Source: an uncultured Clostridia bacterium
GTDB taxonomy: Bacteria; Bacillota; Clostridia; Christensenellales; CAG-314
Assembly (NCBI GenBank): GCA_947625115.1
Contig: CANQND010000004.1
Location: 3,338 to 67,337 of the forward strand
Direction of reading: 5' to 3'
DNA: 64,000 nt
In this document: piece by piece, positions 1 through 64,000 of the stretch
Layout of the letters: each line of letters starts with the position of its first letter
Numbering within the stretch: position 1 is the stretch's first letter
Made by a program: the position numbers and the translations under genes
The notes under the pieces: generated by a model
The model's input: only the letters and a program-made list of their open reading frames with translations
What the model was told of the DNA's origin: nothing
Databases searched by the model: none

Positions 1-1326
1 GTCGTTTACGTACAGGTAAACGTCTTTGTCCTGCACTTGCTTGGCGGCGGGAGTGGCAAAGTCGTCGATTTCGTTGCGCAGTACCCTTTGACCGTAACCG
101 TTGAGTTCAACGTTGTAGTACTGATCCATATTGAGCATCTTTACAAAGAACGAGGAAATGTACGCGCTAAGCGACGCCCTTTGGCTATCCGCTTTGCTTT
201 CCACAAAGGGCTTTATTTCATCTGAGAAGTAAATGGTGCGGTCAACGGAATTGATCGTTTCGTCCAAAACATAGTCGTCTTTGTTGTTGGGCTTGCCTTG
301 ATCGTTAAGTCCGCCGATCTCGTCGGAGTCTATCATATATTGATAGCACAAAGAAAGGCAGGTTTCGGCAAACAGATAAGTGGAGTAAAGATCTTCGGCG
401 AAATCGATACATTTTTGTACGCCTGTAAACAGATTGTCGAAGTCGTCGTGATTGCTGTACAAATAGTAGAGGTACATCACGTCCAGAATGGACCTGTCCG
501 TCGCAACGCCGTGTTCGTTGGGAATTATCGCCGAGTACAGACTATTTAACTTTATGGCTTCTATGTAAAGATAGTCGTAATATTTTTTGACGTCTTGCGG
601 ATCCGCTTTGTTCTCGTTGATATTTTCCGAAAGGGCGTTGTATCGAGAAAGGAGCTTTTCTTTCCATTGATAAAAGCCCGTATTTTCGCCGAACTGTCCG
701 TTGGCGAAATTGTTTATGGCGTCGCCGAAATCGCGTATATCTATCTGTTCCAAGATGTAATTCGCCATTTTTTGCATTTCCTGCGTCAAAGTTTCCGTTT
801 GATTGTTCAACTCTTCGTGAAAAGATTTGTACAAGCCGTCGAGGTTTTCCGACAGTATGGCGAAGTTGTCCTGCATAGAGTGACCCGTTTCAAAGATGTA
901 CGAATTTATGAACAGCCGCTTTGCGTTTTCAAAAAGAGCGGGCAGCTTTTCCACAAAAGTTTTCAACATAGGCGAGGAGAGAAATATCGACCCCACCTTT
1001 GTTGCAAATTTCAAAACGGTAAGAGATTTGCTTGCCGATTGCAACGCCGTCAGTTTGTTGTCGATGTCTTTCGCTTTGTCGGGCGAGTAGGTCAAGTCGG
1101 AAAATGCGTACTGTCTGTCGGAGGGCGTCACGTCGGAGTTGTAGCTGTAACGGTACAAGTCCTCGTTGGAAAGTTTTACCGTTTGCGTTTCGGCTTGGGC
1201 GGACAAACCCGATATTTTGTCAATACCCGCGCCCGCAAGCATTGGCAACACAAACGTGGCAAGCAGCACCGCGCACAGCACAATGCACAGCGCAACTCCT
1301 GTTTTGGTTACAAATTTAGTTTTCAT
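1..1326 (-). CDS. secreted protein of unknown function (partial; C-terminus lies beyond the left edge)
   Basis: Absent from the ORF track because it is open at the window edge. Reverse complement from ATG at 1326-1324 reads MKTKFVTKTGVALCIVLCAVLLATFVLPMLAGAGIDKISGLSAQAETQ... (signal-peptide-like) and stays open to position 1. The + strand ORFs 298-549 and 595-1377 look like antisense shadows. Confidence 0.6.
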   Translation of the reverse strand, partial: MKTKFVTKTGVALCIVLCAVLLATFVLPMLAGAGIDKISGLSAQAETQTVKLSNEDLYRYSYNSDVTPSDRQYAFSDLTYSPDKAKDIDNKLTALQSASKSLTVLKFATKVGSIFLSSPMLKTFVEKLPALFENAKRLFINSYIFETGHSMQDNFAILSENLDGLYKSFHEELNNQTETLTQEMQKMANYILEQIDIRDFGDAINNFANGQFGENTGFYQWKEKLLSRYNALSENINENKADPQDVKKYYDYLYIEAIKLNSLYSAIIPNEHGVATDRSILDVMYLYYLYSNHDDFDNLFTGVQKCIDFAEDLYSTYLFAETCLSLCYQYMIDSDEIGGLNDQGKPNNKDDYVLDETINSVDRTIYFSDEIKPFVESKADSQRASLSAYISSFFVKMLNMDQYYNVELNGYGQRVLRNEIDDFATPAAKQVQDKDVYLYVND

Positions 1327-1507
1327 TTCACACCTATATGTCGCGCTTTTCCCCGATGGCGAGGTATATTTCGGTAAAATTACCGTTGCGCGCAATCTTA
1401 ATTATATAACATATTCCGTTATTATGCAACATATTTATAACTGAATTTTCTGCCCGAGCAAAGAAATGCGGCGGTTGCAAGTGCAAAACCGCCGCAGGCA
1501 AATCGCT

Positions 1508-2017
1508 CTACGCAATTTTCGTCAGCGCGATAACAAACAGTACCGCCGCCGAAATCACGTTTGTGTGAGCAAGCGTCACGTGCCTCGCAAGCAGTTGCCC
1601 GAGCGTCACGGCGAGGTAGTGCATAGCGGCAAACACAACGGGCGCAACAAGCTCCAAACCGTTGCCCGCAAGGGACAAATTGGCTATCGCCGCGTCCAGA
1701 CCCACGGCAAAGCCCACCGTCAGACTTTCGCCGATACTGACGGGAGTGAGGTTCGCGGAAGCGTTATCTTTGCGAAAAAGGCACGTCGCGCCCAACGCCG
1801 TAAGCAATATCGCGCCTGCAAAATTCGCTGTTTTTTCGTCGAAAGCGCGTAGCAACGCCGTTGCCAAAGAGGTGGCAAGACACATCAAAAACGTCATCAA
1901 TGTGACCGCCGCAGGCAATATGGGGGAGGTTTTTTTGTTAAGCGACAGCGAAAATCCCGCGCAAAAGCTGTCCAGCGACACGGCAACTGCGGTAAGCAGT
2001 AACGTAAGCGTTTTCAT
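1508..2017 (-). CDS. MntP/YtaF-family (DUF204) membrane protein, putative Mn efflux
   Basis: 169-aa polytopic hydrophobic ORF with an N-terminal SLDSF motif and a two-repeat layout typical of the MntP/YtaF family. Confidence 0.6.
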   Translation of the reverse strand: MKTLTLLLTAVAVSLDSFCAGFSLSLNKKTSPILPAAVTLMTFLMCLATSLATALLRAFDEKTANFAGAILLTALGATCLFRKDNASANLTPVSIGESLTVGFAVGLDAAIANLSLAGNGLELVAPVVFAAMHYLAVTLGQLLARHVTLAHTNVISAAVLFVIALTKIA

Positions 2018-2135
2018 TTGTTCTCCTTATCCTGTGTAAGTGCGGTTGCCCGCCCTATCATACTATGCGTTTTTTTGCGATAGGGCGATAGTAAACGGCA
2101 GTTTCAGACAATTTATATTTTATATTTACAATTAG

Positions 2136-2164
2136 TTGACATTTTGAAAGATTGAATGTAAAAT
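2136..2164 (+). promoter_or_regulatory. sigma70-type promoter
   Basis: TTGACA (2136-2141), 17-nt spacer ending in TG, TAAAAT (2159-2164), upstream of the 2241 ORF. Confidence 0.55.
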
Positions 2165-2240
2165 ATCCCTATATGCGGTGGAACACGCATGTTTTTTGCC
2201 GCGCACGAAAAGTTGGGTTTTGTAACCCTTCGGAGGAACA

Positions 2241-3851
2241 ATGAAACGATTTTTGAGTGTTTTGATAGTCTTGACATTGCTTGTGAGTATGTTTACCGTT
2301 GCCGCAGTGGCATTTGCGGAACCGAGCGACTCGGGCGAGTCGGAAAGCGAACGCACGGTAACCTTTCACTTCGACAAGTTCAATGAGTACGTAAAATCTC
2401 AGATGACCGACTACTACATCGAGATGAACCAAGACTATGTGTTTGGAAACAAATGGTGGGAGGACGCCGACAAGGTTCATGAAATTTTCGAGGGTATCCG
2501 CTACAACGTTTTGCCCGAGGTAAACATCGAGGGCAAAGAGGAAGAGGACAAGCACGGCTTGACGTTTGTTTTGGGCGAAGAAGCCGCCGACGGCGAAGCG
2601 GATAAGGACGCCTACAATGTGACGGAAACCTATTGGGAAACGCAACGCGTCAAATTGCCCTCCGCTCCCGTAGTAAAAACGGAACAGCGGGAAGTCACTC
2701 CCGAAGAGGGCGGCGACCCCGAAACAAAGGACGTACCCGTGGCGTATTTCAACGGTTGGAAAGTGAGCTACGACGGACAGGCTTCTTGGCGCGATGAAAT
2801 CGTGTACAAGGCGGGCGACGAATTCGCAATGCCCAACGCCGATGTTACTATCACGGCATTGTGGGTAGAAAAGGAAGAGGAAGTTACCGAAAAAGTCAAC
2901 TACGACAAGATTTATATGTTGTACGTCACGCTCAGCGGTTCAACGACGGAAGATATGAAAGATTGGAGCAGAACGTTGGTAACCAACGACATCAGCCTCA
3001 CCACCGAGGGACCGTGCAGTTTCCGCTTTGCCGTTGTAGACGGTGACGCGGCAAGCGAATCGGGCTACACTTTCGACTACGACGACGTGTTGGCAACCAC
3101 TTTCGACGAAGCGCAAAAGGTAATAGACGACGCCGAAACAAATAGCGAAACCGTTTCCGACGAGGCGGTAGAGGAGGTAAACGGCACGTTGACCTTTATG
3201 GTGCAGGACACGACGGCTCCGCAAGTGGAACTTTCCACAACGCAACAAAACAAAGTTACCGACGGTCTGACCGTGGGTACGACGTACTCCATTTCCACAT
3301 CGCTGGATATAACCGACTGCTCAGGCACAAGAGTCACCTACGTCGTCTACAAGCAAGTGGGCGCAGGCAAAGAGGGCGCGGATACCGACGGTTGGTTGCA
3401 AATTTACGACAGTAACACAAGAGAAGTTGCCGAGGGCTACGAGGACAATATCTCCACAAGCGGCGTTATCACTCCGTTGTCTACCGACGTTACCGACTAC
3501 GATATGTACAAGATCGTGTACACAGTTGTGGACAACTACGGCAACAAAGCCGTCAAAAAGGTTTCTTCCGACACAACTTCCTCCGACGACAACGAACTGT
3601 ACAACCCCACGATGTTGCTCAAAGTGCATGCCGCCGCAAGCGGACCCGTTACTACTACGGCAGTGCAAGCATGGCAGATAGTGCTGTACATTATCGCGGG
3701 ATTGTCCGCAGTGGGCATTGTGGTGTTGCTCTGCGTCAAACCCAAACAACAAACGGTAGACATTCGTTACAACGCCAATGAGGCGGCGCAAACGCCCGAT
3801 ACCGATCAGGCGGCTCCCTCCGACGATCAAACGGACGACGACGTAAAGTAA
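2241..3851 (+). CDS. acidic secreted/cell-surface protein with C-terminal membrane anchor, unknown function
   Basis: 536 aa. Signal peptide MKRFLSVLIVLTLLVSMFTVAAVAFA, C-terminal TM helix (IVLYIIAGLSAVGIVVLLCV), and D/E/T-rich beta-type sequence in between. Confidence 0.7.
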   Translation: MKRFLSVLIVLTLLVSMFTVAAVAFAEPSDSGESESERTVTFHFDKFNEYVKSQMTDYYIEMNQDYVFGNKWWEDADKVHEIFEGIRYNVLPEVNIEGKEEEDKHGLTFVLGEEAADGEADKDAYNVTETYWETQRVKLPSAPVVKTEQREVTPEEGGDPETKDVPVAYFNGWKVSYDGQASWRDEIVYKAGDEFAMPNADVTITALWVEKEEEVTEKVNYDKIYMLYVTLSGSTTEDMKDWSRTLVTNDISLTTEGPCSFRFAVVDGDAASESGYTFDYDDVLATTFDEAQKVIDDAETNSETVSDEAVEEVNGTLTFMVQDTTAPQVELSTTQQNKVTDGLTVGTTYSISTSLDITDCSGTRVTYVVYKQVGAGKEGADTDGWLQIYDSNTREVAEGYEDNISTSGVITPLSTDVTDYDMYKIVYTVVDNYGNKAVKKVSSDTTSSDDNELYNPTMLLKVHAAASGPVTTTAVQAWQIVLYIIAGLSAVGIVVLLCVKPKQQTVDIRYNANEAAQTPDTDQAAPSDDQTDDDVK

Positions 3852-3866
3852 GTTGAAATAGCAAAA

Positions 3867-3897
3867 GCGTCAGGCAAATCAGCCTGACGCTTTTTTT
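3867..3897. terminator. bidirectional rho-independent terminator
   Basis: GCGTCAGGC-aaatca-GCCTGACGC flanked by an A-run and a T-run, between convergent genes. Confidence 0.8.
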
Positions 3898-3912
3898 GTT
3901 GTTTTGCTTGTT

Positions 3913-4887
3913 TCAGCCGAACAGAATGAAGTCGGCGTCTTTGTTTACGGCTATGGTACCCACGCGTCCGCTCAACCCCGCAAACGCGGCGGGAGATTCC
4001 GTCCATATCTTTATCGCTTCGGCAAGGGGCAGTCCGCACAGGGTGACGGTGTTCGCCAAGCCGCCGTAAGCGTCGGGATCTACGGGGGTTATGCCCACGG
4101 TTTTGTTTACGCCCTTTGTTTTTATCAACAATTTCAGCGCGTCGCCCGTCACGCGTTTGCCGTCGAACGCCGTCAACACGTAGCAGTTGTGCAACAGCGC
4201 GCTCCCTGCCAGACCTACGTCGCCCTCGTCGAAAGAGGACATTTTTCTGCACCAATCGGTAACGCCTTTCGCTCCCGCTTTGAAAGCGTTGGCAACCGTT
4301 TCTCCGTCGGCGTTACTGCGCCCCAGCGAAACGGTAACGCGGCTGTCCGTCACTTCGGAAATAAACGCCAACGCGTCGGGCAGTTCGGGCGCGACGGTTA
4401 TCAACTTGATTTTGCCCTCAGCCGCCTTTTGGTACGTCACAAATTTGTCCATAGAGGGTTTTTGCAACAGTTCGGGTGCGCAATCGCTTTTTTGCGGCGA
4501 CGTAAAGGGGCCGTCGAGGTGTATGCCCTTTATTTCGGGGTAGTCCTTGGCAAGTTGCGCAATCAACGCCAACTGTTTGCACAGATTTTCGTCGCTGTCC
4601 GCTTTGAGCGTGGGAAAAACCGTTCCCACTCCGTGCGCCTCGTAAAACTCCATTATCTTTTTCATTCCCGCTTCGTCGGCGGTGTTGAAGTCGTATCCGT
4701 TTGCGCCGTAACAGCACAAGTCCACAAACGCGGGCAAAATGTAGCGGCGGGAGCAATCCACAACTTCCGTCTGTTCGTCGGGGACGATCTCGGGCGCAAT
4801 GTCTATTATCCTGCCGTGATTGGCAACAATATCCGTTTTTACGAGCGCGCCGTTTAGGAGCGCGCTGCCGTTTTTGTAAAGTATCAT
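3913..4887 (-). CDS. NagA-like amidohydrolase-fold protein (metal ligands apparently missing)
   Basis: Collinear with GlcNAc-6-P deacetylase (IHLDGPF, VNKDADFILF). I chose the start at MILYKNG (4887) rather than the track start 4902 because it avoids overlap with the upstream stop. See finding. Confidence 0.6.
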   Translation of the reverse strand: MILYKNGSALLNGALVKTDIVANHGRIIDIAPEIVPDEQTEVVDCSRRYILPAFVDLCCYGANGYDFNTADEAGMKKIMEFYEAHGVGTVFPTLKADSDENLCKQLALIAQLAKDYPEIKGIHLDGPFTSPQKSDCAPELLQKPSMDKFVTYQKAAEGKIKLITVAPELPDALAFISEVTDSRVTVSLGRSNADGETVANAFKAGAKGVTDWCRKMSSFDEGDVGLAGSALLHNCYVLTAFDGKRVTGDALKLLIKTKGVNKTVGITPVDPDAYGGLANTVTLCGLPLAEAIKIWTESPAAFAGLSGRVGTIAVNKDADFILFG

Positions 4888-4888
4888 T

Positions 4889-6058
4889 CTAACTCCTGTC
4901 AAATATCCTCAACACAAAGCATTTGAGGTAGTTGGTTTCGTCAGCGACGAGTAACGTTGGGTGATCGGGCGATTGCGAACGCACTTCCACGCACTGCGCG
5001 TTTCTGCCGCTTGCTTTTACCGCTTCGGCGAGGGTCTTTTCAAAAGCCTGTTGCGAAACGTGGTGCGAACAACTGCAAGTCATCAGGTAGCCGTCGGGTT
5101 TAAGCAATTTTATCGCCTGAACGTTTATGTCGCGATAGCCTTTGAGTGCGTCTGCCCTTTCGTGCGCAGATTTGGTAAAGGCGGGCGGGTCCAACACAAT
5201 GCAGTCGAACAACTTTCCCTCCCGTCGGTACTGCCGCAACAGTTCAAATACGTCCGCGCATACAGTGGCGATATTGTCAAAGCCGTTCAGTTCGGCGTTT
5301 CTGCGCACGTTTTGCAGAGCAAATTCCGACGAATCCGCCGCAATTACGCTGTCGGCTGTCGTCGCGGCGTTCAAGGCAAATCCGCCGCTGTTGCAAAAGC
5401 AGTCCAACACGTCGCCCTTGGCGTAGCGGCGCAGAGCAAAGCGGTTTTCCTTTTGGTCGAGGAAGTATCCCGTCTTTTGCCCGTTGCGTAAATTTACCTG
5501 CATTTTTATGCCGTTTTCGCAAATTTCTACCCATTCGGGAACTTCGCCGTACAGCACTCCCGTTTCTTCGGGCAAACCCTCCTTTTGCCGCACGGCAACG
5601 TCGCTTCGTTCGTAGATACCTTTGGGCGCAAATTCCTTTACAAGCGCGTCTACAACGGTCTTTTTGTGCAGGTACATTCCCAATGACAATATCTGTACGC
5701 TGAGGTAGTCGCCGTATTTGTCCGCAATCAACGCGGGCAAACCGTCCGCCTCGGCGAAAACGGCGCGGTAGCAGTTGTCGTAACCCAATTGACGGCGGCG
5801 GAGGTTGGCGGCGCGTATGCGTTCGGCGATAACGTTGTCGCAGTCGGTACGTCCGTCGCGGATAAAAATTCGCACCAAAATTTTTGACGCGTGATTGATA
5901 AAGCCGCTGCCCAAGTATTTGCCGTCGTAGGAGTACACTTCGGCAAGACTGCCGTTTTTGTCTTTGCCCTCCGTCTTTGCCGCTTCGTTGGCGTACACCC
6001 ACGGGTGTCCGTCCGCAATGCGGCGATGTTCGCCCTTTTTGAGATAAATTTTGTACAT
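4889..6058 (-). CDS. rlmI: class I SAM-dependent rRNA (cytosine-C5) methyltransferase, RlmI-like (PUA + MTase)
   Basis: N-terminal KKGEHRRIADGHPWVY (PUA-like) and C-terminal DCFCNSGGFAL...VLDPPAF motifs. Start chosen at MYKIYLKKG (6058); the track start 6100 is also possible. Confidence 0.7.
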   Translation of the reverse strand: MYKIYLKKGEHRRIADGHPWVYANEAAKTEGKDKNGSLAEVYSYDGKYLGSGFINHASKILVRIFIRDGRTDCDNVIAERIRAANLRRRQLGYDNCYRAVFAEADGLPALIADKYGDYLSVQILSLGMYLHKKTVVDALVKEFAPKGIYERSDVAVRQKEGLPEETGVLYGEVPEWVEICENGIKMQVNLRNGQKTGYFLDQKENRFALRRYAKGDVLDCFCNSGGFALNAATTADSVIAADSSEFALQNVRRNAELNGFDNIATVCADVFELLRQYRREGKLFDCIVLDPPAFTKSAHERADALKGYRDINVQAIKLLKPDGYLMTCSCSHHVSQQAFEKTLAEAVKASGRNAQCVEVRSQSPDHPTLLVADETNYLKCFVLRIFDRS

Positions 6059-6191
6059 AGTTAAGTAAAAACCCCCGCCAAAAGCGTCGGTAAACCGCAA
6101 ACGTCGTAGCGGCGAAAACGTATTGCCTCATTCGGTGCCGATGTTCGCCCGTACGACGGTTTTCAAAGTAAGTAAATTATATACTATCGAC

Positions 6192-6221
6192 AAAAAAAAA
6201 GCAACCTTTATCGGGGTTGCC
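6192..6221 (-). terminator. rho-independent terminator
   Basis: On the minus strand GGCAACC-ccgataaa-GGTTGC is followed by T9, downstream of the 6227 stop. Confidence 0.75.
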
Positions 6222-6226
6222 TGATT

Positions 6227-7360
6227 TTACACAACGGTTTTGGAAAGCAATTCCACGGCGTTGAGCAAGGAGTAACATTCTTCTTTTGCCGTTACGCAAC
6301 TGACGGAAGCGCGCACAACGCCCTGTTCAAAGGTGTTGAGATATTTGTGCATTAACGGCGCGCATTGCAGTCCTCCGCGCACGGCGATGTCGTAGCGTTC
6401 GTCCAACAGGTCGGCAATTTCCGCGCTGTCCCGCTTGCCTATGTTAAAGGAAACTATTCCGCTGTTGTTGAGAGAGGAGTAGACTGTTACGCCGCGTATC
6501 TTTTTAAGCCCGTTTACAAGCGTTTCCTGCATTTCGGCGACGTTGGCGCGGTTGCTTTTCCAATTGTTCAGCCACCAATCCACGCCCGCGTTCATAGCGA
6601 TAATGGCGGGGCAGGGCAAAGTGCCGCTTTCAAGGCAATCGGGTACCGTGGAGGGTTGGTAGTAGAGGTGGCTTTCCGTTCCCGTCCCGCCGAAAACTAT
6701 CGGTCGGGGTATGGCTCTTTTGTTGAATATCAACGCGCCCGCGCCCTGCATTGCGTGTAAGCCTTTGTGCGCGGCTATCGCAACCATATCTACGTTGCTC
6801 TTTTCCATATCCAAAGCAAAGTAACCCACGCTTTGAGCGCAGTCCGCCAACAGTTTTACGTTGCGTCTGCGGCACACGCGCCCTATCTCCGCAAGATTTT
6901 GCGCGGTACCCGTAACGTTGCTTGCGTGAGATACGCACACGAGGTAGGTGTCGGGACGTATGCGACGTTCTATTTCTTCGGCGGTAACAATGCCCTCGGC
7001 GTTAGGTTGCGCGACGGAAACTTCCGCGTAACCCTTTTTTCGCAATTGCATAACGGGTCGCAACACGGAGTTGTGTTCCGTGGCGGTAAGGACAATATGC
7101 CCTCTCTGCGCCGTGCCGAGTATCGCAAGGTTGAGCGCGGCGGTGCAACCCGCGGTAAACGCCACGTGCAGTTCGCTGTCGTTGTTGAACAGCAGGTGCA
7201 GTTTTCGCCGCGTTTCGTACAGTTTTTGTTGAAGCGCGACAGCCGATTTGTTTCCGCTTCGGTTGGGGTTGAAAGAGTATTTGGTAAGGCACTCGGCAAC
7301 AGCGTCCAAAACTTCTTTGGGCTTGTAGTCGGTGGTGGCGGCGTTATCGAGGTAAATCAT
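6227..7360 (-). CDS. cysteine desulfurase / class V aminotransferase (NifS/CsdA-like)
   Basis: MIYLDNAATT N-terminus, SHASNVTG, AHKGLHA (PLP lysine context). Start 7360 has a GGAGAA RBS; the track start 7432 is less likely. Confidence 0.8.
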   Translation of the reverse strand: MIYLDNAATTDYKPKEVLDAVAECLTKYSFNPNRSGNKSAVALQQKLYETRRKLHLLFNNDSELHVAFTAGCTAALNLAILGTAQRGHIVLTATEHNSVLRPVMQLRKKGYAEVSVAQPNAEGIVTAEEIERRIRPDTYLVCVSHASNVTGTAQNLAEIGRVCRRRNVKLLADCAQSVGYFALDMEKSNVDMVAIAAHKGLHAMQGAGALIFNKRAIPRPIVFGGTGTESHLYYQPSTVPDCLESGTLPCPAIIAMNAGVDWWLNNWKSNRANVAEMQETLVNGLKKIRGVTVYSSLNNSGIVSFNIGKRDSAEIADLLDERYDIAVRGGLQCAPLMHKYLNTFEQGVVRASVSCVTAKEECYSLLNAVELLSKTVV

Positions 7361-7473
7361 AGTTTTCTCCGTACACTTTTTGCGAACTAAATCAATAGTA
7401 TATTTTATGGAAATATTTTTGCCGTATGCCACTGTTGCGCGAGGGTTTTGCGCCGTTACATAAGGAGAAAACC

Positions 7474-7722
7474 ATGGAATATATTTTGGCAGCGTACCGT
7501 TCGCGCAACGTTGCGATACAAGCGTACAATTATTTGACGGGCAAGGGGGTAACGTGCGCCCTCGTTTCCACTCCGCGCGCCGCAGGGGTAGGTTGCGGTC
7601 TGTCGGTGAAGTTTGCGACGAGTTATTTCGAGGCGGTCAGATCCGTTTTGACCGTCGAAACGTTTGCGGGCTTCTTTCTGTACCGCGCCACCGCAACGGG
7701 CGGAACGCTTGTCCGCCTGTGA
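7474..7722 (+). CDS. DUF3343-like small protein (putative S/Se carrier-like)
   Basis: ~82 aa, MEYILAAYRSRNVAIQAYNYL..GCGLSVKF pattern, GGAG RBS, divergent from the cysteine desulfurase gene. Confidence 0.6.
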   Translation: MEYILAAYRSRNVAIQAYNYLTGKGVTCALVSTPRAAGVGCGLSVKFATSYFEAVRSVLTVETFAGFFLYRATATGGTLVRL

Positions 7723-7829
7723 AAAGGGCGCAAACTGTTGAAAATTTGCGGCAAATAGGATATAATGTTATTTGCGGCGTACCGCGAGTACGTCGGCAGT
7801 GGCATTATATCCTGTTTTTTTGGTGCGAT

Positions 7830-8465
7830 ATGGCAGATACAAAAGCTATTTTGGAATTGCTTGCAAAAGATTTCCCCAACCCAAAGAGCGAGTTGAATTT
7901 CAATTCGCCCTATCAACTGATCGTTGCGGTGATATTGTCGGCGCAATGTACCGACAAGCGCGTAAACACGGTCACTCCCGCGCTTTTCAGCGAGGCTCCC
8001 ACGGTGGAGGACCTCGCAAAGATCCCGACGGAGCGGTTGGAAACGCTCATTCGCCCCTGCGGCTTTTACCACACCAAATCGGCGCACCTCAAACAGATGG
8101 CAAAGGACGTTGTGGAACGTTTCGGCGGACAAATCCCCTCCGATTTGCAGTCGTTGCAAACGCTTGCGGGGGTCGGTCGCAAAACCGCCAACGTGGTGTA
8201 CGCGGTGGGTTTCGGCGGACAGGCGATAGCGGTGGATACGCACGTGTTCCGCGTGTCCAACCGTTTGGGCATTGTCCGCGCCAAGAACGTCAACGAAACG
8301 GAACGTCAACTTATGGCGGCTATCCCGCGCGAAATGTGGGCGGACAGTCACCACTACATTTTGTTGCACGGCAGATACGTGTGCAAGGCGAGAAATCCTT
8401 TGTGCGACAGTTGCTCCGTGCGTAAACTGTGCGACTACTACAAGGAGCGTTATGGCGGCAATTGA
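7830..8465 (+). CDS. nth: endonuclease III
   Basis: PYQLIVAVILSAQCTD, GVGRKTANVV (HhH-GPD), C-x6-C-x2-C-x5-C Fe-S cluster loop at the C-terminus. ATG at 7830 is in frame within the longer track ORF. Confidence 0.9.
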   Translation: MADTKAILELLAKDFPNPKSELNFNSPYQLIVAVILSAQCTDKRVNTVTPALFSEAPTVEDLAKIPTERLETLIRPCGFYHTKSAHLKQMAKDVVERFGGQIPSDLQSLQTLAGVGRKTANVVYAVGFGGQAIAVDTHVFRVSNRLGIVRAKNVNETERQLMAAIPREMWADSHHYILLHGRYVCKARNPLCDSCSVRKLCDYYKERYGGN

Positions 8466-9591
8466 TTTGGTACGGGAGCAGTGCGGTCGCTGTTTGCATT
8501 GCGCAAAACCACCTTGCGCTACGGCTTGCCCGATAGGTAACGATATTCCCGAATTTTTGCATTTGGCGTCGTGCGGAAAGTACGGCGACGCGACAAAACT
8601 TATCGGACACCCTTTCGGCGAGGTCTGCGGTTACGTTTGTCCGCACGAACAGTACTGTCGTGGCGGCTGTGTGCTTTCCAAAAAGGGCTTGGGAGTGTTT
8701 ATGGGTGCCGTTGAGCGAGAAGTTTTTGCGGCAAATCCCTACCGTATCGAACGCGTAGGCAACGCCGCGCGCGGCAAACGCGTAGCTGTTGTGGGCGCGG
8801 GCGTATCGGGGTTGACTTTTGCCTCGAAGCTGTACGAACAGGGCGCGGACGTAACCGTTTTTGAAGCCAACTGCTATCTCTCCACATTGCGGCTCATTCC
8901 CTCTTTTCGCTTGCCCGAACGCGCCCTCGACGCAATTGAAAAACAGGCTAAGGACAAGTTTTGCACGGTAGAGCAAAAGGTGGACGGCAAATCGCTTGCC
9001 TCTATCCAAGCGCAATTTGACGCGGCGTACATTGCCGCAGGTACGGCAAAAGAGTACAGTCTTGGCGTGGAGGGAGAAAATTTTGCCACCCCATATTCTG
9101 TTTTTTTGAAAAAAAGCAGTGTTGTAGGCGGAAAACGCGTAGTTGTTCTGGGCGGAGGCAACACCGCAATGGACTGTGCGCGTCTGGCTGTGCGCAACGG
9201 CGCGGACGTAACCGTCGCCTATCGCAGACAAAAACAGGATATGCCCGCTTTCGACGCAGAAGTGCGCGGCGCGGAAGAGGAGGGCGTGAAATTTGTCTTT
9301 AACGTCGCTCCCGCTATGCTCAGACGTACTTCAAACGGTTTGGTTTTGACCGTTGCGCAAACGGTATCGCAGGGCAGAGAAAGATTGACCGTTACCGACG
9401 TAACGTCGGATATGGAGTGCGCCGTTGTCGTTTCGGCATTGGGCGCGTGCGCCGACAAAGAACTTGCGCAAGCGGCGGAGAGGTTGAAGCTGCTTTCGGG
9501 CGGAGATTTTGCAGGCGGCAAAACGGTTGCGCAAGCCGTTGCGGACGGGTTGAGAGCCGCACGCAAAACGATAGAAAATTTCAATAGGTAA
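8452..9591 (+). CDS. GltD/PreT-like NAD(P)H-dependent FAD oxidoreductase with N-terminal Fe-S Cys motifs
   Basis: Cys-rich N-terminus (CGRCLHCAKPPCATACP) and two Rossmann motifs (VAVVGAGVSG, VVVLGGGNTAMD). Start MAAIDL at 8452 overlaps the nth stop by 14 nt. Confidence 0.75.
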   Translation: MAAIDLVREQCGRCLHCAKPPCATACPIGNDIPEFLHLASCGKYGDATKLIGHPFGEVCGYVCPHEQYCRGGCVLSKKGLGVFMGAVEREVFAANPYRIERVGNAARGKRVAVVGAGVSGLTFASKLYEQGADVTVFEANCYLSTLRLIPSFRLPERALDAIEKQAKDKFCTVEQKVDGKSLASIQAQFDAAYIAAGTAKEYSLGVEGENFATPYSVFLKKSSVVGGKRVVVLGGGNTAMDCARLAVRNGADVTVAYRRQKQDMPAFDAEVRGAEEEGVKFVFNVAPAMLRRTSNGLVLTVAQTVSQGRERLTVTDVTSDMECAVVVSALGACADKELAQAAERLKLLSGGDFAGGKTVAQAVADGLRAARKTIENFNR

Positions 9592-9594
9592 AAT

Positions 9595-10857
9595 ATGTTC
9601 ATCGACAAAGTAAAAATTTACATCAAATCGGGCAACGGCGGCAACGGTTCGGCAAGCCTGCACACCGAAAAGTACGTCAACAACGGTGGACCGGACGGCG
9701 GCGACGGCGGCAAGGGCGGAGATGTCGTGTTTGTGGCTACCACGGCGGAAAACACCCTCAACGCCTTTCACTATCAAAAGCATTTCCGCGCGGGCAACGG
9801 CGGCAACGGCGGCAGACAGCGTTGTTTCGGCAAGCAGGGCGAGGACGTGATAGTCAAAGTACCCGTTGGCACTGTGGTCAAAAATTCCGACGGGCAGATC
9901 GTCGCGGATATGTTCGAGGACGGTCAGCGCGAAATAATTTTGCGCGGCGGCAAAGGGGGCAGGGGCAATTGGCATTTCAAAACCTCTCGCAGACAATCTC
10001 CCTCTTTTGCGGAACACGGCGAAACGACGCGCGAGTACGAAGTGACTTTGGAACTCAAAACGATAGCCGACGTTGGTCTGGTAGGTTTCCCCAACGTGGG
10101 CAAAAGCACGTTGTTGTCAGTTATATCCGAAGCAAAGCCGAAGATCGCCGACTATCACTTCACTACGCTTAGTCCCAATTTGGGCGTGGTGGAATACCGC
10201 GAACAGACCTTTGTGGTGGCGGATATTCCCGGTCTTATCGAGGGTGCCAAAGAGGGCGCGGGACTCGGACTCGATTTCTTGCGGCATATCGAGCGCACGC
10301 GCTTGCTCGTTCACGTGTTGGATATGTCGGGTAGCGAGGGGCGTGACCCGTTGGAGGATTTCCAGCTTATCAACAACGAAATTTTCGGTTACGACGACGG
10401 TTTGCGGCAGTTGCCTATGATAGTTGCGGCAAACAAAATGGATATGCCCTCCGCCGAAGAAAATCTTGCTCGTTTTTCAGCCAAGTACGGCGACAAGTAC
10501 CGCATTTTGCCGATAATCGCGCTTATCCACGAGGGCGTAGACGAATTGGTCGCGTTGACGGCAGAAACGCTTGCGCAACTCCCGCCTATGCAACCGCTCA
10601 AATTCGATCCCGTAAAACTTCAAGAGGAGCAGTCGGAAGAATTTGCCGTGGAAGTTTTGCAAGAGGACGTATTCGAAGTTACGGGCGGCTTGGTGGAAAT
10701 TCTCTCCCGCAAGGTAAATCTCGACGACTACGACAGTTTTGCGTACTTCCAACGCGTTCTTCGCGACAGGGGCGTTATCGCCGCATTGCGCAAAGCGGGC
10801 GCAAAGGACGGCAGTACCGTTATCGTCGGGGATATAGAATTTGAATTTGTTGATTGA
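9595..10857 (+). CDS. obg: GTPase Obg/CgtA
   Basis: MFIDKVKIYIKSGNGGNG...GGPDGGDGGKGGDV glycine-rich Obg fold, GFPNVGKST G1 motif. Confidence 0.95.
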   Translation: MFIDKVKIYIKSGNGGNGSASLHTEKYVNNGGPDGGDGGKGGDVVFVATTAENTLNAFHYQKHFRAGNGGNGGRQRCFGKQGEDVIVKVPVGTVVKNSDGQIVADMFEDGQREIILRGGKGGRGNWHFKTSRRQSPSFAEHGETTREYEVTLELKTIADVGLVGFPNVGKSTLLSVISEAKPKIADYHFTTLSPNLGVVEYREQTFVVADIPGLIEGAKEGAGLGLDFLRHIERTRLLVHVLDMSGSEGRDPLEDFQLINNEIFGYDDGLRQLPMIVAANKMDMPSAEENLARFSAKYGDKYRILPIIALIHEGVDELVALTAETLAQLPPMQPLKFDPVKLQEEQSEEFAVEVLQEDVFEVTGGLVEILSRKVNLDDYDSFAYFQRVLRDRGVIAALRKAGAKDGSTVIVGDIEFEFVD

Positions 10858-10869
10858 TCGAGGCAAAAA

Positions 10870-11166
10870 ATGATAACTACCAAACAAAGAAGTCAACTGA
10901 AATCTCTTGCCAACACTCTTAAACCGTCCGTTACCGTCGGCAAAGAGGAACTTACAGAAAATATTATCAAAGAAATAGAGGTGGCGTTGTACCATCGCGA
11001 ATTGGTCAAGGTGGCGGCGTTGAAGAGTTGCGTTTCTTCTGCGAAAGATATGTGCGCCGCCGTTTGCGCCGCTCTCGGTTGCGAACCCGTGCAGTGCATA
11101 GGCAATCGTTTTGTCGTGTACAAACGCAGCGACAAAGAGGGTATCGAACACATAGAACTACGCTGA
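10870..11166 (+). CDS. yhbY: YhbY-family CRM-domain RNA-binding protein
   Basis: 98 aa, LKSLANTLKPSVTVGKEELT... typical YhbY. It sits in the conserved position after obg. Confidence 0.8.
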   Translation: MITTKQRSQLKSLANTLKPSVTVGKEELTENIIKEIEVALYHRELVKVAALKSCVSSAKDMCAAVCAALGCEPVQCIGNRFVVYKRSDKEGIEHIELR

Positions 11167-11222
11167 ATTGACAAACGGGGTCGGTTTTTTTTGTAACGTC
11201 GCCTCGTTGCGGGAGGGTAAAA

Positions 11223-11741
11223 ATGAAGATACTCGTTTTCGCCGATTTTCACGGAAGCGTCGCTTCTATGCAGGACGCGGTGCAAATCAGCAAGCGCGAA
11301 CAGCCCGACAAAACCGTGGTGTGCGGCGATCTTTTCGGTTGGAACAGTCCGTCGCAGATTGTCGCCGTCGCGCAGGAATTGCAAGGCGTTCTCTATTTTG
11401 TAAGGGGCAACAACGATTGGGCTACGGATACCGCCCTTTTGCCCTGCGGCTTTGAGGATAACGCGGTGATGTACTGTTTCGGGCGTAAGCTGTTTTTTAC
11501 TCACGGCGACAGGTACAACGGTATGGCTATCCCTCCCGTCCTGTCCGAGGGCGACGCTCTTATCTACGGACACTCGCATATGGGCAGATTGCGCGTAAAG
11601 GACGGTTTGTTCCTGCTCAACGTCGGCTCTCTCGCCCGTCCGCGCGACGGCGTTCCCTGCTATCTCGTTTTGGACGAACAGGGCGCGTCTTTGCGTTCGC
11701 CCGACGGCGAAGTTCTTTCGCAATTGCAATGGAACAATTGA
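11223..11741 (+). CDS. YfcE/MJ0936-family metallophosphoesterase
   Basis: MKILVFADFHG, GDLF, VRGNND, FTHGD, GHSH motif series. Confidence 0.8.
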   Translation: MKILVFADFHGSVASMQDAVQISKREQPDKTVVCGDLFGWNSPSQIVAVAQELQGVLYFVRGNNDWATDTALLPCGFEDNAVMYCFGRKLFFTHGDRYNGMAIPPVLSEGDALIYGHSHMGRLRVKDGLFLLNVGSLARPRDGVPCYLVLDEQGASLRSPDGEVLSQLQWNN

Positions 11742-11844
11742 CCTAAATGTGCCAACGCCTCTTTGTGCGGGCGATTTTTGACAGATTGAAAATTTTTATG
11801 TCGGTATAGAACAATCCTATATCGGCAAATTTTTTTACAAAATC

Positions 11845-11873
11845 TTGCCTAAAAACCGACGTTGTGCTATACT
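11845..11873 (+). promoter_or_regulatory. sigma70-type promoter (extended -10)
   Basis: TTGCCT, 17 nt, (TGc)TATACT upstream of the NifU-like/GGGtGRT pair. Confidence 0.55.
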
Positions 11874-11910
11874 GTTTTTATTGTAAAAATTTTTTTGGAG
11901 GACATTCTCT

Positions 11911-12603
11911 ATGCAATATTCACACGAAGTAGAATTGATGCAATGCGTAAAGAAAGGCTGTAATCACGGTCCCGCCCCCATACCCGAAGAAGGTAAATGG
12001 GTGGCGGCTACGCAAATCAAGGATATCAGCGGTCTTACTCACGGTTGCGGTTGTTGCGCTCCTCAACAGGGTACCTGCAAATTGACGTTGAACGTCAAGA
12101 ACGGCGTCATTCAGGAAGCTCTTGTGGAAACGATCGGTTGTTCGGGTATGACTCACTCGGCGGCTATGGCTGCGGAAATTTTGCCCGGCAAAACCATTCT
12201 CGAAGCTCTCAACACCGACCTTGTGTGCGACGCCATAAACGTTGCTATGCGCGAACTGTTTTTGCAAATCGTTTACGGACGCACTCAATCGGCGTTTTCG
12301 GACGACGGCTTGCCTATCGGCGCGGGATTGGAGGACCTCGGTAAGGGGTTGCGCAGTCAGGTGGGAACAATGTATTCCACAGCGGCAAAAGGTCCGCGCT
12401 ATCTTGAAATGGCAGAGGGCTACGTAACTCGCCTTGCGTTGGACGAGGGCGGCGAAATCATCGGCTACGAGTACGTCAATCTCGGCGTAATGATGAAGCT
12501 CATCGGCGAAGGCACAGACGCCAACGAGGCGTTGAACAAGGCAAAGAAACAGTACGGACGTTTTGAAAACGCCGCTAAATACATTGTTCCGCGCAACGAG
12601 TAA
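11911..12603 (+). CDS. NifU/IscU-N-like Fe-S scaffold-domain protein with C-terminal extension
   Basis: GLTHGCGCCAP...GTCKLTL...GVIQEA..ETIGCSGMTHSAAMAAE...GKTILEA matches the IscU-type three-Cys layout. GGAGGA RBS. Confidence 0.65.
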   Translation: MQYSHEVELMQCVKKGCNHGPAPIPEEGKWVAATQIKDISGLTHGCGCCAPQQGTCKLTLNVKNGVIQEALVETIGCSGMTHSAAMAAEILPGKTILEALNTDLVCDAINVAMRELFLQIVYGRTQSAFSDDGLPIGAGLEDLGKGLRSQVGTMYSTAAKGPRYLEMAEGYVTRLALDEGGEIIGYEYVNLGVMMKLIGEGTDANEALNKAKKQYGRFENAAKYIVPRNE

Positions 12604-12616
12604 GGAGGTAGCGAAA

Positions 12617-13633
12617 ATGATCAGATTTGAAGGCTATGAAAGAAGAATTGACAAAATCAACTCCGAACTCAAAAAGTACGGAATAAAGGACCTCGAAGAG
12701 GCGCGCGAACTGTGCCTTTCTCACGGCGTAAACGTGGAAGAAATCGTCAAGGGCGTTCAACCGATAGCGTTTGAAAACGCCGTCTGGGCTTACACTCTTG
12801 GTTGCGCCATCGCCATCAAAAAGGGCGTAACGAACGCCGCGGAAGTAAGCGAGTGTATCGGACTCGGCTTGCAAGCGTTTTGTATCCCCGGCAGCGTGGC
12901 AGACCAACGTAAAGTGGGTTTGGGACACGGCAACCTCGGCGCAATGCTGTTGCGTGAAGAAACGGACTGCTTCGCTTTCCTCGCGGGACACGAGTCTTTC
13001 GCCGCGGCAGAGGGCGCGATAGGCATTGCCCGCAACGCCAACAAAGCTCGCAAAAAGCCTCTTCGCGTTATTCTCAACGGCTTGGGCAAGGACGCCGCGT
13101 ACATAATTTCCCGTATCAACGGCTTTACCTACGTTCAAACCAAGTACGACTACTACACGGGCGAATTGACGATTGTGCGCGAAGTTCCTTTCTCCGACGG
13201 CGAACGCGCCAAGGTGCGTTGCTATGGTGCCGACGACGTAAACGAGGGCGTTGCGATAATGCGCTACGAAAAGGTAGACGTTTCCATAACGGGCAACTCC
13301 ACCAACCCGACCCGTTTCCAACACCCCGTTGCGGGAACCTACAAAAAATGGTGTATCGAAAACGGCAAAAAGTACTTCTCCGTTGCAAGCGGCGGCGGCA
13401 CGGGACGTACCTTGCACCCCGATAACGTTGCGGCTGGTCCCGCAAGCTACGGAATGACGGACACGCTCGGACGTATGCACAGCGACGCTCAGTTTGCAGG
13501 CAGCAGTTCCGTCCCCGCTCACGTGGAGATGATGGGCTTGATCGGTATGGGCAACAACCCGATGGTGGGCGCAACGGTGGCATGCGCGGTTGCCGTTTCT
13601 TTGGCAATGCAGTCCGTTCACGGCAAAGCCTGA
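12617..13633 (+). CDS. GGGtGRT-family protein (uncharacterised)
   Basis: Contains the eponymous SGGGTGRTLHPDNV motif. ATG at 12617 is preceded by an AAGGAGG RBS. It is adjacent to a NifU-like gene, the pairing I associate with this family. Confidence 0.75.
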   Translation: MIRFEGYERRIDKINSELKKYGIKDLEEARELCLSHGVNVEEIVKGVQPIAFENAVWAYTLGCAIAIKKGVTNAAEVSECIGLGLQAFCIPGSVADQRKVGLGHGNLGAMLLREETDCFAFLAGHESFAAAEGAIGIARNANKARKKPLRVILNGLGKDAAYIISRINGFTYVQTKYDYYTGELTIVREVPFSDGERAKVRCYGADDVNEGVAIMRYEKVDVSITGNSTNPTRFQHPVAGTYKKWCIENGKKYFSVASGGGTGRTLHPDNVAAGPASYGMTDTLGRMHSDAQFAGSSSVPAHVEMMGLIGMGNNPMVGATVACAVAVSLAMQSVHGKA

Positions 13634-13716
13634 CGGTTTAAGCGCACATTTTCGCAAACCTTTTGACTTTTTGTCGAACGTTTCGCGCAGAAATTTGCAG
13701 TTGAACAAATTTTTTC

Positions 13717-13747
13717 AAAGGGATTGCCCGCTCGGCAGTCCCTTTTT
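13717..13747 (+). terminator. rho-independent terminator (repeated module, copy 1)
   Basis: AAAGGGATTGCC-cgctc-GGCAGTCCCTTT followed by TT. A near-identical copy lies at 14816-14846. Confidence 0.75.
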
Positions 13748-13865
13748 GCTGCCTCGTAGAACAATGTCCCCGACCCATTGTCGCTCGGGCATTCACCCGA
13801 GCGGATTTTGTAGTGTGCAAGTTATGTTTTCAAAAATATTATTTCACGCACTTTCATTAAAATCG

Positions 13866-13893
13866 TTGACTTTTCAACGGGGGGGGGTATACT
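13866..13893 (+). promoter_or_regulatory. sigma70-type promoter with a G9 homopolymer in the spacer
   Basis: TTGACT (13866-13871), spacer tttcaacGGGGGGGGG (16 nt; G-run 13879-13887), TATACT (13888-13893). Confidence 0.6.
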
Positions 13894-13946
13894 GTCTTTA
13901 ACCGTGAGTTCAGGAGCTTACGGAATATTCTTACGGAGAAAAAGAT

Positions 13947-14792
13947 ATGAAGAAAGTATGTAAAATTGTTGCCGTAGCGATAGCGGTAATATTTGTTTTG
14001 GGTATTGTTGCGGCGTGCGGCAAGACTGTAGAAGTGGAGAGCGTAACTCTGGACAAGACGGCAGTGACATTGGACGTAGGCGCAAGCACTCGTCTTACCG
14101 CCACCGTTGCGCCGAGCGACGCAACGAACAAGACGGTAACTTGGAGCAGTTCCGACGCCTCTGTTGCAACCGTATCTGACGGCACGGTAACGGCGGTAGC
14201 CGAGGGAACGACAACGGTAACCGCAACGGCAGGAGGCAAAAGCGCGACTTGCACGGTAACGGTCAACGTTCCCGTTGTCTACACGGTAACCGCCGACGAA
14301 TGGACGGCGGCAATAGCGGGGTTGGCTGACGCGCAAAATTTCACCCTTTTGCAAGGCGGAGCTTACATTCGTATGGCGGACGGAAGTCGTGCCGTTTACT
14401 ACTATCCCACTAAACAGCAAGAACCCTATGAACCTGCGCTGGGTGCCTATGTGGAAAAGAGCGATACAGACTACAAGGGGTATGCTTTCGACGAGGACAC
14501 GCAAAAGTGGGAATTGGACTACGACGTTACGTGGTACATAATGACGACGGTGGTAATGGAACCCGTTGCGGAAGTGTTGGGAGCAGTGGATTACTCCAAG
14601 TTGGTTTACGACGCGGAAACGCATATGTACACCTACACGGATACCGAGGGACAAAGAACGTTCAAGTTCATCTTCCAAGACAAGCAATTGTATTGGGCAA
14701 GATGGGAATACTACATTGAGTCAATGAGTACATGGGAAGAACTGAAAGATCTCGGCACGACAGTGGTGGAATCGCCTCTGCCCAAAGACTGA
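13947..14792 (+). CDS. lipoprotein with a Big_2-type bacterial Ig-like domain
   Basis: Lipobox LGIVAAC. VTLDKTAVTLDVGASTRLTATVAPSDATNKTVTWSSSDASVATVSDGTVTAVAEGTTTVTAT is a textbook Big_2 repeat. Confidence 0.8.
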   Translation: MKKVCKIVAVAIAVIFVLGIVAACGKTVEVESVTLDKTAVTLDVGASTRLTATVAPSDATNKTVTWSSSDASVATVSDGTVTAVAEGTTTVTATAGGKSATCTVTVNVPVVYTVTADEWTAAIAGLADAQNFTLLQGGAYIRMADGSRAVYYYPTKQQEPYEPALGAYVEKSDTDYKGYAFDEDTQKWELDYDVTWYIMTTVVMEPVAEVLGAVDYSKLVYDAETHMYTYTDTEGQRTFKFIFQDKQLYWARWEYYIESMSTWEELKDLGTTVVESPLPKD

Positions 14793-14815
14793 TTTGCAAT
14801 CGATAAGTTTGTTTC

Positions 14816-14846
14816 AAAGGGATTGCCCTCTCGGCAGTCCCTTTTG
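14816..14846 (+). terminator. rho-independent terminator (repeated module, copy 2)
   Basis: AAAGGGATTGCC-ctctc-GGCAGTCCCTTTT. Same stem as 13717-13747 with a different loop base. Confidence 0.75.
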
Positions 14847-14934
14847 CATACTGCAAAAACACGGTGTTTTGCCAAGCGTACGGGATAGCGCGTAACGTTA
14901 CCGAAAATTGCGGTTACAAATTTTTGCAAAATTC

Positions 14935-14963
14935 TTGATTTATATTGTATCAAGTAATATAAT
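14935..14963 (+). promoter_or_regulatory. sigma70-type promoter
   Basis: TTGATT, 17 nt, TATAAT upstream of the 15009 start. Confidence 0.55.
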
Positions 14964-15008
14964 CTATTTGAAAAACATTGTCGTTTTTTGCCGAATTTTG
15001 AGGTTATT

Positions 15009-17897
15009 ATGAAAACATTTAAAGTCAAAATTACCATTATTGCACTATTGGTATTGGCATTGTGCGTCAGTACGTTTATTCTTGTCGCCTGTCAAGAAAC
15101 GGATCCCGCTCCCTCGCCCGATCCGTCCGACGGACACATTCACAGATATGTCATAGTAGATCACATACCTCCAACCTGTACCGAAAGCGGCTGCGACGTT
15201 TACTCCTGCACTTGCGGCGACACTAAAACCGAAAATATCGACCCGTTGGGACACGATCTCGAATGGCGTTCGGACGAAAGCGGCGAAAAGCATTTTCAAG
15301 CGTGCAAGAGGTCGGGTTGCGAATACAAAACCGAAGCGGTTGCGCACAGTTACGACGTAACGGTCAAAACGGACAAATTGCCTACCTGCACGGAAGAGGG
15401 AATGGAAACCGTCGCCTGCGAATGCGGCGCGACGAAAACTCAAAGCATAGACAAAATTGCGCATAAATTTACCGTCGTCAACAAAGACGGCAACTACCAT
15501 TGGAACGAATGTGAAGTTTGCCACGCTCCCGACGAAACCTCGCGCGCGGCGCACAGCTACACCGTACGCGAAAGTATAACGCAATCCACTTGCGAAACTC
15601 AGGGCGAGGAAGTCACTCGTTGCGTTTGCGGAGCAACGCATACCGAAACGTTGCCCTTGGCGCAACACAAGTACATATATGCTTACAACGCGCAACAGCA
15701 TTGGGAGCAATGCTCCGTTTGTTCTGCTGAAAAGGAAAACAGCCGCTCCGATCACACAATGGCGGTTACATCTCAAACGGAAGCCACCTGTACCGAACAG
15801 GGCGTTACCGAAAAGGCTTGCGTATGCGGCAAAACAGAACAGATTTCAACTCCTGAATTAGGTCACGATTTAGATAAGACTGCTTTTTCCAAGAAAACGA
15901 ACGCGGGGCATTTTTACAAATGCAAGCGTTGCGAAGAGGAGCAGATAGAAACGCACACTTTGGTGGATGTCGATTGTCCTGACGGTTACAACAAAGAAGC
16001 CACATGCGGTGCGGCGGGACATCAGGACAAGCGTTGCACCGTGTGCGATTTCTCTTTCCATACCTCTGTTCCCGCAACGGGCGCGCACGTTTGGTCGCAG
16101 GACGACGATCTACAACACAACGGCACGGAGCATTGGCATTACTGCACGGTTTGCGGCGCGGAGGGAGAAAAAACGGCGCACACTTGGCAGTGGGAAACCG
16201 TCCAAGAAGTTACCTGTACTCAAAACGGATCGGAACAAGAAATCTGCGAGTGCGGTCAAGTGAGAGCTTCGCGCACCGTTCAATCTTCGGGGCATAACTA
16301 TCTCCCGAAAGAGGAAACCCGCAAGCAACCCACCTGCACCGAAGAGGGCAGCGTTGAAATCGAGTGTTCCGTTTGCGGAGATGTCAAAACGGAAAAAACA
16401 GATAAATTAGATCATTCTTTCGGCGAATATCAGGCGGACGACGGCAAGCATTGGAAGGAATGTGAAGTTTGCCACTACAAAAACGAGGGCAATCACAACT
16501 ATGTGGAGTTGACCGCGGAAAGGAAAACCGCCACCTGTCAGGAAGAGGGATGCCGCAAGGAAAAATGCACCGCCTGCCAACACGTAAAAACCACCGTTTT
16601 GCCGAAAACACAACATCAATACTCTTTGGACCCCGACGATTTCCGCGATTCTACCTGCACGGTACACGGCTATCACGTCAACGTGTGTATTTACTGTAAC
16701 GACAGACAAGTAGTGGAAGAGGAGTTGGCCCCTCACACATTGGACTACTACGGTGAACAACCCGCCACCGACGAGGCGGACGGTTGGATAAAGCATTGGC
16801 GTTGCTCCGTTTGCCTCGGATATTTCGCCGATAAACAGGGAACAGAACCTCTTACGGAAGAGGACGTGATAGTTAGTAAAGTCAACGCGACGGTTTTGTC
16901 GTCGATAAGTCAGCTAAACGAACTCGCCGAACAGTTTATTCAATCCGAAAGCAGCAAATTTTACGTAATAACATTGAATGTGTACGCTTGCGATGGCGGT
17001 GAGATGATTTTGACAGATGACGAGGACGAGTTAATTGTATTATCCTCCTCCGATCTGGACGATAAATACGATTTTTCTTCGGTAGAAGAGGGCAACAAAA
17101 TAACGTTGCGTGGCAACCTGTTGTTCCGAAACGGCAATTTCCCAATGGTAAACATCGAAATCATCGATGTGGACGACAACGATCCCGATTTGCTCTCGCT
17201 GTATGTGGAAGTGGAGTTGAACGCAACGGGCAGCATTATTCTCGAAGCTCAGTCGGAAATGGAAGAAGATCCGTTTACTTTTATAAGTTACGGTTATACG
17301 TCCTGCTTGGTGTACTTTAACTGTTTATTAAAGGGCGAATCGCTTACTTTCAGTTTTACCTCATACTCAAACAATCCAAATCGGGAGCAAAATGCCATTG
17401 TCAGTTACCTTGCGATAAACGGTAAATCCTACACAATGACAGACGGTCAATTGCAAATCGAAGTTACGGAAGATATCCACGCCAAGTTTGAAATTTCTTA
17501 CTACGACTTACAAAACGTAACGTTGACTTCCGTAGATACCTCCGAAAACAACGCAGAGAAAAAGATTGACCCGTACGTTTCTTACGTGTACACGGGTACC
17601 GCAAACGAATACGGCAGACTGTATGCAAATTCTTACCTGCGCTTTACCGTTGTCAACGCCTACATAACTTCCGTCAAGATAGAGTTTGAGGACTACGAAA
17701 TCGACAAAATGAAGAACAACCCCGTCAACGTAGGCAAAGACAACTTGCACAAGGAAAAACAAACTTACGTTTTGAACGGAACAACGCTTTCCCTTTCCTT
17801 TGACAAATCTTCGGGGTACTCGTATTTCGAGTACAATGCGCAAGCGCAAGCGCGCATAAAGTCGATACGCATAGAATACCGAACATACAATAGTTAG
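15009..17897 (+). CDS. large lipoprotein with tandem Cys/His-rich modules (N-terminal half) and a Cys-free beta-rich C-terminal half
   Basis: Start MKTFKVKITIIALLVLALCVSTFILVAC (lipobox) with a GAGG RBS. By my count there are nine TC(T/E)xxG-x5-CxCG...(G/A)H modules and seven H(W/F)xxCxxC...H modules. Confidence 0.75.
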   Translation: MKTFKVKITIIALLVLALCVSTFILVACQETDPAPSPDPSDGHIHRYVIVDHIPPTCTESGCDVYSCTCGDTKTENIDPLGHDLEWRSDESGEKHFQACKRSGCEYKTEAVAHSYDVTVKTDKLPTCTEEGMETVACECGATKTQSIDKIAHKFTVVNKDGNYHWNECEVCHAPDETSRAAHSYTVRESITQSTCETQGEEVTRCVCGATHTETLPLAQHKYIYAYNAQQHWEQCSVCSAEKENSRSDHTMAVTSQTEATCTEQGVTEKACVCGKTEQISTPELGHDLDKTAFSKKTNAGHFYKCKRCEEEQIETHTLVDVDCPDGYNKEATCGAAGHQDKRCTVCDFSFHTSVPATGAHVWSQDDDLQHNGTEHWHYCTVCGAEGEKTAHTWQWETVQEVTCTQNGSEQEICECGQVRASRTVQSSGHNYLPKEETRKQPTCTEEGSVEIECSVCGDVKTEKTDKLDHSFGEYQADDGKHWKECEVCHYKNEGNHNYVELTAERKTATCQEEGCRKEKCTACQHVKTTVLPKTQHQYSLDPDDFRDSTCTVHGYHVNVCIYCNDRQVVEEELAPHTLDYYGEQPATDEADGWIKHWRCSVCLGYFADKQGTEPLTEEDVIVSKVNATVLSSISQLNELAEQFIQSESSKFYVITLNVYACDGGEMILTDDEDELIVLSSSDLDDKYDFSSVEEGNKITLRGNLLFRNGNFPMVNIEIIDVDDNDPDLLSLYVEVELNATGSIILEAQSEMEEDPFTFISYGYTSCLVYFNCLLKGESLTFSFTSYSNNPNREQNAIVSYLAINGKSYTMTDGQLQIEVTEDIHAKFEISYYDLQNVTLTSVDTSENNAEKKIDPYVSYVYTGTANEYGRLYANSYLRFTVVNAYITSVKIEFEDYEIDKMKNNPVNVGKDNLHKEKQTYVLNGTTLSLSFDKSSGYSYFEYNAQAQARIKSIRIEYRTYNS

Positions 17898-17906
17898 TCG
17901 GAACGC

Positions 17907-17940
17907 AAAACGGAGCCTGAAAACAAGGCTCCGTTTTTTT
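17907..17940. terminator. bidirectional rho-independent terminator
   Basis: AAAACGGAGCC-tgaaaacaa-GGCTCCGTTTTTTT between convergent genes. Confidence 0.8.
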
Positions 17941-17953
17941 GCAAAAATATCGT

Positions 17954-18754
17954 TTAATTTGCGTCCAAGTAGTTTTTTCTCAATTTTTCCACGTCCTCGT
18001 GCGTTACTCCGCAGTGGCGCACAAATTCGTCCACGCTTCCGAAAAGCCGTTCCGTTTCACTCCAAAAACTTTCCAGATAGCTCGCTTCCACCAAGAGCAT
18101 AGATTTTACCAACGCCATCCTTTCTTGCGGCACATACGGGCGTACTTTTGCGAGAATACTTTGCGCATGCGAACCTACCTGTACGTTTGTTTCCAGATAG
18201 TCGCGCAAAATGTCTTGGCGGCTTGCGCCGAGGCAGTGAAGCAGCAGTGCGGTACAAGTTCCGCAACGGTCTTTGCCGCCCGTGCAATGCCACAATGTCG
18301 CGCCCGATACGGGTTTGTCGGCAAGCAATTTCAAAAATTCGCCGTAGCCCTTGTGACTGTGCGGATTTTCCGCAAATTGGCGGTAAAGTATGCGCATATG
18401 TTCTATGGGAGTTTCGCCGCGGGCTATCATTCTGTCAATGCCCGCTTGAAGTTTCACGGCAATGGTTGGTCCGTCCAACGTTTCGTAGCTTATGCCGAAA
18501 GTGGTCGCGCTCATTATGGATATATTTACGTATTCCGCGTCCGTCGCCGCGTCGGGGTGGTTGGCAATTTCCTGCGGGGTACGCAAATCCACAATGCGTT
18601 GCAGTCCGTGCCTTTTTAGCGTTGCCAAATCTTCGGGCGAGGCAATGCTGAGATGTCCCGAACGTATAAGTTTGTTGTGTTTTACCGTGCCGTACGGCGT
18701 AAAAATGCCGCCTAAGTCGCGGGCGTTTGCCACCTGTTGCAATTGTATCGTCAT
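17954..18754 (-). CDS. protein-tyrosine phosphatase (Y_phosphatase3-like)
   Basis: VANARDLGG N-terminal motif and HCTGGKDRCG (CX5R P-loop). Start MTIQLQQ at 18754 lies 3 nt after the udk stop; the longer track ORF start at 19015 runs through udk. Confidence 0.8.
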   Translation of the reverse strand: MTIQLQQVANARDLGGIFTPYGTVKHNKLIRSGHLSIASPEDLATLKRHGLQRIVDLRTPQEIANHPDAATDAEYVNISIMSATTFGISYETLDGPTIAVKLQAGIDRMIARGETPIEHMRILYRQFAENPHSHKGYGEFLKLLADKPVSGATLWHCTGGKDRCGTCTALLLHCLGASRQDILRDYLETNVQVGSHAQSILAKVRPYVPQERMALVKSMLLVEASYLESFWSETERLFGSVDEFVRHCGVTHEDVEKLRKNYLDAN

Positions 18755-18756
18755 TT

Positions 18757-19368
18757 TCAGTTGAGTTTCTTTTTTATTCCGTCGATAATCATATTTATGG
18801 CAATTTCGTTGTGACCGCCTTGTGGAATGATCAAATCGGCTTTTGTTTTGGAGGGTTCCACAAATTGTTCGTGCATCGGTTTGACGGTGGTGAGGTATTG
18901 GTCGATTACCGACTCCATACTGCGTCCGCGTTCCGTAACGTCGCGGGTGAGGCGGCGAATAAAGCGCACGTCGGCGGGCGCGTCCACAAACAGTTTTACG
19001 TCGCACAATTTGCACAGCTTGCTGTCGGTGAAGATAAGTATTCCCTCAACTATTATCAGTTTCGCGCTGTCCATCGTTTGCCATTTGTCGTTGCGGCGGT
19101 AGTTGGCAAAATCGTAAGTGGGGTGCAATATCGAATTGCCCTTTTTCAATTCCTTTACGTGTTCCACAAGCATTGCGGTGTCCAAGCTGTCGGGGTGGTC
19201 GTAGTTGAGGCGGCTCCGCTCTTCCTTGGAGAGTTCTTCGTGCGGTTTGTAGTAAAAGTCGTGACTCAACAGAGCCGCGTCGTTGCCGAACTCCTCAAAA
19301 AGCCTTTCCGCCACCGTCGTCTTGCCCGACGCCGTTCCTCCCGCTATGCCAATCACAATCCTGTCCAT
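18757..19368 (-). CDS. udk: uridine kinase
   Basis: IGIAGGTASGKTT P-loop, NYDHPDS, RRLTRD motifs. GGTGAGGTGA RBS. Confidence 0.9.
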   Translation of the reverse strand: MDRIVIGIAGGTASGKTTVAERLFEEFGNDAALLSHDFYYKPHEELSKEERSRLNYDHPDSLDTAMLVEHVKELKKGNSILHPTYDFANYRRNDKWQTMDSAKLIIVEGILIFTDSKLCKLCDVKLFVDAPADVRFIRRLTRDVTERGRSMESVIDQYLTTVKPMHEQFVEPSKTKADLIIPQGGHNEIAINMIIDGIKKKLN

Positions 19369-19614
19369 ATTTCACCTCACCGTAATATTGTAACCGTTCG
19401 GCGAAATTTTGTCAATTCAATAACCCTCCGACAAAAGATGTTAAACATTACCCCGACCGCCTTTTTTTGTTCTTGACGGAAAAATCACAAATTGTTTGAA
19501 AATTTTTGTGAAAAGTGTATCGGGCAATTCACATTGCAGTTAAAATAACCGAGCAAAAACAAATTTTGTCGAAAATTTTTGCACCGTATTGCAAAACAAA
19601 ACATCAAGTTAATT

Positions 19615-19654
19615 TGAAAATATAAGGCGGACAAAACTTAGAGTTTTGCCCGCC
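19615..19654 (-). terminator. probable terminator of the XRE gene
   Basis: GGCGG(A/G)CAAAAC stem pair (19626-19637 / 19643-19654) followed on the minus strand by a T-rich run. Confidence 0.45.
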
Positions 19655-19659
19655 GTGTT

Positions 19660-19959
19660 TTATTTGGTAAACACATCGACCAGAGCTTTTTGCTGTTTCG
19701 GAGTAAGTTTGCGGAATGCGGCAAGCATTTCCCTTTCGGTTTCGCTCAACACTTCTACGGTTTCGTCCTCCAAGAAAAATTGCGCAAGAGTCAGCCCAAA
19801 TGCGTTGCAAATACATTGCAATGTATCTACTTTCGGTAGGTTTTTACGGTGAAACAAAGAATTGATCGTAGCGACAGAGAGATCGGCATTTTTTGCAAGA
19901 TCGTAGTCGTTCCAATCACGTGCGTATTGAAGTTTTCGAATTTTATCATGAATATCCAT
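19660..19959 (-). CDS. XRE-family HTH protein, candidate controller (C) protein of the adjacent R-M-like module
   Basis: 99 aa. LAKNADLSVATINSLFHRKNLPKVDTL is HTH_3-like. It is divergent from the methyltransferase operon, and operator-like repeats fill the shared intergenic region. Confidence 0.75.
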   Translation of the reverse strand: MDIHDKIRKLQYARDWNDYDLAKNADLSVATINSLFHRKNLPKVDTLQCICNAFGLTLAQFFLEDETVEVLSETEREMLAAFRKLTPKQQKALVDVFTK

Positions 19960-19974
19960 ACTTTTATTATACTA

Positions 19975-20028
19975 TGCAAAAGCATTGACTTTTATCTGCA
20001 AATGCAATAGAATAAATATGCAAATGCA
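19975..20028. promoter_or_regulatory. three operator-like 10-bp boxes at 22-bp spacing (C-box-like)
   Basis: TGCAAAAGCA (19975-19984), TGCAAATGCA (19997-20006), TGCAAATGCA (20019-20028). The boxes overlap the + strand promoter. Confidence 0.55.
19985..20013 (+). promoter_or_regulatory. sigma70-type promoter of the methyltransferase operon
   Basis: TTGACT, 17 nt, TAGAAT. Confidence 0.55.
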
Positions 20029-20050
20029 CCAAAATAAAGTTGAAATTGCA

Positions 20051-20698
20051 ATGAAAGGTCAAACAAAATCAAAGGAACGTGTACGAGATCACGGAGAAGT
20101 TTTTACCGACGAGAGGGAAGTGAAAGCTATGTGTGATTTGGTCGGCGACGAATGTAATCGCATAGACAGTCGTTTTTTGGAGCCTGCATGCGGCGACGGC
20201 AATTTTCTTGCCGAAATTCTCACGCGAAAGCTCGCCGTCGTCAGGCGAAAATATGGCAAAAGTCCCCTCGATTACGAAAAGAACGCCGTGCTTGCCGCGT
20301 CCTCGATTTACGGCGTTGACATTCTTTTCGACAACGTGCTTGCCTGTCGTGCGCGAATGTTCGCTCTTTGGGATAAAGAATACGTTGCCGTTTGTAAAAA
20401 AGAAGTCAACAACGAAACGAGAGAAGCGGTGAAGTTTATTCTCTCGCGCAATATCGTATGCGGAAACGCTCTCACGCTCAAATGCGTAGACGAAAACGCA
20501 CATGATACCGACGAACCGATAGTTTTTTCGGAGTGGGCATTTGTTACGGGGAGTAACCTTCAACGAAGCGACTACACTTTTGCAGAGCTTTTGGAACAGG
20601 GCGAAAAGCAGGTACAGCTTTCCATTCAACTTGGCGACGAAGGCACTTTTCTCCGCAAATACGTTACACATTACAGGAGAGTACAGGAAAATGGATAA
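20051..20698 (+). CDS. methyltransferase-N-domain-like protein lacking an NPPY-type catalytic motif
   Basis: 215 aa from [19 protein letters not shown] (motif X-like), [12 protein letters not shown] (motif I), IYGVDI, IVCGNAL, then no (N/D/S)PP(Y/F/W). The stop overlaps the next start (ATGGATAA). Confidence 0.6.
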
Positions 20699-22235
20699 TA
20701 CGCTTTTTGGAAAAGTTTACAACCCCGATGTGCTATCGTGTCTTGCCAATCTCAGCAACGACGAAGTTTTCACTCCGCCCGAAATCGTTAACGAAATGCT
20801 CGATATGCTCCCGCAAGAGCTTTTTCAGAACCCCGACACGACGTTTTTGGATCCCGCATGCAAAACGGGTGTGTTTTTGAGAGAAATTGCCAAACGTCTT
20901 ATCAAGGGCTTGGAAAAGCAGTTTCCCGATTTGCAGGAACGCGTAGACCACATTTTCCATAAGCAACTGTTCGGCATTGCAATAACGGAACTTACAAGTT
21001 TGCTTTCTCGTCGCGGCGTGTATTGTAGCAAATACCCTAACGGCGAGTTTTCCGTTACTCGTTTTCGTACCGCCGACGGCAATATTCGTTATAAACGCGT
21101 TTCTCACACGTGGAAAAACGGTAAATGCGTTTTTTGCGGTGCAAGCGAAAAAGAGTATTCTCGTGGTGACGACTTGGAAACACACGCTTACGAATTTATC
21201 CACTTTGTCAAACCGGAGGAAATTTTCAATATGAAATTCGATGTCATTATAAGCAACCCGCCGTATCAGTTGAATGATGGTGGTGGTACAGGAGATAGTG
21301 CAAAACCCATATATCATTTGTTTGTGCAAAAAGCAAAAAAACTTTTGCCAAAGTATATTGTTATGATTATTCCTTCAAGGTGGATGAAAGGAGGCAAGGG
21401 TTTACAAACGTTTAGAGAAGAAATGATTGCCGATACAAGATTAAAATACATTTATGATTATGAAGATGCCAAAGAATGTTTTACGGGTTTACATATTGAT
21501 GGGGGTGTCACTTACTTCTTATGGGATAAAAATTATTGTGGCGTAGTTAATTATACATATAAACCAAAAGACGAACCTGCTTTTTTGACACGTCGATATT
21601 TATCCAACAATGTATCAGATACGGTAATTAGAGATTACAGACAGATGTCTATTATTGAAAAATCTAGTAATGGGACGCGATTTAGTAGTATCGTTTCAAC
21701 AAGGAATCCTTATGGGTTTTCCGCTGATTTATTTAATGAACCCAAACATTATCCTCATACTAATTTGTCTGAAAAATCTTTTCCTAATTCATATAAAATT
21801 TATGGTGTTAGGGGAATAAAAGGTGGTGCGCGTAGAGTAACGGGATATGTAAATTTTGACAAAAATAATGATAAAGACCATAATTTTGATAAGTTTAAGC
21901 TGTTTTTTTCTAAGGCTTTTACAACAACATCAACTGTTCCGCCAGAAGTAATTATTGCCAAACCATATGAAATATGTACTGAAACTTTTTTGCAAATAGG
22001 CGGTTTTAATTATGAAAACGAAGCTAAAAATTGTTTGTCTTATATAAAAACAAAGTTTTTTAGAGCTTTGCTGTTTTATAATAGGCATTCATTGAACATT
22101 TCCAGAGAATCTTTTAGTTTGATCCCAATGCAAGATTTCTCTAAGCCTTGGACAGACGAGGAGTTGTATGCAAAATATAATTTGACCGACGAAGAAATAG
22201 CTTTCATTGAAAGTATGATACGACCAATGGAGTAA
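20691..22235 (+). CDS. gamma-class N6-adenine DNA methyltransferase (Eco57I-family type)
   Basis: [13 protein letters not shown] (X), [12 protein letters not shown] (I), [19 protein letters not shown] (IV), and a long C-terminal putative target-recognition region ending [21 protein letters not shown]. Confidence 0.85.
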
Positions 22236-22238
22236 TTT

Positions 22239-25076
22239 ATGCCAATTGATTTTTTTCAACAGCGTCCGAAAGTTGAACCTACAATTTACGCCTATCAGCT
22301 TGTGGGCGTAAGCTCTCACGAGGGCTATTTGAAAATCGGCTACACCGATCGCGACGCGGAAACTCGTGTAAAAGAACAGACGCACACAAGCGGATTGAAA
22401 TACAAAATCGTTCTCAAAGAATCCGCAATGCGCGCAGACGGAACTTGTTTCCGCGACGGGGACGTTCACGCTTTGTTACGCCGTAAAGGTTTTCGCAGAC
22501 TTAACGAGGGCAAAGACAGAAACGAATGGTATCTTTGTACCGAAAGGGACGTTCGCGCGGCGATATTGGAACTGCGCGAGGGTATCGTTTCGGAAGAAGG
22601 GCGCGTACAAAATTTCAAAATGCGTCCCGAGCAGGTACTTGCCGTACAAAGGACGATGACCTACTTTGCACAAGCTGCAAAGGACGAGCCTAACAAAACT
22701 CCCAAATTTTTGTGGAATGCAAAAATGCGCTTCGGCAAAACTTTTGCCGCCTACGAACTTGCCAAAAAAATGGGCTTCAAGCGGGTGCTTGTTCTCACCT
22801 TTAAGCCCGCGGTGGAGTCGGCTTGGCGGGACGATCTTGTTTCGCATGTCGATTTTGAGGGGTGGCAGTTTGTTTCAAACAAAGACGCGCACGAAAAGGA
22901 CGTGAACATAGACGTAGCCTTTGCAAATTGCGAAAAATCTCACCCCATTGTGGTATTCGGTTCTTTTCAGGACCTGCTCGGTACCAACGAAAACGGCGGT
23001 ATCAAGGCAAAAAACGAGTTTATTCACACCGAAGTGTGGGACCTTGTTATTTTTGACGAATACCATTTCGGAGCTTGGCGTGAAAGTGCGAAAAAACTTT
23101 TTGAGGATCCCGACGACGAAGAAAACGCAGATTTCGACTTTGAAAACTACAAGCGTACCGAGGCAGACAACGCCTACAACGAAAGTTTTTTGCCCATATC
23201 CGCCCGTCACTATCTTTATTTGAGCGGTACGCCTTTTCGCGCGCTCAACAGCGGAGAGTTTATAGAAGATCAAATTTACAATTGGACGTATTCCGACGAG
23301 CAACGTGCCAAGGCAGAGTGGGTAGGGTCTAACAACCCGTATTTGGCTCTTCCCCGTATGGTTATGCTAACTTATCGTATTCCCGAGAGTATTCGACAGA
23401 TTGCTTTGCAGGGAGAATTTGACGAGTTTGACCTCAACGTATTTTTCTCGGCAAATGGCAAAGGCGAAGAGGCAAGGTTTGTTTACGAAAACGAAGTGCA
23501 AAAGTGGCTCGACCTTATACGCGGTTCTTATCTTCCCGCAAGCGTGGACGACTTGAAACTCGGGCAAGACAAGCGTCCTCCGATGCCCTATTCGGACGCG
23601 CGGCTTTTGGGCGTTCTTTCGCACACGTTGTGGTTTTTGCCCAATGTGGCAAGCTGTCAGGCAATGGCTAATCTTCTTCGACAAAAGCAAAACTCATTCT
23701 ATCACGGCTACAAGATCAACGTCTGCGCGGGAGCGGCGGCAGGGATAGGTTTAGACGCGCTCCGCCCTGTGCTTGCGTCGTTAGGCAACCCTCTTGAAAC
23801 TAAGACAATTACCCTCTCTTGCGGAAAACTGACAACGGGTGTGACCATACGCCCTTGGACGGGTATATTTATGTTGCGCAACTTAAAGTCGCCCGAAACG
23901 TACTTTCAGGCGGCGTTTCGCGTGCAATCTCCGTGGGAGATCACCGACGACAACGGCGACAGTAAGATAATGAAACAGGAGTGCTATATCTTCGATTTCG
24001 CTCTCGACCGCGCTTTGCGGCAGATTTCGGACTATTCTTGTCGCCTCAACGTAGAGGAGAGCAACCCCGAAAAGAAAGTTGCGGAGTTTATTTCTTTTTT
24101 GCCCGTTCTCGCTTACGACGGTTCGTCGATGAAACAAATCAATGCACAGGACGTCCTTGACATTGCAATGGCGGGTACAAGCGCGACTCTTCTCGCCAAG
24201 CGTTGGGAGTCGGCTCTGCTTGTCAATGTGGACAACGACACGCTCTCCCGTCTTTTGAATAACAAAGACGCATTGGACGCGCTTATGCGTATCGAGGGTT
24301 TTCGTTCGCTCAATTCGGATATCGAAACCATTATCAACAAGTCCGAAGTCGTGAAAAAAGCAAAACAAGACGGGCAAAATCTTTCGTCCAAGCAGAAGAA
24401 AGAACTCACCCAAGAAGAAAGAGAGTACAAGTCTATGCGCAAGCAAATTCAGGAAAAACTTATCAAATTTGCAACGCGCGTTCCGATATTTATGTACCTC
24501 ACCGACTACCGCGAACGGTCGCTCAAAGATGTTATCACGCAGTTGGAACCGGGGTTGTTCAAAAAGGTTACGGGACTCAACGTAAACGATTTCAACCTAC
24601 TTTGTTCTATCGGCGTGTTCAATGCCAGCCTTATGAACGACGCAATCTTCAAGTTCAAGCGATATGAGGATAGTTCTTTGTCCTACACGGGCATAGAAAA
24701 ACATTCTTCGGACGAAATCGGCGGTTGGGACACAGTAGTTCGCCGTGAAGAATACGAAAAATTGTTCTACAATCAACAAGCGACAATGGAGCAAACGTCG
24801 CAAGAGGTTGCCGTAACCGTTGCTTATGAACCCGAAACGGAAAGCAATGGCAATGTATCTGAGGTAAAAACAGCAGAACAAACCGACACCCCGCCGAAAG
24901 GTTTCGATTGTTCTTCGGTAGAGGTGGGGACTTATGTTTTACATGCGAAATTCGGCAAGGGCAAAGTTGTAAAGATCGACAAAGGGAGAAAGTATATAAC
25001 TATTGCGTTTTCTGTCGGAGAAAAGATGTTTGTTATGCCGAGTTGTTTTGAGTTGGGGTTCTTGAAATTGATGTAA
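22239..25076 (+). CDS. T5orf172/GIY-YIG-like nuclease domain + SF2 (ResIII-type) helicase + C-terminal PcrA/UvrD-like Tudor-like tail; putative restriction/effector subunit
   Basis: N-terminus IYAYQL..GYLKIGYTDRDAETRVKEQ...DRNEWYLC. Helicase motifs AKMRFGKT (I), DEYH (II), LSGTPF (III), QAAFRVQS (VI). C-terminus VGTYVLHAKFGKGKVVKIDKGRKYITIAFSVGEKMF. Confidence 0.75.
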   Translation: MPIDFFQQRPKVEPTIYAYQLVGVSSHEGYLKIGYTDRDAETRVKEQTHTSGLKYKIVLKESAMRADGTCFRDGDVHALLRRKGFRRLNEGKDRNEWYLCTERDVRAAILELREGIVSEEGRVQNFKMRPEQVLAVQRTMTYFAQAAKDEPNKTPKFLWNAKMRFGKTFAAYELAKKMGFKRVLVLTFKPAVESAWRDDLVSHVDFEGWQFVSNKDAHEKDVNIDVAFANCEKSHPIVVFGSFQDLLGTNENGGIKAKNEFIHTEVWDLVIFDEYHFGAWRESAKKLFEDPDDEENADFDFENYKRTEADNAYNESFLPISARHYLYLSGTPFRALNSGEFIEDQIYNWTYSDEQRAKAEWVGSNNPYLALPRMVMLTYRIPESIRQIALQGEFDEFDLNVFFSANGKGEEARFVYENEVQKWLDLIRGSYLPASVDDLKLGQDKRPPMPYSDARLLGVLSHTLWFLPNVASCQAMANLLRQKQNSFYHGYKINVCAGAAAGIGLDALRPVLASLGNPLETKTITLSCGKLTTGVTIRPWTGIFMLRNLKSPETYFQAAFRVQSPWEITDDNGDSKIMKQECYIFDFALDRALRQISDYSCRLNVEESNPEKKVAEFISFLPVLAYDGSSMKQINAQDVLDIAMAGTSATLLAKRWESALLVNVDNDTLSRLLNNKDALDALMRIEGFRSLNSDIETIINKSEVVKKAKQDGQNLSSKQKKELTQEEREYKSMRKQIQEKLIKFATRVPIFMYLTDYRERSLKDVITQLEPGLFKKVTGLNVNDFNLLCSIGVFNASLMNDAIFKFKRYEDSSLSYTGIEKHSSDEIGGWDTVVRREEYEKLFYNQQATMEQTSQEVAVTVAYEPETESNGNVSEVKTAEQTDTPPKGFDCSSVEVGTYVLHAKFGKGKVVKIDKGRKYITIAFSVGEKMFVMPSCFELGFLKLM

Positions 25077-25115
25077 ACTCAAATAACGTAGTTTGAAACC
25101 GACGAGATACACAAC

Positions 25116-25140
25116 GGCGAGAAATTTATCTCGCCGTTTT
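25116..25140 (+). terminator. rho-independent terminator
   Basis: GGCGAGA-aattta-TCTCGCC followed by GTTTT. Confidence 0.65.
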
Positions 25141-25249
25141 CGCTGTTTGTTGTTGTTAAATAACTTTGCACAAACGGCGTTTTGCGGTGCTTTTGTGCAA
25201 CCAAATAAGCCCCGTTGCGTAAGAAAAGTCATTGTGGTATAATGATTTT

Positions 25250-26149
25250 ATGAAATACGCAATCGATCGCCAATTCGGATTTTTCCGTCGCTTTCGTCCT
25301 CCCTTTAACAGGGTTGCTTTTGCTCTTGCAAAAGTTTTTCTTGCGCCCGCAAAACTTGCTCTCAAAGGCAAAGAACTCGCCGTTATCAAACGAAAGGTGA
25401 TTTCGGGCGACGGCAAAGCGTTCAACATCTATATCGCCAAGCCCAAAAACGCGCACGACAAATTGCCCGCCGTTCTTTACCTGCACGGCGGCGGTTTTGT
25501 ATTCAAAGGCGCGCCTTATCACTTTCGCTTGGCAAAACAGTACGCGTTGCAAGCCCGTTGCGCTGTTGTCTTTGTCGATTACCGTTTGGCTTACGCCGCG
25601 CCGTTCGGAGCAACTTTGTCCGATTGCGTTGTTGCCTACAATTATCTTTTGTCAAACGCCGACGAGCTGGGCGTGGATAGCGACCGTGTTTGTTTTGCGG
25701 GTGATTCTGCGGGAGGATATCTTTGCTTGGCGTTGGAAGAGCATTGCAAAACTCAACGTTTGCCTATGCCCGCCAAAGTTATGTTGATTTATCCCGCGGC
25801 AGACGCTGAAACGTCATCGCCCTCCGCGCAACTCTATGTCGATACGCCGATGTGGAACGCCCGTCTTAATCGCAAAATGTGGCGGCTGTACCGCAAGGGA
25901 AACAATGTTTTTGACCCGTTGCGTGCGGATCTGACGGGTTTTGCACCCACCTATCTGGAAACGGCTCAATTCGACTGTCTGCACGACGAGGGCGTAATTT
26001 TAGCTGACAGACTGCGCAAAGCGGGGGCGGAGTGTATTCTCAACGAAACGGCGGGTACAATGCACGGTTTCGATATATGTTATCGGGCAAGCCTGACCCG
26101 TGCCGCCGTCGTCAAACGGATAGAATTTTTGAAAAGCCTCAATTTGTGA
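25250..26149 (+). CDS. alpha/beta-hydrolase, esterase/lipase (HSL-type)
   Basis: YLHGGGF oxyanion motif, GDSAGG nucleophile elbow, late H (MHGF). Start MKYAIDR at 25250. Confidence 0.8.
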   Translation: MKYAIDRQFGFFRRFRPPFNRVAFALAKVFLAPAKLALKGKELAVIKRKVISGDGKAFNIYIAKPKNAHDKLPAVLYLHGGGFVFKGAPYHFRLAKQYALQARCAVVFVDYRLAYAAPFGATLSDCVVAYNYLLSNADELGVDSDRVCFAGDSAGGYLCLALEEHCKTQRLPMPAKVMLIYPAADAETSSPSAQLYVDTPMWNARLNRKMWRLYRKGNNVFDPLRADLTGFAPTYLETAQFDCLHDEGVILADRLRKAGAECILNETAGTMHGFDICYRASLTRAAVVKRIEFLKSLNL

Positions 26150-26263
26150 AAATTTTTGTTTTTTGCTTAATTTTTTTTGTTGTCAACAAGTAATAGTTAT
26201 ATAAGGATATTTTATGCCGTTTAACAGTTCGTTAAGCGGTAAAAACGTTTAGGGAGTATACAA

Positions 26264-27424
26264 ATGATAGTGAGATCAATAGCGATTCCGTATAATAGGA
26301 TAGAAGAAGTGGAGATGTTTGACGTAAGGTTCGGCGATTGTTTTGTTTGTTCCAACAAATATCGGTCGGCTATGCTTGTCGATTGCGGCAGTACTATTGC
26401 GTCCGCCGCCGTCAGCAAAAAATTGTCCATGTTCTATCACAAATATTTGATGATTTCTCATTTCCACAACGATCACATTTCGGGCATAAGCCAACTTGCA
26501 AATGTACATTTTAACGAAGTGTACCTGCCCAACATAATCGACCCCTGCATAATCAGATTGAGCTTTGCAACGCTTTTGATTTCCAGCAAAACATCTCCAT
26601 TGCACCAATTGGCGTTGAACTTGCTTTTGACCATACCGAACATAGTTTCTTGTTTGACTTATAAAAGCAAAATAGTGTTTTTCAAAAGGGGCGATGTCTA
26701 TTGTAATAGGTTGGACTCTTTGCGAATTTTATGGCCGAGTTTTGAAGATAACAAGGCTCGGACAATTTTGGGACAATTGGAAAACTACGATCGCCGCGAA
26801 TTGTTGCAAAGAGCATACGCCGCGGCAAGAGAGTACTTCGGAATTTTGAGGGAAAATTTAACTTCGTCAGATGGAGTTGAAATTATAGAAATCACGGACA
26901 ACAATCAAGGCCAACTGTCAAGTTTGTCGTCGATAGTGGAGTCGTTTATAAGTCGACAGGACGGAAAACTATCCGTAAGCAAATCTTTGAAAAACTCCAT
27001 TTCCGATTGGCAAAACGAGATAAGTTTGTGTTTTGACAACTTCACCGACTACAATCGCCAAAACAACGTGCTGTTTTTGGGAGATTTGCCGAAAGACATT
27101 TTTGAAAATAAATTGGTACCGTATAACGATATTCCTTTATTGCCTGCCTATCGCGCGATAAAAGTACCCCATCACGGCACAAAAAATTATTTTACCGATT
27201 TGCTTCCGCCAAGCGATTATTTGCTTATTTCCAACGGCAAAGCAAGAAAAGGTTGGGAAATCAGCGTTTACTACGGTTTGCGTTATCGCACGCGGGCGAT
27301 TTGTTGCACAAATTATCACTGTGCGTGCGAGTACGAGTTTTACAAAACAAAATGTCGGGCATGCGCAAACCCCGATACCGTATGCGGCGTGCAAAACGGC
27401 AATTCCATTGTGATAAAAATTTAA
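26264..27424 (+). CDS. ComEC-type MBL-fold metallo-hydrolase with a Cys-rich C-terminal tail
   Basis: MLVDCGS, ISHFHNDHISG (HxHxDH), VLFLGDL, KVPHHGT. C-terminus CCTNYHCACEYEFYKTKCRACANPDTVCG. AGGGAG RBS lies 7 nt upstream. The gene is AT-rich. Confidence 0.7.
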   Translation: MIVRSIAIPYNRIEEVEMFDVRFGDCFVCSNKYRSAMLVDCGSTIASAAVSKKLSMFYHKYLMISHFHNDHISGISQLANVHFNEVYLPNIIDPCIIRLSFATLLISSKTSPLHQLALNLLLTIPNIVSCLTYKSKIVFFKRGDVYCNRLDSLRILWPSFEDNKARTILGQLENYDRRELLQRAYAAAREYFGILRENLTSSDGVEIIEITDNNQGQLSSLSSIVESFISRQDGKLSVSKSLKNSISDWQNEISLCFDNFTDYNRQNNVLFLGDLPKDIFENKLVPYNDIPLLPAYRAIKVPHHGTKNYFTDLLPPSDYLLISNGKARKGWEISVYYGLRYRTRAICCTNYHCACEYEFYKTKCRACANPDTVCGVQNGNSIVIKI

Positions 27425-27738
27425 CCGTCCGTTCGGTTTCCCCGTTTTTGAAGAATTATCAAAAAACTTCAAACCATTGAAGTTTAGTAGTTTATATACA
27501 AAGGAAAACGTATATATTTTATAAATATCATTGAGTAAGGCATATTCGACTATTCTGCATTTTTGCGGAATAGTCAATATTATTTTAATAGTATTATCAA
27601 CAAACAACTAAATTTTATTAGAAACGTATACAAAAGGGGTTTTCAATCAACGATGGAAACTCTTAAATTCGCTTAAATCGTACAAGTAAGCCAAAACTGT
27701 TTCCTGATAGAACAACTTGCTTTTATTTCAACTTATAC

Positions 27739-28398
27739 TTATCTAATTTGCCAAAATGCACGCACTTTTGCAAAATAGTTCATGCGCTTTTCAATTTTTG
27801 CAATTTCTTTTGGATAAAATAAATCCATTACATCACAGAGCTGTAACATCCAATTTTTTCTGCTTTGTGTTCGATCGATATTGACTATTCGCGCATTCGC
27901 AATTTGGATTTGTCCCCAACCCAACGCCCCAATAGTTAAGCAATCCCATTTTAAGTGTTCTATTGGAATAAGTCGAACAGCATCAAACTTAATCTTACCA
28001 TTTAATATCTTGTATTCGGCAAGAAGTATAACAAAGAAGTTTTTGTCATCCTCATAAAACCGCGAAAGTCTTTCCACAGATGTCAAATTGGGCATATTAA
28101 AGTCCGTGTCGCGATTATGCGTTTTTATATCTACTATAAAATAGTTTTCTTGAAAGTCCATAAATGCGACATCTGCCATTGCTCGTCTTGCAAAGCTATC
28201 GCTAAAATCTTTGATTGTTCCTTTTGGGAAACATTCACTCATCCTTTCACCTAATATTTCTTGAACAGCATCACCAACTGCGCGAGGGCTACTTATAATG
28301 CGTGCATTTTCAAAATCATTGCAAGAATTGAGTAAATCAAGTAAATTATCCTGTATGCGTTGTAATATTGTCACATCAAATAACGAAGAGTTTATCAT
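27739..28398 (-). CDS. putative type II restriction endonuclease (PD-(D/E)XK-like)
   Basis: 219 aa. ADVAF...YFIVDIKTH resembles a D...(D/E)xK core. ATGA start/stop overlap with the upstream methyltransferase. The specificity family was not recognised. Confidence 0.55.
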   Translation of the reverse strand: MINSSLFDVTILQRIQDNLLDLLNSCNDFENARIISSPRAVGDAVQEILGERMSECFPKGTIKDFSDSFARRAMADVAFMDFQENYFIVDIKTHNRDTDFNMPNLTSVERLSRFYEDDKNFFVILLAEYKILNGKIKFDAVRLIPIEHLKWDCLTIGALGWGQIQIANARIVNIDRTQSRKNWMLQLCDVMDLFYPKEIAKIEKRMNYFAKVRAFWQIR

Positions 28399-29243
28399 TT
28401 CTTTTTCTCCTTATGTTGTTGGGGTAGAGTGTTCCTTTCCCAAAATACGCCGTCAGTATAGCCTTGAATTGTTTTATCCGTTTCGGCTTGTTCTAATCGA
28501 TACTCTGCCCAAGCGCAGTAAAGAGGACTTTGTTCGATTCCGATGTAATTACGACCCAGTTTCTTTGCTACAACAGAAGTTGTACCAGAGCCTAAAAACG
28601 GATCGAGAACGACATCGCCTTTATTTGTACTTGCTAAAATCAGCTTTGCCAACAATTTTTCAGGCTTTTGCGTGGGATGCGCTGTATTTTCTGGCATAGA
28701 CCAATACGGGATTGAAATATCATCCCAAAAATTTGAAGGATAAGTATTTCTAAAATTTCCCTCTGATGTTTCTTCCCAATCTTTCGGTTTTCCTTCTACT
28801 TTGTACGGTGCAATTACTCTCCTTCTTGACATTACGTCTTGAACATTGAAAGTATAGTTGGAAGATACTGTTGCAAACCAAATATCTTCCATAGCATTTT
28901 TCCAATTTGTCAAGGCTCCGCGCCCTTTCTCTCTTTGCCAAGTAATACGATTAATAACATTAAAATACTGATTCATAACGTTACCGATTATCATGCTCGT
29001 TTTCCAATCACAACAGACATAGATTGTTGCGGTCGACTTTAAGAGAGGAATAACTTTCTCAATCCACATACAAGTATATTGAGCATAATCGGTTTCTTCT
29101 AATTTAGTAAACTTCATGCCATGGAAGTTTTTATCGAGATTGTAGCAGGGATCTGCGAAAAGCAAGTCGACAGAATTTTTAGGCAAGAAATCTAAAACCT
29201 GCATAGAATCTCCTAAAATCGTTTTATTGACGACCTGCTCCAT
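28395..29243 (-). CDS. beta-class N4/N6 DNA methyltransferase (PF01555-type)
   Basis: Order IV then I: VDLLFADPCYNL (DPPY-like), HPTQKPEKLL, VLDPFLGSGTTSVVA. Start chosen at MEQVVNKTILGDS (29243); the track TTG start at 29399 is also possible. Confidence 0.8.
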   Translation of the reverse strand: MEQVVNKTILGDSMQVLDFLPKNSVDLLFADPCYNLDKNFHGMKFTKLEETDYAQYTCMWIEKVIPLLKSTATIYVCCDWKTSMIIGNVMNQYFNVINRITWQREKGRGALTNWKNAMEDIWFATVSSNYTFNVQDVMSRRRVIAPYKVEGKPKDWEETSEGNFRNTYPSNFWDDISIPYWSMPENTAHPTQKPEKLLAKLILASTNKGDVVLDPFLGSGTTSVVAKKLGRNYIGIEQSPLYCAWAEYRLEQAETDKTIQGYTDGVFWERNTLPQQHKEKKK

Positions 29244-29469
29244 TGTGCAGGAATTAGATATAGATAGGCACCTCTCCAAATAGGTACGACCTGTTTCTAA
29301 ATCAAAATCTATCGTTTTATTTCTTTTTGCTTTCAATTTCACACACACTTTGAGGGAAAAAGATAAAAATATTATAGCATAAGATGATAGATTTATCAAG
29401 ATAAATCACGGCAAAAAAATCAAAATGGCACTTTGGCGAACGATTGAGAAAAATATTACTTAAAGGTAC

Positions 29470-29491
29470 AAAAAAGAGCGCGTACGCGCTC
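29470..29491 (-). terminator. rho-independent terminator of the tRNA gene
   Basis: On the minus strand GAGCGCG-ta-CGCGCTC is followed by T6, immediately 3' of the tRNA. Confidence 0.7.
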
Positions 29492-29502
29492 AATTTGTTG
29501 CT

Positions 29503-29578
29503 TGGTGACTCCAATGGGACTCGAACCCATGTTATCGGCGTGAGAGGCCAACGTCCTAGGCCGCTAGACTATGGAGCC
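29503..29578 (-). tRNA. tRNA-Glu (anticodon CUC)
   Basis: Hand-folded 76-nt cloverleaf: acceptor GGCTCCA/TGGAGTC, anticodon stem TTGGC/GCCGA with loop CT-CTC-AC, T arm ATGGG-TTCGAGT-CCCAT, encoded CCA. Confidence 0.85.
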
Positions 29579-29593
29579 GTATTCAGCTTGTTC

Positions 29594-29622
29594 AGTATAG
29601 CACAAGTTTTGTTTTTACGCAA
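29594..29622 (-). promoter_or_regulatory. sigma70-type promoter for the tRNA
   Basis: Minus strand TTGCGT, 17 nt, (TGc)TATACT about 15 nt upstream of the tRNA 5' end. Confidence 0.5.
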
Positions 29623-29707
29623 CTGTTTGACGGCAACTATCCGCCGTTAATTTGCGTTCGGTTGGTAAATTTGCGTTCGTGTTGACCGTCGCGCTTGGTT
29701 CGGCGCG

Positions 29708-30256
29708 TTACGGTTGTAACAAAACCAAGTGGTTTATGCAGTCTGTCGAAAGGCTTTTTCGAGCAAAGTTTTCGTCCTGCAAGTAACGCTCCAAAGACGA
29801 TTTGTTCAACAGAACGGGTATGCGGTGGTGTACGGAGTTTACGGGCGGAGTGGCGGATTTCGTCAAAATAACAAATCTCAACCCGTCTTGCCGTTTGCAA
29901 AACCCCGCCATATACAGCGCGTTGCCTTTTTCGTCCGCAAAAAGACGTTGATTTTTGTCGCCGTCCCATTCGTAAAAGCCGCTGCAAGGCACAACGCACC
30001 TTTGTTGTGAAAAATCTTTTGAGAAAAAAGGTTTTTCCGTCACCGTTTCGGCGCGGGCGTTTATCACCTGCTCTTTGCCGTAGGGGCTGTCAAAGCCCCA
30101 TTTTACAAATTGCGGCAGTAAACTTTCCGCCGTGTACACGGGCGCGTACTGTTTGGGAAAAACGTCCCACCTTAGCAACGGCGGCGTAACGGCTAAATCT
30201 CTGTAAATATCCGCAATTTCGCTGTGACCCATATCCATAACGTATCTTCCGCACAT
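29708..30256 (-). CDS. SOS-response-associated peptidase (SRAP/YedK-like abasic-site sensor)
   Basis: Starts MCGRY (catalytic Cys2). INARAET, PCSGFYEW, HHRIPVLL motifs. The track start 30376 is replaced by the MCGRY start at 30256. Confidence 0.85.
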   Translation of the reverse strand: MCGRYVMDMGHSEIADIYRDLAVTPPLLRWDVFPKQYAPVYTAESLLPQFVKWGFDSPYGKEQVINARAETVTEKPFFSKDFSQQRCVVPCSGFYEWDGDKNQRLFADEKGNALYMAGFCKRQDGLRFVILTKSATPPVNSVHHRIPVLLNKSSLERYLQDENFARKSLSTDCINHLVLLQP

Positions 30257-30461
30257 AACGTTAGTGTGAGCTACAAAACGCAGGATATTCGCAAAGCGCG
30301 CTTCCGCCGCGGCGCAAGAGTGTGAGCAACGTCGGCACAGAGTTTTGTCGTCAATTTTTGTCGGCGGCAGCGGCAATGTCCTTTTTTCGGGACATAGTGT
30401 GCTGTATTATAAACACGAAGATACCTAAAAAGTGTCTATCTATGTTAAAAAGGAGAAAATT

Positions 30462-31169
30462 ATGAACGAAATCAAGCATACGCAAACGGAAACTACGGAA
30501 CGGGAAACCGTTGAGGAAAATTTTCAAAAGACATCTCCAAACGATGATAGTGTAAAAATTTATGAACAAGAGGCTTTGCGTGGATCCGCGGAAGCACAAC
30601 ACCGCCTCGGCGTATGTTACTTTTACGGCAAAGGCGTTAAGCAGAGTTATGAAAAAGCCGCAATGTGGTTTGGTAAAGCGGCGTTACAGGGACTTGCGAG
30701 TGCGCAACACAACATCGGTAGCTGTTACTTCCGCGGTTATGGAGTGGAACAAGATTATGAAAAAGCCGTATTATGGTTTGAAAAGGCGGCATTACAAGGT
30801 CTTGCGGAAGCACAACACCGCCTCGGAGTATGTTACTTTTACGGCAAAGGCGTAGAGCAGAGTTATGAAAAAGCTGCAATGTATTTTGAGAAAGCGGCGT
30901 TGCAGGGACTTGCAGATGCGCAATACAACATCGGTAGTTGTTACTTTCGCGGTTATGGAGTGGAACAAAATTATGAAAAAGCCGCAATGTGGTTTAAGGA
31001 AGCGGCGTCGCAGGGGGACGATGACGCAAAATCAACGTTGAAAAAAATGAAAGAGGACGCCGAGCAGACTTTCGATGAAGCCAAAGAGCTTTTGGAAAAA
31101 GCGGCGTCGTTAAGACACAAAATCGCGAAAAAACTATTGAAAGCGTTAGAAGAAGCAATTGGAAATTAA
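30462..31169 (+). CDS. Sel1-repeat (SLR/TPR-like) protein
   Basis: Four consecutive AxAQxxLGxCYxxGxGVxQxYxKAxxWFxKAA repeats. AGGAG RBS before the ATG at 30462. Confidence 0.85.
   Translation: MNEIKHTQTETTERETVEENFQKTSPNDDSVKIYEQEALRGSAEAQHRLGVCYFYGKGVKQSYEKAAMWFGKAALQGLASAQHNIGSCYFRGYGVEQDYEKAVLWFEKAALQGLAEAQHRLGVCYFYGKGVEQSYEKAAMYFEKAALQGLADAQYNIGSCYFRGYGVEQNYEKAAMWFKEAASQGDDDAKSTLKKMKEDAEQTFDEAKELLEKAASLRHKIAKKLLKALEEAIGN
30588..31019 (+). repeat. tandem duplication of a 216-bp unit (two Sel1 repeats each) inside the gene
   Basis: The unit starting GCGGAAGCACAACACCGCCTCGG recurs exactly 216 nt later (30588 and 30804) with high similarity by eye. Confidence 0.8.
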
Positions 31170-31187
31170 AGCCGCCATCTAACATAC

Positions 31188-31243
31188 TTGTAAAATCGTC
31201 AGATTTGTGCTATATTGTCATTGTTCCGTTTTCGGGACAATGA
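31188..31243 (+). promoter_or_regulatory. promoter plus 11-bp inverted-repeat operator candidate upstream of the WYL gene
   Basis: TTGTAA (31188-31193), 17 nt, (TGc)TATATT (31211-31216), then TCATTGTTCCG-tttt-CGGGACAATGA (31218-31243). Confidence 0.55.
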
Positions 31244-31274
31244 TTTTGCTATCATTGACGTATAGGAAAGCGAC

Positions 31275-32270
31275 ATGGAAAATTTTGAACCTAAAAAGTT
31301 ACTAATATTGCGCATATTGGAAATTTTGACGGAGTACTCGGACGTAAATCACCGACTGCACCAAAAAGACATTATCAGTTTGTTGCGTATTGTATACGGT
31401 ATGGAGTGCGAGCGCAAGGCTGTTGCTCGAAATGTGGAATATCTTGTGCAAGCCGGTTACGATATAGTCAGCGACAAAACGGGAATGTACCTCGCTGAAA
31501 AAAAGTTTGAAACGGGCGAATTGCGATTGCTCATTGATTCTGTCGTAGCCAACCGCAACATTGGCAAACGCTATACCAAGGAGCTTGTTGAAAAGTTGGC
31601 GGCGGAAGGCGGCAAGTATTTCAAAAACTATGCCAAACACGTTGTAAATTTGGACGATTGGCGCAAAAACGACGGATACGACTATTTTTATAACATTGAG
31701 TTGTTGTGCGAGGCGATAGAAACAAAACGTCAAGCAGAGTTTTTTTACGACAGTTATGGCAAAGATCTTCAAAGACATCATCGCTCGGCGAGAAAATATC
31801 GTTCAAGTTGCTACCAACTGTTATTGAAAAACGGATTTTACTACGTTGCGGTGTGTTTTGACGGTCACGATAACCTCGCCTTTGTGCGGGTGGACAAGAT
31901 GAGCGACCTCGTTTTAATATCAAACGTTGCGCGTCCGCTTGATTCTGTGTGTGGTTGCAAGCAAGGTTTGAACATCGGCAAACTCGTCAACACGTTGCCC
32001 TACTTATACGAAGAGGAGCCTGAATACGTGGAATTTGTCACCGCTAACGGTGTTGAACATATGACGGACTATGTTGTGGATTGGTTCGGTCGCGACGTGC
32101 AGGTGACCGAATTGTCAGACGGAAATCTCAAATTTTCTCTTATGGCAAGTCCGTGGGCAATGAAGTTTTGGCTTTTGCAATTCGGAAAGCGAGTAAAAGT
32201 GTTGTCGCCGCAGTCGCTTGTTGACGAAGTAAAAGCAGAAATAGAGCAAATGGCAAAACTGTACAAATAA
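31275..32270 (+). CDS. WYL-domain transcriptional regulator (wHTH-WYL-C-terminal extension, BrxR/CapW-like layout)
   Basis: 331 aa. N-terminal wHTH-like LLILRILEILTEYSD...QKDIISLL, and a central segment (AEFFYDSYGK...YQLLLKNGFYYVAVCFDGHDNLAFVRVDKM) typical of WYL domains. Confidence 0.75.
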   Translation: MENFEPKKLLILRILEILTEYSDVNHRLHQKDIISLLRIVYGMECERKAVARNVEYLVQAGYDIVSDKTGMYLAEKKFETGELRLLIDSVVANRNIGKRYTKELVEKLAAEGGKYFKNYAKHVVNLDDWRKNDGYDYFYNIELLCEAIETKRQAEFFYDSYGKDLQRHHRSARKYRSSCYQLLLKNGFYYVAVCFDGHDNLAFVRVDKMSDLVLISNVARPLDSVCGCKQGLNIGKLVNTLPYLYEEEPEYVEFVTANGVEHMTDYVVDWFGRDVQVTELSDGNLKFSLMASPWAMKFWLLQFGKRVKVLSPQSLVDEVKAEIEQMAKLYK

Positions 32271-32295
32271 CAGTCGAAATATAATAGGACGAGAA

Positions 32296-33531
32296 ATGCT
32301 CGGTGAACTAGAAAATCTGAAAACAATCGTAAAAAGATTGCACAAATTGAATTTTGGGCAAGATGGTATCATTCACCCTGTCGATGGTGGAGCCAATTAC
32401 AACTTTGAGCGGTTTTTACAAAATGGCGGTCACAAATTTGTCGGGGAGGACCGCGCGTGCGCAACGTGCGCTCTGCCCGCATATCCGCGTACTCCGTATG
32501 TGTCGCACGGCAGTCATACAGTAGATTTTGTCGCGGCGCATTTGTACGATCCCGATACGCAAGACGTAGCAACCGCAAGCGAACGGGCGTGCTACGAATA
32601 TATTTCAAATTGGTTTGCCTTTGGCAAAGCGGTAACGCGACCTGTTTTGTTCCTTTTGGAAAACCCTGCCGACAACAACGGAAACAATTACGAAAAAGGG
32701 CAAAACCGCTCGCCCTCTGTCGATTGGTATTGGTTGGACAGGGGCTACAAGGATAAAATAGAAAACTACGACAGTAAATTCATAATGCCCGCAGAATACG
32801 GCAAAATGATTTTCGCCGTCATAAACACTTTTCACCTTGCCAACGCCTATGCGACCAACACTGTCAAATGCGGCGTGTGCAATGCCGACGGAAGCTATGC
32901 AACTACAAAAAATCGCGAAAAATACAGCAGAAACACAATAAAACAATGTGAAACAAAGTGGTTGAAAGAGGAAATTTCGGCACTTTGTCAACAGGAAAAG
33001 AATTTAGTCGTTTTAGCCTTTGGCAACAATGCGTACAGTAATTTCAAGCAAATACTGACAAAAGAAAACGGCAAACTTTATTGTTATGCGTGTGGAGGAA
33101 AAATTGCCGTAACGCTTGTCAAGTTTCGCCATCCAAGTCACGCACACTTGTACTGCAAAGAACAAATCTGCAATACGGTAAATCTTATACTTAATCAAAA
33201 GTCGAGTATTCCGTATGATAACGGATATAGTAACGGGTACACGTGGTGCGTGGAGTACAGCGACAAGTACCCCGATGGAACAATTGTTTTGAGAATAGGC
33301 AATGCCGACGTCGAGTATAAATCGCAATATGTTCGGTACGCACTGAAAAGCGGGGAGTGTGACTGTTGGCGAGGGACAAAATCCAATAACGCCAACGAAA
33401 AGGTGTTTGAACTCGTAAATTTTAATGAACCTGACGAAAAATTTAACGGACTTGACGGAAAGATATTGTATATGTTTCGTCAATTGGTCATTTCGGTAAA
33501 CAAAATTTTGTTTGGCAACGAGCGTTCGTAA
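32296..33531 (+). CDS. UDG-superfamily (family-4-like, 4-Cys Fe-S) protein with N- and C-terminal extensions
   Basis: Motif order CATC ... VLFLLENPAD ... YATNTVKC ... IKQCETKWLKEEI ... LVVLAFGNNA ... VKFRHPSH parallels family-4 UDGs. It starts 25 nt after the WYL gene. Confidence 0.6.
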   Translation: MLGELENLKTIVKRLHKLNFGQDGIIHPVDGGANYNFERFLQNGGHKFVGEDRACATCALPAYPRTPYVSHGSHTVDFVAAHLYDPDTQDVATASERACYEYISNWFAFGKAVTRPVLFLLENPADNNGNNYEKGQNRSPSVDWYWLDRGYKDKIENYDSKFIMPAEYGKMIFAVINTFHLANAYATNTVKCGVCNADGSYATTKNREKYSRNTIKQCETKWLKEEISALCQQEKNLVVLAFGNNAYSNFKQILTKENGKLYCYACGGKIAVTLVKFRHPSHAHLYCKEQICNTVNLILNQKSSIPYDNGYSNGYTWCVEYSDKYPDGTIVLRIGNADVEYKSQYVRYALKSGECDCWRGTKSNNANEKVFELVNFNEPDEKFNGLDGKILYMFRQLVISVNKILFGNERS

Positions 33532-33604
33532 CGGCACGTCCTTTTTTCGGTACAAACTATTTGTTAAAATATTCTTCGGAGAGAGAACTTCGGGGGATTT
33601 TTTT

Positions 33605-34018
33605 ATGTCAAGTTTTGAAGAGTTGAGTACAAAAACCAAAGTTATCGTAATTGCTGTGAGCATTGTGGCGTTTGCCGTGATATTTTTCGTTGTATCGGCG
33701 ATTGTGGGCGGCGGCGAAAAGGTCGAACAGCTGACGGAACCGACTCTTTCAGTAAATTACGACGCGTTGGGCTTTTATCCAACGGTAACGGTGCAGGTGC
33801 AGAACGTGACGAACAGCACAATTACCGTGCAAATGCGGTGTACCATATATGCTTCCGACGGCAGCGTTACAGACAATATTTCATCGAATATAGTTCGATT
33901 GGCTCCCAACGAAAAAACTACGCTCGTTGCGCAAAGCGTAGTTGCCATAAACGCGTCGCTCTATTCATATAAGTGTGCGTCGTTCGGCAATTTGCAATAT
34001 GTATATTTCAAGTATTAG
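33605..34018 (+). CDS. single-pass membrane protein with an extracytoplasmic beta-rich domain, unknown function
   Basis: MSSFEELSTKTKVIVIAVSIVAFAVIFFVVSAIV TM helix, then ~95 aa rich in T/V/N. ATG 33605 lies within the longer track ORF. Confidence 0.55.
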   Translation: MSSFEELSTKTKVIVIAVSIVAFAVIFFVVSAIVGGGEKVEQLTEPTLSVNYDALGFYPTVTVQVQNVTNSTITVQMRCTIYASDGSVTDNISSNIVRLAPNEKTTLVAQSVVAINASLYSYKCASFGNLQYVYFKY

Positions 34019-34029
34019 GAATATGGGGT

Positions 34030-34899
34030 ATGAAAATCACAAAAATCGCTTTGAAAAACATAGGTAAAACAGCGCGATTCAAAACAACGCTTGCAGACGG
34101 CTGCAATGTTTTGTCTGCAAATAAAGACGTTTTCAATGCGTTGTGCTATTTTGCTCAATCGTGGACAAACAGACTTTACGCCCGAGAATTTTTGCAAAGT
34201 TTTTCGGAAAAATCTGCGTTTGAGTTGGAACTTGCCGACGGCGATAACGCATTTTCCGTAGCATATGCAATGCGCGAGGGAAATATTGTTTCGTCTGTTT
34301 GCCTTAACGGCACTCAATTGCCTCGTGACAGCGTAGAATTGGCGTATGCTTTTGACGAATACCTGTTTCCTCACGAAAATGCGCAATATTCTTTCTTTGA
34401 CGGCACTATCTATTTTGATTACGTACAAAAACGACAAGATCTGTATTTACAAGCCGTCTTGAACGATGTGCGGGAGATGTTGACATCACGGGGCAGGATT
34501 CCCACAGAGGAAGAACTGCTCGGTTTTGCCTCGACCGAACTGCCTGACGGAAAGAGCAGTTACGCTATGTACAAATTTATCAAGCAATATCTGCATACGG
34601 CTCAACCTGTTCTGTTTACAACGGAAAGCGGAAGCGCGTCCTTTGACGGCGCAAAATTTACCGTAAACGATGAGGTTTTGAACTTGGACGAGCCGTGGAA
34701 TCGCGCGTTGTTGCCCCAAGCAGATGAGCAACTTGTGCGGTTTTGCTTTGCCAACAGAATGTTCCGTGCCGAGTGTCGAGAGAAAGGGTTCCGAAGTAAC
34801 TTCCCCGTGGTGATGTGGAACCTAACTCATCGTCAAGCGCAAGCGGTGCAAAACAATGTGAATGATGTGCAGTTGTTGCTCTTCACCTCGTCCGAGTAG
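34030..34899 (+). CDS. SMC/RecF/ABC-head-like protein with degenerate Walker A and B motifs, unknown function
   Basis: MKITKIALKNIGKTARFKTTLADGCNVLSANKD (P-loop GxxGxGKS replaced), LNGTQLPRD, C-terminal PVVMWNLTH...VQLLLFTS in place of xxxxDE...QxIxxTH. It starts 11 nt after the previous stop. Confidence 0.45.
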   Translation: MKITKIALKNIGKTARFKTTLADGCNVLSANKDVFNALCYFAQSWTNRLYAREFLQSFSEKSAFELELADGDNAFSVAYAMREGNIVSSVCLNGTQLPRDSVELAYAFDEYLFPHENAQYSFFDGTIYFDYVQKRQDLYLQAVLNDVREMLTSRGRIPTEEELLGFASTELPDGKSSYAMYKFIKQYLHTAQPVLFTTESGSASFDGAKFTVNDEVLNLDEPWNRALLPQADEQLVRFCFANRMFRAECREKGFRSNFPVVMWNLTHRQAQAVQNNVNDVQLLLFTSSE

Positions 34900-35108
34900 T
34901 ACAGCGGTTTTTCTCGGTTTGTTTGATTCGTATTATATATCAATTGTAAAGCTCATTGTATAATCGCTTTTCTATGTCGGACATTGTTTGCGCAAGTCGT
35001 CATATACGACGCGTTGCCTTTTGTGCGCCAAAATACGTTGTTTTTGTTGCTGTCCCGCAAAAATATCGGCAAATTTACACAGGTTTTGTGAGATAGGTAA
35101 ATTTCGCG

Positions 35109-35137
35109 TTGCATTTTTTGCGCAGATGTGCTAAACT
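35109..35137 (+). promoter_or_regulatory. sigma70-type promoter giving a ~210-nt leader to the comEA-like gene
   Basis: TTGCAT, 17 nt, (TGc)TAAACT. Confidence 0.45.
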
Positions 35138-35355
35138 GAAAACAACCCTGTCTTGTCCGACAAGTTTTACATTTTGCGTCAACTACAGTTCGTAAAAGGG
35201 AATCGAGTCTGTTCGAAGATGTCAGGTTACTACGGCTTCCGTGTGGAGTCAAAGAGTTATCTCCGGTAAAAGACTGATGGCGCGCGGCAGATTACCCACC
35301 CTATTTTTTAGGTTGAACGTCAGTAAAACGCGGTAAAGGCGGGGCTTTTTTTGTT

Positions 35356-35871
35356 ATGAAAAGACGTTTTGTTGCTATTTGCGTATGTTTGATTTCGCTG
35401 TGCGTAGCCCTTGCGGGTTGCGACGGCGTTTTTCCGTACGCAGACAAAACCGTTCCAAACTTACAGCCGAAGTACTTTACCGTTTATGTGTGCGGTGCCG
35501 TCAAAAACGAGGGTTACATAACGGTAGAAGCGGGAACGGGTTACACCGAAGTGTTTTTCCGCGCGGGGCTTTTGCCGCAAAGCGCGTTGCCGCTGTACTA
35601 CACCGACACGGTGGAGCAGGACGGCGAAATAGCGGTGGGCTACTACGAGAACGGCGAAAGGCGTTATTGTCTGGACGTAAACGGCTATGCCGTTGTCAAC
35701 CGCGATCACAGCGAAGATATTCCCGACGAAGTGATAAACCTGATTGCGGACTACATTCAACTGCACGGAAAGATACGCAACAAATTGCAACTCGACGAGT
35801 TGCTCGGCAGCTATTCCCAAGATTACTTGTACAAATTTTTTGTGGCGAGGCAGGACTATGCGATGGGTTAA
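35356..35871 (+). CDS. ComEA-like lipoprotein (SLBB domain + degenerate HhH)
   Basis: Lipobox LAGC. VYVCGAVKNEGYITVEAGT (SLBB-like). C-terminal IPDEVINLIADYIQLHGKIRNKLQLDELLG resembles the ComEA HhH region. Its position is upstream of comEC. Confidence 0.6.
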   Translation: MKRRFVAICVCLISLCVALAGCDGVFPYADKTVPNLQPKYFTVYVCGAVKNEGYITVEAGTGYTEVFFRAGLLPQSALPLYYTDTVEQDGEIAVGYYENGERRYCLDVNGYAVVNRDHSEDIPDEVINLIADYIQLHGKIRNKLQLDELLGSYSQDYLYKFFVARQDYAMG

Positions 35872-37996
35872 TCCGAGGTTGCCCGTTGTAGCCGCGATTG
35901 CCTTTGCGGTGGGGATATTTGCCTTTTACGAATTGCTTTTTGCAAGGTTTTACGTTGCGGCGATAGCGGCGGCATTGCTTGCGGTTGTGTTGCTTTTCGG
36001 CATAATAAAGCGAAATGGGGTATGGAAAATTGCAACCGTAGCTATTGTTTTTGCCCTTGCGGGGGCTGGCGGGGCAACGTTGTGTTACCGCAGTACCGTA
36101 GCGAACGAGGTGTACCCCAAGCAGGTTGTTTTGACGGGCAGAATTACCGATTTGCGCTTTAACGGCGACGACGTGCCGTACGTGTTTTATCTGGAAGATT
36201 GCGCCGACGAGGAGGGCAACAAGTACGACGGCAAAGTGCGAACGCTGTTTAGCGGCGGCAGTTATCTCAACGTGGGAGATATTGTTACCGCAACGGGTTT
36301 TGTCAGTTCGGTCTATCCCGTCAAGGGCGAAGTGAACACCTTTGAACTGCGCAACAAAGTGCGCTACGAACTCAACGATTCCCGATTGCTGAACGTTGGC
36401 GGCGGCAAAATGAAAGCGGACGAAACGATACGCAAGTACATCTACGACGTAACTTTCAACTATATGCCCGATAGCAACGGTTTGCTCTACGCTTTGCTGA
36501 CGGGCGATCGCAACGCCGTAACGGATAACGAACAATGGGCTTTCGGCAGGGCGGGGATAGTACACTTGCTTGCGGTGAGCGGTCTGCACGTCGGGTTTAT
36601 CGCCTCGTTGTTTGGTTTGTTGCTAAGGCGTTTTCGTCTGCGCCCTTGGATAGAGGGGCTGATAGTGATCGTTCCCTTGCTGGGTTACGCCTATATTTGC
36701 GGGTTTTCTCCGTCGGTCACGCGCGCGGTCGTTATGCTCGTTTGCGGATATATTTGCAAAACGATGTGCGGCAGGTACGATATGCTTTCGTCAACGGCTT
36801 GGGCGGCGTTGACGGTGTTGGCTATACGTCCTTTCGATTTGTTCGATTACGGTTTTCAATTGTCTTTTATGTCGGTTATCGGTATAGCCGCTTTGTACAT
36901 TCCCTTGGAAAGGTTTTTGGTGGCAAAAAACGTAAAACCCATTTGGCGGCGCGTTATCGCCACGTTTGCCGTGTCCGCCTGTTGCGTTGCGGCTACGTTG
37001 TTCGTTATCGTTCTGCACGGCGGCGAAATCGCGCTGTTCGGCGTGTTAGTCAACATAATTGCCATACCCATAGTGTCCGTAGCGTTTGTGTTGGGCATTT
37101 TCGGTTTGTTGCCGTGGGTGTTCCATTGGCTGTTGTTTGCCTCGGGCGGATTGTTGAGGTTCGTTACGCTGTGCGCCGAAACCGTCGCCTCATCTCCCTT
37201 TGCCGCGGTAAAATTCGACGTCACGGTGTGGGCGGTTTTCCTGCTGATAGCGTTGATGTTTGTAGCGGGCGGCTTTGTCCGCCTTACAAAACTCGGCAAA
37301 AAGATTTTCTATCCCGTGTGTTGCGCGTTGCTTGTTTTGAGCATTGCGGGCGCGTACTTCCCCAAAACGTGCGATAATCGCGCGTTTGTCTTTTCGACGG
37401 AGGGCGACTTTGTTGTGGCGGCAATGTCCGATAAGGGCGAAGCGGCGATAGTGAGCGATTTTTCCGACTACTACGCGGTGAGCGACGCGGCGGACAGGTT
37501 CAAAAACTACAATGCCGAAGTAACGCTGTACATAACGCACCTTTCGCGGGCAAACTGCAATGCGGTAAAAGCAGTGGTAAAACGTTGTAACGTGGTAAAG
37601 GCGTATGTGCAAAACAGCGAAGCCAACGACAGCGTGACGCGTTGGTTGGCAGAGGCGGGCATACCCGTTGTGCGGCAATATCCCAATTCCGAAACGGGCA
37701 ACGGCGTAAAGGTCCGTTCGGTGTTCGACGCCGATTTGGCGGCGGTGACGGTGGAGTTCGGCTCCGCGAATATCTGCATTGCCTACGGTGACGCGCGGCG
37801 TGTTGCGGACGTGTTCGAGATGGGTTTGGGCGCGGATATTTACCTGCTGCCCGAGGTAGGCGAAGCTGTGGAAAACCGCCTCGCGGTTACCGTTACGTCT
37901 TTGCAGTACGCAATCGAAAGCAATTACGGCGCAAATAAGTACGGAAACTTTACAATAATACAAAAAGATGATACAATAAAGTTGAGTTTCAGTTGA
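35858..37996 (+). CDS. comEC: DNA internalisation competence protein ComEC/Rec2 (MBL domain degenerate)
   Basis: LLYALLTGDRNAV and IVHLLAVSGLHVGF competence-domain motifs, many TM helices. Start MRWVNPRL at 35858 overlaps the comEA-like stop by 14 nt. Confidence 0.85.
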   Translation: MRWVNPRLPVVAAIAFAVGIFAFYELLFARFYVAAIAAALLAVVLLFGIIKRNGVWKIATVAIVFALAGAGGATLCYRSTVANEVYPKQVVLTGRITDLRFNGDDVPYVFYLEDCADEEGNKYDGKVRTLFSGGSYLNVGDIVTATGFVSSVYPVKGEVNTFELRNKVRYELNDSRLLNVGGGKMKADETIRKYIYDVTFNYMPDSNGLLYALLTGDRNAVTDNEQWAFGRAGIVHLLAVSGLHVGFIASLFGLLLRRFRLRPWIEGLIVIVPLLGYAYICGFSPSVTRAVVMLVCGYICKTMCGRYDMLSSTAWAALTVLAIRPFDLFDYGFQLSFMSVIGIAALYIPLERFLVAKNVKPIWRRVIATFAVSACCVAATLFVIVLHGGEIALFGVLVNIIAIPIVSVAFVLGIFGLLPWVFHWLLFASGGLLRFVTLCAETVASSPFAAVKFDVTVWAVFLLIALMFVAGGFVRLTKLGKKIFYPVCCALLVLSIAGAYFPKTCDNRAFVFSTEGDFVVAAMSDKGEAAIVSDFSDYYAVSDAADRFKNYNAEVTLYITHLSRANCNAVKAVVKRCNVVKAYVQNSEANDSVTRWLAEAGIPVVRQYPNSETGNGVKVRSVFDADLAAVTVEFGSANICIAYGDARRVADVFEMGLGADIYLLPEVGEAVENRLAVTVTSLQYAIESNYGANKYGNFTIIQKDDTIKLSFS

Positions 37997-39006
37997 GGTG
38001 TAAGTTGATAAAGTTTCTCGAATTGAGGGAAAAGCTTCGCACAAACGAATACGCCGCGCTGTGTTTGTACGGCAACGATCAATGGATAAAGCGCAAGGCT
38101 TTGTCCAACGTGTGCGACGCATACGGCATAAAGGACGACGGCTTCGGAGTGGATCGTATCGAAACGCCCACCGCCGAGAGTATCAGGCTTGCCTGTTTTA
38201 CGCCGTCGATGTTTGCGGAAAAGCGTTTGGTCGTTTGCGAACAGCCCTATTTCCCCGAAAAAAAGGAAGAGGGCTACGGCGACAGGGGCAAGGCGGACAA
38301 AAGAACCGAAAAAGTTGCGGAATTGCGCAAGGAATTGGCAAACGTTCTTTCGCACGCGGACGGCACGTTTTGTTTGGTGTTCTTTGCCGACAGCGACAAG
38401 AATTTCGTAAATATCGACGGGTTGGAAACGGTGGACTGCAACCGTCTGGACAAAGCCAACGTCGTCAAGTGGATAGTGAGCTACGCGCGCAAACAGGGCA
38501 AAACGGTGGACGCCCTTTGCGCCGAACGTATCGCCGCGTACTGCCTCAACGATATGTCCCGCGTGGAAGTGGAAACACAAAAGCTCATCGACCACGGCGA
38601 AATAACGCCCGAAGCGGTGGAGATGTTGGTACACAAAGACGCCGAGTACGCCATTTTCGACCTTTCGGGAGCTATCGCCCGCAAAAACGCCGCCCGCGCG
38701 TTGGAAATCTACCGCGGACTTGTTGCGCGCGGCGAGGACCCTCGCGCTTTGTTCGCGTTGATCTACAACTTCTACCGCCGAGTTTACTATGTGCGCACTT
38801 CCTCTTTTTCCACGGAAGAAATGGCGGCGTATCTCGGAGTAAAGCCCGCCTCGGTGGGTTTTGCAAGAGAAACGGCGGAAAACTACAAACCTATGCAACT
38901 CAAACGCGCATTGGACTTTTTGGCGCAGGCGGACGCCCGTCTGAAAGCCTTTGCAGACGACAACGAAACGATGAATATACTTATTATGCAACTTATTTCG
39001 CTGTGA
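37993..39006 (+). CDS. holA: DNA polymerase III delta subunit
   Basis: ~335 aa alpha-rich protein in the conserved position after comEC. LYGNDQW N-terminus and AIFDLSGAIARKNAARALEIYRGL (delta domain III-like). TTG start at 37993 or 38005. Confidence 0.65.
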   Translation: MRCKLIKFLELREKLRTNEYAALCLYGNDQWIKRKALSNVCDAYGIKDDGFGVDRIETPTAESIRLACFTPSMFAEKRLVVCEQPYFPEKKEEGYGDRGKADKRTEKVAELRKELANVLSHADGTFCLVFFADSDKNFVNIDGLETVDCNRLDKANVVKWIVSYARKQGKTVDALCAERIAAYCLNDMSRVEVETQKLIDHGEITPEAVEMLVHKDAEYAIFDLSGAIARKNAARALEIYRGLVARGEDPRALFALIYNFYRRVYYVRTSSFSTEEMAAYLGVKPASVGFARETAENYKPMQLKRALDFLAQADARLKAFADDNETMNILIMQLISL

Positions 39007-39017
39007 GGTGAGGTGGA

Positions 39018-39542
39018 GTGTTTAACAAACTCAGGCAAAACTACAAACTTTCCGATGTGTTGATACGTATCGCTTTTGTTGCGGCATATATCTTTTACTC
39101 TTGGCAGGAGTGTCTGGCTGCGGCAAATTTGATTCCGACGCAAGTCAGCCTGTCAGTCGGAGCGACGGTATCGGTGGCGTTGATAACGGCGTTGGTAATC
39201 GGTACGGCGTTGATGTTTTTGGTTCCGTTCGTTACCAACTTGTTTTTGAACGCGTCGCATTTGCACAACGTGCCTCGCGCGGAGTACGCGCTGTTGGCGC
39301 ACGCGTTTTGTACCATTTACTTTGCCGTGTGCGGCGCATTGCGATTGATAAACCTCGTCACCCCTTTGTTGCTTGTGTGGGGCGGAGTTATCTTCCCCTT
39401 TGTGGTGTCGCTCGGCTGTGTGATATGGTTTTATCACGTAACCTCGCAACTGTACTTTAACGACGTTACTCGTCCGTTTTACTTCCGCGTGGTGGCAATA
39501 GTCTACTTTGTGTGCGCGGTGTTGTTCGGGGTGGTGCTATGA
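39018..39542 (+). CDS. integral membrane protein, unknown function
   Basis: 174 aa, 4-5 hydrophobic helices, GTG start after GAGGTGAGGTGGA. Confidence 0.55.
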   Translation: MFNKLRQNYKLSDVLIRIAFVAAYIFYSWQECLAAANLIPTQVSLSVGATVSVALITALVIGTALMFLVPFVTNLFLNASHLHNVPRAEYALLAHAFCTIYFAVCGALRLINLVTPLLLVWGGVIFPFVVSLGCVIWFYHVTSQLYFNDVTRPFYFRVVAIVYFVCAVLFGVVL

Positions 39543-40768
39543 AAAAATTACTTTTGGTACTGCTCGCGCTTTGCTTGTCGCTTTCGGTGGTGGGAACGGT
39601 CGCCTTTGCCGAACCCGAAACGGAAAGTTCGCCCGTAGGCGCGGAATTGTTGGATACGGAAAACTTTTTGTCCCGTCTGTGCGAACTTAACGGGCAACTT
39701 AACGGCGCGTCCTCTCAAAGCGTAAAAAACGAAATCAAGGAAAATTTGATTAACTTTTTGAAAGAGCAATTTAACTTGGCTGTCGGCGAAGACGTCGCGG
39801 AAGAAAAATATTTTGCCTCAGATACAATATCGGGCTATAACATACAAACGAAGATCGAATCTTCCTCGGAACAATGCGTCATTATCGGCGCGCACTACGA
39901 CGCGGTGGGAGAGGGCGCAAACGACAACGCGTGCGGCGTGGCGGTTATGTTTGAAACGATGAAATATCTTGCCGCGCAAAGCAGTTTGCCGTTCGACGTG
40001 TATTTTGTGGCTTTCGACTGCGAAGAGCAGGGGCTTATCGGCTCTCAACACTATGTAAACGAGCTTACAGCCTATTCCGACGTGTTGGCGATGTTCAATT
40101 TGGACAGCATTGCCGCAGGGAAAAATCTGTACGTTATGTGCGAAAACAAACGTACCGATCTTGCCGATTTGATACTTTCCAAATCGGAAACCCTTGTTGA
40201 AAAGCCTTATGCCGCGGGAGTGTACAACGGCTACGACACATTCGGTTACGGCTACGACGAGTTTGTTCAGGGTAGCGATCACACGCCTTTCCGCCTTGCG
40301 GGCATACCCGTCGCGGTGTTCTTTTCGGGAGAGTACAGCCTGCTCGGTTATGAGGAAAACGCCGAGATGAACACTTCCGCCGACACGCAGGAAAATCTTG
40401 CAAGGATAAACCCCGACTACTTGGCGAGGATATCCGACTTGTCGGACGTTATCGGCGCAACCCTCACGGACGAAAATTTCGTCGCCGTTGCCCAAGCGAC
40501 GCGCGGACAGATGATAAACAACAATGCGGTCTACAACAGGTGGTGGCCCGTCATCGTCCTGTTGGGAACATTGATAATTTTGGCGGTGTGCGCTTGGCTG
40601 TACAGCCGCAAATTGCAAAAGAAAGCTCTGCTCGGACACGCCGAAGTGAAATCTCAAAAGGTGTTCGACAAGCCGAATGCGGAGGATATTTTCTCCTTTG
40701 ACGGCAAGCCCTCTTCCGAGAACAAGGACTCCTCCGACGCAGACGATATATTTACTTTCAAAAACTGA
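39539..40768 (+). CDS. M28-family aminopeptidase with signal peptide and C-terminal membrane anchor
   Basis: IIGAHYDAV, GANDNACGVAVMFE, FVAFDCEEQGLIGSQHYV metal-ligand motifs. ATGA overlap with the upstream gene. Confidence 0.8.
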   Translation: MKKLLLVLLALCLSLSVVGTVAFAEPETESSPVGAELLDTENFLSRLCELNGQLNGASSQSVKNEIKENLINFLKEQFNLAVGEDVAEEKYFASDTISGYNIQTKIESSSEQCVIIGAHYDAVGEGANDNACGVAVMFETMKYLAAQSSLPFDVYFVAFDCEEQGLIGSQHYVNELTAYSDVLAMFNLDSIAAGKNLYVMCENKRTDLADLILSKSETLVEKPYAAGVYNGYDTFGYGYDEFVQGSDHTPFRLAGIPVAVFFSGEYSLLGYEENAEMNTSADTQENLARINPDYLARISDLSDVIGATLTDENFVAVAQATRGQMINNNAVYNRWWPVIVLLGTLIILAVCAWLYSRKLQKKALLGHAEVKSQKVFDKPNAEDIFSFDGKPSSENKDSSDADDIFTFKN

Positions 40769-40786
40769 CCCTACAAAGAGATAACT

Positions 40787-41494
40787 ATGAAACGATCCGA
40801 CAAACGCAAAATTTTGCCCGTGTGGCTTTATATCCTGATATATGCGGGAGTGGTGGCGGCGTGTATCGCGCTGGACCAACTCACCAAGCACTTTATGGAA
40901 CTGCACGACGCCAACGGCGGCGGAGTTATACCCATCATCGGCGATTGGTTGGTAATGAACTTCACCCGCAACGAGGGCGCGACGGGCGGTTTGTTTTCGC
41001 AGTTGAGCTGGCGCAATTGGCTGTTCTTTTTTATGACATTGCTCGGCTTGCCCGTTTTCGGTTGGCTGTGGTGGCGCAGTCGTACCCGCAGTGTGTGGGG
41101 ACAGGTGGCGTTTTCCTTTGTCATCGGCGGCACGATCGGCAACGCTATCGACAGATTGTTCCTTGCGCAACACGGTTTTTTCACGGGCGAAGTGAGAGAT
41201 TTCATTCAGGTAAAACACTTTTTCGGCATATTTAACATTGCCGACAGCTTTTTGGTTGTGGGAGTGATATTGGCGTTGCTTACCATTGTGTTTTTCGATC
41301 CCGATTCGCTGGTGCGGACGATGATAGCCGAACGCAAATCCGCAGGGCAAAAGAGCCAGAAAGAAAACGCCCCCGAACAATCGGACGGGGCAAAAGAGCC
41401 TGCGGAAAACGAAGATAACGCCAAATCCGCCGACGACGAAGAAAGCGCGTCCGCCTCCGAACGGCAAAGTGAGTCCGCCGATGAAAAAGATTGA
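40787..41494 (+). CDS. lspA: lipoprotein signal peptidase II with an acidic C-terminal tail
   Basis: FTRNEGATGGLF and FNIADSFLVVGVILAL motifs. About 70 extra low-complexity acidic residues at the C-terminus. Confidence 0.85.
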   Translation: MKRSDKRKILPVWLYILIYAGVVAACIALDQLTKHFMELHDANGGGVIPIIGDWLVMNFTRNEGATGGLFSQLSWRNWLFFFMTLLGLPVFGWLWWRSRTRSVWGQVAFSFVIGGTIGNAIDRLFLAQHGFFTGEVRDFIQVKHFFGIFNIADSFLVVGVILALLTIVFFDPDSLVRTMIAERKSAGQKSQKENAPEQSDGAKEPAENEDNAKSADDEESASASERQSESADEKD

Positions 41495-42398
41495 ACTTAT
41501 CGCGGAAACAGACTCGCGCAGATTGGACGTGTTTTTGGCTGAAAACACTTCGTTGACGCGCAATCACGTGCAGAGGCTAATAGATTCGGGCAACGTCGCC
41601 GTAGACGGAAAAACCGTCTGCAAAGCCTCTTCCCCCGTCAAGGAGGATAGCAAGGTGAGCGTTTTGTTGCCCGACGAGATTCCTCTCGACATTCCCGCGG
41701 AGGACATTCCGCTGGACATTGTGTACGAGGACTCGGACCTCGCGGTTATAAACAAACCGCAGGGACTTACGGTACACCCCGCCAACAATGTCTACACAGG
41801 CACGCTCGTAAACGCGTTGCTCTTTCGCATAAAGGACCTTAGCGGTATCAACGGCGTTTTGCGCCCGGGCATAGTCCACCGTCTGGACAAAGACACAAGC
41901 GGCTTGCTCGTCGTCGCAAAAAACGACCGCGCGCATCTGGAACTTCAACGACAGATACAATCCAAAGAATGTCGCCGCATATATGTTGCGTTGTTGGAGG
42001 GCAATTTGCAGGGCGAGGGCTTTGTGGACAAGCCGATAGGGCGTTCGCGTACGGACCGCAAAAAAATGGACGTAACGGAAAACGGGCGCAACGCGCTCAC
42101 TTTCTACAAGGTTTTGGAGCAGTTCGGCGATTACACTTTGGTGCAGTTTGAACTCAAAACGGGGCGCACTCACCAGATACGCGTTCACGCCAAATATCTC
42201 GGACACCCCGTTGTGGGCGACAAAACTTACGGCTATGCAAAATGTCGTTTCGCGCTCAAAGGACAACTGCTACACGCGCAAACGCTTGTTTTCACGCACC
42301 CGTCTACGGGGCAGACGATGAGTTTTTCCGCGCCTTTGCCCGACTATTTTGAAAAGACACTTGCGGCGTTGCGCAACAAAAACAGAGGTAAACTATGA
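41481..42398 (+). CDS. rluD: RluA-family 23S rRNA pseudouridine synthase (RluD-like)
   Basis: S4 domain (RLDVFLAE), VHRLDKDTSGLLVVAK catalytic Asp motif, TGRTHQIRVH. Start MKKIELI at 41481. Confidence 0.9.
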   Translation: MKKIELIAETDSRRLDVFLAENTSLTRNHVQRLIDSGNVAVDGKTVCKASSPVKEDSKVSVLLPDEIPLDIPAEDIPLDIVYEDSDLAVINKPQGLTVHPANNVYTGTLVNALLFRIKDLSGINGVLRPGIVHRLDKDTSGLLVVAKNDRAHLELQRQIQSKECRRIYVALLEGNLQGEGFVDKPIGRSRTDRKKMDVTENGRNALTFYKVLEQFGDYTLVQFELKTGRTHQIRVHAKYLGHPVVGDKTYGYAKCRFALKGQLLHAQTLVFTHPSTGQTMSFSAPLPDYFEKTLAALRNKNRGKL

Positions 42399-43231
42399 AC
42401 AACTTGCTTTCTTTGAACGACCTCACTCGCAGTGAGTTGCAACAAATTTTGGATATGGCAATGCAAATGCGGCGTATCGCGCTTGCCGACTACAAAAAAA
42501 GCCCTCAATTGATAGGGCGCATTGTGGGCGGCGTTTGGGAAAAACCCTGCCTTTCCGGCAACGCGTTTCAGCTTGCCACGGCGTATCTTTCGGGTACGTG
42601 CATACCGATATTCGGCGCGGAGGACGAGTTGGCGCAATGTCTGAGCTTGTCCAATATGGGCGCAAACGTGTTGGTTGCGGCTTGCGACAACGAAAACATT
42701 ATCAAAACGCTGTCCCTGCGCAGTAGGGCAAGCGTAATCAACGGCGGCTCGGCTAAGCACGACCCGATAGGCGTGTTGGCGGATATGTTGACGTTGTACA
42801 CCAAGTTGGACGGTTTGACCAATTTGAACGTGTTGGCTGTGGGCAACAGAGATGTAAACAAAGTGGAAGAACTTTCGCACTGTTTGCAGTTGTTCGGTTC
42901 TACGCTCGTTTGGTATCTCCCCTCGGACGATGTTGTAACAACTCGGCGCGGAATTGTTCTCGACAACGCCAAAGCGGCTTTTTCGGGGGCGGACGCGGTG
43001 TTGGATCTGGGCTTGACGCCCTTTTCCGACGGCGAAAGATACTACGGTAGCAACGCAGGCATTACGCGCGAGTTGATGGAGTCCGCTCGTGTAAACTGCC
43101 CTTTGCTTGGAAGTTCCTTTATCGTGGAGGGCGCGTTGCTCAAAGAATACGAACACAACGCCGTTGCTTCGCGTGACAGCTGTTACGTTTCCGTGGCGAT
43201 GGCGGTACTGTATATGCTCCAACGCAAATAA
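42395..43231 (+). CDS. aspartate/ornithine carbamoyltransferase-fold protein lacking catalytic motifs
   Basis: Collinear with PyrB, but STRTR is replaced by CLSGN, HPTQ by HDPI and HP-P by CPLL. ATGA overlap with rluD. Confidence 0.55.
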   Translation: MNNLLSLNDLTRSELQQILDMAMQMRRIALADYKKSPQLIGRIVGGVWEKPCLSGNAFQLATAYLSGTCIPIFGAEDELAQCLSLSNMGANVLVAACDNENIIKTLSLRSRASVINGGSAKHDPIGVLADMLTLYTKLDGLTNLNVLAVGNRDVNKVEELSHCLQLFGSTLVWYLPSDDVVTTRRGIVLDNAKAAFSGADAVLDLGLTPFSDGERYYGSNAGITRELMESARVNCPLLGSSFIVEGALLKEYEHNAVASRDSCYVSVAMAVLYMLQRK

Positions 43232-43304
43232 ATTTGCCCAAACCATTGACAATTTTTACAATTGGGAATATCATATATCTGTAATAACTCGGGAGGAAAA
43301 ATTT

Positions 43305-43643
43305 ATGAAATACTGCACTCATTGCGGAGCGGAATTGATGGACCAAGCGGTCATTTGCCCCAATTGCGGAAGTTCGGCTCCTCAAAGCGACTCCAACGGC
43401 GGCACCATTCGCAGCGAAAGCTGGAACGTTATGTGTATTGTCGGATTTATTTTGTCTTTCTTCGTGTCCATAGCGGGCTTGATCGTTTCCATTATCGGGC
43501 GTAGGCAAGCTCTTCAAAACGGCGAAAAAGGCAAAGAAATGGCTCTTGCGGGCATAATTATTTCTGCGATAAGCATTGCGGCAACCGTAATCGGAGTAGT
43601 AAGTTATGTCGCTATTATTTTTATGGCAATAGGCTTAGCGTAA
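43305..43643 (+). CDS. zinc-ribbon + DUF4190-like small membrane protein
   Basis: MKYCTHCGAEL...CPNCG followed by two TM helices. GGGAGGA RBS. Confidence 0.7.
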   Translation: MKYCTHCGAELMDQAVICPNCGSSAPQSDSNGGTIRSESWNVMCIVGFILSFFVSIAGLIVSIIGRRQALQNGEKGKEMALAGIIISAISIAATVIGVVSYVAIIFMAIGLA

Positions 43644-43910
43644 ATAACGCGACATAGCCGATTGCGGCAAGAACCTCGCGCACGTGCGAGGGCAAAAAGA
43701 GTTTTGCAAACAGGCGGTTTGGCGGTTGCCGAACCGCTTTTTCTATCGAACAAACGCCCCCGCCGTTCCACTCACCGACCGCTTGTCGCTCGGGTATTCT
43801 GCCAAAAAAGGCTTCGCTTCGGTCGGCGTTAAGTTGTGTGGGAGGGGCTACGGTTCGCGTATTCGCCGCAAAAAGGCTTCGCTTCGGGTGGCGGTTGCAG
43901 CAGTTAAAAA

Positions 43911-43964
43911 ACCGTCCCCGTCACGGCAAAATGGGTCCCCGCGCAAGTATTAGCGTACTTGCGG
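43911..43964. repeat. intergenic mosaic repeat, module B (copy 1)
   Basis: ACCGTCCCCGTCACGGCAAAATGGGTCCCCG + hairpin CGCAAGTA-ttagcg-TACTTGCG. Second copy at 54464-54519 has the same stems and a different loop. Confidence 0.8.
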
Positions 43965-43987
43965 TAAGAAGTGTTCTTTCAAACCTT

Positions 43988-44092
43988 CCCCGTCACGGCA
44001 ACGCCGTTACGGGGAAGGGGGACCGCCGTTAGGCGGTGGAAGAGGAATATCCGAAACAAATTTTCTCGCCGCCCTCGTTGCAGATTATTTTG
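43988..44092. repeat. intergenic mosaic repeat, module A (copy 1)
   Basis: CCCCGTCACGGC-aacg-CCGTTACGGGG, ACCGCC-gtta-GGCGGT, GGAAGAGGAATATCC, ...CGCCGCCCTCGTTGCAGATTATTTT. Confidence 0.8.
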
Positions 44093-44241
44093 CGGCAAAC
44101 ACGCTCACCAGCCCCAACAAAAAGATAAACTCACGCCGCCCTCGTTGCAGATTATTTTTGGTCGAACACCCTCACTCCCTGTGTTACAAGGTCCCCGCCC
44201 ACCCACCCCTGTTTGCGGGGAACAAGTTGTCAACTGTGTAC

Positions 44242-44352
44242 AAGGCTTCTCTTGACGACGCAAGAGCGCGCCACGAAAAGCAAACGTGTCCTGTGGACAC
44301 TCTGCCGTGAGCGCGGGCAAGTTGGGGCTTTCCTAACGCCCCAACGCAGTCG
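44242..44352. repeat. intergenic mosaic repeat, module C (copy 1, ~111 nt)
   Basis: AAGGCTTCTCTTGACGAC...GTGTCC-tgt-GGACAC...TTGGGGC-n7-GCCCCAACGCAGTCG. About 6 mismatches to 54197-54307 in my manual alignment. Confidence 0.85.
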
Positions 44353-44362
44353 GGACTACGAA

Positions 44363-44422
44363 GTGGTGGAAGAGGAATATCCGCAACCGACTTTCTCGCC
44401 ACCCTCGTTGCGGATTATTTTT
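44363..44422. repeat. intergenic mosaic repeat, module A (3' partial copy)
   Basis: GTGGTGGAAGAGGAATATCCGCAACCGACTTTCTCGCCACCCTCGTTGCGGATTATTTT. Confidence 0.75.
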
Positions 44423-44578
44423 CGCTAAATAATCGCACATCTCCGCGCGAGGTGATAAGATGTCGGTTTCCTTTTTTACACTCCGATATTTCTTGCAAAA
44501 GCAAATTTTCAGTTTTCAGAAAGCCCTCTTGTCTACGCGGCGTTCGTAAAAATTGTACGAAAAAATTTACTTAATCTA

Positions 44579-44607
44579 TTGACATTATTTTGATAGCATA
44601 CTATAAT
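44579..44607 (+). promoter_or_regulatory. consensus sigma70 promoter
   Basis: TTGACA, 17 nt, TATAAT upstream of the TerB-like gene. Confidence 0.65.
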
Positions 44608-44643
44608 GTTTATATCAAAAAAAACTAAGGAGATGTAAAATTT

Positions 44644-45090
44644 ATGGCAACATACGCACAAATTTTTGAAGACATGAGAAGAAAGAGCAGATCTGAACTT
44701 CGTAGCTATGTAGATCACTTTGCCGCCGTGGCATTGAGCGGTGTACGCGCCAATGTCAATTGGTCCAACAAAGAAATATACAACACCATTTTGGTTACTC
44801 TTCTTTCGGCAATTTGCGCCGACGGTTATTTCAATGGTGACGAGTACTACGTAGCTCAACCCGCGCTCAACGCGTTCCTGTGGGAGGGTATCACTTACGA
44901 GGAAACACTTTCTTGCATAAGAAACGCTCGTATCGACACTCCTGAAACAAGAACCAATGTTGACAGATTTGTTGACGCTATGGACGCGGACACGAAAGAC
45001 GCTCTTATCTTCGCGACAGCCGCTATCTGCGCCGCCGACAGCAGTTTCAACTCTGCCGAATTGAGCTGGCTCAACAGACTTATCGGCTAA
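44644..45090 (+). CDS. TerB-like (tellurite-resistance TerB / DjlA-N-like fold) protein
   Basis: 148 aa helical protein with two LLSAICADGYFNGDE / IFATAAICAADSSFNSAE segments typical of TerB-like domains. AAGGAG RBS. Confidence 0.55.
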   Translation: MATYAQIFEDMRRKSRSELRSYVDHFAAVALSGVRANVNWSNKEIYNTILVTLLSAICADGYFNGDEYYVAQPALNAFLWEGITYEETLSCIRNARIDTPETRTNVDRFVDAMDADTKDALIFATAAICAADSSFNSAELSWLNRLIG

Positions 45091-45336
45091 TACCGTTAGC
45101 GTACCAACGCTTTTACGGCTCTGAAATTTGTTTGAAAGATTGTCAACCGAACCGCGAGTTTCGGTTGACAATTTTTTTGTTCTTTGAGAGGTGTCGGGGT
45201 TAAAGAAAAACTATAAAAAACAAACTTGTTTTACCCCGACCATTATCCATTTGAGTCACCGACCGCTTGTCGTTCGTGTATTTGTCCTCAAAAGGCTTCG
45301 CTTCAATCGACGCGTTGGAAGTTGTTAAATAACCGT

Positions 45337-45432
45337 CCCCGTCGTGAGCTACGCGAAACTACGGGGAAGGGGGACCGTCGTAAGACGGTGGAAGAGGAAT
45401 ATCCGCAACAAATTTTTTCGCCGTCCTCGTTG
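45337..45432. repeat. intergenic mosaic repeat, module A (copy 2)
   Basis: CCCCGTCGTGAGC...ACTACGGGG, ACCGTC-gtaa-GACGGT, GGAAGAGGAATATCCGCAACAAATTTTTTCGCC. Confidence 0.8.
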
Positions 45433-45667
45433 TCACAAGGTCCACGACCGTCCGCCCGTCCGCAGGTAGCAGGTCTGCAATTATGGTAACCCCAAGTGGG
45501 GCTGTAAGTAGCTAACTGCGCAAAAAAGCGGTTCAACCAACCGTTAAACCGCCAAAATACAAATTATTTATCGGCACCCGCAAGCAAGCGGGTTCTTTTT
45601 GTGAGAAAGTAAAGGAAATTGCCGACGAGCGACTTTCTGTTTTGTCGGTAAAGCTGTGCGTTTGCTT

Positions 45668-47353
45668 TTACAGCAGGTTTTGCGGAAGTCTGTCGGGCGT
45701 AACGAGAACCGTTCGGTAGGAGTTGTACACAACAAATCCGAGAGGAGCTTTCGACGGTTTTTTGACATTGCAACGCCGCGTGTAGTCTACGGGAACTTTG
45801 TCGCTTTCGCGCGCCTGCGAGTAGTAGGCGCATATTTGCGCCGCTTTTTCTATGACGGAATCGGGTACTTCGCCGTTTTGCGCGACGATCACCGCGTGCG
45901 AGGAGTGTAATTTTTGCGTGTGCAGCCAAACGTCCTGTGCGCTTGCCAACTTAAATGTGACGTAGTTGTTTTGTACGTTGTTTTTGCCCACGTACACGGT
46001 GTAGCCCTCAATTTCGTACCGCAACGGTTTTACGGGGACGGGTTTTGCTTTTGCGCGTTGTTCTTTAAGCAAGCCCAGCAAAGTCAATTCGTCTTTTATT
46101 TGTTGCAAATCGTCGGGGTCGGTGCAGTAGCGCAGGTTTTCTTTTATCGTAAGCAGATATTCCAACAAGGCGGCGTTTTCCTTTACCAACTCGCCGTTGT
46201 GTTCGTAGGACGATTTGAGCTTGCGATATTTGCGGTAGTAGGCTTGCGCGTTTTGTTGCGGCGAAAGTCGCGGATCGAGCGGAATGGTAACGGTGGTGCC
46301 GTCGTAGTAGTTCAGGCAGGTGAGGCTGTCCTTTGCGGGAATGTGCAGATTGGACAGTATCAAATCGCCGTACTGACGGTAGACATCTCTGTTTTCCGCT
46401 TCCAACAGGGCTTGGCGTTGCGCCGCAAGTTTCTTTTCCGTGCGGGAAACGGCGTTTTTTACTATTGTGGAAACGGACTTGGCTTTGTCCGCAAAGCGTT
46501 GCGCCCTGTCCAGCAGATAGAAGTAGTTGTCGTGCGCCTGATTGAGCGTTTCAAAGAAAACTTTGTCGCCCTTTTTGGAGCGGTAGTCAAAGGGACACAC
46601 GTCCACGGGCGCGCCGTTTTTCGTCACCACGTTGGGTTTTTTGTGTTCGAGGTTGAATTTGTACGCCGTCAAACCTTCCACAACGGCGGCATTGTTTATC
46701 ACACCGTGATCGTTTTCGTCCAAACCGTACAAAATTTCGTTTACCGTCGATTGCGAAACGCCCAACAGCACCTCGGGCAGAGTTTTGCGCAGGGGCAAAT
46801 TGCAACTTGCAAGATATTCTCTCACGCGGGGCAGATCGAAAGGCTCGATTTTGTTTTGCGGCGCGAAAAAGGCGTACTTTGCGCCCGCCATTATTATTCG
46901 CGAGGCGTTTATGTCATGCGGGAGGTGTTTTATGCTGTCCAACACGGTGTACTTTTCGTCCGTCAAAATGACGTTGGAAGTTTTGCCCGTCAGTTCAAAA
47001 ATGAGTTGCATTTTCTTTTTGTAACCCAATTCGTCCGAAACTTCCAGACAAAACTCCAAAACGCGTTCGTAGGGAACTTGTTTTATGTCCGTTATGACGG
47101 CGTTGACGATGTGCTTGCGCAATAGCATACAAAAGGACGGCGCAACCTTTGGGTTGTCCGTAGGCATTTCGGTAAGATGTATTCTGTTGACGTTTGCGTT
47201 TGCCGAAATGAGCAACTTGTAGGTCTGTTTGTTGAACACAAACAGCACAATTTCGTCCCGTTCGGGTTGGTAGACTTTGGTAATCTTGCCGCCCGTAAGC
47301 GTTTGCCGCAGTTCGTCGCGCAATACCGAAAGAGTCAATGCGTCGAAAGCCAT
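45668..47353 (-). CDS. rqcH: RqcH (NFACT/FbpA-family ribosome quality-control protein)
   Basis: MAFDALTLSVLRDEL...GGKITKVYQPERDEIVL NFACT-N signature. 561 aa. Confidence 0.9.
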   Translation of the reverse strand: MAFDALTLSVLRDELRQTLTGGKITKVYQPERDEIVLFVFNKQTYKLLISANANVNRIHLTEMPTDNPKVAPSFCMLLRKHIVNAVITDIKQVPYERVLEFCLEVSDELGYKKKMQLIFELTGKTSNVILTDEKYTVLDSIKHLPHDINASRIIMAGAKYAFFAPQNKIEPFDLPRVREYLASCNLPLRKTLPEVLLGVSQSTVNEILYGLDENDHGVINNAAVVEGLTAYKFNLEHKKPNVVTKNGAPVDVCPFDYRSKKGDKVFFETLNQAHDNYFYLLDRAQRFADKAKSVSTIVKNAVSRTEKKLAAQRQALLEAENRDVYRQYGDLILSNLHIPAKDSLTCLNYYDGTTVTIPLDPRLSPQQNAQAYYRKYRKLKSSYEHNGELVKENAALLEYLLTIKENLRYCTDPDDLQQIKDELTLLGLLKEQRAKAKPVPVKPLRYEIEGYTVYVGKNNVQNNYVTFKLASAQDVWLHTQKLHSSHAVIVAQNGEVPDSVIEKAAQICAYYSQARESDKVPVDYTRRCNVKKPSKAPLGFVVYNSYRTVLVTPDRLPQNLL

Positions 47354-47589
47354 AAAAAATTTTGCCTCGCGTTGTTTTTGCCGATGATTTTGTAAAAATT
47401 ATATCATAGCTCGCGCTTTGTGGCAACCCTTACGCAGGCAAATAGTCGCTCATTTTGCGCCCGACAAGCACATAATCTCGCGATCTGACGATTTTTGAGT
47501 TGAAAATCATTGCTAAAAAAGAATATATATGATAAAATAATAAACCGTCGGAGTAATTCGCAACAGTGAAATCAATGTCGGAGGATATT

Positions 47590-48912
47590 ATGAAATACAC
47601 GCAAAAAAGAGAAAAAAACACTTTGACGGTAACTTTCAAGGTTACGCAGGAAGAGTGGGCGGGTTTCGATACGCGCGCCTACGAGCAGAACAGACACAAG
47701 TACAGCGTACCGGGTTTCCGCAAAGGTCACGTACCCAAAAATGTTTTGGAAAGCCGTTACGGCAGAGGATTGTTCTTGGAGGACGCGCTTTATATGTGCG
47801 CACAAGAATATTACAACCTGTTTTTGGATAAAAATAAAGAAGTAACGCCCGTTTCGCGTCCTACCATCGACGACAAATCCGTCAAGTTTGAAAACGGCGT
47901 AACGTTCGCAGTGGTGGTAGCGGTTCGTCCCGAGATCACACTCGGAGCCTACAAGGGGCTTACGATAGAAAAAACCGTCCCGAAAAAGGTAAAAGCGGCG
48001 GACGTAGACGCGGAGCTTGCGCAAGTTCGCGAACGCAACGCGCGTTTCATAGAGGTGACCGACCGTCCCGTTAAGGAGGGCGACCAACTCAACATAGATT
48101 ACTGCGGCAAAGTGGACGGAGTGGCGTTTGAGGGCGGCACCGCCGAAAAGCAGACCCTCACGATAGGTTCGCACACCTTTATCCCCGGTTTCGAGGAACA
48201 GCTTGTGGGCTTCAACGTGGGCGAAACGAAAGACATAACCGTCACTTTCCCCGATGACTACCACGCCGAGGATCTCCAAGGCAAAACTGCTGTGTTCACC
48301 GTGACGATAAACGGCATAACGGTAAAGGAACTGCCCGAGCTTGACGACGAATTTGCCAAGGACGTAAGCGAATTTTCCACCCTCAAAGAGTACAAAGAGG
48401 ACATCAAGCGCATTCTTACCGAACGCAACGTCAAGGAAGCCGAGCGCGAGGACGAAAACAAACTTATCGAAACAGTCGTCACCAACACGCCCATCGACAT
48501 TCCCGAAGCGATGATAGACGAGCAGATAGACCAATACGTGGACGACTTCGAATATCAGCTCAAAAGCAGCGGTTTGAATATCGAATCCTACTTCAAGTAC
48601 ACGGGGCAAACGATGGAGCAACTCCGCGGCGAATACCGCGACCGCGCCGAAAAAGCCGTACATATGCGCCTTGTTTTCGAGGAGATAGTCAAGGCGGAAA
48701 ACATCACTCCGAGCGAAGAGGCGGTGGAAGCCAAGATCAAGGAATACGCCGAGCAATCGAAAACGCCCTATGAGCAATTCAAAGAACAGTTGCACCCCTC
48801 CGACAGATATTATTTTGAAAATCAGGTCGTAACCGAATTGCTATTGAAACTACTCAAAGAACAAAATACGTTTGCGGTCAAAGAAAAGCCCGCAAAGAAG
48901 AAAGGAGAATAA
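47590..48912 (+). CDS. tig: trigger factor
   Basis: [15 protein letters not shown] motif, FKBP-type middle domain. GGAGGA RBS before the ATG at 47590. Confidence 0.95.
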
Positions 48913-48914
48913 TT

Positions 48915-49505
48915 ATGACGCTTGTTCCTATGGTTGTGGACCGCACCGATAGCGGTGAAAGAAGTTACGACATATATTCGCGCCTCTTGGAGGACAGAGT
49001 GGTGTTTATCAGCGGCGAAATAACGAGCGAGCTTGCAAACCTCGTTGTCGCGCAGTTGATCTACCTCGAATCCAAAGACCCAACAAAAGACATTTCCCTT
49101 TATATCAACAGCCCGGGCGGTTCGGTAACGGCGGGTCTGGCGATATTCGACACGATGAGATACATTCGTTGCGATGTTTCCACCATATGTATCGGAATGG
49201 CAGCCAGCATGGGCGCGTTCCTGCTTGCGGCGGGAACAAAGGGCAAGCGTTACGCTCTCCCCAACAGCGAAATAATGATTCATCAAGTGTTGGGCGGCAG
49301 TCAGGGTCAGGCAAGCGACGTGGAAATTCAAACCAGACAATTGCTCAAAATCAAAAACAAAATCAACTCGATCCTCGCCGAAAATGTCGGCAAACCCGTC
49401 GAAACCGTCGAACGCGATACCGATCGCGACAACTATCTCTCCGCAGAAGAGGCGTTGGCGTACGGCATTGTGGACAAAGTGTTCTACACTCGCAAAGAGG
49501 GTTGA
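48915..49505 (+). CDS. clpP: ATP-dependent Clp protease proteolytic subunit
   Basis: [23 protein letters not shown] (Ser), MIHQ (His) motifs. Confidence 0.97.
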
Positions 49506-49574
49506 GTATCCCACAAATAAAAACACACGCACGGGGTCGAAATCACACCCCGTTTGCGTAAAAAAGGAGAAAAT

Positions 49575-50789
49575 ATGCAAACTTGTTCCTTTTGCGGCAG
49601 AAAAGAAGACGAGGTAAAGCGTATGCTCGCCGCCCCCAACGGCGTGTGCATTTGCGACGCATGCGTTGCCACCTGTCAGGATATTTTGGACAGCGAAGGA
49701 TACGACGGCTCCGACGAGGTTGATACGCGCCTGCCCAAACCGGAAGAGATCAAGGCGGAACTCGACAAGTACGTGGTGGGTCAGGACGAAGCAAAAAAGA
49801 CGCTTGCGGTAGCGGTGTACAACCACTACAAACGCGTTCTTTTTGCCGACAGCCGCGATGACGAAGTGGAATTGGAAAAGAGCAACATTCTTATGCTCGG
49901 ACCTACGGGTTGCGGCAAAACTTTGCTTGCCAAAACTCTTGCCAAAATTTTGGACGTTCCCTTTGCCGTTGCCGACGCAACCACCCTCACCGAGGCGGGC
50001 TACGTGGGCGAGGACGTGGAAAACATCTTGCTCAAACTCATTCAGGCAGCCGACTACGACATCGCCAAGGCGGAACACGGCATAATTTATATCGACGAAA
50101 TAGACAAGATTGCCAAGAAATCGGCAAACGTTTCCATCACGCGCGACGTTTCGGGCGAGGGCGTACAGCAAGCCCTGCTGAAAATCATCGAAAGCACCGT
50201 TGCCAACGTGCCTCCCCAAGGGGGCAGAAAGCACCCTCAGGCGGAAAGCATTGCGATAGACACCACAAATATTCTGTTTATTTGCGGCGGCGCGTTTGTC
50301 GGTCTGGAAAAAATCGCCGAAAAACGTCAACAGGGCGCGGGTTTGGGCTTCGGCAACCAAATCAAGAGTACCGAAGAAATCGACCACGCTCAACTTGTCA
50401 AAAATCTGCAACCGCAGGATTTTATTCAATACGGTTTGATACCCGAGTTTGTGGGCAGGTTGCCCATAACAGTGGGGTTGTCGCCTCTTGACGAAACCGC
50501 GTTGGTACGCATACTCACCGAGCCGAAAAACTGCCTTGTAAAACAGTACAAAAAGCTGTTCAAGCTGGACGGTATCGAATTGGACTTCGACGACGACGCG
50601 TTGCTTGCCATCGCGCAAAAGTCCATTCGCCTCAAAACGGGCGCGCGCGGTTTGCGCTCCGTTCTGGAAAATCTTATGCTCAACTGTATGTACGAGGCTC
50701 CCTCTCGCGGGGACGTTTCGCGCGTGCGCATAACTCGCCAAAGCGTGGAGGGCAAAGGAGATCCTCTCGTAACGCGCAAAGCGGGTTGA
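49575..50789 (+). CDS. clpX: ATP-dependent Clp protease ATP-binding subunit ClpX
   Basis: N-terminal zinc finger CSFCG...[14 protein letters not shown] Walker [10 protein letters not shown] Walker B. Confidence 0.97.
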
Positions 50790-50810
50790 TTGACCTCACA
50801 AAATGCGCTC

Positions 50811-50840
50811 CGCCCTGTTTTGGACGGGGCGTTTTTTTTT
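50811..50840 (+). terminator. rho-independent terminator
   Basis: CGCCCTG-ttttgga-CGGGGCG followed by T9. Confidence 0.75.
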
Positions 50841-50927
50841 GTGCCTGCGCATAAAAATTTCCAAATCGGCTTTCGCGCTTCCGTTTACCTACGCGTTTTC
50901 AACATTTTTCACGGAACCGTTTTTTTG

Positions 50928-50956
50928 TTGCAAAATAAAACAATTTATTCTATAAT
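50928..50956 (+). promoter_or_regulatory. consensus-like sigma70 promoter upstream of lon
   Basis: TTGCAA, 17 nt, TATAAT, about 155 nt before the TTG start. Confidence 0.55.
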
Positions 50957-51110
50957 AATCACAAGAGTACAGGCAAATTTCGGCATATTCTGCCGCGCTT
51001 GGCTGTGCGGACGAATTTTGTCGCAGAGCGCGACTGCGTTTGGACGGAATATCACTAAATAAAGGCAAATTGCACAAAATAACGAAAAATACACAAGGGG
51101 TACGTAAATT

Positions 51111-53423
51111 TTGACACAGTATACAAATATTCCCGTATTGGCAATGAGGGGCAATTTCTTTTTCCCCAACATACGCGCCAAGGTAGAGGTTGCAAGGGAA
51201 GTTTCCCGCAACGCATTGAAATACGCGTTGGAAAACGGCGGCAAGTTTTTGATGGTAAGTCAAATTGACGCAAACAAAGCCAATCCGACTTCGGTATCGG
51301 ATTTCTACTCCGTCGGGGTTATGGCAGAAATTGCGTCTATCGAAAGCGCGACGGTGGAGTCCACTGTGGTAATGGCGCGCACTTTCGACGCGGTACGCAT
51401 TGTAAACCAAACTTTCGGCAATGACATTATCTTTGCGGACGCTCAATCGTTGGAGTTCACCTGCAAGCACGACAACGAAACGCGCGCGCTTTTCGAGCAG
51501 ACGATAGCGCACGTCAAGAAACTTGCGGATATCAACAAAGGCGTAAACGTCCCCGAAGTAAACTTGTTTTTTGCGGGCGGACAGATAGACTACCTCGCTT
51601 TTACCAACATCGTAGCTAACGAAATCGTCACCCGTCTTGCGGAAAGACAGCGCATTTTGGAAGAAACGGACGTGGAAACGCGTATGGAGCGCATTTGCGC
51701 CTACATCGTTGCTGAGCTGGACTACGCCAATGCCGAAAGGCGCATTGCCAACCGCGTCAAGCAGCAAGTGGCTTCGGGGCAAAAGGAGTACTATTTGCGC
51801 GAACAAATGAAAGCCATTTCCGCCGAACTCGGCGAGGACGCCAACGAAAAGCAGGACTATCTTGACAAAATAAAAAACAGCGGTATGCCGCAGGAAGTTG
51901 CGGACAAAGCCACCAAGGAACTCAACCGTCTGTCCAAGATGTCGTCCACCTCGCCCGACGCGGCTGTGATACGCAACTACTTGGATTGGCTGTGCGACGT
52001 GCCTTGGAGCAAGGAAACGGAGGATAACAAGGATCTCAAACTCGCCCGCGAAATTTTGGACGAGGATCACTACGGTCTTACCAAAATCAAGGATAGGATA
52101 GTGGAGTACCTTGCCGTTATGCAGTTGACGGGCAAGCTCAACGGTCCGATACTGTGCTTTGTGGGTCCTCCGGGCGTGGGCAAAACGTCCATTGTCAAGA
52201 GCATTGCGCGCGCCTTGGGTCGCAAATACCTGCGCGTAAGCCTCGGCGGAGTGAGGGACGAGGCGGAAATTCGCGGACATCGCCGCACCTACGTGGGTGC
52301 TATCCCAGGCAAAATTATATATATGATGAAGCAAGCGGGTTGCGTCAATCCCGTGTTGCTCTTGGACGAAATCGACAAAATGGGCAAGGACAACAGGGGC
52401 GACCCCGCCAGCGCAATGTTGGAAGTGTTGGACCCCGAGCAGAATTTCAGCTTTACCGACCACTACCTCGAAGTACCTTACGACTTGTCCAAAGTGCTGT
52501 TTGTGTGTACCGCCAACGCCACGGACGACATTCCCGAACCGCTTTTGGACCGTATGGAAACAATTGAACTTAGCGGCTACACCGAATTGGAAAAGATTGC
52601 GATAGCCAACCGCTATCTGCTCAAAAAGAATATGGCGTTGCACGGCATACCCGACGGCGCGATAGAAATTTCCGACGAAACCTACGGCAAAATCATCGAA
52701 CGCTACACAAGCGAATCGGGCGTGAGAAGTCTGGAAAGGGAAATCGCCGCCATTTGCCGCAAAGTGGCGTTGAGGTTGGTGGAGAACCCCGAAGCCAAGA
52801 TCGTTGTCACTCCCGACAATCTTCACGAATTTTTGGGAGTGGAGCGGCACAAGGACGAAATGGGTCTTGTGGACGACACCGTAGGCACCGCACGCGGTCT
52901 TGCGTGGACGCGCGTAGGCGGCGTAACGCTCAACGTGGACGCAACTCTGTTTCAGGGCAAGGGCGAAGTTCAGCTTACGGGCAATCTCGGCGACGTAATG
53001 AAAGAATCCGCCCGTACGGCAATTTCTTTGGTAAAAAGTCTTGCCGACGAGTACGGCATAGACAAAGACAAATTTGAACACACCGACATTCACATTCACG
53101 TACCCGAGGGAGCCATTCCCAAGGACGGTCCGAGCGCGGGCGTAACGATGGCTACGGTGGTTATGTCGGCGTTTTCGGGCATACCCGTCAGCGGCAAAGT
53201 GGCTATGACGGGCGAAATAACTCTGCGCGGCAAAGTTCTGCCCATAGGCGGACTGCGCGAAAAAGCTCTCGCCGCCTACCGACTCGGTATCAAAAAAGTA
53301 ATTATCCCCAAGGGCAACGACAAGGATCTGGACGAAATTCCGCAAGAAGTAAAGGACAGCGTAGAGTTTGTGTTGGCGGACGACATTCGCACCGTGTTCG
53401 ACAACGCGCTTGTGCGCAAGTAG
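51111..53423 (+). CDS. lon: Lon protease (LonA)
   Basis: N-terminal [22 protein letters not shown] Walker A, PKDGPSAG catalytic Ser. A TTG start is needed to keep the conserved N-terminus. Confidence 0.95.
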
Positions 53424-53430
53424 GTGCGCA

Positions 53431-54030
53431 ATGAAAGTAAAAAACGCTTCTTATGTTAAGGGCGCGGCAAACTATTCGCAGTGTATCGTATCCGACTTGC
53501 CGCAGATAGCGGTAGCGGGCAAGTCCAACGTGGGCAAAAGCAGTTTTATCAACTGCCTTGTGGGCGACGGCAAACTTGCGCGCACGTCCAAATTGCCGGG
53601 GCGTACTCGCCTGATAAACTACTTTTTGATCAACGGCAACACAGAGGACGAGTTTTTGCTTGCCGATCTGCCCGGGTACGGCTTTGCCAAGGTGTCCGAC
53701 GAGGAAAAACTTCGCTGGGCGGACCTGTTGGAAAAGTATCTCGCCAACGAGCAACGACTTGCGCAGGTGCTGTTTTTGGTGGACATACGCCACGACCCCA
53801 CTAAGGACGACGCGGCTATGTACAACTATCTCTTTGCCAACAACCTGCCCTTTACCGTGATTGCCACCAAGGCGGACAAGTTGCCCAAAAGCCAAGTAAA
53901 AAACAGGTGCAGGGCAATTGCAAATTTCTTCAAATTGGGCGAGGCTAACGTACTGCCCGTCAGTTCCGTTGCCAAGACGGGTTTCGACGCCGTTTTGGAC
54001 AGGCTGGAACAAATTCTCACCGCATATTGA
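53431..54030 (+). CDS. engB: ribosome-biogenesis GTPase EngB/YsxC
   Basis: GKSNVGKSSFIN (G1), DLPGYG (G3), TKADK (G4). It sits in the conserved position after lon. Confidence 0.92.
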   Translation: MKVKNASYVKGAANYSQCIVSDLPQIAVAGKSNVGKSSFINCLVGDGKLARTSKLPGRTRLINYFLINGNTEDEFLLADLPGYGFAKVSDEEKLRWADLLEKYLANEQRLAQVLFLVDIRHDPTKDDAAMYNYLFANNLPFTVIATKADKLPKSQVKNRCRAIANFFKLGEANVLPVSSVAKTGFDAVLDRLEQILTAY

Positions 54031-54196
54031 ACTACCGACCAAACGCAATGCGAGTCAAGGACGGGGCAATAGCCCCCGCCGTTCCACTCCCCGACCGCCC
54101 ACCCCTGTCCGCAGGGAGTAGGCGGGTTTCTTTGTATGGGGATATTCTATGTTTTGACAAACTTTGTCCGCAGGGAGCAGTTCGGCAACCGCTTAT

Positions 54197-54307
54197 AAGG
54201 CTTCTCTTGACGACAAAAGAGCGCGCCACGAAAAGCAAATGTGTCCTGTGGACACTTTGCCGTGAGCGCGGACAAGTTGGGGCTTTTCTAACGCCCCAAC
54301 GCAGTCG
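54197..54307. repeat. intergenic mosaic repeat, module C (copy 2)
   Basis: Near-identical to 44242-44352. Confidence 0.85.
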
Positions 54308-54463
54308 TCACTGAAAGTGACTGATGAGTTTCGACTACCAAAACAAACTATATATTGCTATTACCCATAAGAAATCTTTGTATCAACACAGAGGAAATTT
54401 TAACAATATAAAACTTGCTTTTCAGGTCGAAACTCAACCGCCGTTAGGCGTGTTCCCCAAATA

Positions 54464-54519
54464 ACCGTCCCCGTCACGGCAGAATGGGTCCCCGCGCAAG
54501 TACGCCAATACTTGCGTGG
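54464..54519. repeat. intergenic mosaic repeat, module B (copy 2)
   Basis: ACCGTCCCCGTCACGGCAGAATGGGTCCCCG + CGCAAGTA-cgccaa-TACTTGCG. Confidence 0.8.
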
Positions 54520-54637
54520 GAAGAGGAGTCGCCGACTGTTAGCGGTACCGAGTGCGTTTACGCGCTTGGTGATAACCAAAGCCGTGCGGCGACGAGGGAA
54601 AAGGGGACCACCGCAAGGCGTGTTTCACAAAGACCGT

Positions 54638-54730
54638 CCCCGTCACGGCTACACCGTTACGGGGAAGGGGGACCGTCGTAAGACGGGGGAAGAGGGATAT
54701 TTGCAACAAATTTTTTCGCCCCTCGCTCGG
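54638..54730. repeat. intergenic mosaic repeat, module A (copy 3)
   Basis: CCCCGTCACGGC-taca-CCGTTACGGGG, ACCGTC-gtaa-GACGGG, GGAAGAGGGATATTTGCAACAAATTTTTTCGCC. Confidence 0.8.
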
Positions 54731-54748
54731 TAAATTTATGGCGTCGGG

Positions 54749-56770
54749 TTATGCTTCGTCAAAAAGCATTTGTCCGTAAGTGGGCAATTGCCAAAATTCC
54801 GCAGGCAGCAGCGTTTCCAACCTGTCCGCCGCTTCGCGCAGAGATTCCGCAAGCGGCAACAGGTTTTCGCGGCAGTAGTGCGCCTTTTCGACGGCGGTTT
54901 TAGTCGCGCACGTTTTCAGCCCCTCTTCCATAGCCGCAGTCAGCAAATTCGCACGTTTAATCAATTTAGCTACTTCCGCCGTACGTTCGCTATCCGCGCC
55001 AATCCCCTGCGCCGAGCGGTACAGGTAGCTTTCCGCACCGCCGAGCAGGTAGCGGCGAAAAATGTAGACAGCCGTTTTCACTTCCGTCAGCACGCTTTCG
55101 GAGTAGTTGCACAGCAACACGTTTTGCCGCGCAAAAATTTCTCTTTGACAAAGCACGTTGTGCCTTTCAAACAAATTTACGTTGTGTGCGTTGGACATCG
55201 CCTCAAATGCTTGCACGGAAGTAAGACTCTTCAAATTGCGCAGTTTTGCTTCCCTTTGCCACTCTTGGCAGTAGTTGTTGCCGTCAAAAATTATTCTTTT
55301 GTGTTTTGCGAACGTTTCGTTTATCAACTCGTTTACGCCTTTCCAAGTGTTGGAGGCGCGCTCCAATCTGTCGGCAAATTGCCGCAAACTTTCGGCAACC
55401 GCCGCGTTGAGGACAGTGTTTACCCAAGCTACGTTTGCCGACGAACCCACCGAGCGAAATTCAAATTTGTTGCCCGTAAAGGCAAAGGGCGAGGTGCGGT
55501 TTCTGTCGGAGCATTTGTCCGTTCGGGGCAGGACGTCTTTGCCGCATTTCCATTTGCCGCTTGCGGCGTAGGCTATCGCGCGTTCTACCGATTGCCCCAA
55601 GAACACCGACATAACCAGCGGCGGGGCTTCCATTCCGCCCAAACGGCAATCGTTTCCGCAAGAGGAGATCGCCGCGCAAAGCAGTTCGCAGTAGTCGTCA
55701 ACCGCCTTTACTATCGCCGCCAAAAAAAGCAAAAACCTCGCGTTTTTCCACCCCATATTGCCCATTTCAAGCAAATTTTCTCCTCTGTCGGTAAGCAACG
55801 ACCAATTGTTGTGCTTGCCGCTCCCGTTAAAGCCGTAAAAGGGCTTTTCGTGCAAAAGACATTCCAAGCCGTGTTTTTTTGCAACTTTGCGCAACACGTT
55901 TTGAACGGCGCAGTTGTGATCGGCGGCAATATCCGCCCGTTCGTAGCAGGGGGCAAGCTCGTATTGGCGGGGAGCCACTTCGCGGTGTTCCGCCTTGACA
56001 ACTATGCCCAATTTCCAAAGTTCTTCGTCAACTTCTTGCCAAAATTCCTCCGTGCGCGCGTCAGGCGGGCAGAAGTAGTTGTCTTGCAACTGCTGTCCTT
56101 TGGGAGGCAACGCTCCGAACAGCGTCCGTCCGCAGTAGACCAAATCGGGACGTCTGTTATACAGTTGCCTGTCTATCAAAAAGTACTCTTGTTCGGCTCC
56201 CACCGCGGCAAAAACTTCTTTGGATTTGTCGCCCAACAGCCCAAGTACGCGCAACGCCTGTTTGTTGAGCGCGGCGTTACTGCGCAGTAAGGGCGTTTTT
56301 ACGTCGAGAATTTCTCCGTTCGCGCCGCAGAACAGACAGGGCAGGTACAAACAGCCGTCGTAAACGTAGGGGTTTGAGTACACGTCCCAACGGGTAAGTC
56401 CTCTTGCACGGTAAATTTGCCGCATACCGCCGCTTGGGAAACTGCTTGCGTCGCTTTCGCCGCGTATCAGCTCCTCCGCGCGGAATTTTACCGTTGCGTT
56501 GCCGTCGCTTTGCAAACTGTACAGGCTGTCGCGTTTGCCCGCGGTAACGTTGTTGAGAGGCCAAAAAGTATGTACGTATTTCGTTGCGCCCTGCGCGATA
56601 GCCCATTTCGACAACGTTTCCGCAAAGATTTGCAGTTGCCTTGACGTAAGCGGTTTGTCCTGCTTGCGGGCGGCAATCACTGCGTTGTACACCGATTTGG
56701 GTAGATATTTTTTCATTTTGTTTTCGTCAAAGACGTTTTCGGCAAAAGTAGCGCGTTTTGTTGTTTTCAT
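54749..56770 (-). CDS. glnN: type III glutamine synthetase
   Basis: ~673 aa from MKTTKRATFAENVFDE. Length and layout match GS type III (KYVHTFWPL, EVAPRQYELAP, HNNWSL motifs). Confidence 0.85.
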   Translation of the reverse strand: MKTTKRATFAENVFDENKMKKYLPKSVYNAVIAARKQDKPLTSRQLQIFAETLSKWAIAQGATKYVHTFWPLNNVTAGKRDSLYSLQSDGNATVKFRAEELIRGESDASSFPSGGMRQIYRARGLTRWDVYSNPYVYDGCLYLPCLFCGANGEILDVKTPLLRSNAALNKQALRVLGLLGDKSKEVFAAVGAEQEYFLIDRQLYNRRPDLVYCGRTLFGALPPKGQQLQDNYFCPPDARTEEFWQEVDEELWKLGIVVKAEHREVAPRQYELAPCYERADIAADHNCAVQNVLRKVAKKHGLECLLHEKPFYGFNGSGKHNNWSLLTDRGENLLEMGNMGWKNARFLLFLAAIVKAVDDYCELLCAAISSCGNDCRLGGMEAPPLVMSVFLGQSVERAIAYAASGKWKCGKDVLPRTDKCSDRNRTSPFAFTGNKFEFRSVGSSANVAWVNTVLNAAVAESLRQFADRLERASNTWKGVNELINETFAKHKRIIFDGNNYCQEWQREAKLRNLKSLTSVQAFEAMSNAHNVNLFERHNVLCQREIFARQNVLLCNYSESVLTEVKTAVYIFRRYLLGGAESYLYRSAQGIGADSERTAEVAKLIKRANLLTAAMEEGLKTCATKTAVEKAHYCRENLLPLAESLREAADRLETLLPAEFWQLPTYGQMLFDEA

Positions 56771-56847
56771 ACGCAAAATTCCTGTTTCACTATATGAATT
56801 GCAAAAGATTTTTGCAACAAAGTTGTTTCTTTTGCACATCTATTTAC

Positions 56848-56876
56848 TTGACAATAAAGCGCGGTATCTGTATAAT
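56848..56876 (+). promoter_or_regulatory. consensus sigma70 promoter of rplM-rpsI
   Basis: TTGACA, 17 nt, TATAAT, followed by a ~125-nt leader. Confidence 0.65.
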
Positions 56877-57000
56877 AAAAAAGCTGTGAGTAATTCGGCG
56901 AGGGTATTTTAAGCTCTGCCCCGCCAGATCCGCATTTCCACTTGGCGGAGATTGCTCAACCGTGAACAGCAATTATCTTAAATTTCAGGAGTAAAACACA

Positions 57001-57435
57001 ATGATAAAGACTTTTATGGCAAATCCCAACGCCGTTGAAAGAAAATGGTACGTGGTGGACGCCGCGGGCAAACCGCTTGGGCGCGTTGCGAGCGTAGTTG
57101 CTTCCGTTCTGCGCGGAAAGAACAAGCCGCAATTTACTCCGCACGTCGATTGCGGAGATTACGTTATCGTAATCAACTGCGACAAGGCGGTGTTGACGGG
57201 TAACAAACTTACGCAAAAAATGTACGTACGCCGCTCTCCCAGACCGGGTCACCTCAAACAAACTCAGTACGCCAAACTTATGGCGGAGAGAAGCGACTTT
57301 GCTATGACGCACGCGGTAAAGGGAATGCTTCCCCACAACAGTTTGGGCAGGCAAATGCTCAAAAAACTTCGCGTGTACAAGGGCGAGGAACACAAGCACG
57401 GGGCGCAACACCCCGAAGTATTGGAGCTGGACTAA
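57001..57435 (+). CDS. rplM: 50S ribosomal protein L13
   Basis: [22 protein letters not shown] signature. Confidence 0.97.
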
Positions 57436-57449
57436 GGAGGGTATGACAA

Positions 57450-57860
57450 ATGGCTAAGGCAAAAGCAACCAAAAAGGTTCAATTTTGGGGAACGGGCAGA
57501 AGAAAGAAATCTATCGCCCGCGTCAGACTTATCCCCGGCGGAAACGGAACTATCACGATAAACGGTCGCGACATCGATCAATATTTCGGGTTGGACACGT
57601 TGAAGTACATTGTCCGTCAACCCCTCAACGCTACCGACACTCTCGGCAAGTACGACATCTTTGTCAACGTCACGGGCGGCGGCTACACGGGACAGGCAGG
57701 CGCAATTCGCCACGGCATTTCCCGCGCGCTTGTAGTGGCGGGAGAGGACAAGGCAATTCTCAAAAAGAACGGTTTCCTCACGCGCGATCCTCGTATGAAA
57801 GAACGCAAGAAGTACGGCTTGAAGAAAGCCCGCAAAGCTCCGCAATTCAGCAAGAGATAA
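57450..57860 (+). CDS. rpsI: 30S ribosomal protein S9
   Basis: [12 protein letters not shown]... and C-terminal [12 protein letters not shown]. Confidence 0.97.
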
Positions 57861-57896
57861 TTTTATCCGTTGCTTGCGGCAAAGTTCGTATCGACG

Positions 57897-57927
57897 CCCC
57901 GACGTTTTCGTCGGGGTTGTTTTTTTT
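57897..57927 (+). terminator. rho-independent terminator
   Basis: CCCCGACG-tttt-CGTCGGGG followed by TTGTTTTTTTT. Confidence 0.85.
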
Positions 57928-58087
57928 CTCTATGGCAAATGTCGGGGTTAAAAACCGATTTGGCGCAGAAGTCGGTTTCTATTTACTTCCGAACCCGACG
58001 TTTCTAACGGGAAAGTTGCTTTTTTGCGGAAATTTACTCGGCGTTTTGCCCAAAACAAATCAAACGCGGTCAACAAGCGTGCGGCGT

Positions 58088-58116
58088 TTGCAATTTTTTG
58101 CAAAAAGCATTACAAT
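58088..58116 (+). promoter_or_regulatory. sigma70-type promoter ending 6 nt before the start codon (possible leaderless mRNA)
   Basis: TTGCAA, 17 nt, TACAAT (58111-58116). ATG at 58123 with no RBS in between. Confidence 0.45.
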
Positions 58117-58122
58117 GTAGCT

Positions 58123-60639
58123 ATGAAAAAAGATTTTTCCGTACCCAACAAAATCGAAGTGCGCGGCGGACGCGTACACAACCTCAAAAACATAAACGTA
58201 GACGTGCCTCTCAACAAAATAGTGGGCGTTGCGGGCGTATCAGGCTCGGGCAAGTCGTCGCTTGCATTGGGCATTTTGTATGCGGAGGGGAGCAGGCGTT
58301 ATCTGGAATCTCTTTCCACCTACACGCGGCGGCGAATGACTCAGGCGGAAAGGGCAGGCGTAGACGACGTTTTGTACGTACCTGCGGCTTTGGCGTTGCG
58401 GCAACGTCCCGCCGTACCGAGCATACGAAGCACATTCGGCACGGGTACGGAATTGCTCAACAGCCTCAGACTAATGTTTTCGCGATTGGCAAGTCATCGC
58501 TGTCCCAACGGACACTATGTTCCTCCGTCGCTTGCCGTTGCCGCGGGGTTGGAACTTGTGTGTCCCGTCTGCGGCGAACGCTTTTTTGCGCCGAGCGCGG
58601 AGGAGTTGTCTTTCAACAGTCAGGGCGCGTGCAAACGTTGCGACGGTACAGGTATCGTTCGCATAGTGGACGAATCCACGTTGGTTCCCGACGAATCGCT
58701 GTCGATAGATCAAGGCGCGGTAGCTCCTTGGCAAACGTTGATGTGGTCGTTGATGAAAGATATTTGCCGCGCAATGGGCGTAAGGACGGACGTGCCGTTT
58801 TGCCAATTGACAAAGGAAGAGCGCGAGATTGTCTTTCACGGTCCCGCCGTAAAAAAGAACATAATCTACCAAAACAAAACCAGCGGCGCAATGGGCGATA
58901 TGGACTTTACCTACTTTAACGCCACCTACACGGTGGAAAACGCCCTTTCCAAAGTAAAGGACGAAAAGGGTATGAAGCGCGTAGAAAAGTTTTTGCGGCA
59001 GGACGTTTGCTCCGATTGCGGCGGAACAAGACTTTCCGAACAAGCCCGCGCTCCGAAAATCAACGGGCTGTCGCTATCCGACGTCTGCAAAATGACCCTT
59101 TCGGAAGCGTCCGAGTGGGTGGCAAGCGTTCCTGCCTCTTTGCCGAGCGAAATGCGCAAAATGGCGGAAAATATCTGCGAGTCCTTTTCCGACGCGGCAA
59201 AACGCCTTACGGACTTGGGCTTGTCCTATCTCACGCTGGATCGCGCCTCTTCAACGCTTTCCACGGGCGAACGGCAACGTATGCAGTTGGCTCGGGCTGT
59301 ACGCAACCGCACAACGGGCGTGTTGTACGTTTTGGACGAGCCGTCGATAGGCTTGCACCCCTCCAACCTCGACGGGCTTTTGGGAGTAATGGACGATTTG
59401 ATTGCCGACGGCAACTCGGTGGTGTTTGTGGATCACGACGTAAACGTGCTTGCCCACGCGGATCACATTATCGAACTCGGACCGAAAGCGGGCGCAGAGG
59501 GCGGCGAAATTATCGCAGAGGGCAGTCCTCGCGCGTTGAGCGAGAACCCCGCCTCTCGTATAGGCGAATTTATCTTCGGCAAAAAAGTAACCGTGAGAGA
59601 GGGCGTCGCCCCCGACAAAATGTTTGAATACGGCGCGATAACCCTCTCCACCGAGCAATTGCACACTGTTTCGCCGTTGGAAGTGAGTTTTCCCAAAGGT
59701 CGCCTCACCGTGGTTACGGGCGTTTCGGGTTCGGGCAAAACCACGCTTGTGTTGGAAAGTCTGATACCCGCTTTGCAAGCCTGCGTAAAGGGTATGGCGT
59801 TGCCTAAGCACGTAAAGAAAATTTCGGCGGAGGGCGTTGCGCAGGTCAAGCCCATCGACTCTGCGCCCATAGGGATAAACGTGCGTTCCACAGTCGCCAC
59901 CTACGCCGACGTTCACGACGAATTGCGCAAAGTTTTCGCCAAAACGCCCGACGCAAAAAAACACGGCTACAAAGACGGCGATTTCAGTTACAACACGGGC
60001 AAACTGCGCTGTTCCGCCTGCGACGGCACGGGAATAATAAATCTTGACGTTCAGTTTTTGCCCGACGTGCAGATTACCTGCCCCGATTGCGGCGGTTCGC
60101 GCTATTCCAAAGAGGCGAGCCTCGTACGGCGAGAGAGCGGCGGCGTGGCTCATTCCCTGCCCGAATTGATGGATATGAGCGTGGACGAGGCTTTGCAGGC
60201 GTGTGCGGATCTGCCCCTTGTGGAACGCCGCCTGCGCGTGTTGCACAACCTCGGGTTGGGCTATCTCACACTCGGCGAGGAAACGCCCTCTCTTTCGGGC
60301 GGAGAGGCGCAACGGCTCAAACTCGCAAGCGAAATGGGCAAAGGACAGTCGGACTCGGTGTTTGTTTTCGACGAACCGACGATAGGCTTGCACCCGTTGG
60401 ACGTGGAAGTGCTGTTGAAAGTTTTCCAAAGCCTTATCGACAGCGGCGCGACGGTAATCGTTATCGAACACGACCTCGACGTCATTTCCAACGCCGACTA
60501 CATTGTGGATATGGGACCGGGCGGAGGCGCGGAGGGCGGCAGAGTGGTGGCTGCGGGAACGCCTCGTCAAATTTGCGACGATCCGTTTAGCGTAACGGGC
60601 AGATATTTGAAGAAGTATCTAAACAGAAGCGGCGATTGA
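58123..60639 (+). CDS. UvrA-family ABC ATPase paralogue (short form, apparently without a UvrB-binding domain)
   Basis: IEVRGGRVHNLKNI, GVSGSGKSS (twice), LSTGERQRM / LSGGEAQRL signatures, zinc modules. 838 aa from MKKDFSVPNK. Confidence 0.85.
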   Translation: MKKDFSVPNKIEVRGGRVHNLKNINVDVPLNKIVGVAGVSGSGKSSLALGILYAEGSRRYLESLSTYTRRRMTQAERAGVDDVLYVPAALALRQRPAVPSIRSTFGTGTELLNSLRLMFSRLASHRCPNGHYVPPSLAVAAGLELVCPVCGERFFAPSAEELSFNSQGACKRCDGTGIVRIVDESTLVPDESLSIDQGAVAPWQTLMWSLMKDICRAMGVRTDVPFCQLTKEEREIVFHGPAVKKNIIYQNKTSGAMGDMDFTYFNATYTVENALSKVKDEKGMKRVEKFLRQDVCSDCGGTRLSEQARAPKINGLSLSDVCKMTLSEASEWVASVPASLPSEMRKMAENICESFSDAAKRLTDLGLSYLTLDRASSTLSTGERQRMQLARAVRNRTTGVLYVLDEPSIGLHPSNLDGLLGVMDDLIADGNSVVFVDHDVNVLAHADHIIELGPKAGAEGGEIIAEGSPRALSENPASRIGEFIFGKKVTVREGVAPDKMFEYGAITLSTEQLHTVSPLEVSFPKGRLTVVTGVSGSGKTTLVLESLIPALQACVKGMALPKHVKKISAEGVAQVKPIDSAPIGINVRSTVATYADVHDELRKVFAKTPDAKKHGYKDGDFSYNTGKLRCSACDGTGIINLDVQFLPDVQITCPDCGGSRYSKEASLVRRESGGVAHSLPELMDMSVDEALQACADLPLVERRLRVLHNLGLGYLTLGEETPSLSGGEAQRLKLASEMGKGQSDSVFVFDEPTIGLHPLDVEVLLKVFQSLIDSGATVIVIEHDLDVISNADYIVDMGPGGGAEGGRVVAAGTPRQICDDPFSVTGRYLKKYLNRSGD

Positions 60640-60658
60640 TTTTCTCGCCGCAAGATAA

Positions 60659-60697
60659 AGCGAAGTTGCCTTTTGACGGAAAACTTCGCTTTTTTTC
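60659..60697 (+). terminator. rho-independent terminator
   Basis: AGCGAAGTT-n14-AACTTCGCT followed by T7. Confidence 0.75.
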
Positions 60698-60757
60698 GCC
60701 CTTTTGCGGAAAAAACATTTCGGCGCGATTGCTTGCGCAGGTGTTTTGCGCATACGG

Positions 60758-60786
60758 TTGACTTATATTCGGCGTATGGCTATAAT
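60758..60786 (+). promoter_or_regulatory. consensus-like sigma70 promoter
   Basis: TTGACT, 17 nt, TATAAT. Confidence 0.6.
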
Positions 60787-60814
60787 ATAGTAGTCTGTAA
60801 ATTACGGAGGAAAA

Positions 60815-61531
60815 ATGTTCAGTTCTGAGTATTGGTACATAGGTGTGTTGACCTTGCTGTTGATGACAATGGAAGTTATCGCTTCGTTGTTTTTGGTAAA
60901 AAGCAAGTGGGCGACGCGCATTTTTCTGTGGATATTTGCAATATACGTAGTGGTAACGCAAGCGGTGGAACTATCCGAAACAAAAGTTTTCTCTTGGGCT
61001 CTTTCCACAATATCCTATTGGTTGTTTGTTTTGGGAGTTATCTGCCCCGTTCGCCCCGTTAAGAGCGCGTGCGCCGTTTTCGCTTTTATGGCGGGCGGCG
61101 GATATATGATAGGTTTCTTGGTAAAACCCGAGATGTTGACGCATATGGGCGGCTTTTCCATAGGCTATATGCAGGGGTTTGTCATTCACAACGTGTTGTT
61201 TGTCGGTTCGTTGCTGTTGCTTTCGCAATTTCGTATGCGGCGTTACGATATGGCATTGGCGGGCGGTATTCTGGCGGTAATAGTGCTGTTTACCGAGCTG
61301 GGCAAGTACGTGTTCGGTTGGACGATGATAAACGGCTTTCTCGAAGGTATGGTGGAGGCAAGCGTACTCAAAACGGAGTACTTCCCGAATTTGCAGTTGA
61401 CTTGGTGGTGGTACATTTTGTGGTACGTGGCGTTGTTGGCGTTGCTGTGGGGCATTTGGGAGTTGCTTTGTTTCGTCAATCGCAGATTGTTGCGTTACAG
61501 CCAACCCTCCTGCGAAAAATACGTTTGGTAA
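60815..61531 (+). CDS. integral membrane protein, unknown function
   Basis: 238 aa, about 7 hydrophobic helices, GGAGG RBS. Confidence 0.6.
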   Translation: MFSSEYWYIGVLTLLLMTMEVIASLFLVKSKWATRIFLWIFAIYVVVTQAVELSETKVFSWALSTISYWLFVLGVICPVRPVKSACAVFAFMAGGGYMIGFLVKPEMLTHMGGFSIGYMQGFVIHNVLFVGSLLLLSQFRMRRYDMALAGGILAVIVLFTELGKYVFGWTMINGFLEGMVEASVLKTEYFPNLQLTWWWYILWYVALLALLWGIWELLCFVNRRLLRYSQPSCEKYVW

Positions 61532-61619
61532 AAAACGTCAATTACAATGCAAAACTGACAGAATTTTTCATTCTGTACAGGGCGCGTTGTAGTACAATGT
61601 TACGGTACAAAGGAGATAT

Positions 61620-62519
61620 ATGAAAAAGATAGCGATAGTAGGCGGCGGCGTAGCGGGGCTTTCCGCGGCAATCTACGCACTCAGAAGCGGCGCGGAAGTG
61701 ACTATTTTTGAACAGTTCGGTTTGGGCGGATTGGCTTCCACCATCGACAAAATAGAAAATTTCCCCTCTTACGCCTCGGTGGAGGGGTGGAAACTTTGTA
61801 GCGATATGGCGGCTCAGGCAAAGGCACTCGGGCTTAAAACCGTTCGTCAAAGGGTGCTTTCTCTCGAAAGATCCGACGGCGGCTTCGCCGTGGTTACGGA
61901 CAAAGCTCGGTACGATTTCCCCGCCGTTGTCGTAGCAACGGGTACAAGCCACAACAAATTGGGCATAGAGGGAGATTACGTAGGTCACGGCGTAAGTTAC
62001 TGCGCAACCTGCGACGGCGCGTTTTTCCGCGGAAAACCCGTCGCTGTGGCGGGCGGCGGCAGGACGGCTGTCAGCGAAGCGACTTACCTTGCGGATATAT
62101 GTTCCGAAGTGTACGTCGTCACCCCTCAACCGAATTTTTCCGCCGAGGACAAAGCGGTACAAGCTCTTTTGGCGCACTCCAACGTTACGCCCCTGTTCAA
62201 CACCGCGCTCTATGAAATTTTCGGCGACGGTGAAGTGGAGGCGGTGGGGCTTTTTGAAAACGGTCAAAGCCGTAGGCTTACCGTTTCCGCGCTGTTTGTG
62301 GCTACGGGCGCGGCTCCCGTTACCGATTTCGTCCGCGTAGAGGGCGTAAAAACAAATCGCGGTTATCTGGTCGTTGACGGACGTTGCGAAACAAGCGTAA
62401 AGGGGCTGTTTGCGGCGGGCGACGTCACCGACGGCAGTCTGAAACAAATAGTTACGGCATGCGCCGACGGCGCAAAAGCAGGTTCCTTTGCCGCGGCTTT
62501 TTCGGCAACGGTAAAATAA
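61620..62519 (+). CDS. trxB: thioredoxin-disulfide reductase
   Basis: IVGGGVAGLSAA FAD motif, redox-active CATCDG, GGGRTA NADPH motif, GDV FAD motif. Confidence 0.9.
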   Translation: MKKIAIVGGGVAGLSAAIYALRSGAEVTIFEQFGLGGLASTIDKIENFPSYASVEGWKLCSDMAAQAKALGLKTVRQRVLSLERSDGGFAVVTDKARYDFPAVVVATGTSHNKLGIEGDYVGHGVSYCATCDGAFFRGKPVAVAGGGRTAVSEATYLADICSEVYVVTPQPNFSAEDKAVQALLAHSNVTPLFNTALYEIFGDGEVEAVGLFENGQSRRLTVSALFVATGAAPVTDFVRVEGVKTNRGYLVVDGRCETSVKGLFAAGDVTDGSLKQIVTACADGAKAGSFAAAFSATVK

Positions 62520-62572
62520 AAAATCAAATCCATTCCACCAAAGAAAAACAAATTTTATCGGGAGAGTAAAAT

Positions 62573-63874
62573 ATGAATTTCTTCGGTACGGACGGAATAC
62601 GCGGAACGTATGGCAGTACCCTCAAAGACAGTACTGCCTTTTTGCTTGGAAAAAGTCTTTCTCTTTTGGGAGATTGTCCCATTATCGTCATTGCCCGCGA
62701 CACGCGGCTGTCGGGCGACGCCCTTTTCGGAGCGTTGGCGCAGGGCGTATATGCAGGGGGCGGCAACGTTATCAATCTCGGCATTTTGCCCACCAACGCA
62801 GTGGGACACTTTGTGCGCAAGTTGGGCGGCGACTACGGAGTTATGATAACGGCAAGTCACAACAAGCCCGAGGACAACGGCTTGAAAGTGTTCGACCGCT
62901 ACGGCGTAAAATTGTGCGCGTCCAAGCAGATAGCCGTTTCGCGAATGATGTCCGCCCTTGTAAACGAGCGCGCCGAAGAAAACAAAATTTACGAACCCGT
63001 GTTTTACGACATAGATAATATCTACTGCGACGACGTGTTGCGTGCCGTGGGCGTAAAACTGCCCTTTGTAAAAGTGGCTCTCGATTGCTGTTACGGCGCG
63101 GCGTACCGCGTTGCTCCGATGATTTTTGCCAAAGCGGGCGCGGACGTAATCGCTTACTGCAATCAAAGCTCGGGCGGACGGATAAACGTCGATTGCGGCG
63201 CGACTCACACCGAATTTTTGGCGCAAAAGATGTCCGAAAACGGTTGCGCGCTGGGTTTTGCGTTCGACGGCGACGCCGACCGTCTTGCGGTGTTCGAGGG
63301 CGCGGAACAAGTACCCAACAACCGAGTGTTCTACGGCATAGCAAAGTATCTCAAAGAAACGGGTAAACTGCATGGCAACGCCGTTTGCGGGACGGTGTTG
63401 ACAAACGGCGGCGTGGAGCAGGCTCTTTCCAAATTGGGCATACGCCTTGTTCGATCCGCAGTGGGCGACAGCAACGTATTTGACAAAATGGTGGAGCTAA
63501 GCCTCAATTTCGGCGGCGAGGAGAGCGGTCACTACCTTGTGACGGACTACGCCACAGGAAGCGACGCTTTGGTAAACGCGCTGTTTGTGTGCAAGATATT
63601 TGCGGAAAAGGGCAGTATTCTCAACTACACCGTCGAATGTGTAGACAAACCTTGCGCCAGCGCAAGCATACCGATAACGCGCGCCAACGGCAAATTGACC
63701 ACTGACGCAAGTTTGGCAACGACAGCCAAGCGGATAGTCACGCTGTTTCCCTCCTGCCGAATAGTACTCAGGCGCAGCGGTACGGAAAACGCCGTTCGCG
63801 CCTACCTCGAAGGCGACGAAGCGTCGGCGGCGTTAAAAGAAGTGGTTGCCACATTTGCCCAAACGGATAAGTAA
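62573..63874 (+). CDS. glmM: phosphoglucosamine mutase
   Basis: FGTDGIRG, TASHNKPEDNGLK (phosphoserine loop), FDGDADR, GGEESGH motifs. Confidence 0.92.
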   Translation: MNFFGTDGIRGTYGSTLKDSTAFLLGKSLSLLGDCPIIVIARDTRLSGDALFGALAQGVYAGGGNVINLGILPTNAVGHFVRKLGGDYGVMITASHNKPEDNGLKVFDRYGVKLCASKQIAVSRMMSALVNERAEENKIYEPVFYDIDNIYCDDVLRAVGVKLPFVKVALDCCYGAAYRVAPMIFAKAGADVIAYCNQSSGGRINVDCGATHTEFLAQKMSENGCALGFAFDGDADRLAVFEGAEQVPNNRVFYGIAKYLKETGKLHGNAVCGTVLTNGGVEQALSKLGIRLVRSAVGDSNVFDKMVELSLNFGGEESGHYLVTDYATGSDALVNALFVCKIFAEKGSILNYTVECVDKPCASASIPITRANGKLTTDASLATTAKRIVTLFPSCRIVLRRSGTENAVRAYLEGDEASAALKEVVATFAQTDK

Positions 63875-64000
63875 AATCATAAAAAATTTTTTTGAAAAAG
63901 TTTTGCGGCGCGGGAACAAACATAGGTTTGCTTCTGTGTCCAATCGGGGTTTTCACGCGTAAATTTGCAAATGCCGCCCTCGCGGCGCACGCGCCCCGTA

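Follow-up and report, generated by a model that had tools for sequence, protein, structure and literature searches.

Since its first description, glycosylase-based immunity has widened to the Brig2, Brig3 and Dag families, and the literature searched reports neither an Fe–S cluster nor a dedicated regulator for the Brig1, Brig2, Brig3 or Dag enzymes. The principle was first shown in 2024 with Brig1 (PMC11078745). Brig1, Brig2 (10.1101/2025.10.29.685425) and Brig3 (10.64898/2026.02.25.707755) are defence glycosylases of the uracil-DNA glycosylase (UDG) fold that remove bases from the DNA of an invader; the resulting abasic sites block its replication. The nearest structure to Brig1 is also a family-4 UDG, and the Fe–S cluster mentioned in the Brig1 paper is that of the Sulfolobus tokodaii reference enzyme only (PMC11078745).

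Here we describe a locus in a 64,000-nucleotide stretch of DNA from an uncultured Clostridia bacterium (contig CANQND010000004.1; hereafter, the window). Its rare, mobile two-gene core, a WYL regulator gene and a UDG-like gene, lies in a restriction–modification (R-M) island and is most likely an uncharacterised relative of the anti-phage DNA glycosylases. We put at about 50% the probability that the locus is a mobile WYL-controlled module specifying a Brig-like glycosylase that is kept repressed and serves in defence, with uracil-type bases as its probable targets.

A WYL regulator gene beside a UDG-like gene

The preliminary description had reported two ORFs separated by 25 nt, and both are present exactly as given, on the forward strand at 31275–32270 (331 aa) and 32296–33531 (411 aa), each starting with ATG. 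Its placement of the pair in lower-GC accessory DNA near a tRNA and R-M genes was likewise borne out: tRNA-Glu lies at 29503–29578 and a type II R-M system at 27739–29399, and the GC content is 0.43–0.45 at the locus versus 0.51–0.53 in comEC/holA downstream. Two R-M systems lie within 12 kb in the window, as does an LmuA-like MBL gene, and an SRAP gene for abasic-site shielding lies 0.9 kb upstream.

The 331-aa protein (31275–32270, forward strand) is a WYL–WCX transcription regulator. Residues 265–327 match the Pfam WCX model (E = 5.9e-10), residues 141–212 match the Pfam WYL model just below the curated cut-off (E = 4.2e-4) and the PADLOC WYL model matches at E = 1.5e-20. Of the layout proposed for this protein (wHTH, WYL and C-terminal extension), the WYL and WCX parts are thus recognized by models, whereas the N-terminal wHTH (approximately residues 8–75) was not called by Pfam and is assigned by eye only. 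Related regulators in two other lineages match HTH_11 (L020 and L021) and, in L021, also HTH_DeoR. A phmmer search of the PDB with the regulator gave no significant match, the best being the WCX region of PafC (E = 0.31). The regulator is 85% identical to its orthologues in L001 and L024, with a dN/dS of 0.077.

Upstream of the regulator gene we found a promoter-like site, TTGTAA-17-(TG)TATATT (31188–31216, forward strand; 9 of 12 matches, with the TG extension), and TTGCGA-17-TATAAT occupies the same place in L001. Because promoter-like matches in the region are not significantly more frequent than in shuffles (11 versus 7.6 ± 2.7), the site that had been claimed as a promoter exists but is only plausible in that role. 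An inverted repeat, TCATTGTTCCG-TTTT-CGGGACAATGA (31218–31243, no strand assigned), begins 1 nt past the −10 box and is a candidate operator or leader hairpin. Its arms (31218–31228 and 31233–31243, 11 nt each) are 91% complementary and fold as a 12-bp stem (−17.6 kcal/mol, z = −3.8 versus shuffles), and the pattern TGTNCC-N6-GGNACA occurs once in the window, with 0.03 occurrences expected. L001 has a dyad, TGTACCG-TTTT-CGGTACA, at the same position. The repeat suggested earlier as an operator is present, but the dyad is absent from L012/L024 and kept in just two of three close lineages (the window and L001), and in the window the repeat also scores as a terminator-like hairpin.

The preliminary description took a two-gene operon as the unit. 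In the lineage of the window, the conserved mobile unit is instead a block of four genes (31213–34901): those for the regulator and the UDG-like enzyme, followed by one for a small membrane protein and one for a protein of 289 aa. This block moves between unrelated flanks in the lineage, three different sets of which were observed. A weak terminator-like hairpin followed by T7 lies between the UDG-like gene and the next gene (33571–33598, forward strand); its score (−12.7 kcal/mol, z = −1.9) is not decisive, and transcription may read through it. The third gene (33605–34018, forward strand) encodes a 137-aa protein that has a single membrane helix at its N terminus and a beta domain resembling FxLYD (NCBIfam FxLYD, 1.7e-4, below the cut-off), and is syntenic in L001, L012 and L024 (81–85% identity, dN/dS 0.063). 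The fourth (34030–34899, forward strand) encodes a lineage-restricted 289-aa protein (63–68% identity, dN/dS 0.17). A search of 5.8 billion proteins gave just 4 homologues, each within the four-gene block, and there was no sequence match in Pfam, PADLOC or the PDB. Its AF2 model has a pLDDT of 47, and the best approximately 30 Foldseek matches are, with few exceptions, ABC heads of the Rad50/SbcC/RecF/SMC type (best E = 1.8e-4). Judged from this model, the protein is possibly, and tentatively, a degenerate ABC fold of the Rad50/RecF/SMC-head type. The UDG-like effector evolves approximately three times faster than the regulator and is still under purifying selection.

A divergent branch of the UDG superfamily

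The gene at 32296–33531 (forward strand) encodes a divergent UDG-superfamily protein, with an N-terminal helix and CxxC pair, a family-specific insertion, a UDG core and a variable C-terminal domain. The 411-aa protein itself matched no Pfam, NCBIfam, PADLOC or PHROG model, and the NCBIfam family models gave nothing above noise. The Pfam UDG model (PF03167) is matched by 17 of its 23 closest aligned relatives (best E = 9.1e-8), and six relatives carry a precomputed PF03167 annotation. An AF2 model of moderate confidence (pLDDT 71, pTM 0.72) retrieved only UDG-superfamily structures among its best 50 Foldseek matches in the PDB (best E = 7.3e-4, probability 0.99), and those listed include SMUG1, UdgX, SMUG2, UNG and MUG. 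The TM-scores of the model to UDGs are low to modest (0.25–0.46), because of the insertions and the extra domain.

Known family-4 UDGs include Thermotoga TM0511 (Tm; 1L9G), Thermus UDGA (1UI0) and the S. tokodaii enzyme (Sto; 4ZBX/4ZBY). A profile of 145 family members aligned with the family-4 UDG profile over 137 columns (hhalign, 94.9%, E = 4.5e-8), and with the single sequences of the Thermotoga enzyme (E = 5.8e-6) and the S. tokodaii enzyme (E = 3.6e-5); the values for UdgX, Ung and Mug were 0.006, 0.056 and 0.046, and an hmmsearch of PDB sequences with the A1 family profile gave no hit at E ≤ 10. The UDG resemblance proposed earlier is thus something on which the PF03167 matches of the relatives, Foldseek and the family-4 alignment all agree. 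These comparisons of sequence and predicted structure place the protein in the UDG superfamily, closest to the [4Fe–4S] family 4. As no curated family-level model matched, we filed the proteins as a separate family within the Fe–S branch, not family 4 proper. PADLOC, PHROGs, NCBIfam and the literature searched contain no earlier description of it, in line with the view that the architecture was undescribed.

We counted residue conservation in the alignment of 145 members. All the motifs that had been listed for the 411-aa protein are present in the order given and coincide with conserved positions (all coordinates below are on the forward strand). The putative first [4Fe–4S] ligand pair is C55-x2-C58 (32458–32469), conserved in 140 and 139 of 145 members, respectively. 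The stretch LANAYATNTVKCG (32836–32874) carries N188, which hhalign equates with the uracil-contacting Asn (Tm N85, Sto N82; the role of the latter is described in PMC11078745), and C192, which it equates with the third Fe–S ligand (Tm C89); conservation here is 144/145 for T187, K191 and C192 and 122/145 for N188. The fourth ligand (Tm C105, about 16 residues beyond the N-V-V-K-C cysteine of family 4) corresponds to C218 (32947–32949; 142/145). Of the claim that these four cysteines are the family-4 ligands, their conservation and the alignment of C192 and C218 stand, whereas C55xxC58 aligns with Tm C18xxC21 only in a relaxed hhalign run (relaxed MAC thresholds), and the N-terminal sub-profile alone reached E = 0.031. 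The cysteine pattern suggests that the protein may bind a [4Fe–4S] cluster.

The motif A equivalent, PVLFLLENPA (32641–32670), aligns E122 with E46 and P124 with P48 of family 4. Where family 4 has G-E-(A/G)-P-G, the family has L-E-N-P-(S/G/A): it conserves the aligned E and P, has other residues in place of the two glycines, and carries N, S or T in the middle. The MUG/SMUG-like ‘NP’ pair read into this motif earlier is not its conserved feature: N123 is found in only 111/145 members (S in 20, T in 7), and the conserved part is E122 (136/145) with P124 (143/145). Motif B, H279-P280-S281 (33130–33138), aligns with Tm H161-P-S and conforms to the family-4 H-P-(S/A), with H279 and P280 present in 130–131 of 131 ungapped members.

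Other parts are peculiar to the family. An insertion of approximately 40 residues between the CxxC pair and motif A, absent from family 4, contains the family-specific motif SHGSHxxD (32503–32526), in which H71, G72 and D77 are near-invariant, and a WYW-containing insertion follows motif A. Residues ~301–411 (33196–33528) are predicted from secondary structure to form a C-terminal domain of a beta-sheet and a long helix. This domain (approximately 110 residues) is confined to the ~430-aa forms, which are half of the family and one of its two length classes, and it diverges fastest (45–50% identity versus 60–68% for the rest of the protein).

Single substitutions convert UNG into cytotoxic thymine or cytosine glycosylases, and the family-specific insertion with its invariant H71/G72/D77, together with the WYW motif near the pocket, could alter specificity. 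One possible explanation is an abortive-infection or toxin effector that attacks normal bases, or forms UdgX-like covalent adducts, in host and phage DNA when the WYL repressor lets go, and that is tightly repressed because it is toxic. The presence of UdgX among the structural matches and the strict tie to a dedicated repressor-type regulator across phyla are consistent with such an effector. However, UdgX is matched only poorly at the profile level (E = 0.006), the family as a whole has no conserved immunity or antitoxin gene, and regulator-free copies beside housekeeping genes (L015, L027) speak against strong intrinsic toxicity, making this explanation quite improbable.

Distribution and genomic setting

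The family is rare: a survey of 185,579 species genomes gave 13 loci, and one of 1.84 billion protein representatives gave 297 clusters. It is patchy over five phyla, the 13 genome loci lying in Clostridia, Bacteroidota, Planctomycetota and Ignavibacteriota, and comes mainly from gut and rumen Clostridia and Bacteroidota; we counted this rarity and patchy spread as a sign that it is not a housekeeping gene. No relative was found in 50,697 phage records, 72,556 plasmid records or PHROGs. WYL regulators are linked to the UDG-like gene in 7 of approximately 16 lineages, giving substance to the co-occurrence that the preliminary description had proposed to survey. Orthologues of the window regulator adjoin the gene in L001/L012/L024, L005, L008/L028/L029 and L014, and the adjoining WYL proteins of L020, L021 and L022 are of three types too divergent for the HMM of window-type regulators.

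The suggested defence neighbourhood was seen in part. The copies in the window, L016, L019, L024 and L021 are in defence-island or mobile locations. Two of these are associated with R-M operons: the L016 copy is inside one of type I, flanked by hsdR and hsdM, and the L019 copy follows Dcm-EcoRII. In L024 the gene neighbours ArdC and a transposase. Several other members, however, have housekeeping neighbours or belong to the replication modules of integrative elements; no regulator accompanies the gene in L015, L027 or L018, where the flanking genes are housekeeping or metabolic.

WYL regulators also control DNA-damage regulons, as with PafBC and DriD. The enzyme might accordingly be a damage-inducible repair glycosylase on mobile elements, with a PafBC/DriD-like WYL protein sensing ssDNA and the enzyme mending lesions, whether uracil or mismatches, in the genome of the host or of the element, co-induced in some lineages with nucleases or phosphoesterases and, in an R-M setting, acting like Vsr/Mig. 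Such a role would suit the retained uracil-contacting Asn and family-4-like catalytic motifs, the DNA-processing partners elsewhere (DUF2779 PD-(D/E)XK, RNase_T exonuclease and PDDEXK_4), the copies among housekeeping genes (L015, L027, L018) and the L019 copy directly after a Dcm-type C5-methylase, which could serve Vsr/Mig-like mismatch repair. The SRAP gene upstream in the window points the same way but is not kept beside the block in L001, L012 or L024. Moreover, such extreme rarity and patchiness are unlike a useful general repair enzyme, the gene is carried in a cassette that turns up in unrelated surroundings, the divergence of the effector is three times as fast as that of the regulator, and in L016 the gene is inside a type I (N6-adenine) R-M operon, where deamination repair would be senseless. 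We therefore consider a repair role unlikely.

In the largest clade, the gene belongs to a conserved cassette of PAD_porph, WYL, DUF2779, UDG-like, ApaH/lambda-phosphatase-like Metallophos and RT genes, which adjoins Toprim, DnaB_C, SNF2-like helicase and integrase genes and could equally be the element’s own DNA-metabolism module. By this account, the enzyme would clear uracil or foreign modifications from the DNA of integrative elements or counter host defence, and the WYL protein would couple its expression to element induction. In addition to those neighbours, the clade has a short PolIII-alpha with a second UDG, and ArdC is nearby in L024. An element role is nevertheless improbable: the 50,697 phage and 72,556 plasmid records and PHROGs hold no relative, the window block lacks surrounding replication genes, the polymerase of L005 is already accompanied by a UDG of its own, and the copies in Bacteroidota, Ignavibacteriota and Phycisphaerae are not in such elements.

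Proposed function and its implications

We return to the reading that we prefer, a repressed defence glycosylase. We infer the Fe–S cluster, glycosylase activity, substrate, WYL repression and anti-phage phenotype of the locus, the defence role being read from context. For other WYL regulators, the signal is ssDNA or a ligand derived from nucleic acids. The WYL–WCX protein would bind its own promoter, possibly at the dyad (31218–31243) overlapping the transcription start, and keep the operon low until an infection or DNA-damage signal freed it. The Fe–S glycosylase would then flip out and excise a base in the invading DNA, producing abasic sites that block replication. The likeliest substrates would be of the uracil type (dU, 5-hydroxymethyl-U and hypermodified thymidines of phage DNA), since N188, which reads the O4/N3 face of uracil in family 4, is kept, whereas Brig1 uses Glu. 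Targeting may be adjusted by the C-terminal domain, which evolves fast, and by the 289-aa partner that is specific to this lineage.

More speculatively, it is possible that the family is an unrecognised multi-phylum anti-phage system: a WYL-gated Fe–S glycosylase of the UDG fold, distinguished by an insertion at the active site (H71/G72/D77, WYW), that hits uracil-type phage bases (dU, hmU, hypermodified T) or, when de-repressed, ordinary DNA in abortive infection. The C-terminal domain and, in this lineage, the degenerate Rad50/RecF-like partner would be specificity or sensing modules. We hold this broader proposal only tentatively.

If active in defence, the family would bring into the immune repertoire a UDG-superfamily branch that bears a redox cofactor, provide a natural case of a signal-gated glycosylase under WYL control, and probably offer a new base specificity that is useful for detecting or mapping modified pyrimidines. 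Its main hosts, gut and rumen Clostridia and Bacteroidota, have phages and DNA modifications that are poorly known. Should it instead turn out to be a repair enzyme that mobile elements carry and damage induces, the known range of damage responses under WYL control would reach beyond Actinobacteria and Caulobacter.

Comparison with known systems

Among structures, the best Foldseek matches are SMUG1 (family 3) enzymes, from Geobacter (5H98, E = 7e-4), human and Xenopus; unlike the UDG-like family, SMUG1 lacks an Fe–S cluster and carries a GMNPG motif. UdgX is matched by Foldseek (6AIL, E = 6e-3), but its profile match is weak, and we identified no counterpart of its covalent-trap histidine loop in the family. 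Similar to BrxR/CapW and PafBC/DriD, the window regulator has the HTH, WYL and WCX layout (HTH by eye), lies directly upstream of and co-oriented with its presumed target genes, and, in two of the three closely related lineages, has a dyad at the promoter of its own gene; it differs in that none of the solved WYL proteins resembles it significantly in sequence.

With family 4, the UDG-like family shares the alpha/beta fold, the motif order, the aligned E-x-P, N-x-x-K-C, fourth Cys and H-P-S/A, and four conserved cysteines in a C-x2-C ... C ... C arrangement like that of the [4Fe–4S] ligands, the first pair being putative. By contrast, identity is approximately 17–18%, the GE(A/G)PG glycines are replaced (LENPS/A/G), and the family adds the ~40-residue insertion, the WYW insertion, the N-terminal helix and, in half of its members, the C-terminal domain. 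It also does not behave like a housekeeping gene, being rare, mobile and linked to a regulator.

Brig1, Brig2 and Brig3 were compared with the family by description: the family’s invariant motifs were not found in the portions of the Brig1 and Brig2 supplementary text that were searched, and no Brig entry is among the best 50 Foldseek PDB matches. Like them, the UDG-like proteins are UDG-superfamily enzymes in defence islands or mobile DNA, in an A/T-rich accessory context, and in small operons with accessory genes (a three-gene operon for Brig1; BapA with Brig3). The description of Brig1 (PMC11078745) mentions no WYL protein, and those of Brig1 and Brig3 mention no iron–sulfur cluster or regulator for these enzymes. 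Furthermore, Brig1 has Glu147, for a cytosine derivative, where the UDG-like family keeps a uracil-type Asn, so a different base is expected, nearer to the thymidine derivatives of Brig2.

A UDG-like protein encoded directly behind a WYL regulator

The two plus-strand ORFs that the preliminary description had paired lie at 31275-32270 (331 aa) and 32296-33531 (411 aa), as described, with 25 nt between them. Consistent with its assignment as a WYL-type regulator, the 331-aa product matched Pfam WCX (residues 265-327, E 5.9e-10) and the PADLOC WYL model (E 1.5e-20); its match to Pfam WYL (residues 141-212, E 4.2e-4) was slightly under the curated cut-off. The 411-aa protein alone had no match in Pfam, PADLOC, NCBIfam or PHROGs, so its UDG-like identity had to be tested. 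Sequence searches of the PDB also gave no match, either for the single protein or for the family profile of a first alignment of this protein with its close relatives (23 sequences). These relatives, 22 among 5.8 billion proteins, comprised three at 60-98% identity and others at about 30%. The motifs listed in the preliminary description were invariant or almost so in this alignment, and 17 of the 23 sequences, scanned singly, matched the Pfam UDG family PF03167 (best E 9.1e-8). An AlphaFold2 model (pLDDT 71, pTM 0.72) was compared with the PDB, and all the matches listed were UDG-superfamily structures, including Geobacter, human and Xenopus SMUG1 (best E 7.3e-4), UdgX, SMUG2, UNG and MUG. 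A fold search of BFVD returned one unnamed 449-aa viral protein (E 9e-5, TM 0.2), which was uninformative.

For comparison with family 4 we used the Thermotoga sequence (PDB 1L9G), Thermus 1UI0 and Sulfolobus 4ZBX, and also took UdgX. Profile-profile alignment of the first alignment with family 4 gave a probability of 78% (E 1.7e-5), and a 145-member alignment from a deep search gave 94.9% (E 4.5e-8 over 137 columns). PVLFLLE122-N-P124 aligned with Thermotoga IVFVGE46-G-P48 (motif A), AFG with ALG, and H279-P-S with H161-P-S (motif B). N188 fell on the uracil-contacting Asn85, whose Sulfolobus tokodaii counterpart, N82, has the same role (PMC11078745). Four cysteines had been proposed to occupy the family-4 Fe-S ligand positions; C192 and C218 do align with the ligands C89 and C105, whereas C55xxC58 reached C18xxC21 only under a relaxed alignment, and that part alone was not significant (E 0.031). 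As a control, we searched the family profile against single sequences, having checked those of Ung and Mug by comparison with the PDB. Family-4 enzymes from Thermotoga (E 5.8e-6) and Sulfolobus (E 3.6e-5) were matched, compared with E 0.006 for UdgX, 0.056 for E. coli Ung (family 1) and 0.046 for E. coli Mug (family 2). Thus the proposed likeness to family 4 holds for superfamily membership and closest affinity, but not for strict membership, because the glycines of GE(A/G)PG are lost and no curated family model matches the 411-aa protein. Since the motif A glycines are gone, curated family models do not recognise the protein and its relatives have insertions and domains of their own, we assign them to a putative family distinct from family 4 within the Fe-S part of the UDG superfamily.

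Conserved and family-specific features

Across the 145 members, C55, C58, C192 and C218 were conserved in 140, 139, 144 and 142 sequences, respectively, K191 in 144, P124 in 143, E122 in 136 and N188 in 122 (D in 20), and H279-P280 was present in every ungapped sequence except one. The N-P pair of motif A, originally likened to that of MUG and SMUG, did not hold up: N123 occurs in just 111 of 145 members (S in 20, T in 7), and the conserved element is E-x-P, as in family 4. MUG/SMUG-like N-P catalysis was rejected on these grounds: 27 of the 145 sequences have S or T in place of N123, E122 is kept, and the Mug and Ung profile matches are at noise level. Unlike family 4, the UDG-like family carries about 40 inserted residues between the CxxC pair and motif A, among which H71, G72 and D77 are near-invariant. 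Further features are an N-terminal helix, a P-x3-WYW insertion downstream of motif A and, in about half of the members, a C-terminal domain some 110 residues long that consists of a beta-sheet plus helix.

The pair is part of a mobile four-gene block

When the window was compared by tblastx with L001, a locus carrying a close relative, similarity started at 31213, the start of a dyad upstream of the regulator gene, and ended at 34901. This block contains four genes, for which identities refer to L001 and L024 (a second such locus) and dN/dS to L001 only, with dS saturated at 1.2-1.4. The regulator is 85% identical (dN/dS 0.077), the UDG-like protein 59-61% (45-50% in the C-terminal domain; dN/dS 0.18), a 137-aa protein that has a single membrane helix plus an FxLYD-like domain (33605-34018) 81-85% (dN/dS 0.063), and a 289-aa protein (34030-34899) 63-68% (dN/dS 0.17). 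These ratios place all four genes under purifying selection, with the UDG-like enzyme and the 289-aa protein changing about three times faster than the regulator and the membrane protein. The flanks of the block differ at each of three loci: the window has Sel1, SRAP, tRNA and R-M genes there, L001 has MoxR-vWA and Tpt1, and L024 has ArdC and a transposase. A single-frame tblastx match over 33595-34896 had raised the possibility of one long recoded or stop-interrupted gene; we rejected this because all three relatives have ordinary stops. Similar DNA aligning in several frames produced the match as an artefact, and the genuine genes encode proteins of 137 aa and 289 aa.

The 289-aa protein has only four homologues, all inside this block, and no match in a PDB sequence search. 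Its structural model is poor (pLDDT 47), and almost all of its best 30 or so PDB fold matches were Rad50/SbcC/RecF/SMC-type ABC ATPase heads (best E 1.8e-4). These matches are consistent with its N-terminal strand 'MKITKIALKNIGK'; the Walker A motif of the protein is degenerate by eye. We take the possible resemblance of the model to ABC heads as a lead only.

A candidate operator upstream of the regulator gene

The inverted repeat at 31218-31243, TCATTGTTCCG-TTTT-CGGGACAATGA, begins 1 nt past the -10 box and folds much better than shuffled sequences (z -3.8). In L001 its counterpart, TGTACCG-TTTT-CGGTACA, lies two nt past a TATAAT box; the architecture is common to both, with a change on both arms. 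The roughly 36-nt segment that contains the dyad (bracketed by TGCTAT repeats in the window) is missing from L024 and from L012, another locus with this gene pair. The window hairpin, followed by TTTT, also scored as terminator-like, which the L001 hairpin did not. The most economical reading is that the dyad is a candidate operator that is not universal. A weak hairpin followed by T7 lies 3' of the UDG-like gene (33571-33598, z -1.9).

Similar 17-mers, GTCC(T/G)TTTT(T)CGG(G/T)ACA, occur at 30378-30394, 31223-31239 (the dyad core) and 33538-33554, the first and last each intergenic and before a neighbourhood gene. We rejected them as a common operator because these two sites make poor palindromes and T-rich DNA would yield roughly this degree of similarity by chance; the copies outside the dyad are probably fortuitous.

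The block lies in accessory DNA with restriction-modification genes

The lower-GC accessory setting suggested earlier was borne out (GC 0.34-0.46 in the upstream stretch versus 0.51-0.53 in the downstream comEC/holA region), as was the proximity of a tRNA, tRNA-Glu, and of R-M genes, a type II system at 27739-29399. We rejected the tRNA as the integration site of the block because there is no att-like copy of the tRNA end and the block lies on its 5' side. Farther upstream is a split type IIG-like R-M/helicase set (19985-25076). Its methylase ORFs, 19985-20698 (MmeI-type N terminus) and 20541-22235 (Eco57I-type), overlap and look like a single gene that a frameshift has split. Next to them comes a gene for a 945-aa T5orf172 (GIY-YIG-like)-ResIII helicase, whose match to a type IIG enzyme model covers the central part of that model. 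Between this set and the type II system lie an esterase gene and then a gene for a 386-aa MBL-fold protein (26264-27424), the N terminus of which matched PADLOC LmuA (1.9e-11) and a DRT-associated MBL model.

On the minus strand, at a distance of 0.9 kb on the upstream side of the candidate glycosylase gene, is a gene for an SRAP protein (29708-30376, Pfam 2.9e-35) of the abasic-site-shielding YedK/HMCES type. This proximity is suggestive, since abasic sites would be the product of such a glycosylase; SRAP does not consistently accompany the block, being absent next to it in L001, L012 and L024. The intervening Sel1-repeat gene (30432-31169) is built of 108-nt tandem units (repeat family D1); a related Sel1 gene precedes the block in L012 and L024, and another lies near the block in L028.

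Elsewhere in the window, a 969-aa ORF (14988-17897) without a Pfam or PADLOC match has several direct repeats within it (families D2 and D3), which encode units rich in Cys and His. Two copies of a 54-nt element (13693-13746 and 14792-14845, 85% identical) flank a Big_2-domain gene (13947-14792); each ends in a GC-rich hairpin and a T-run, and they are probably duplicated terminators.

WYL genes recur beside UDG-like genes in other lineages

We used an HMM of the window-type regulator to find orthologues (phmmer E 1e-52 to 1e-62) beside UDG-like genes. In L001/L011, L012/L024, L005/L006 and L014 they immediately precede the UDG-like gene, and in L008, L009, L028 and L029 they lie one or two genes 5' of it. 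In three further lineages, adjacent WYL proteins were missed by this HMM and recognised by Pfam: immediately 5' in an Ignavibacteriota (L021), in an operon of WYL, RNase_T, TPR and UDG-like genes in a Prolixibacteraceae (L022), and as a convergent neighbour in a Phycisphaerae (L020). The co-occurrence anticipated in the preliminary description was thus found in 7 of about 16 lineages. Genomes usually have only a few WYL genes, a background rate that we infer, and because of this we rate the link as strong and as having evolved repeatedly.

Some loci without WYL have R-M neighbours. In a Prevotella MAG (L016, 2812-7426), the UDG-like gene lies between type I hsdR and hsdM and overlaps hsdR, which is truncated by a DDE transposase, by 8 nt; in L019 it lies between Dcm-EcoRII and a transposase. 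In L015, L018 and L027, it is found among housekeeping or metabolic genes, and in L015 and L027 ETPS replaces ENPS. A defence-island or mobile setting was seen in the window, L016, L019, L021 and L024 and not in L015, L018 or L027. The copies amid housekeeping genes, the Dcm neighbour in L019 and nuclease partners in other lineages would suit a repair glycosylase that is induced by damage and belongs to mobile elements, a reading we consider unlikely. A housekeeping repair enzyme would be far commoner and more evenly spread than this family. A deep profile search of 1.84 billion representatives gave 297 clusters (E <= 1e-3), and a one-genome-per-species scan of 185,579 species gave 13 loci, in gut and rumen Clostridia MAGs, Prevotella, Flammeovirgaceae, Chitinophaga, Prolixibacteraceae and other Bacteroidota, one Phycisphaerae and one Ignavibacteriota. 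There were no relatives in 50,697 phage or 72,556 plasmid records.

The largest Clostridia-type clade has a recurring cassette (L008, 4692-12251; L028, 4065-11048; also L029 and L030) of PAD_porph (deiminase), WYL, DUF2779 (PD-(D/E)XK), UDG-like, Metallophos and reverse transcriptase genes. The Metallophos gene start overlaps the UDG-like gene stop, the reverse transcriptase (about 430-530 aa) has RVT_1 as its sole match, and a PDB search with the DUF2779 partner gave no match. The Metallophos partner is ApaH/lambda-phosphatase-like and not Mre11/SbcD-like, and we therefore rejected the idea that UDG-like modules are pieces of an Mre11-Rad50 system, which the Rad50-head likeness of the 289-aa protein and the Metallophos partner elsewhere had prompted. 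Genes for Toprim, DnaB_C, an SNF2-like helicase and an integrase lie near the cassette; these replication-gene neighbours would be compatible with a role in element replication or counter-defence, which we regard as improbable.

Other observations concern individual loci. Upstream in L029 is a 185-aa protein with a faint purine-DNA-glycosylase match. L005 encodes a second, different and divergent UDG-like protein (258 aa, motif C-L-T-N-Y-Y-K-C) paired with a short 791-aa PHP/PolIII-alpha polymerase (11372-14580, minus strand), convergent to the WYL and UDG-like genes and inside an integrative element. In L001 (1254-4260) and L005 (4875-7464), which are mutually only about 30% identical, a MoxR-type AAA ATPase and a DUF2201/vWA protein are encoded 5' of the WYL/UDG-like pair, possibly a separate vWA-MoxR conflict system at a common hotspot.

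Comparison with known defence systems

WYL regulators such as BrxR and CapW are encoded upstream of many defence systems. Excision of modified bases from phage DNA by UDG-fold enzymes is an established form of bacterial protection: Brig1 excises alpha-glucosyl-hmC (PMC11078745), Brig2 targets 5-substituted uracils (bioRxiv 10.1101/2025.10.29.685425), and Brig3, jointly with the deglucosylase BapA, targets 5hmC (bioRxiv 10.64898/2026.02.25.707755). The UDG-like family brings together a UDG-fold protein and a WYL regulator. Because both UDG-fold immunity and WYL-gated defence have precedents and are combined here, we propose, by analogy and with a probability of roughly one-half, that the UDG-like protein is a Brig-like glycosylase that serves in defence and is kept repressed. 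That it is instead a toxin or abortive-infection enzyme attacking normal DNA is, in our estimate, quite improbable. As a Brig-like glycosylase, the protein might act on dU, hmU or hypermodified-T DNA rather than on cytosine derivatives, a proposal made because the uracil-reading Asn is retained.

The earlier view that no such system had been described still stands: PADLOC 2.0, NCBIfam and PHROGs have no model for the family, and a full-text literature search on WYL, glycosylase and defence found no description of one. The invariant motifs of the family were also absent from the accessible portions of the supplementary text of the Brig1 and Dag/Brig2 papers. The glycosylase as an immune effector and the WYL-gated defence operon are each already known. 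What appears to be new is their combination in a conserved Fe-S branch that has its own insertions at the active site, a C-terminal domain that varies and a WYL regulator dedicated to it.
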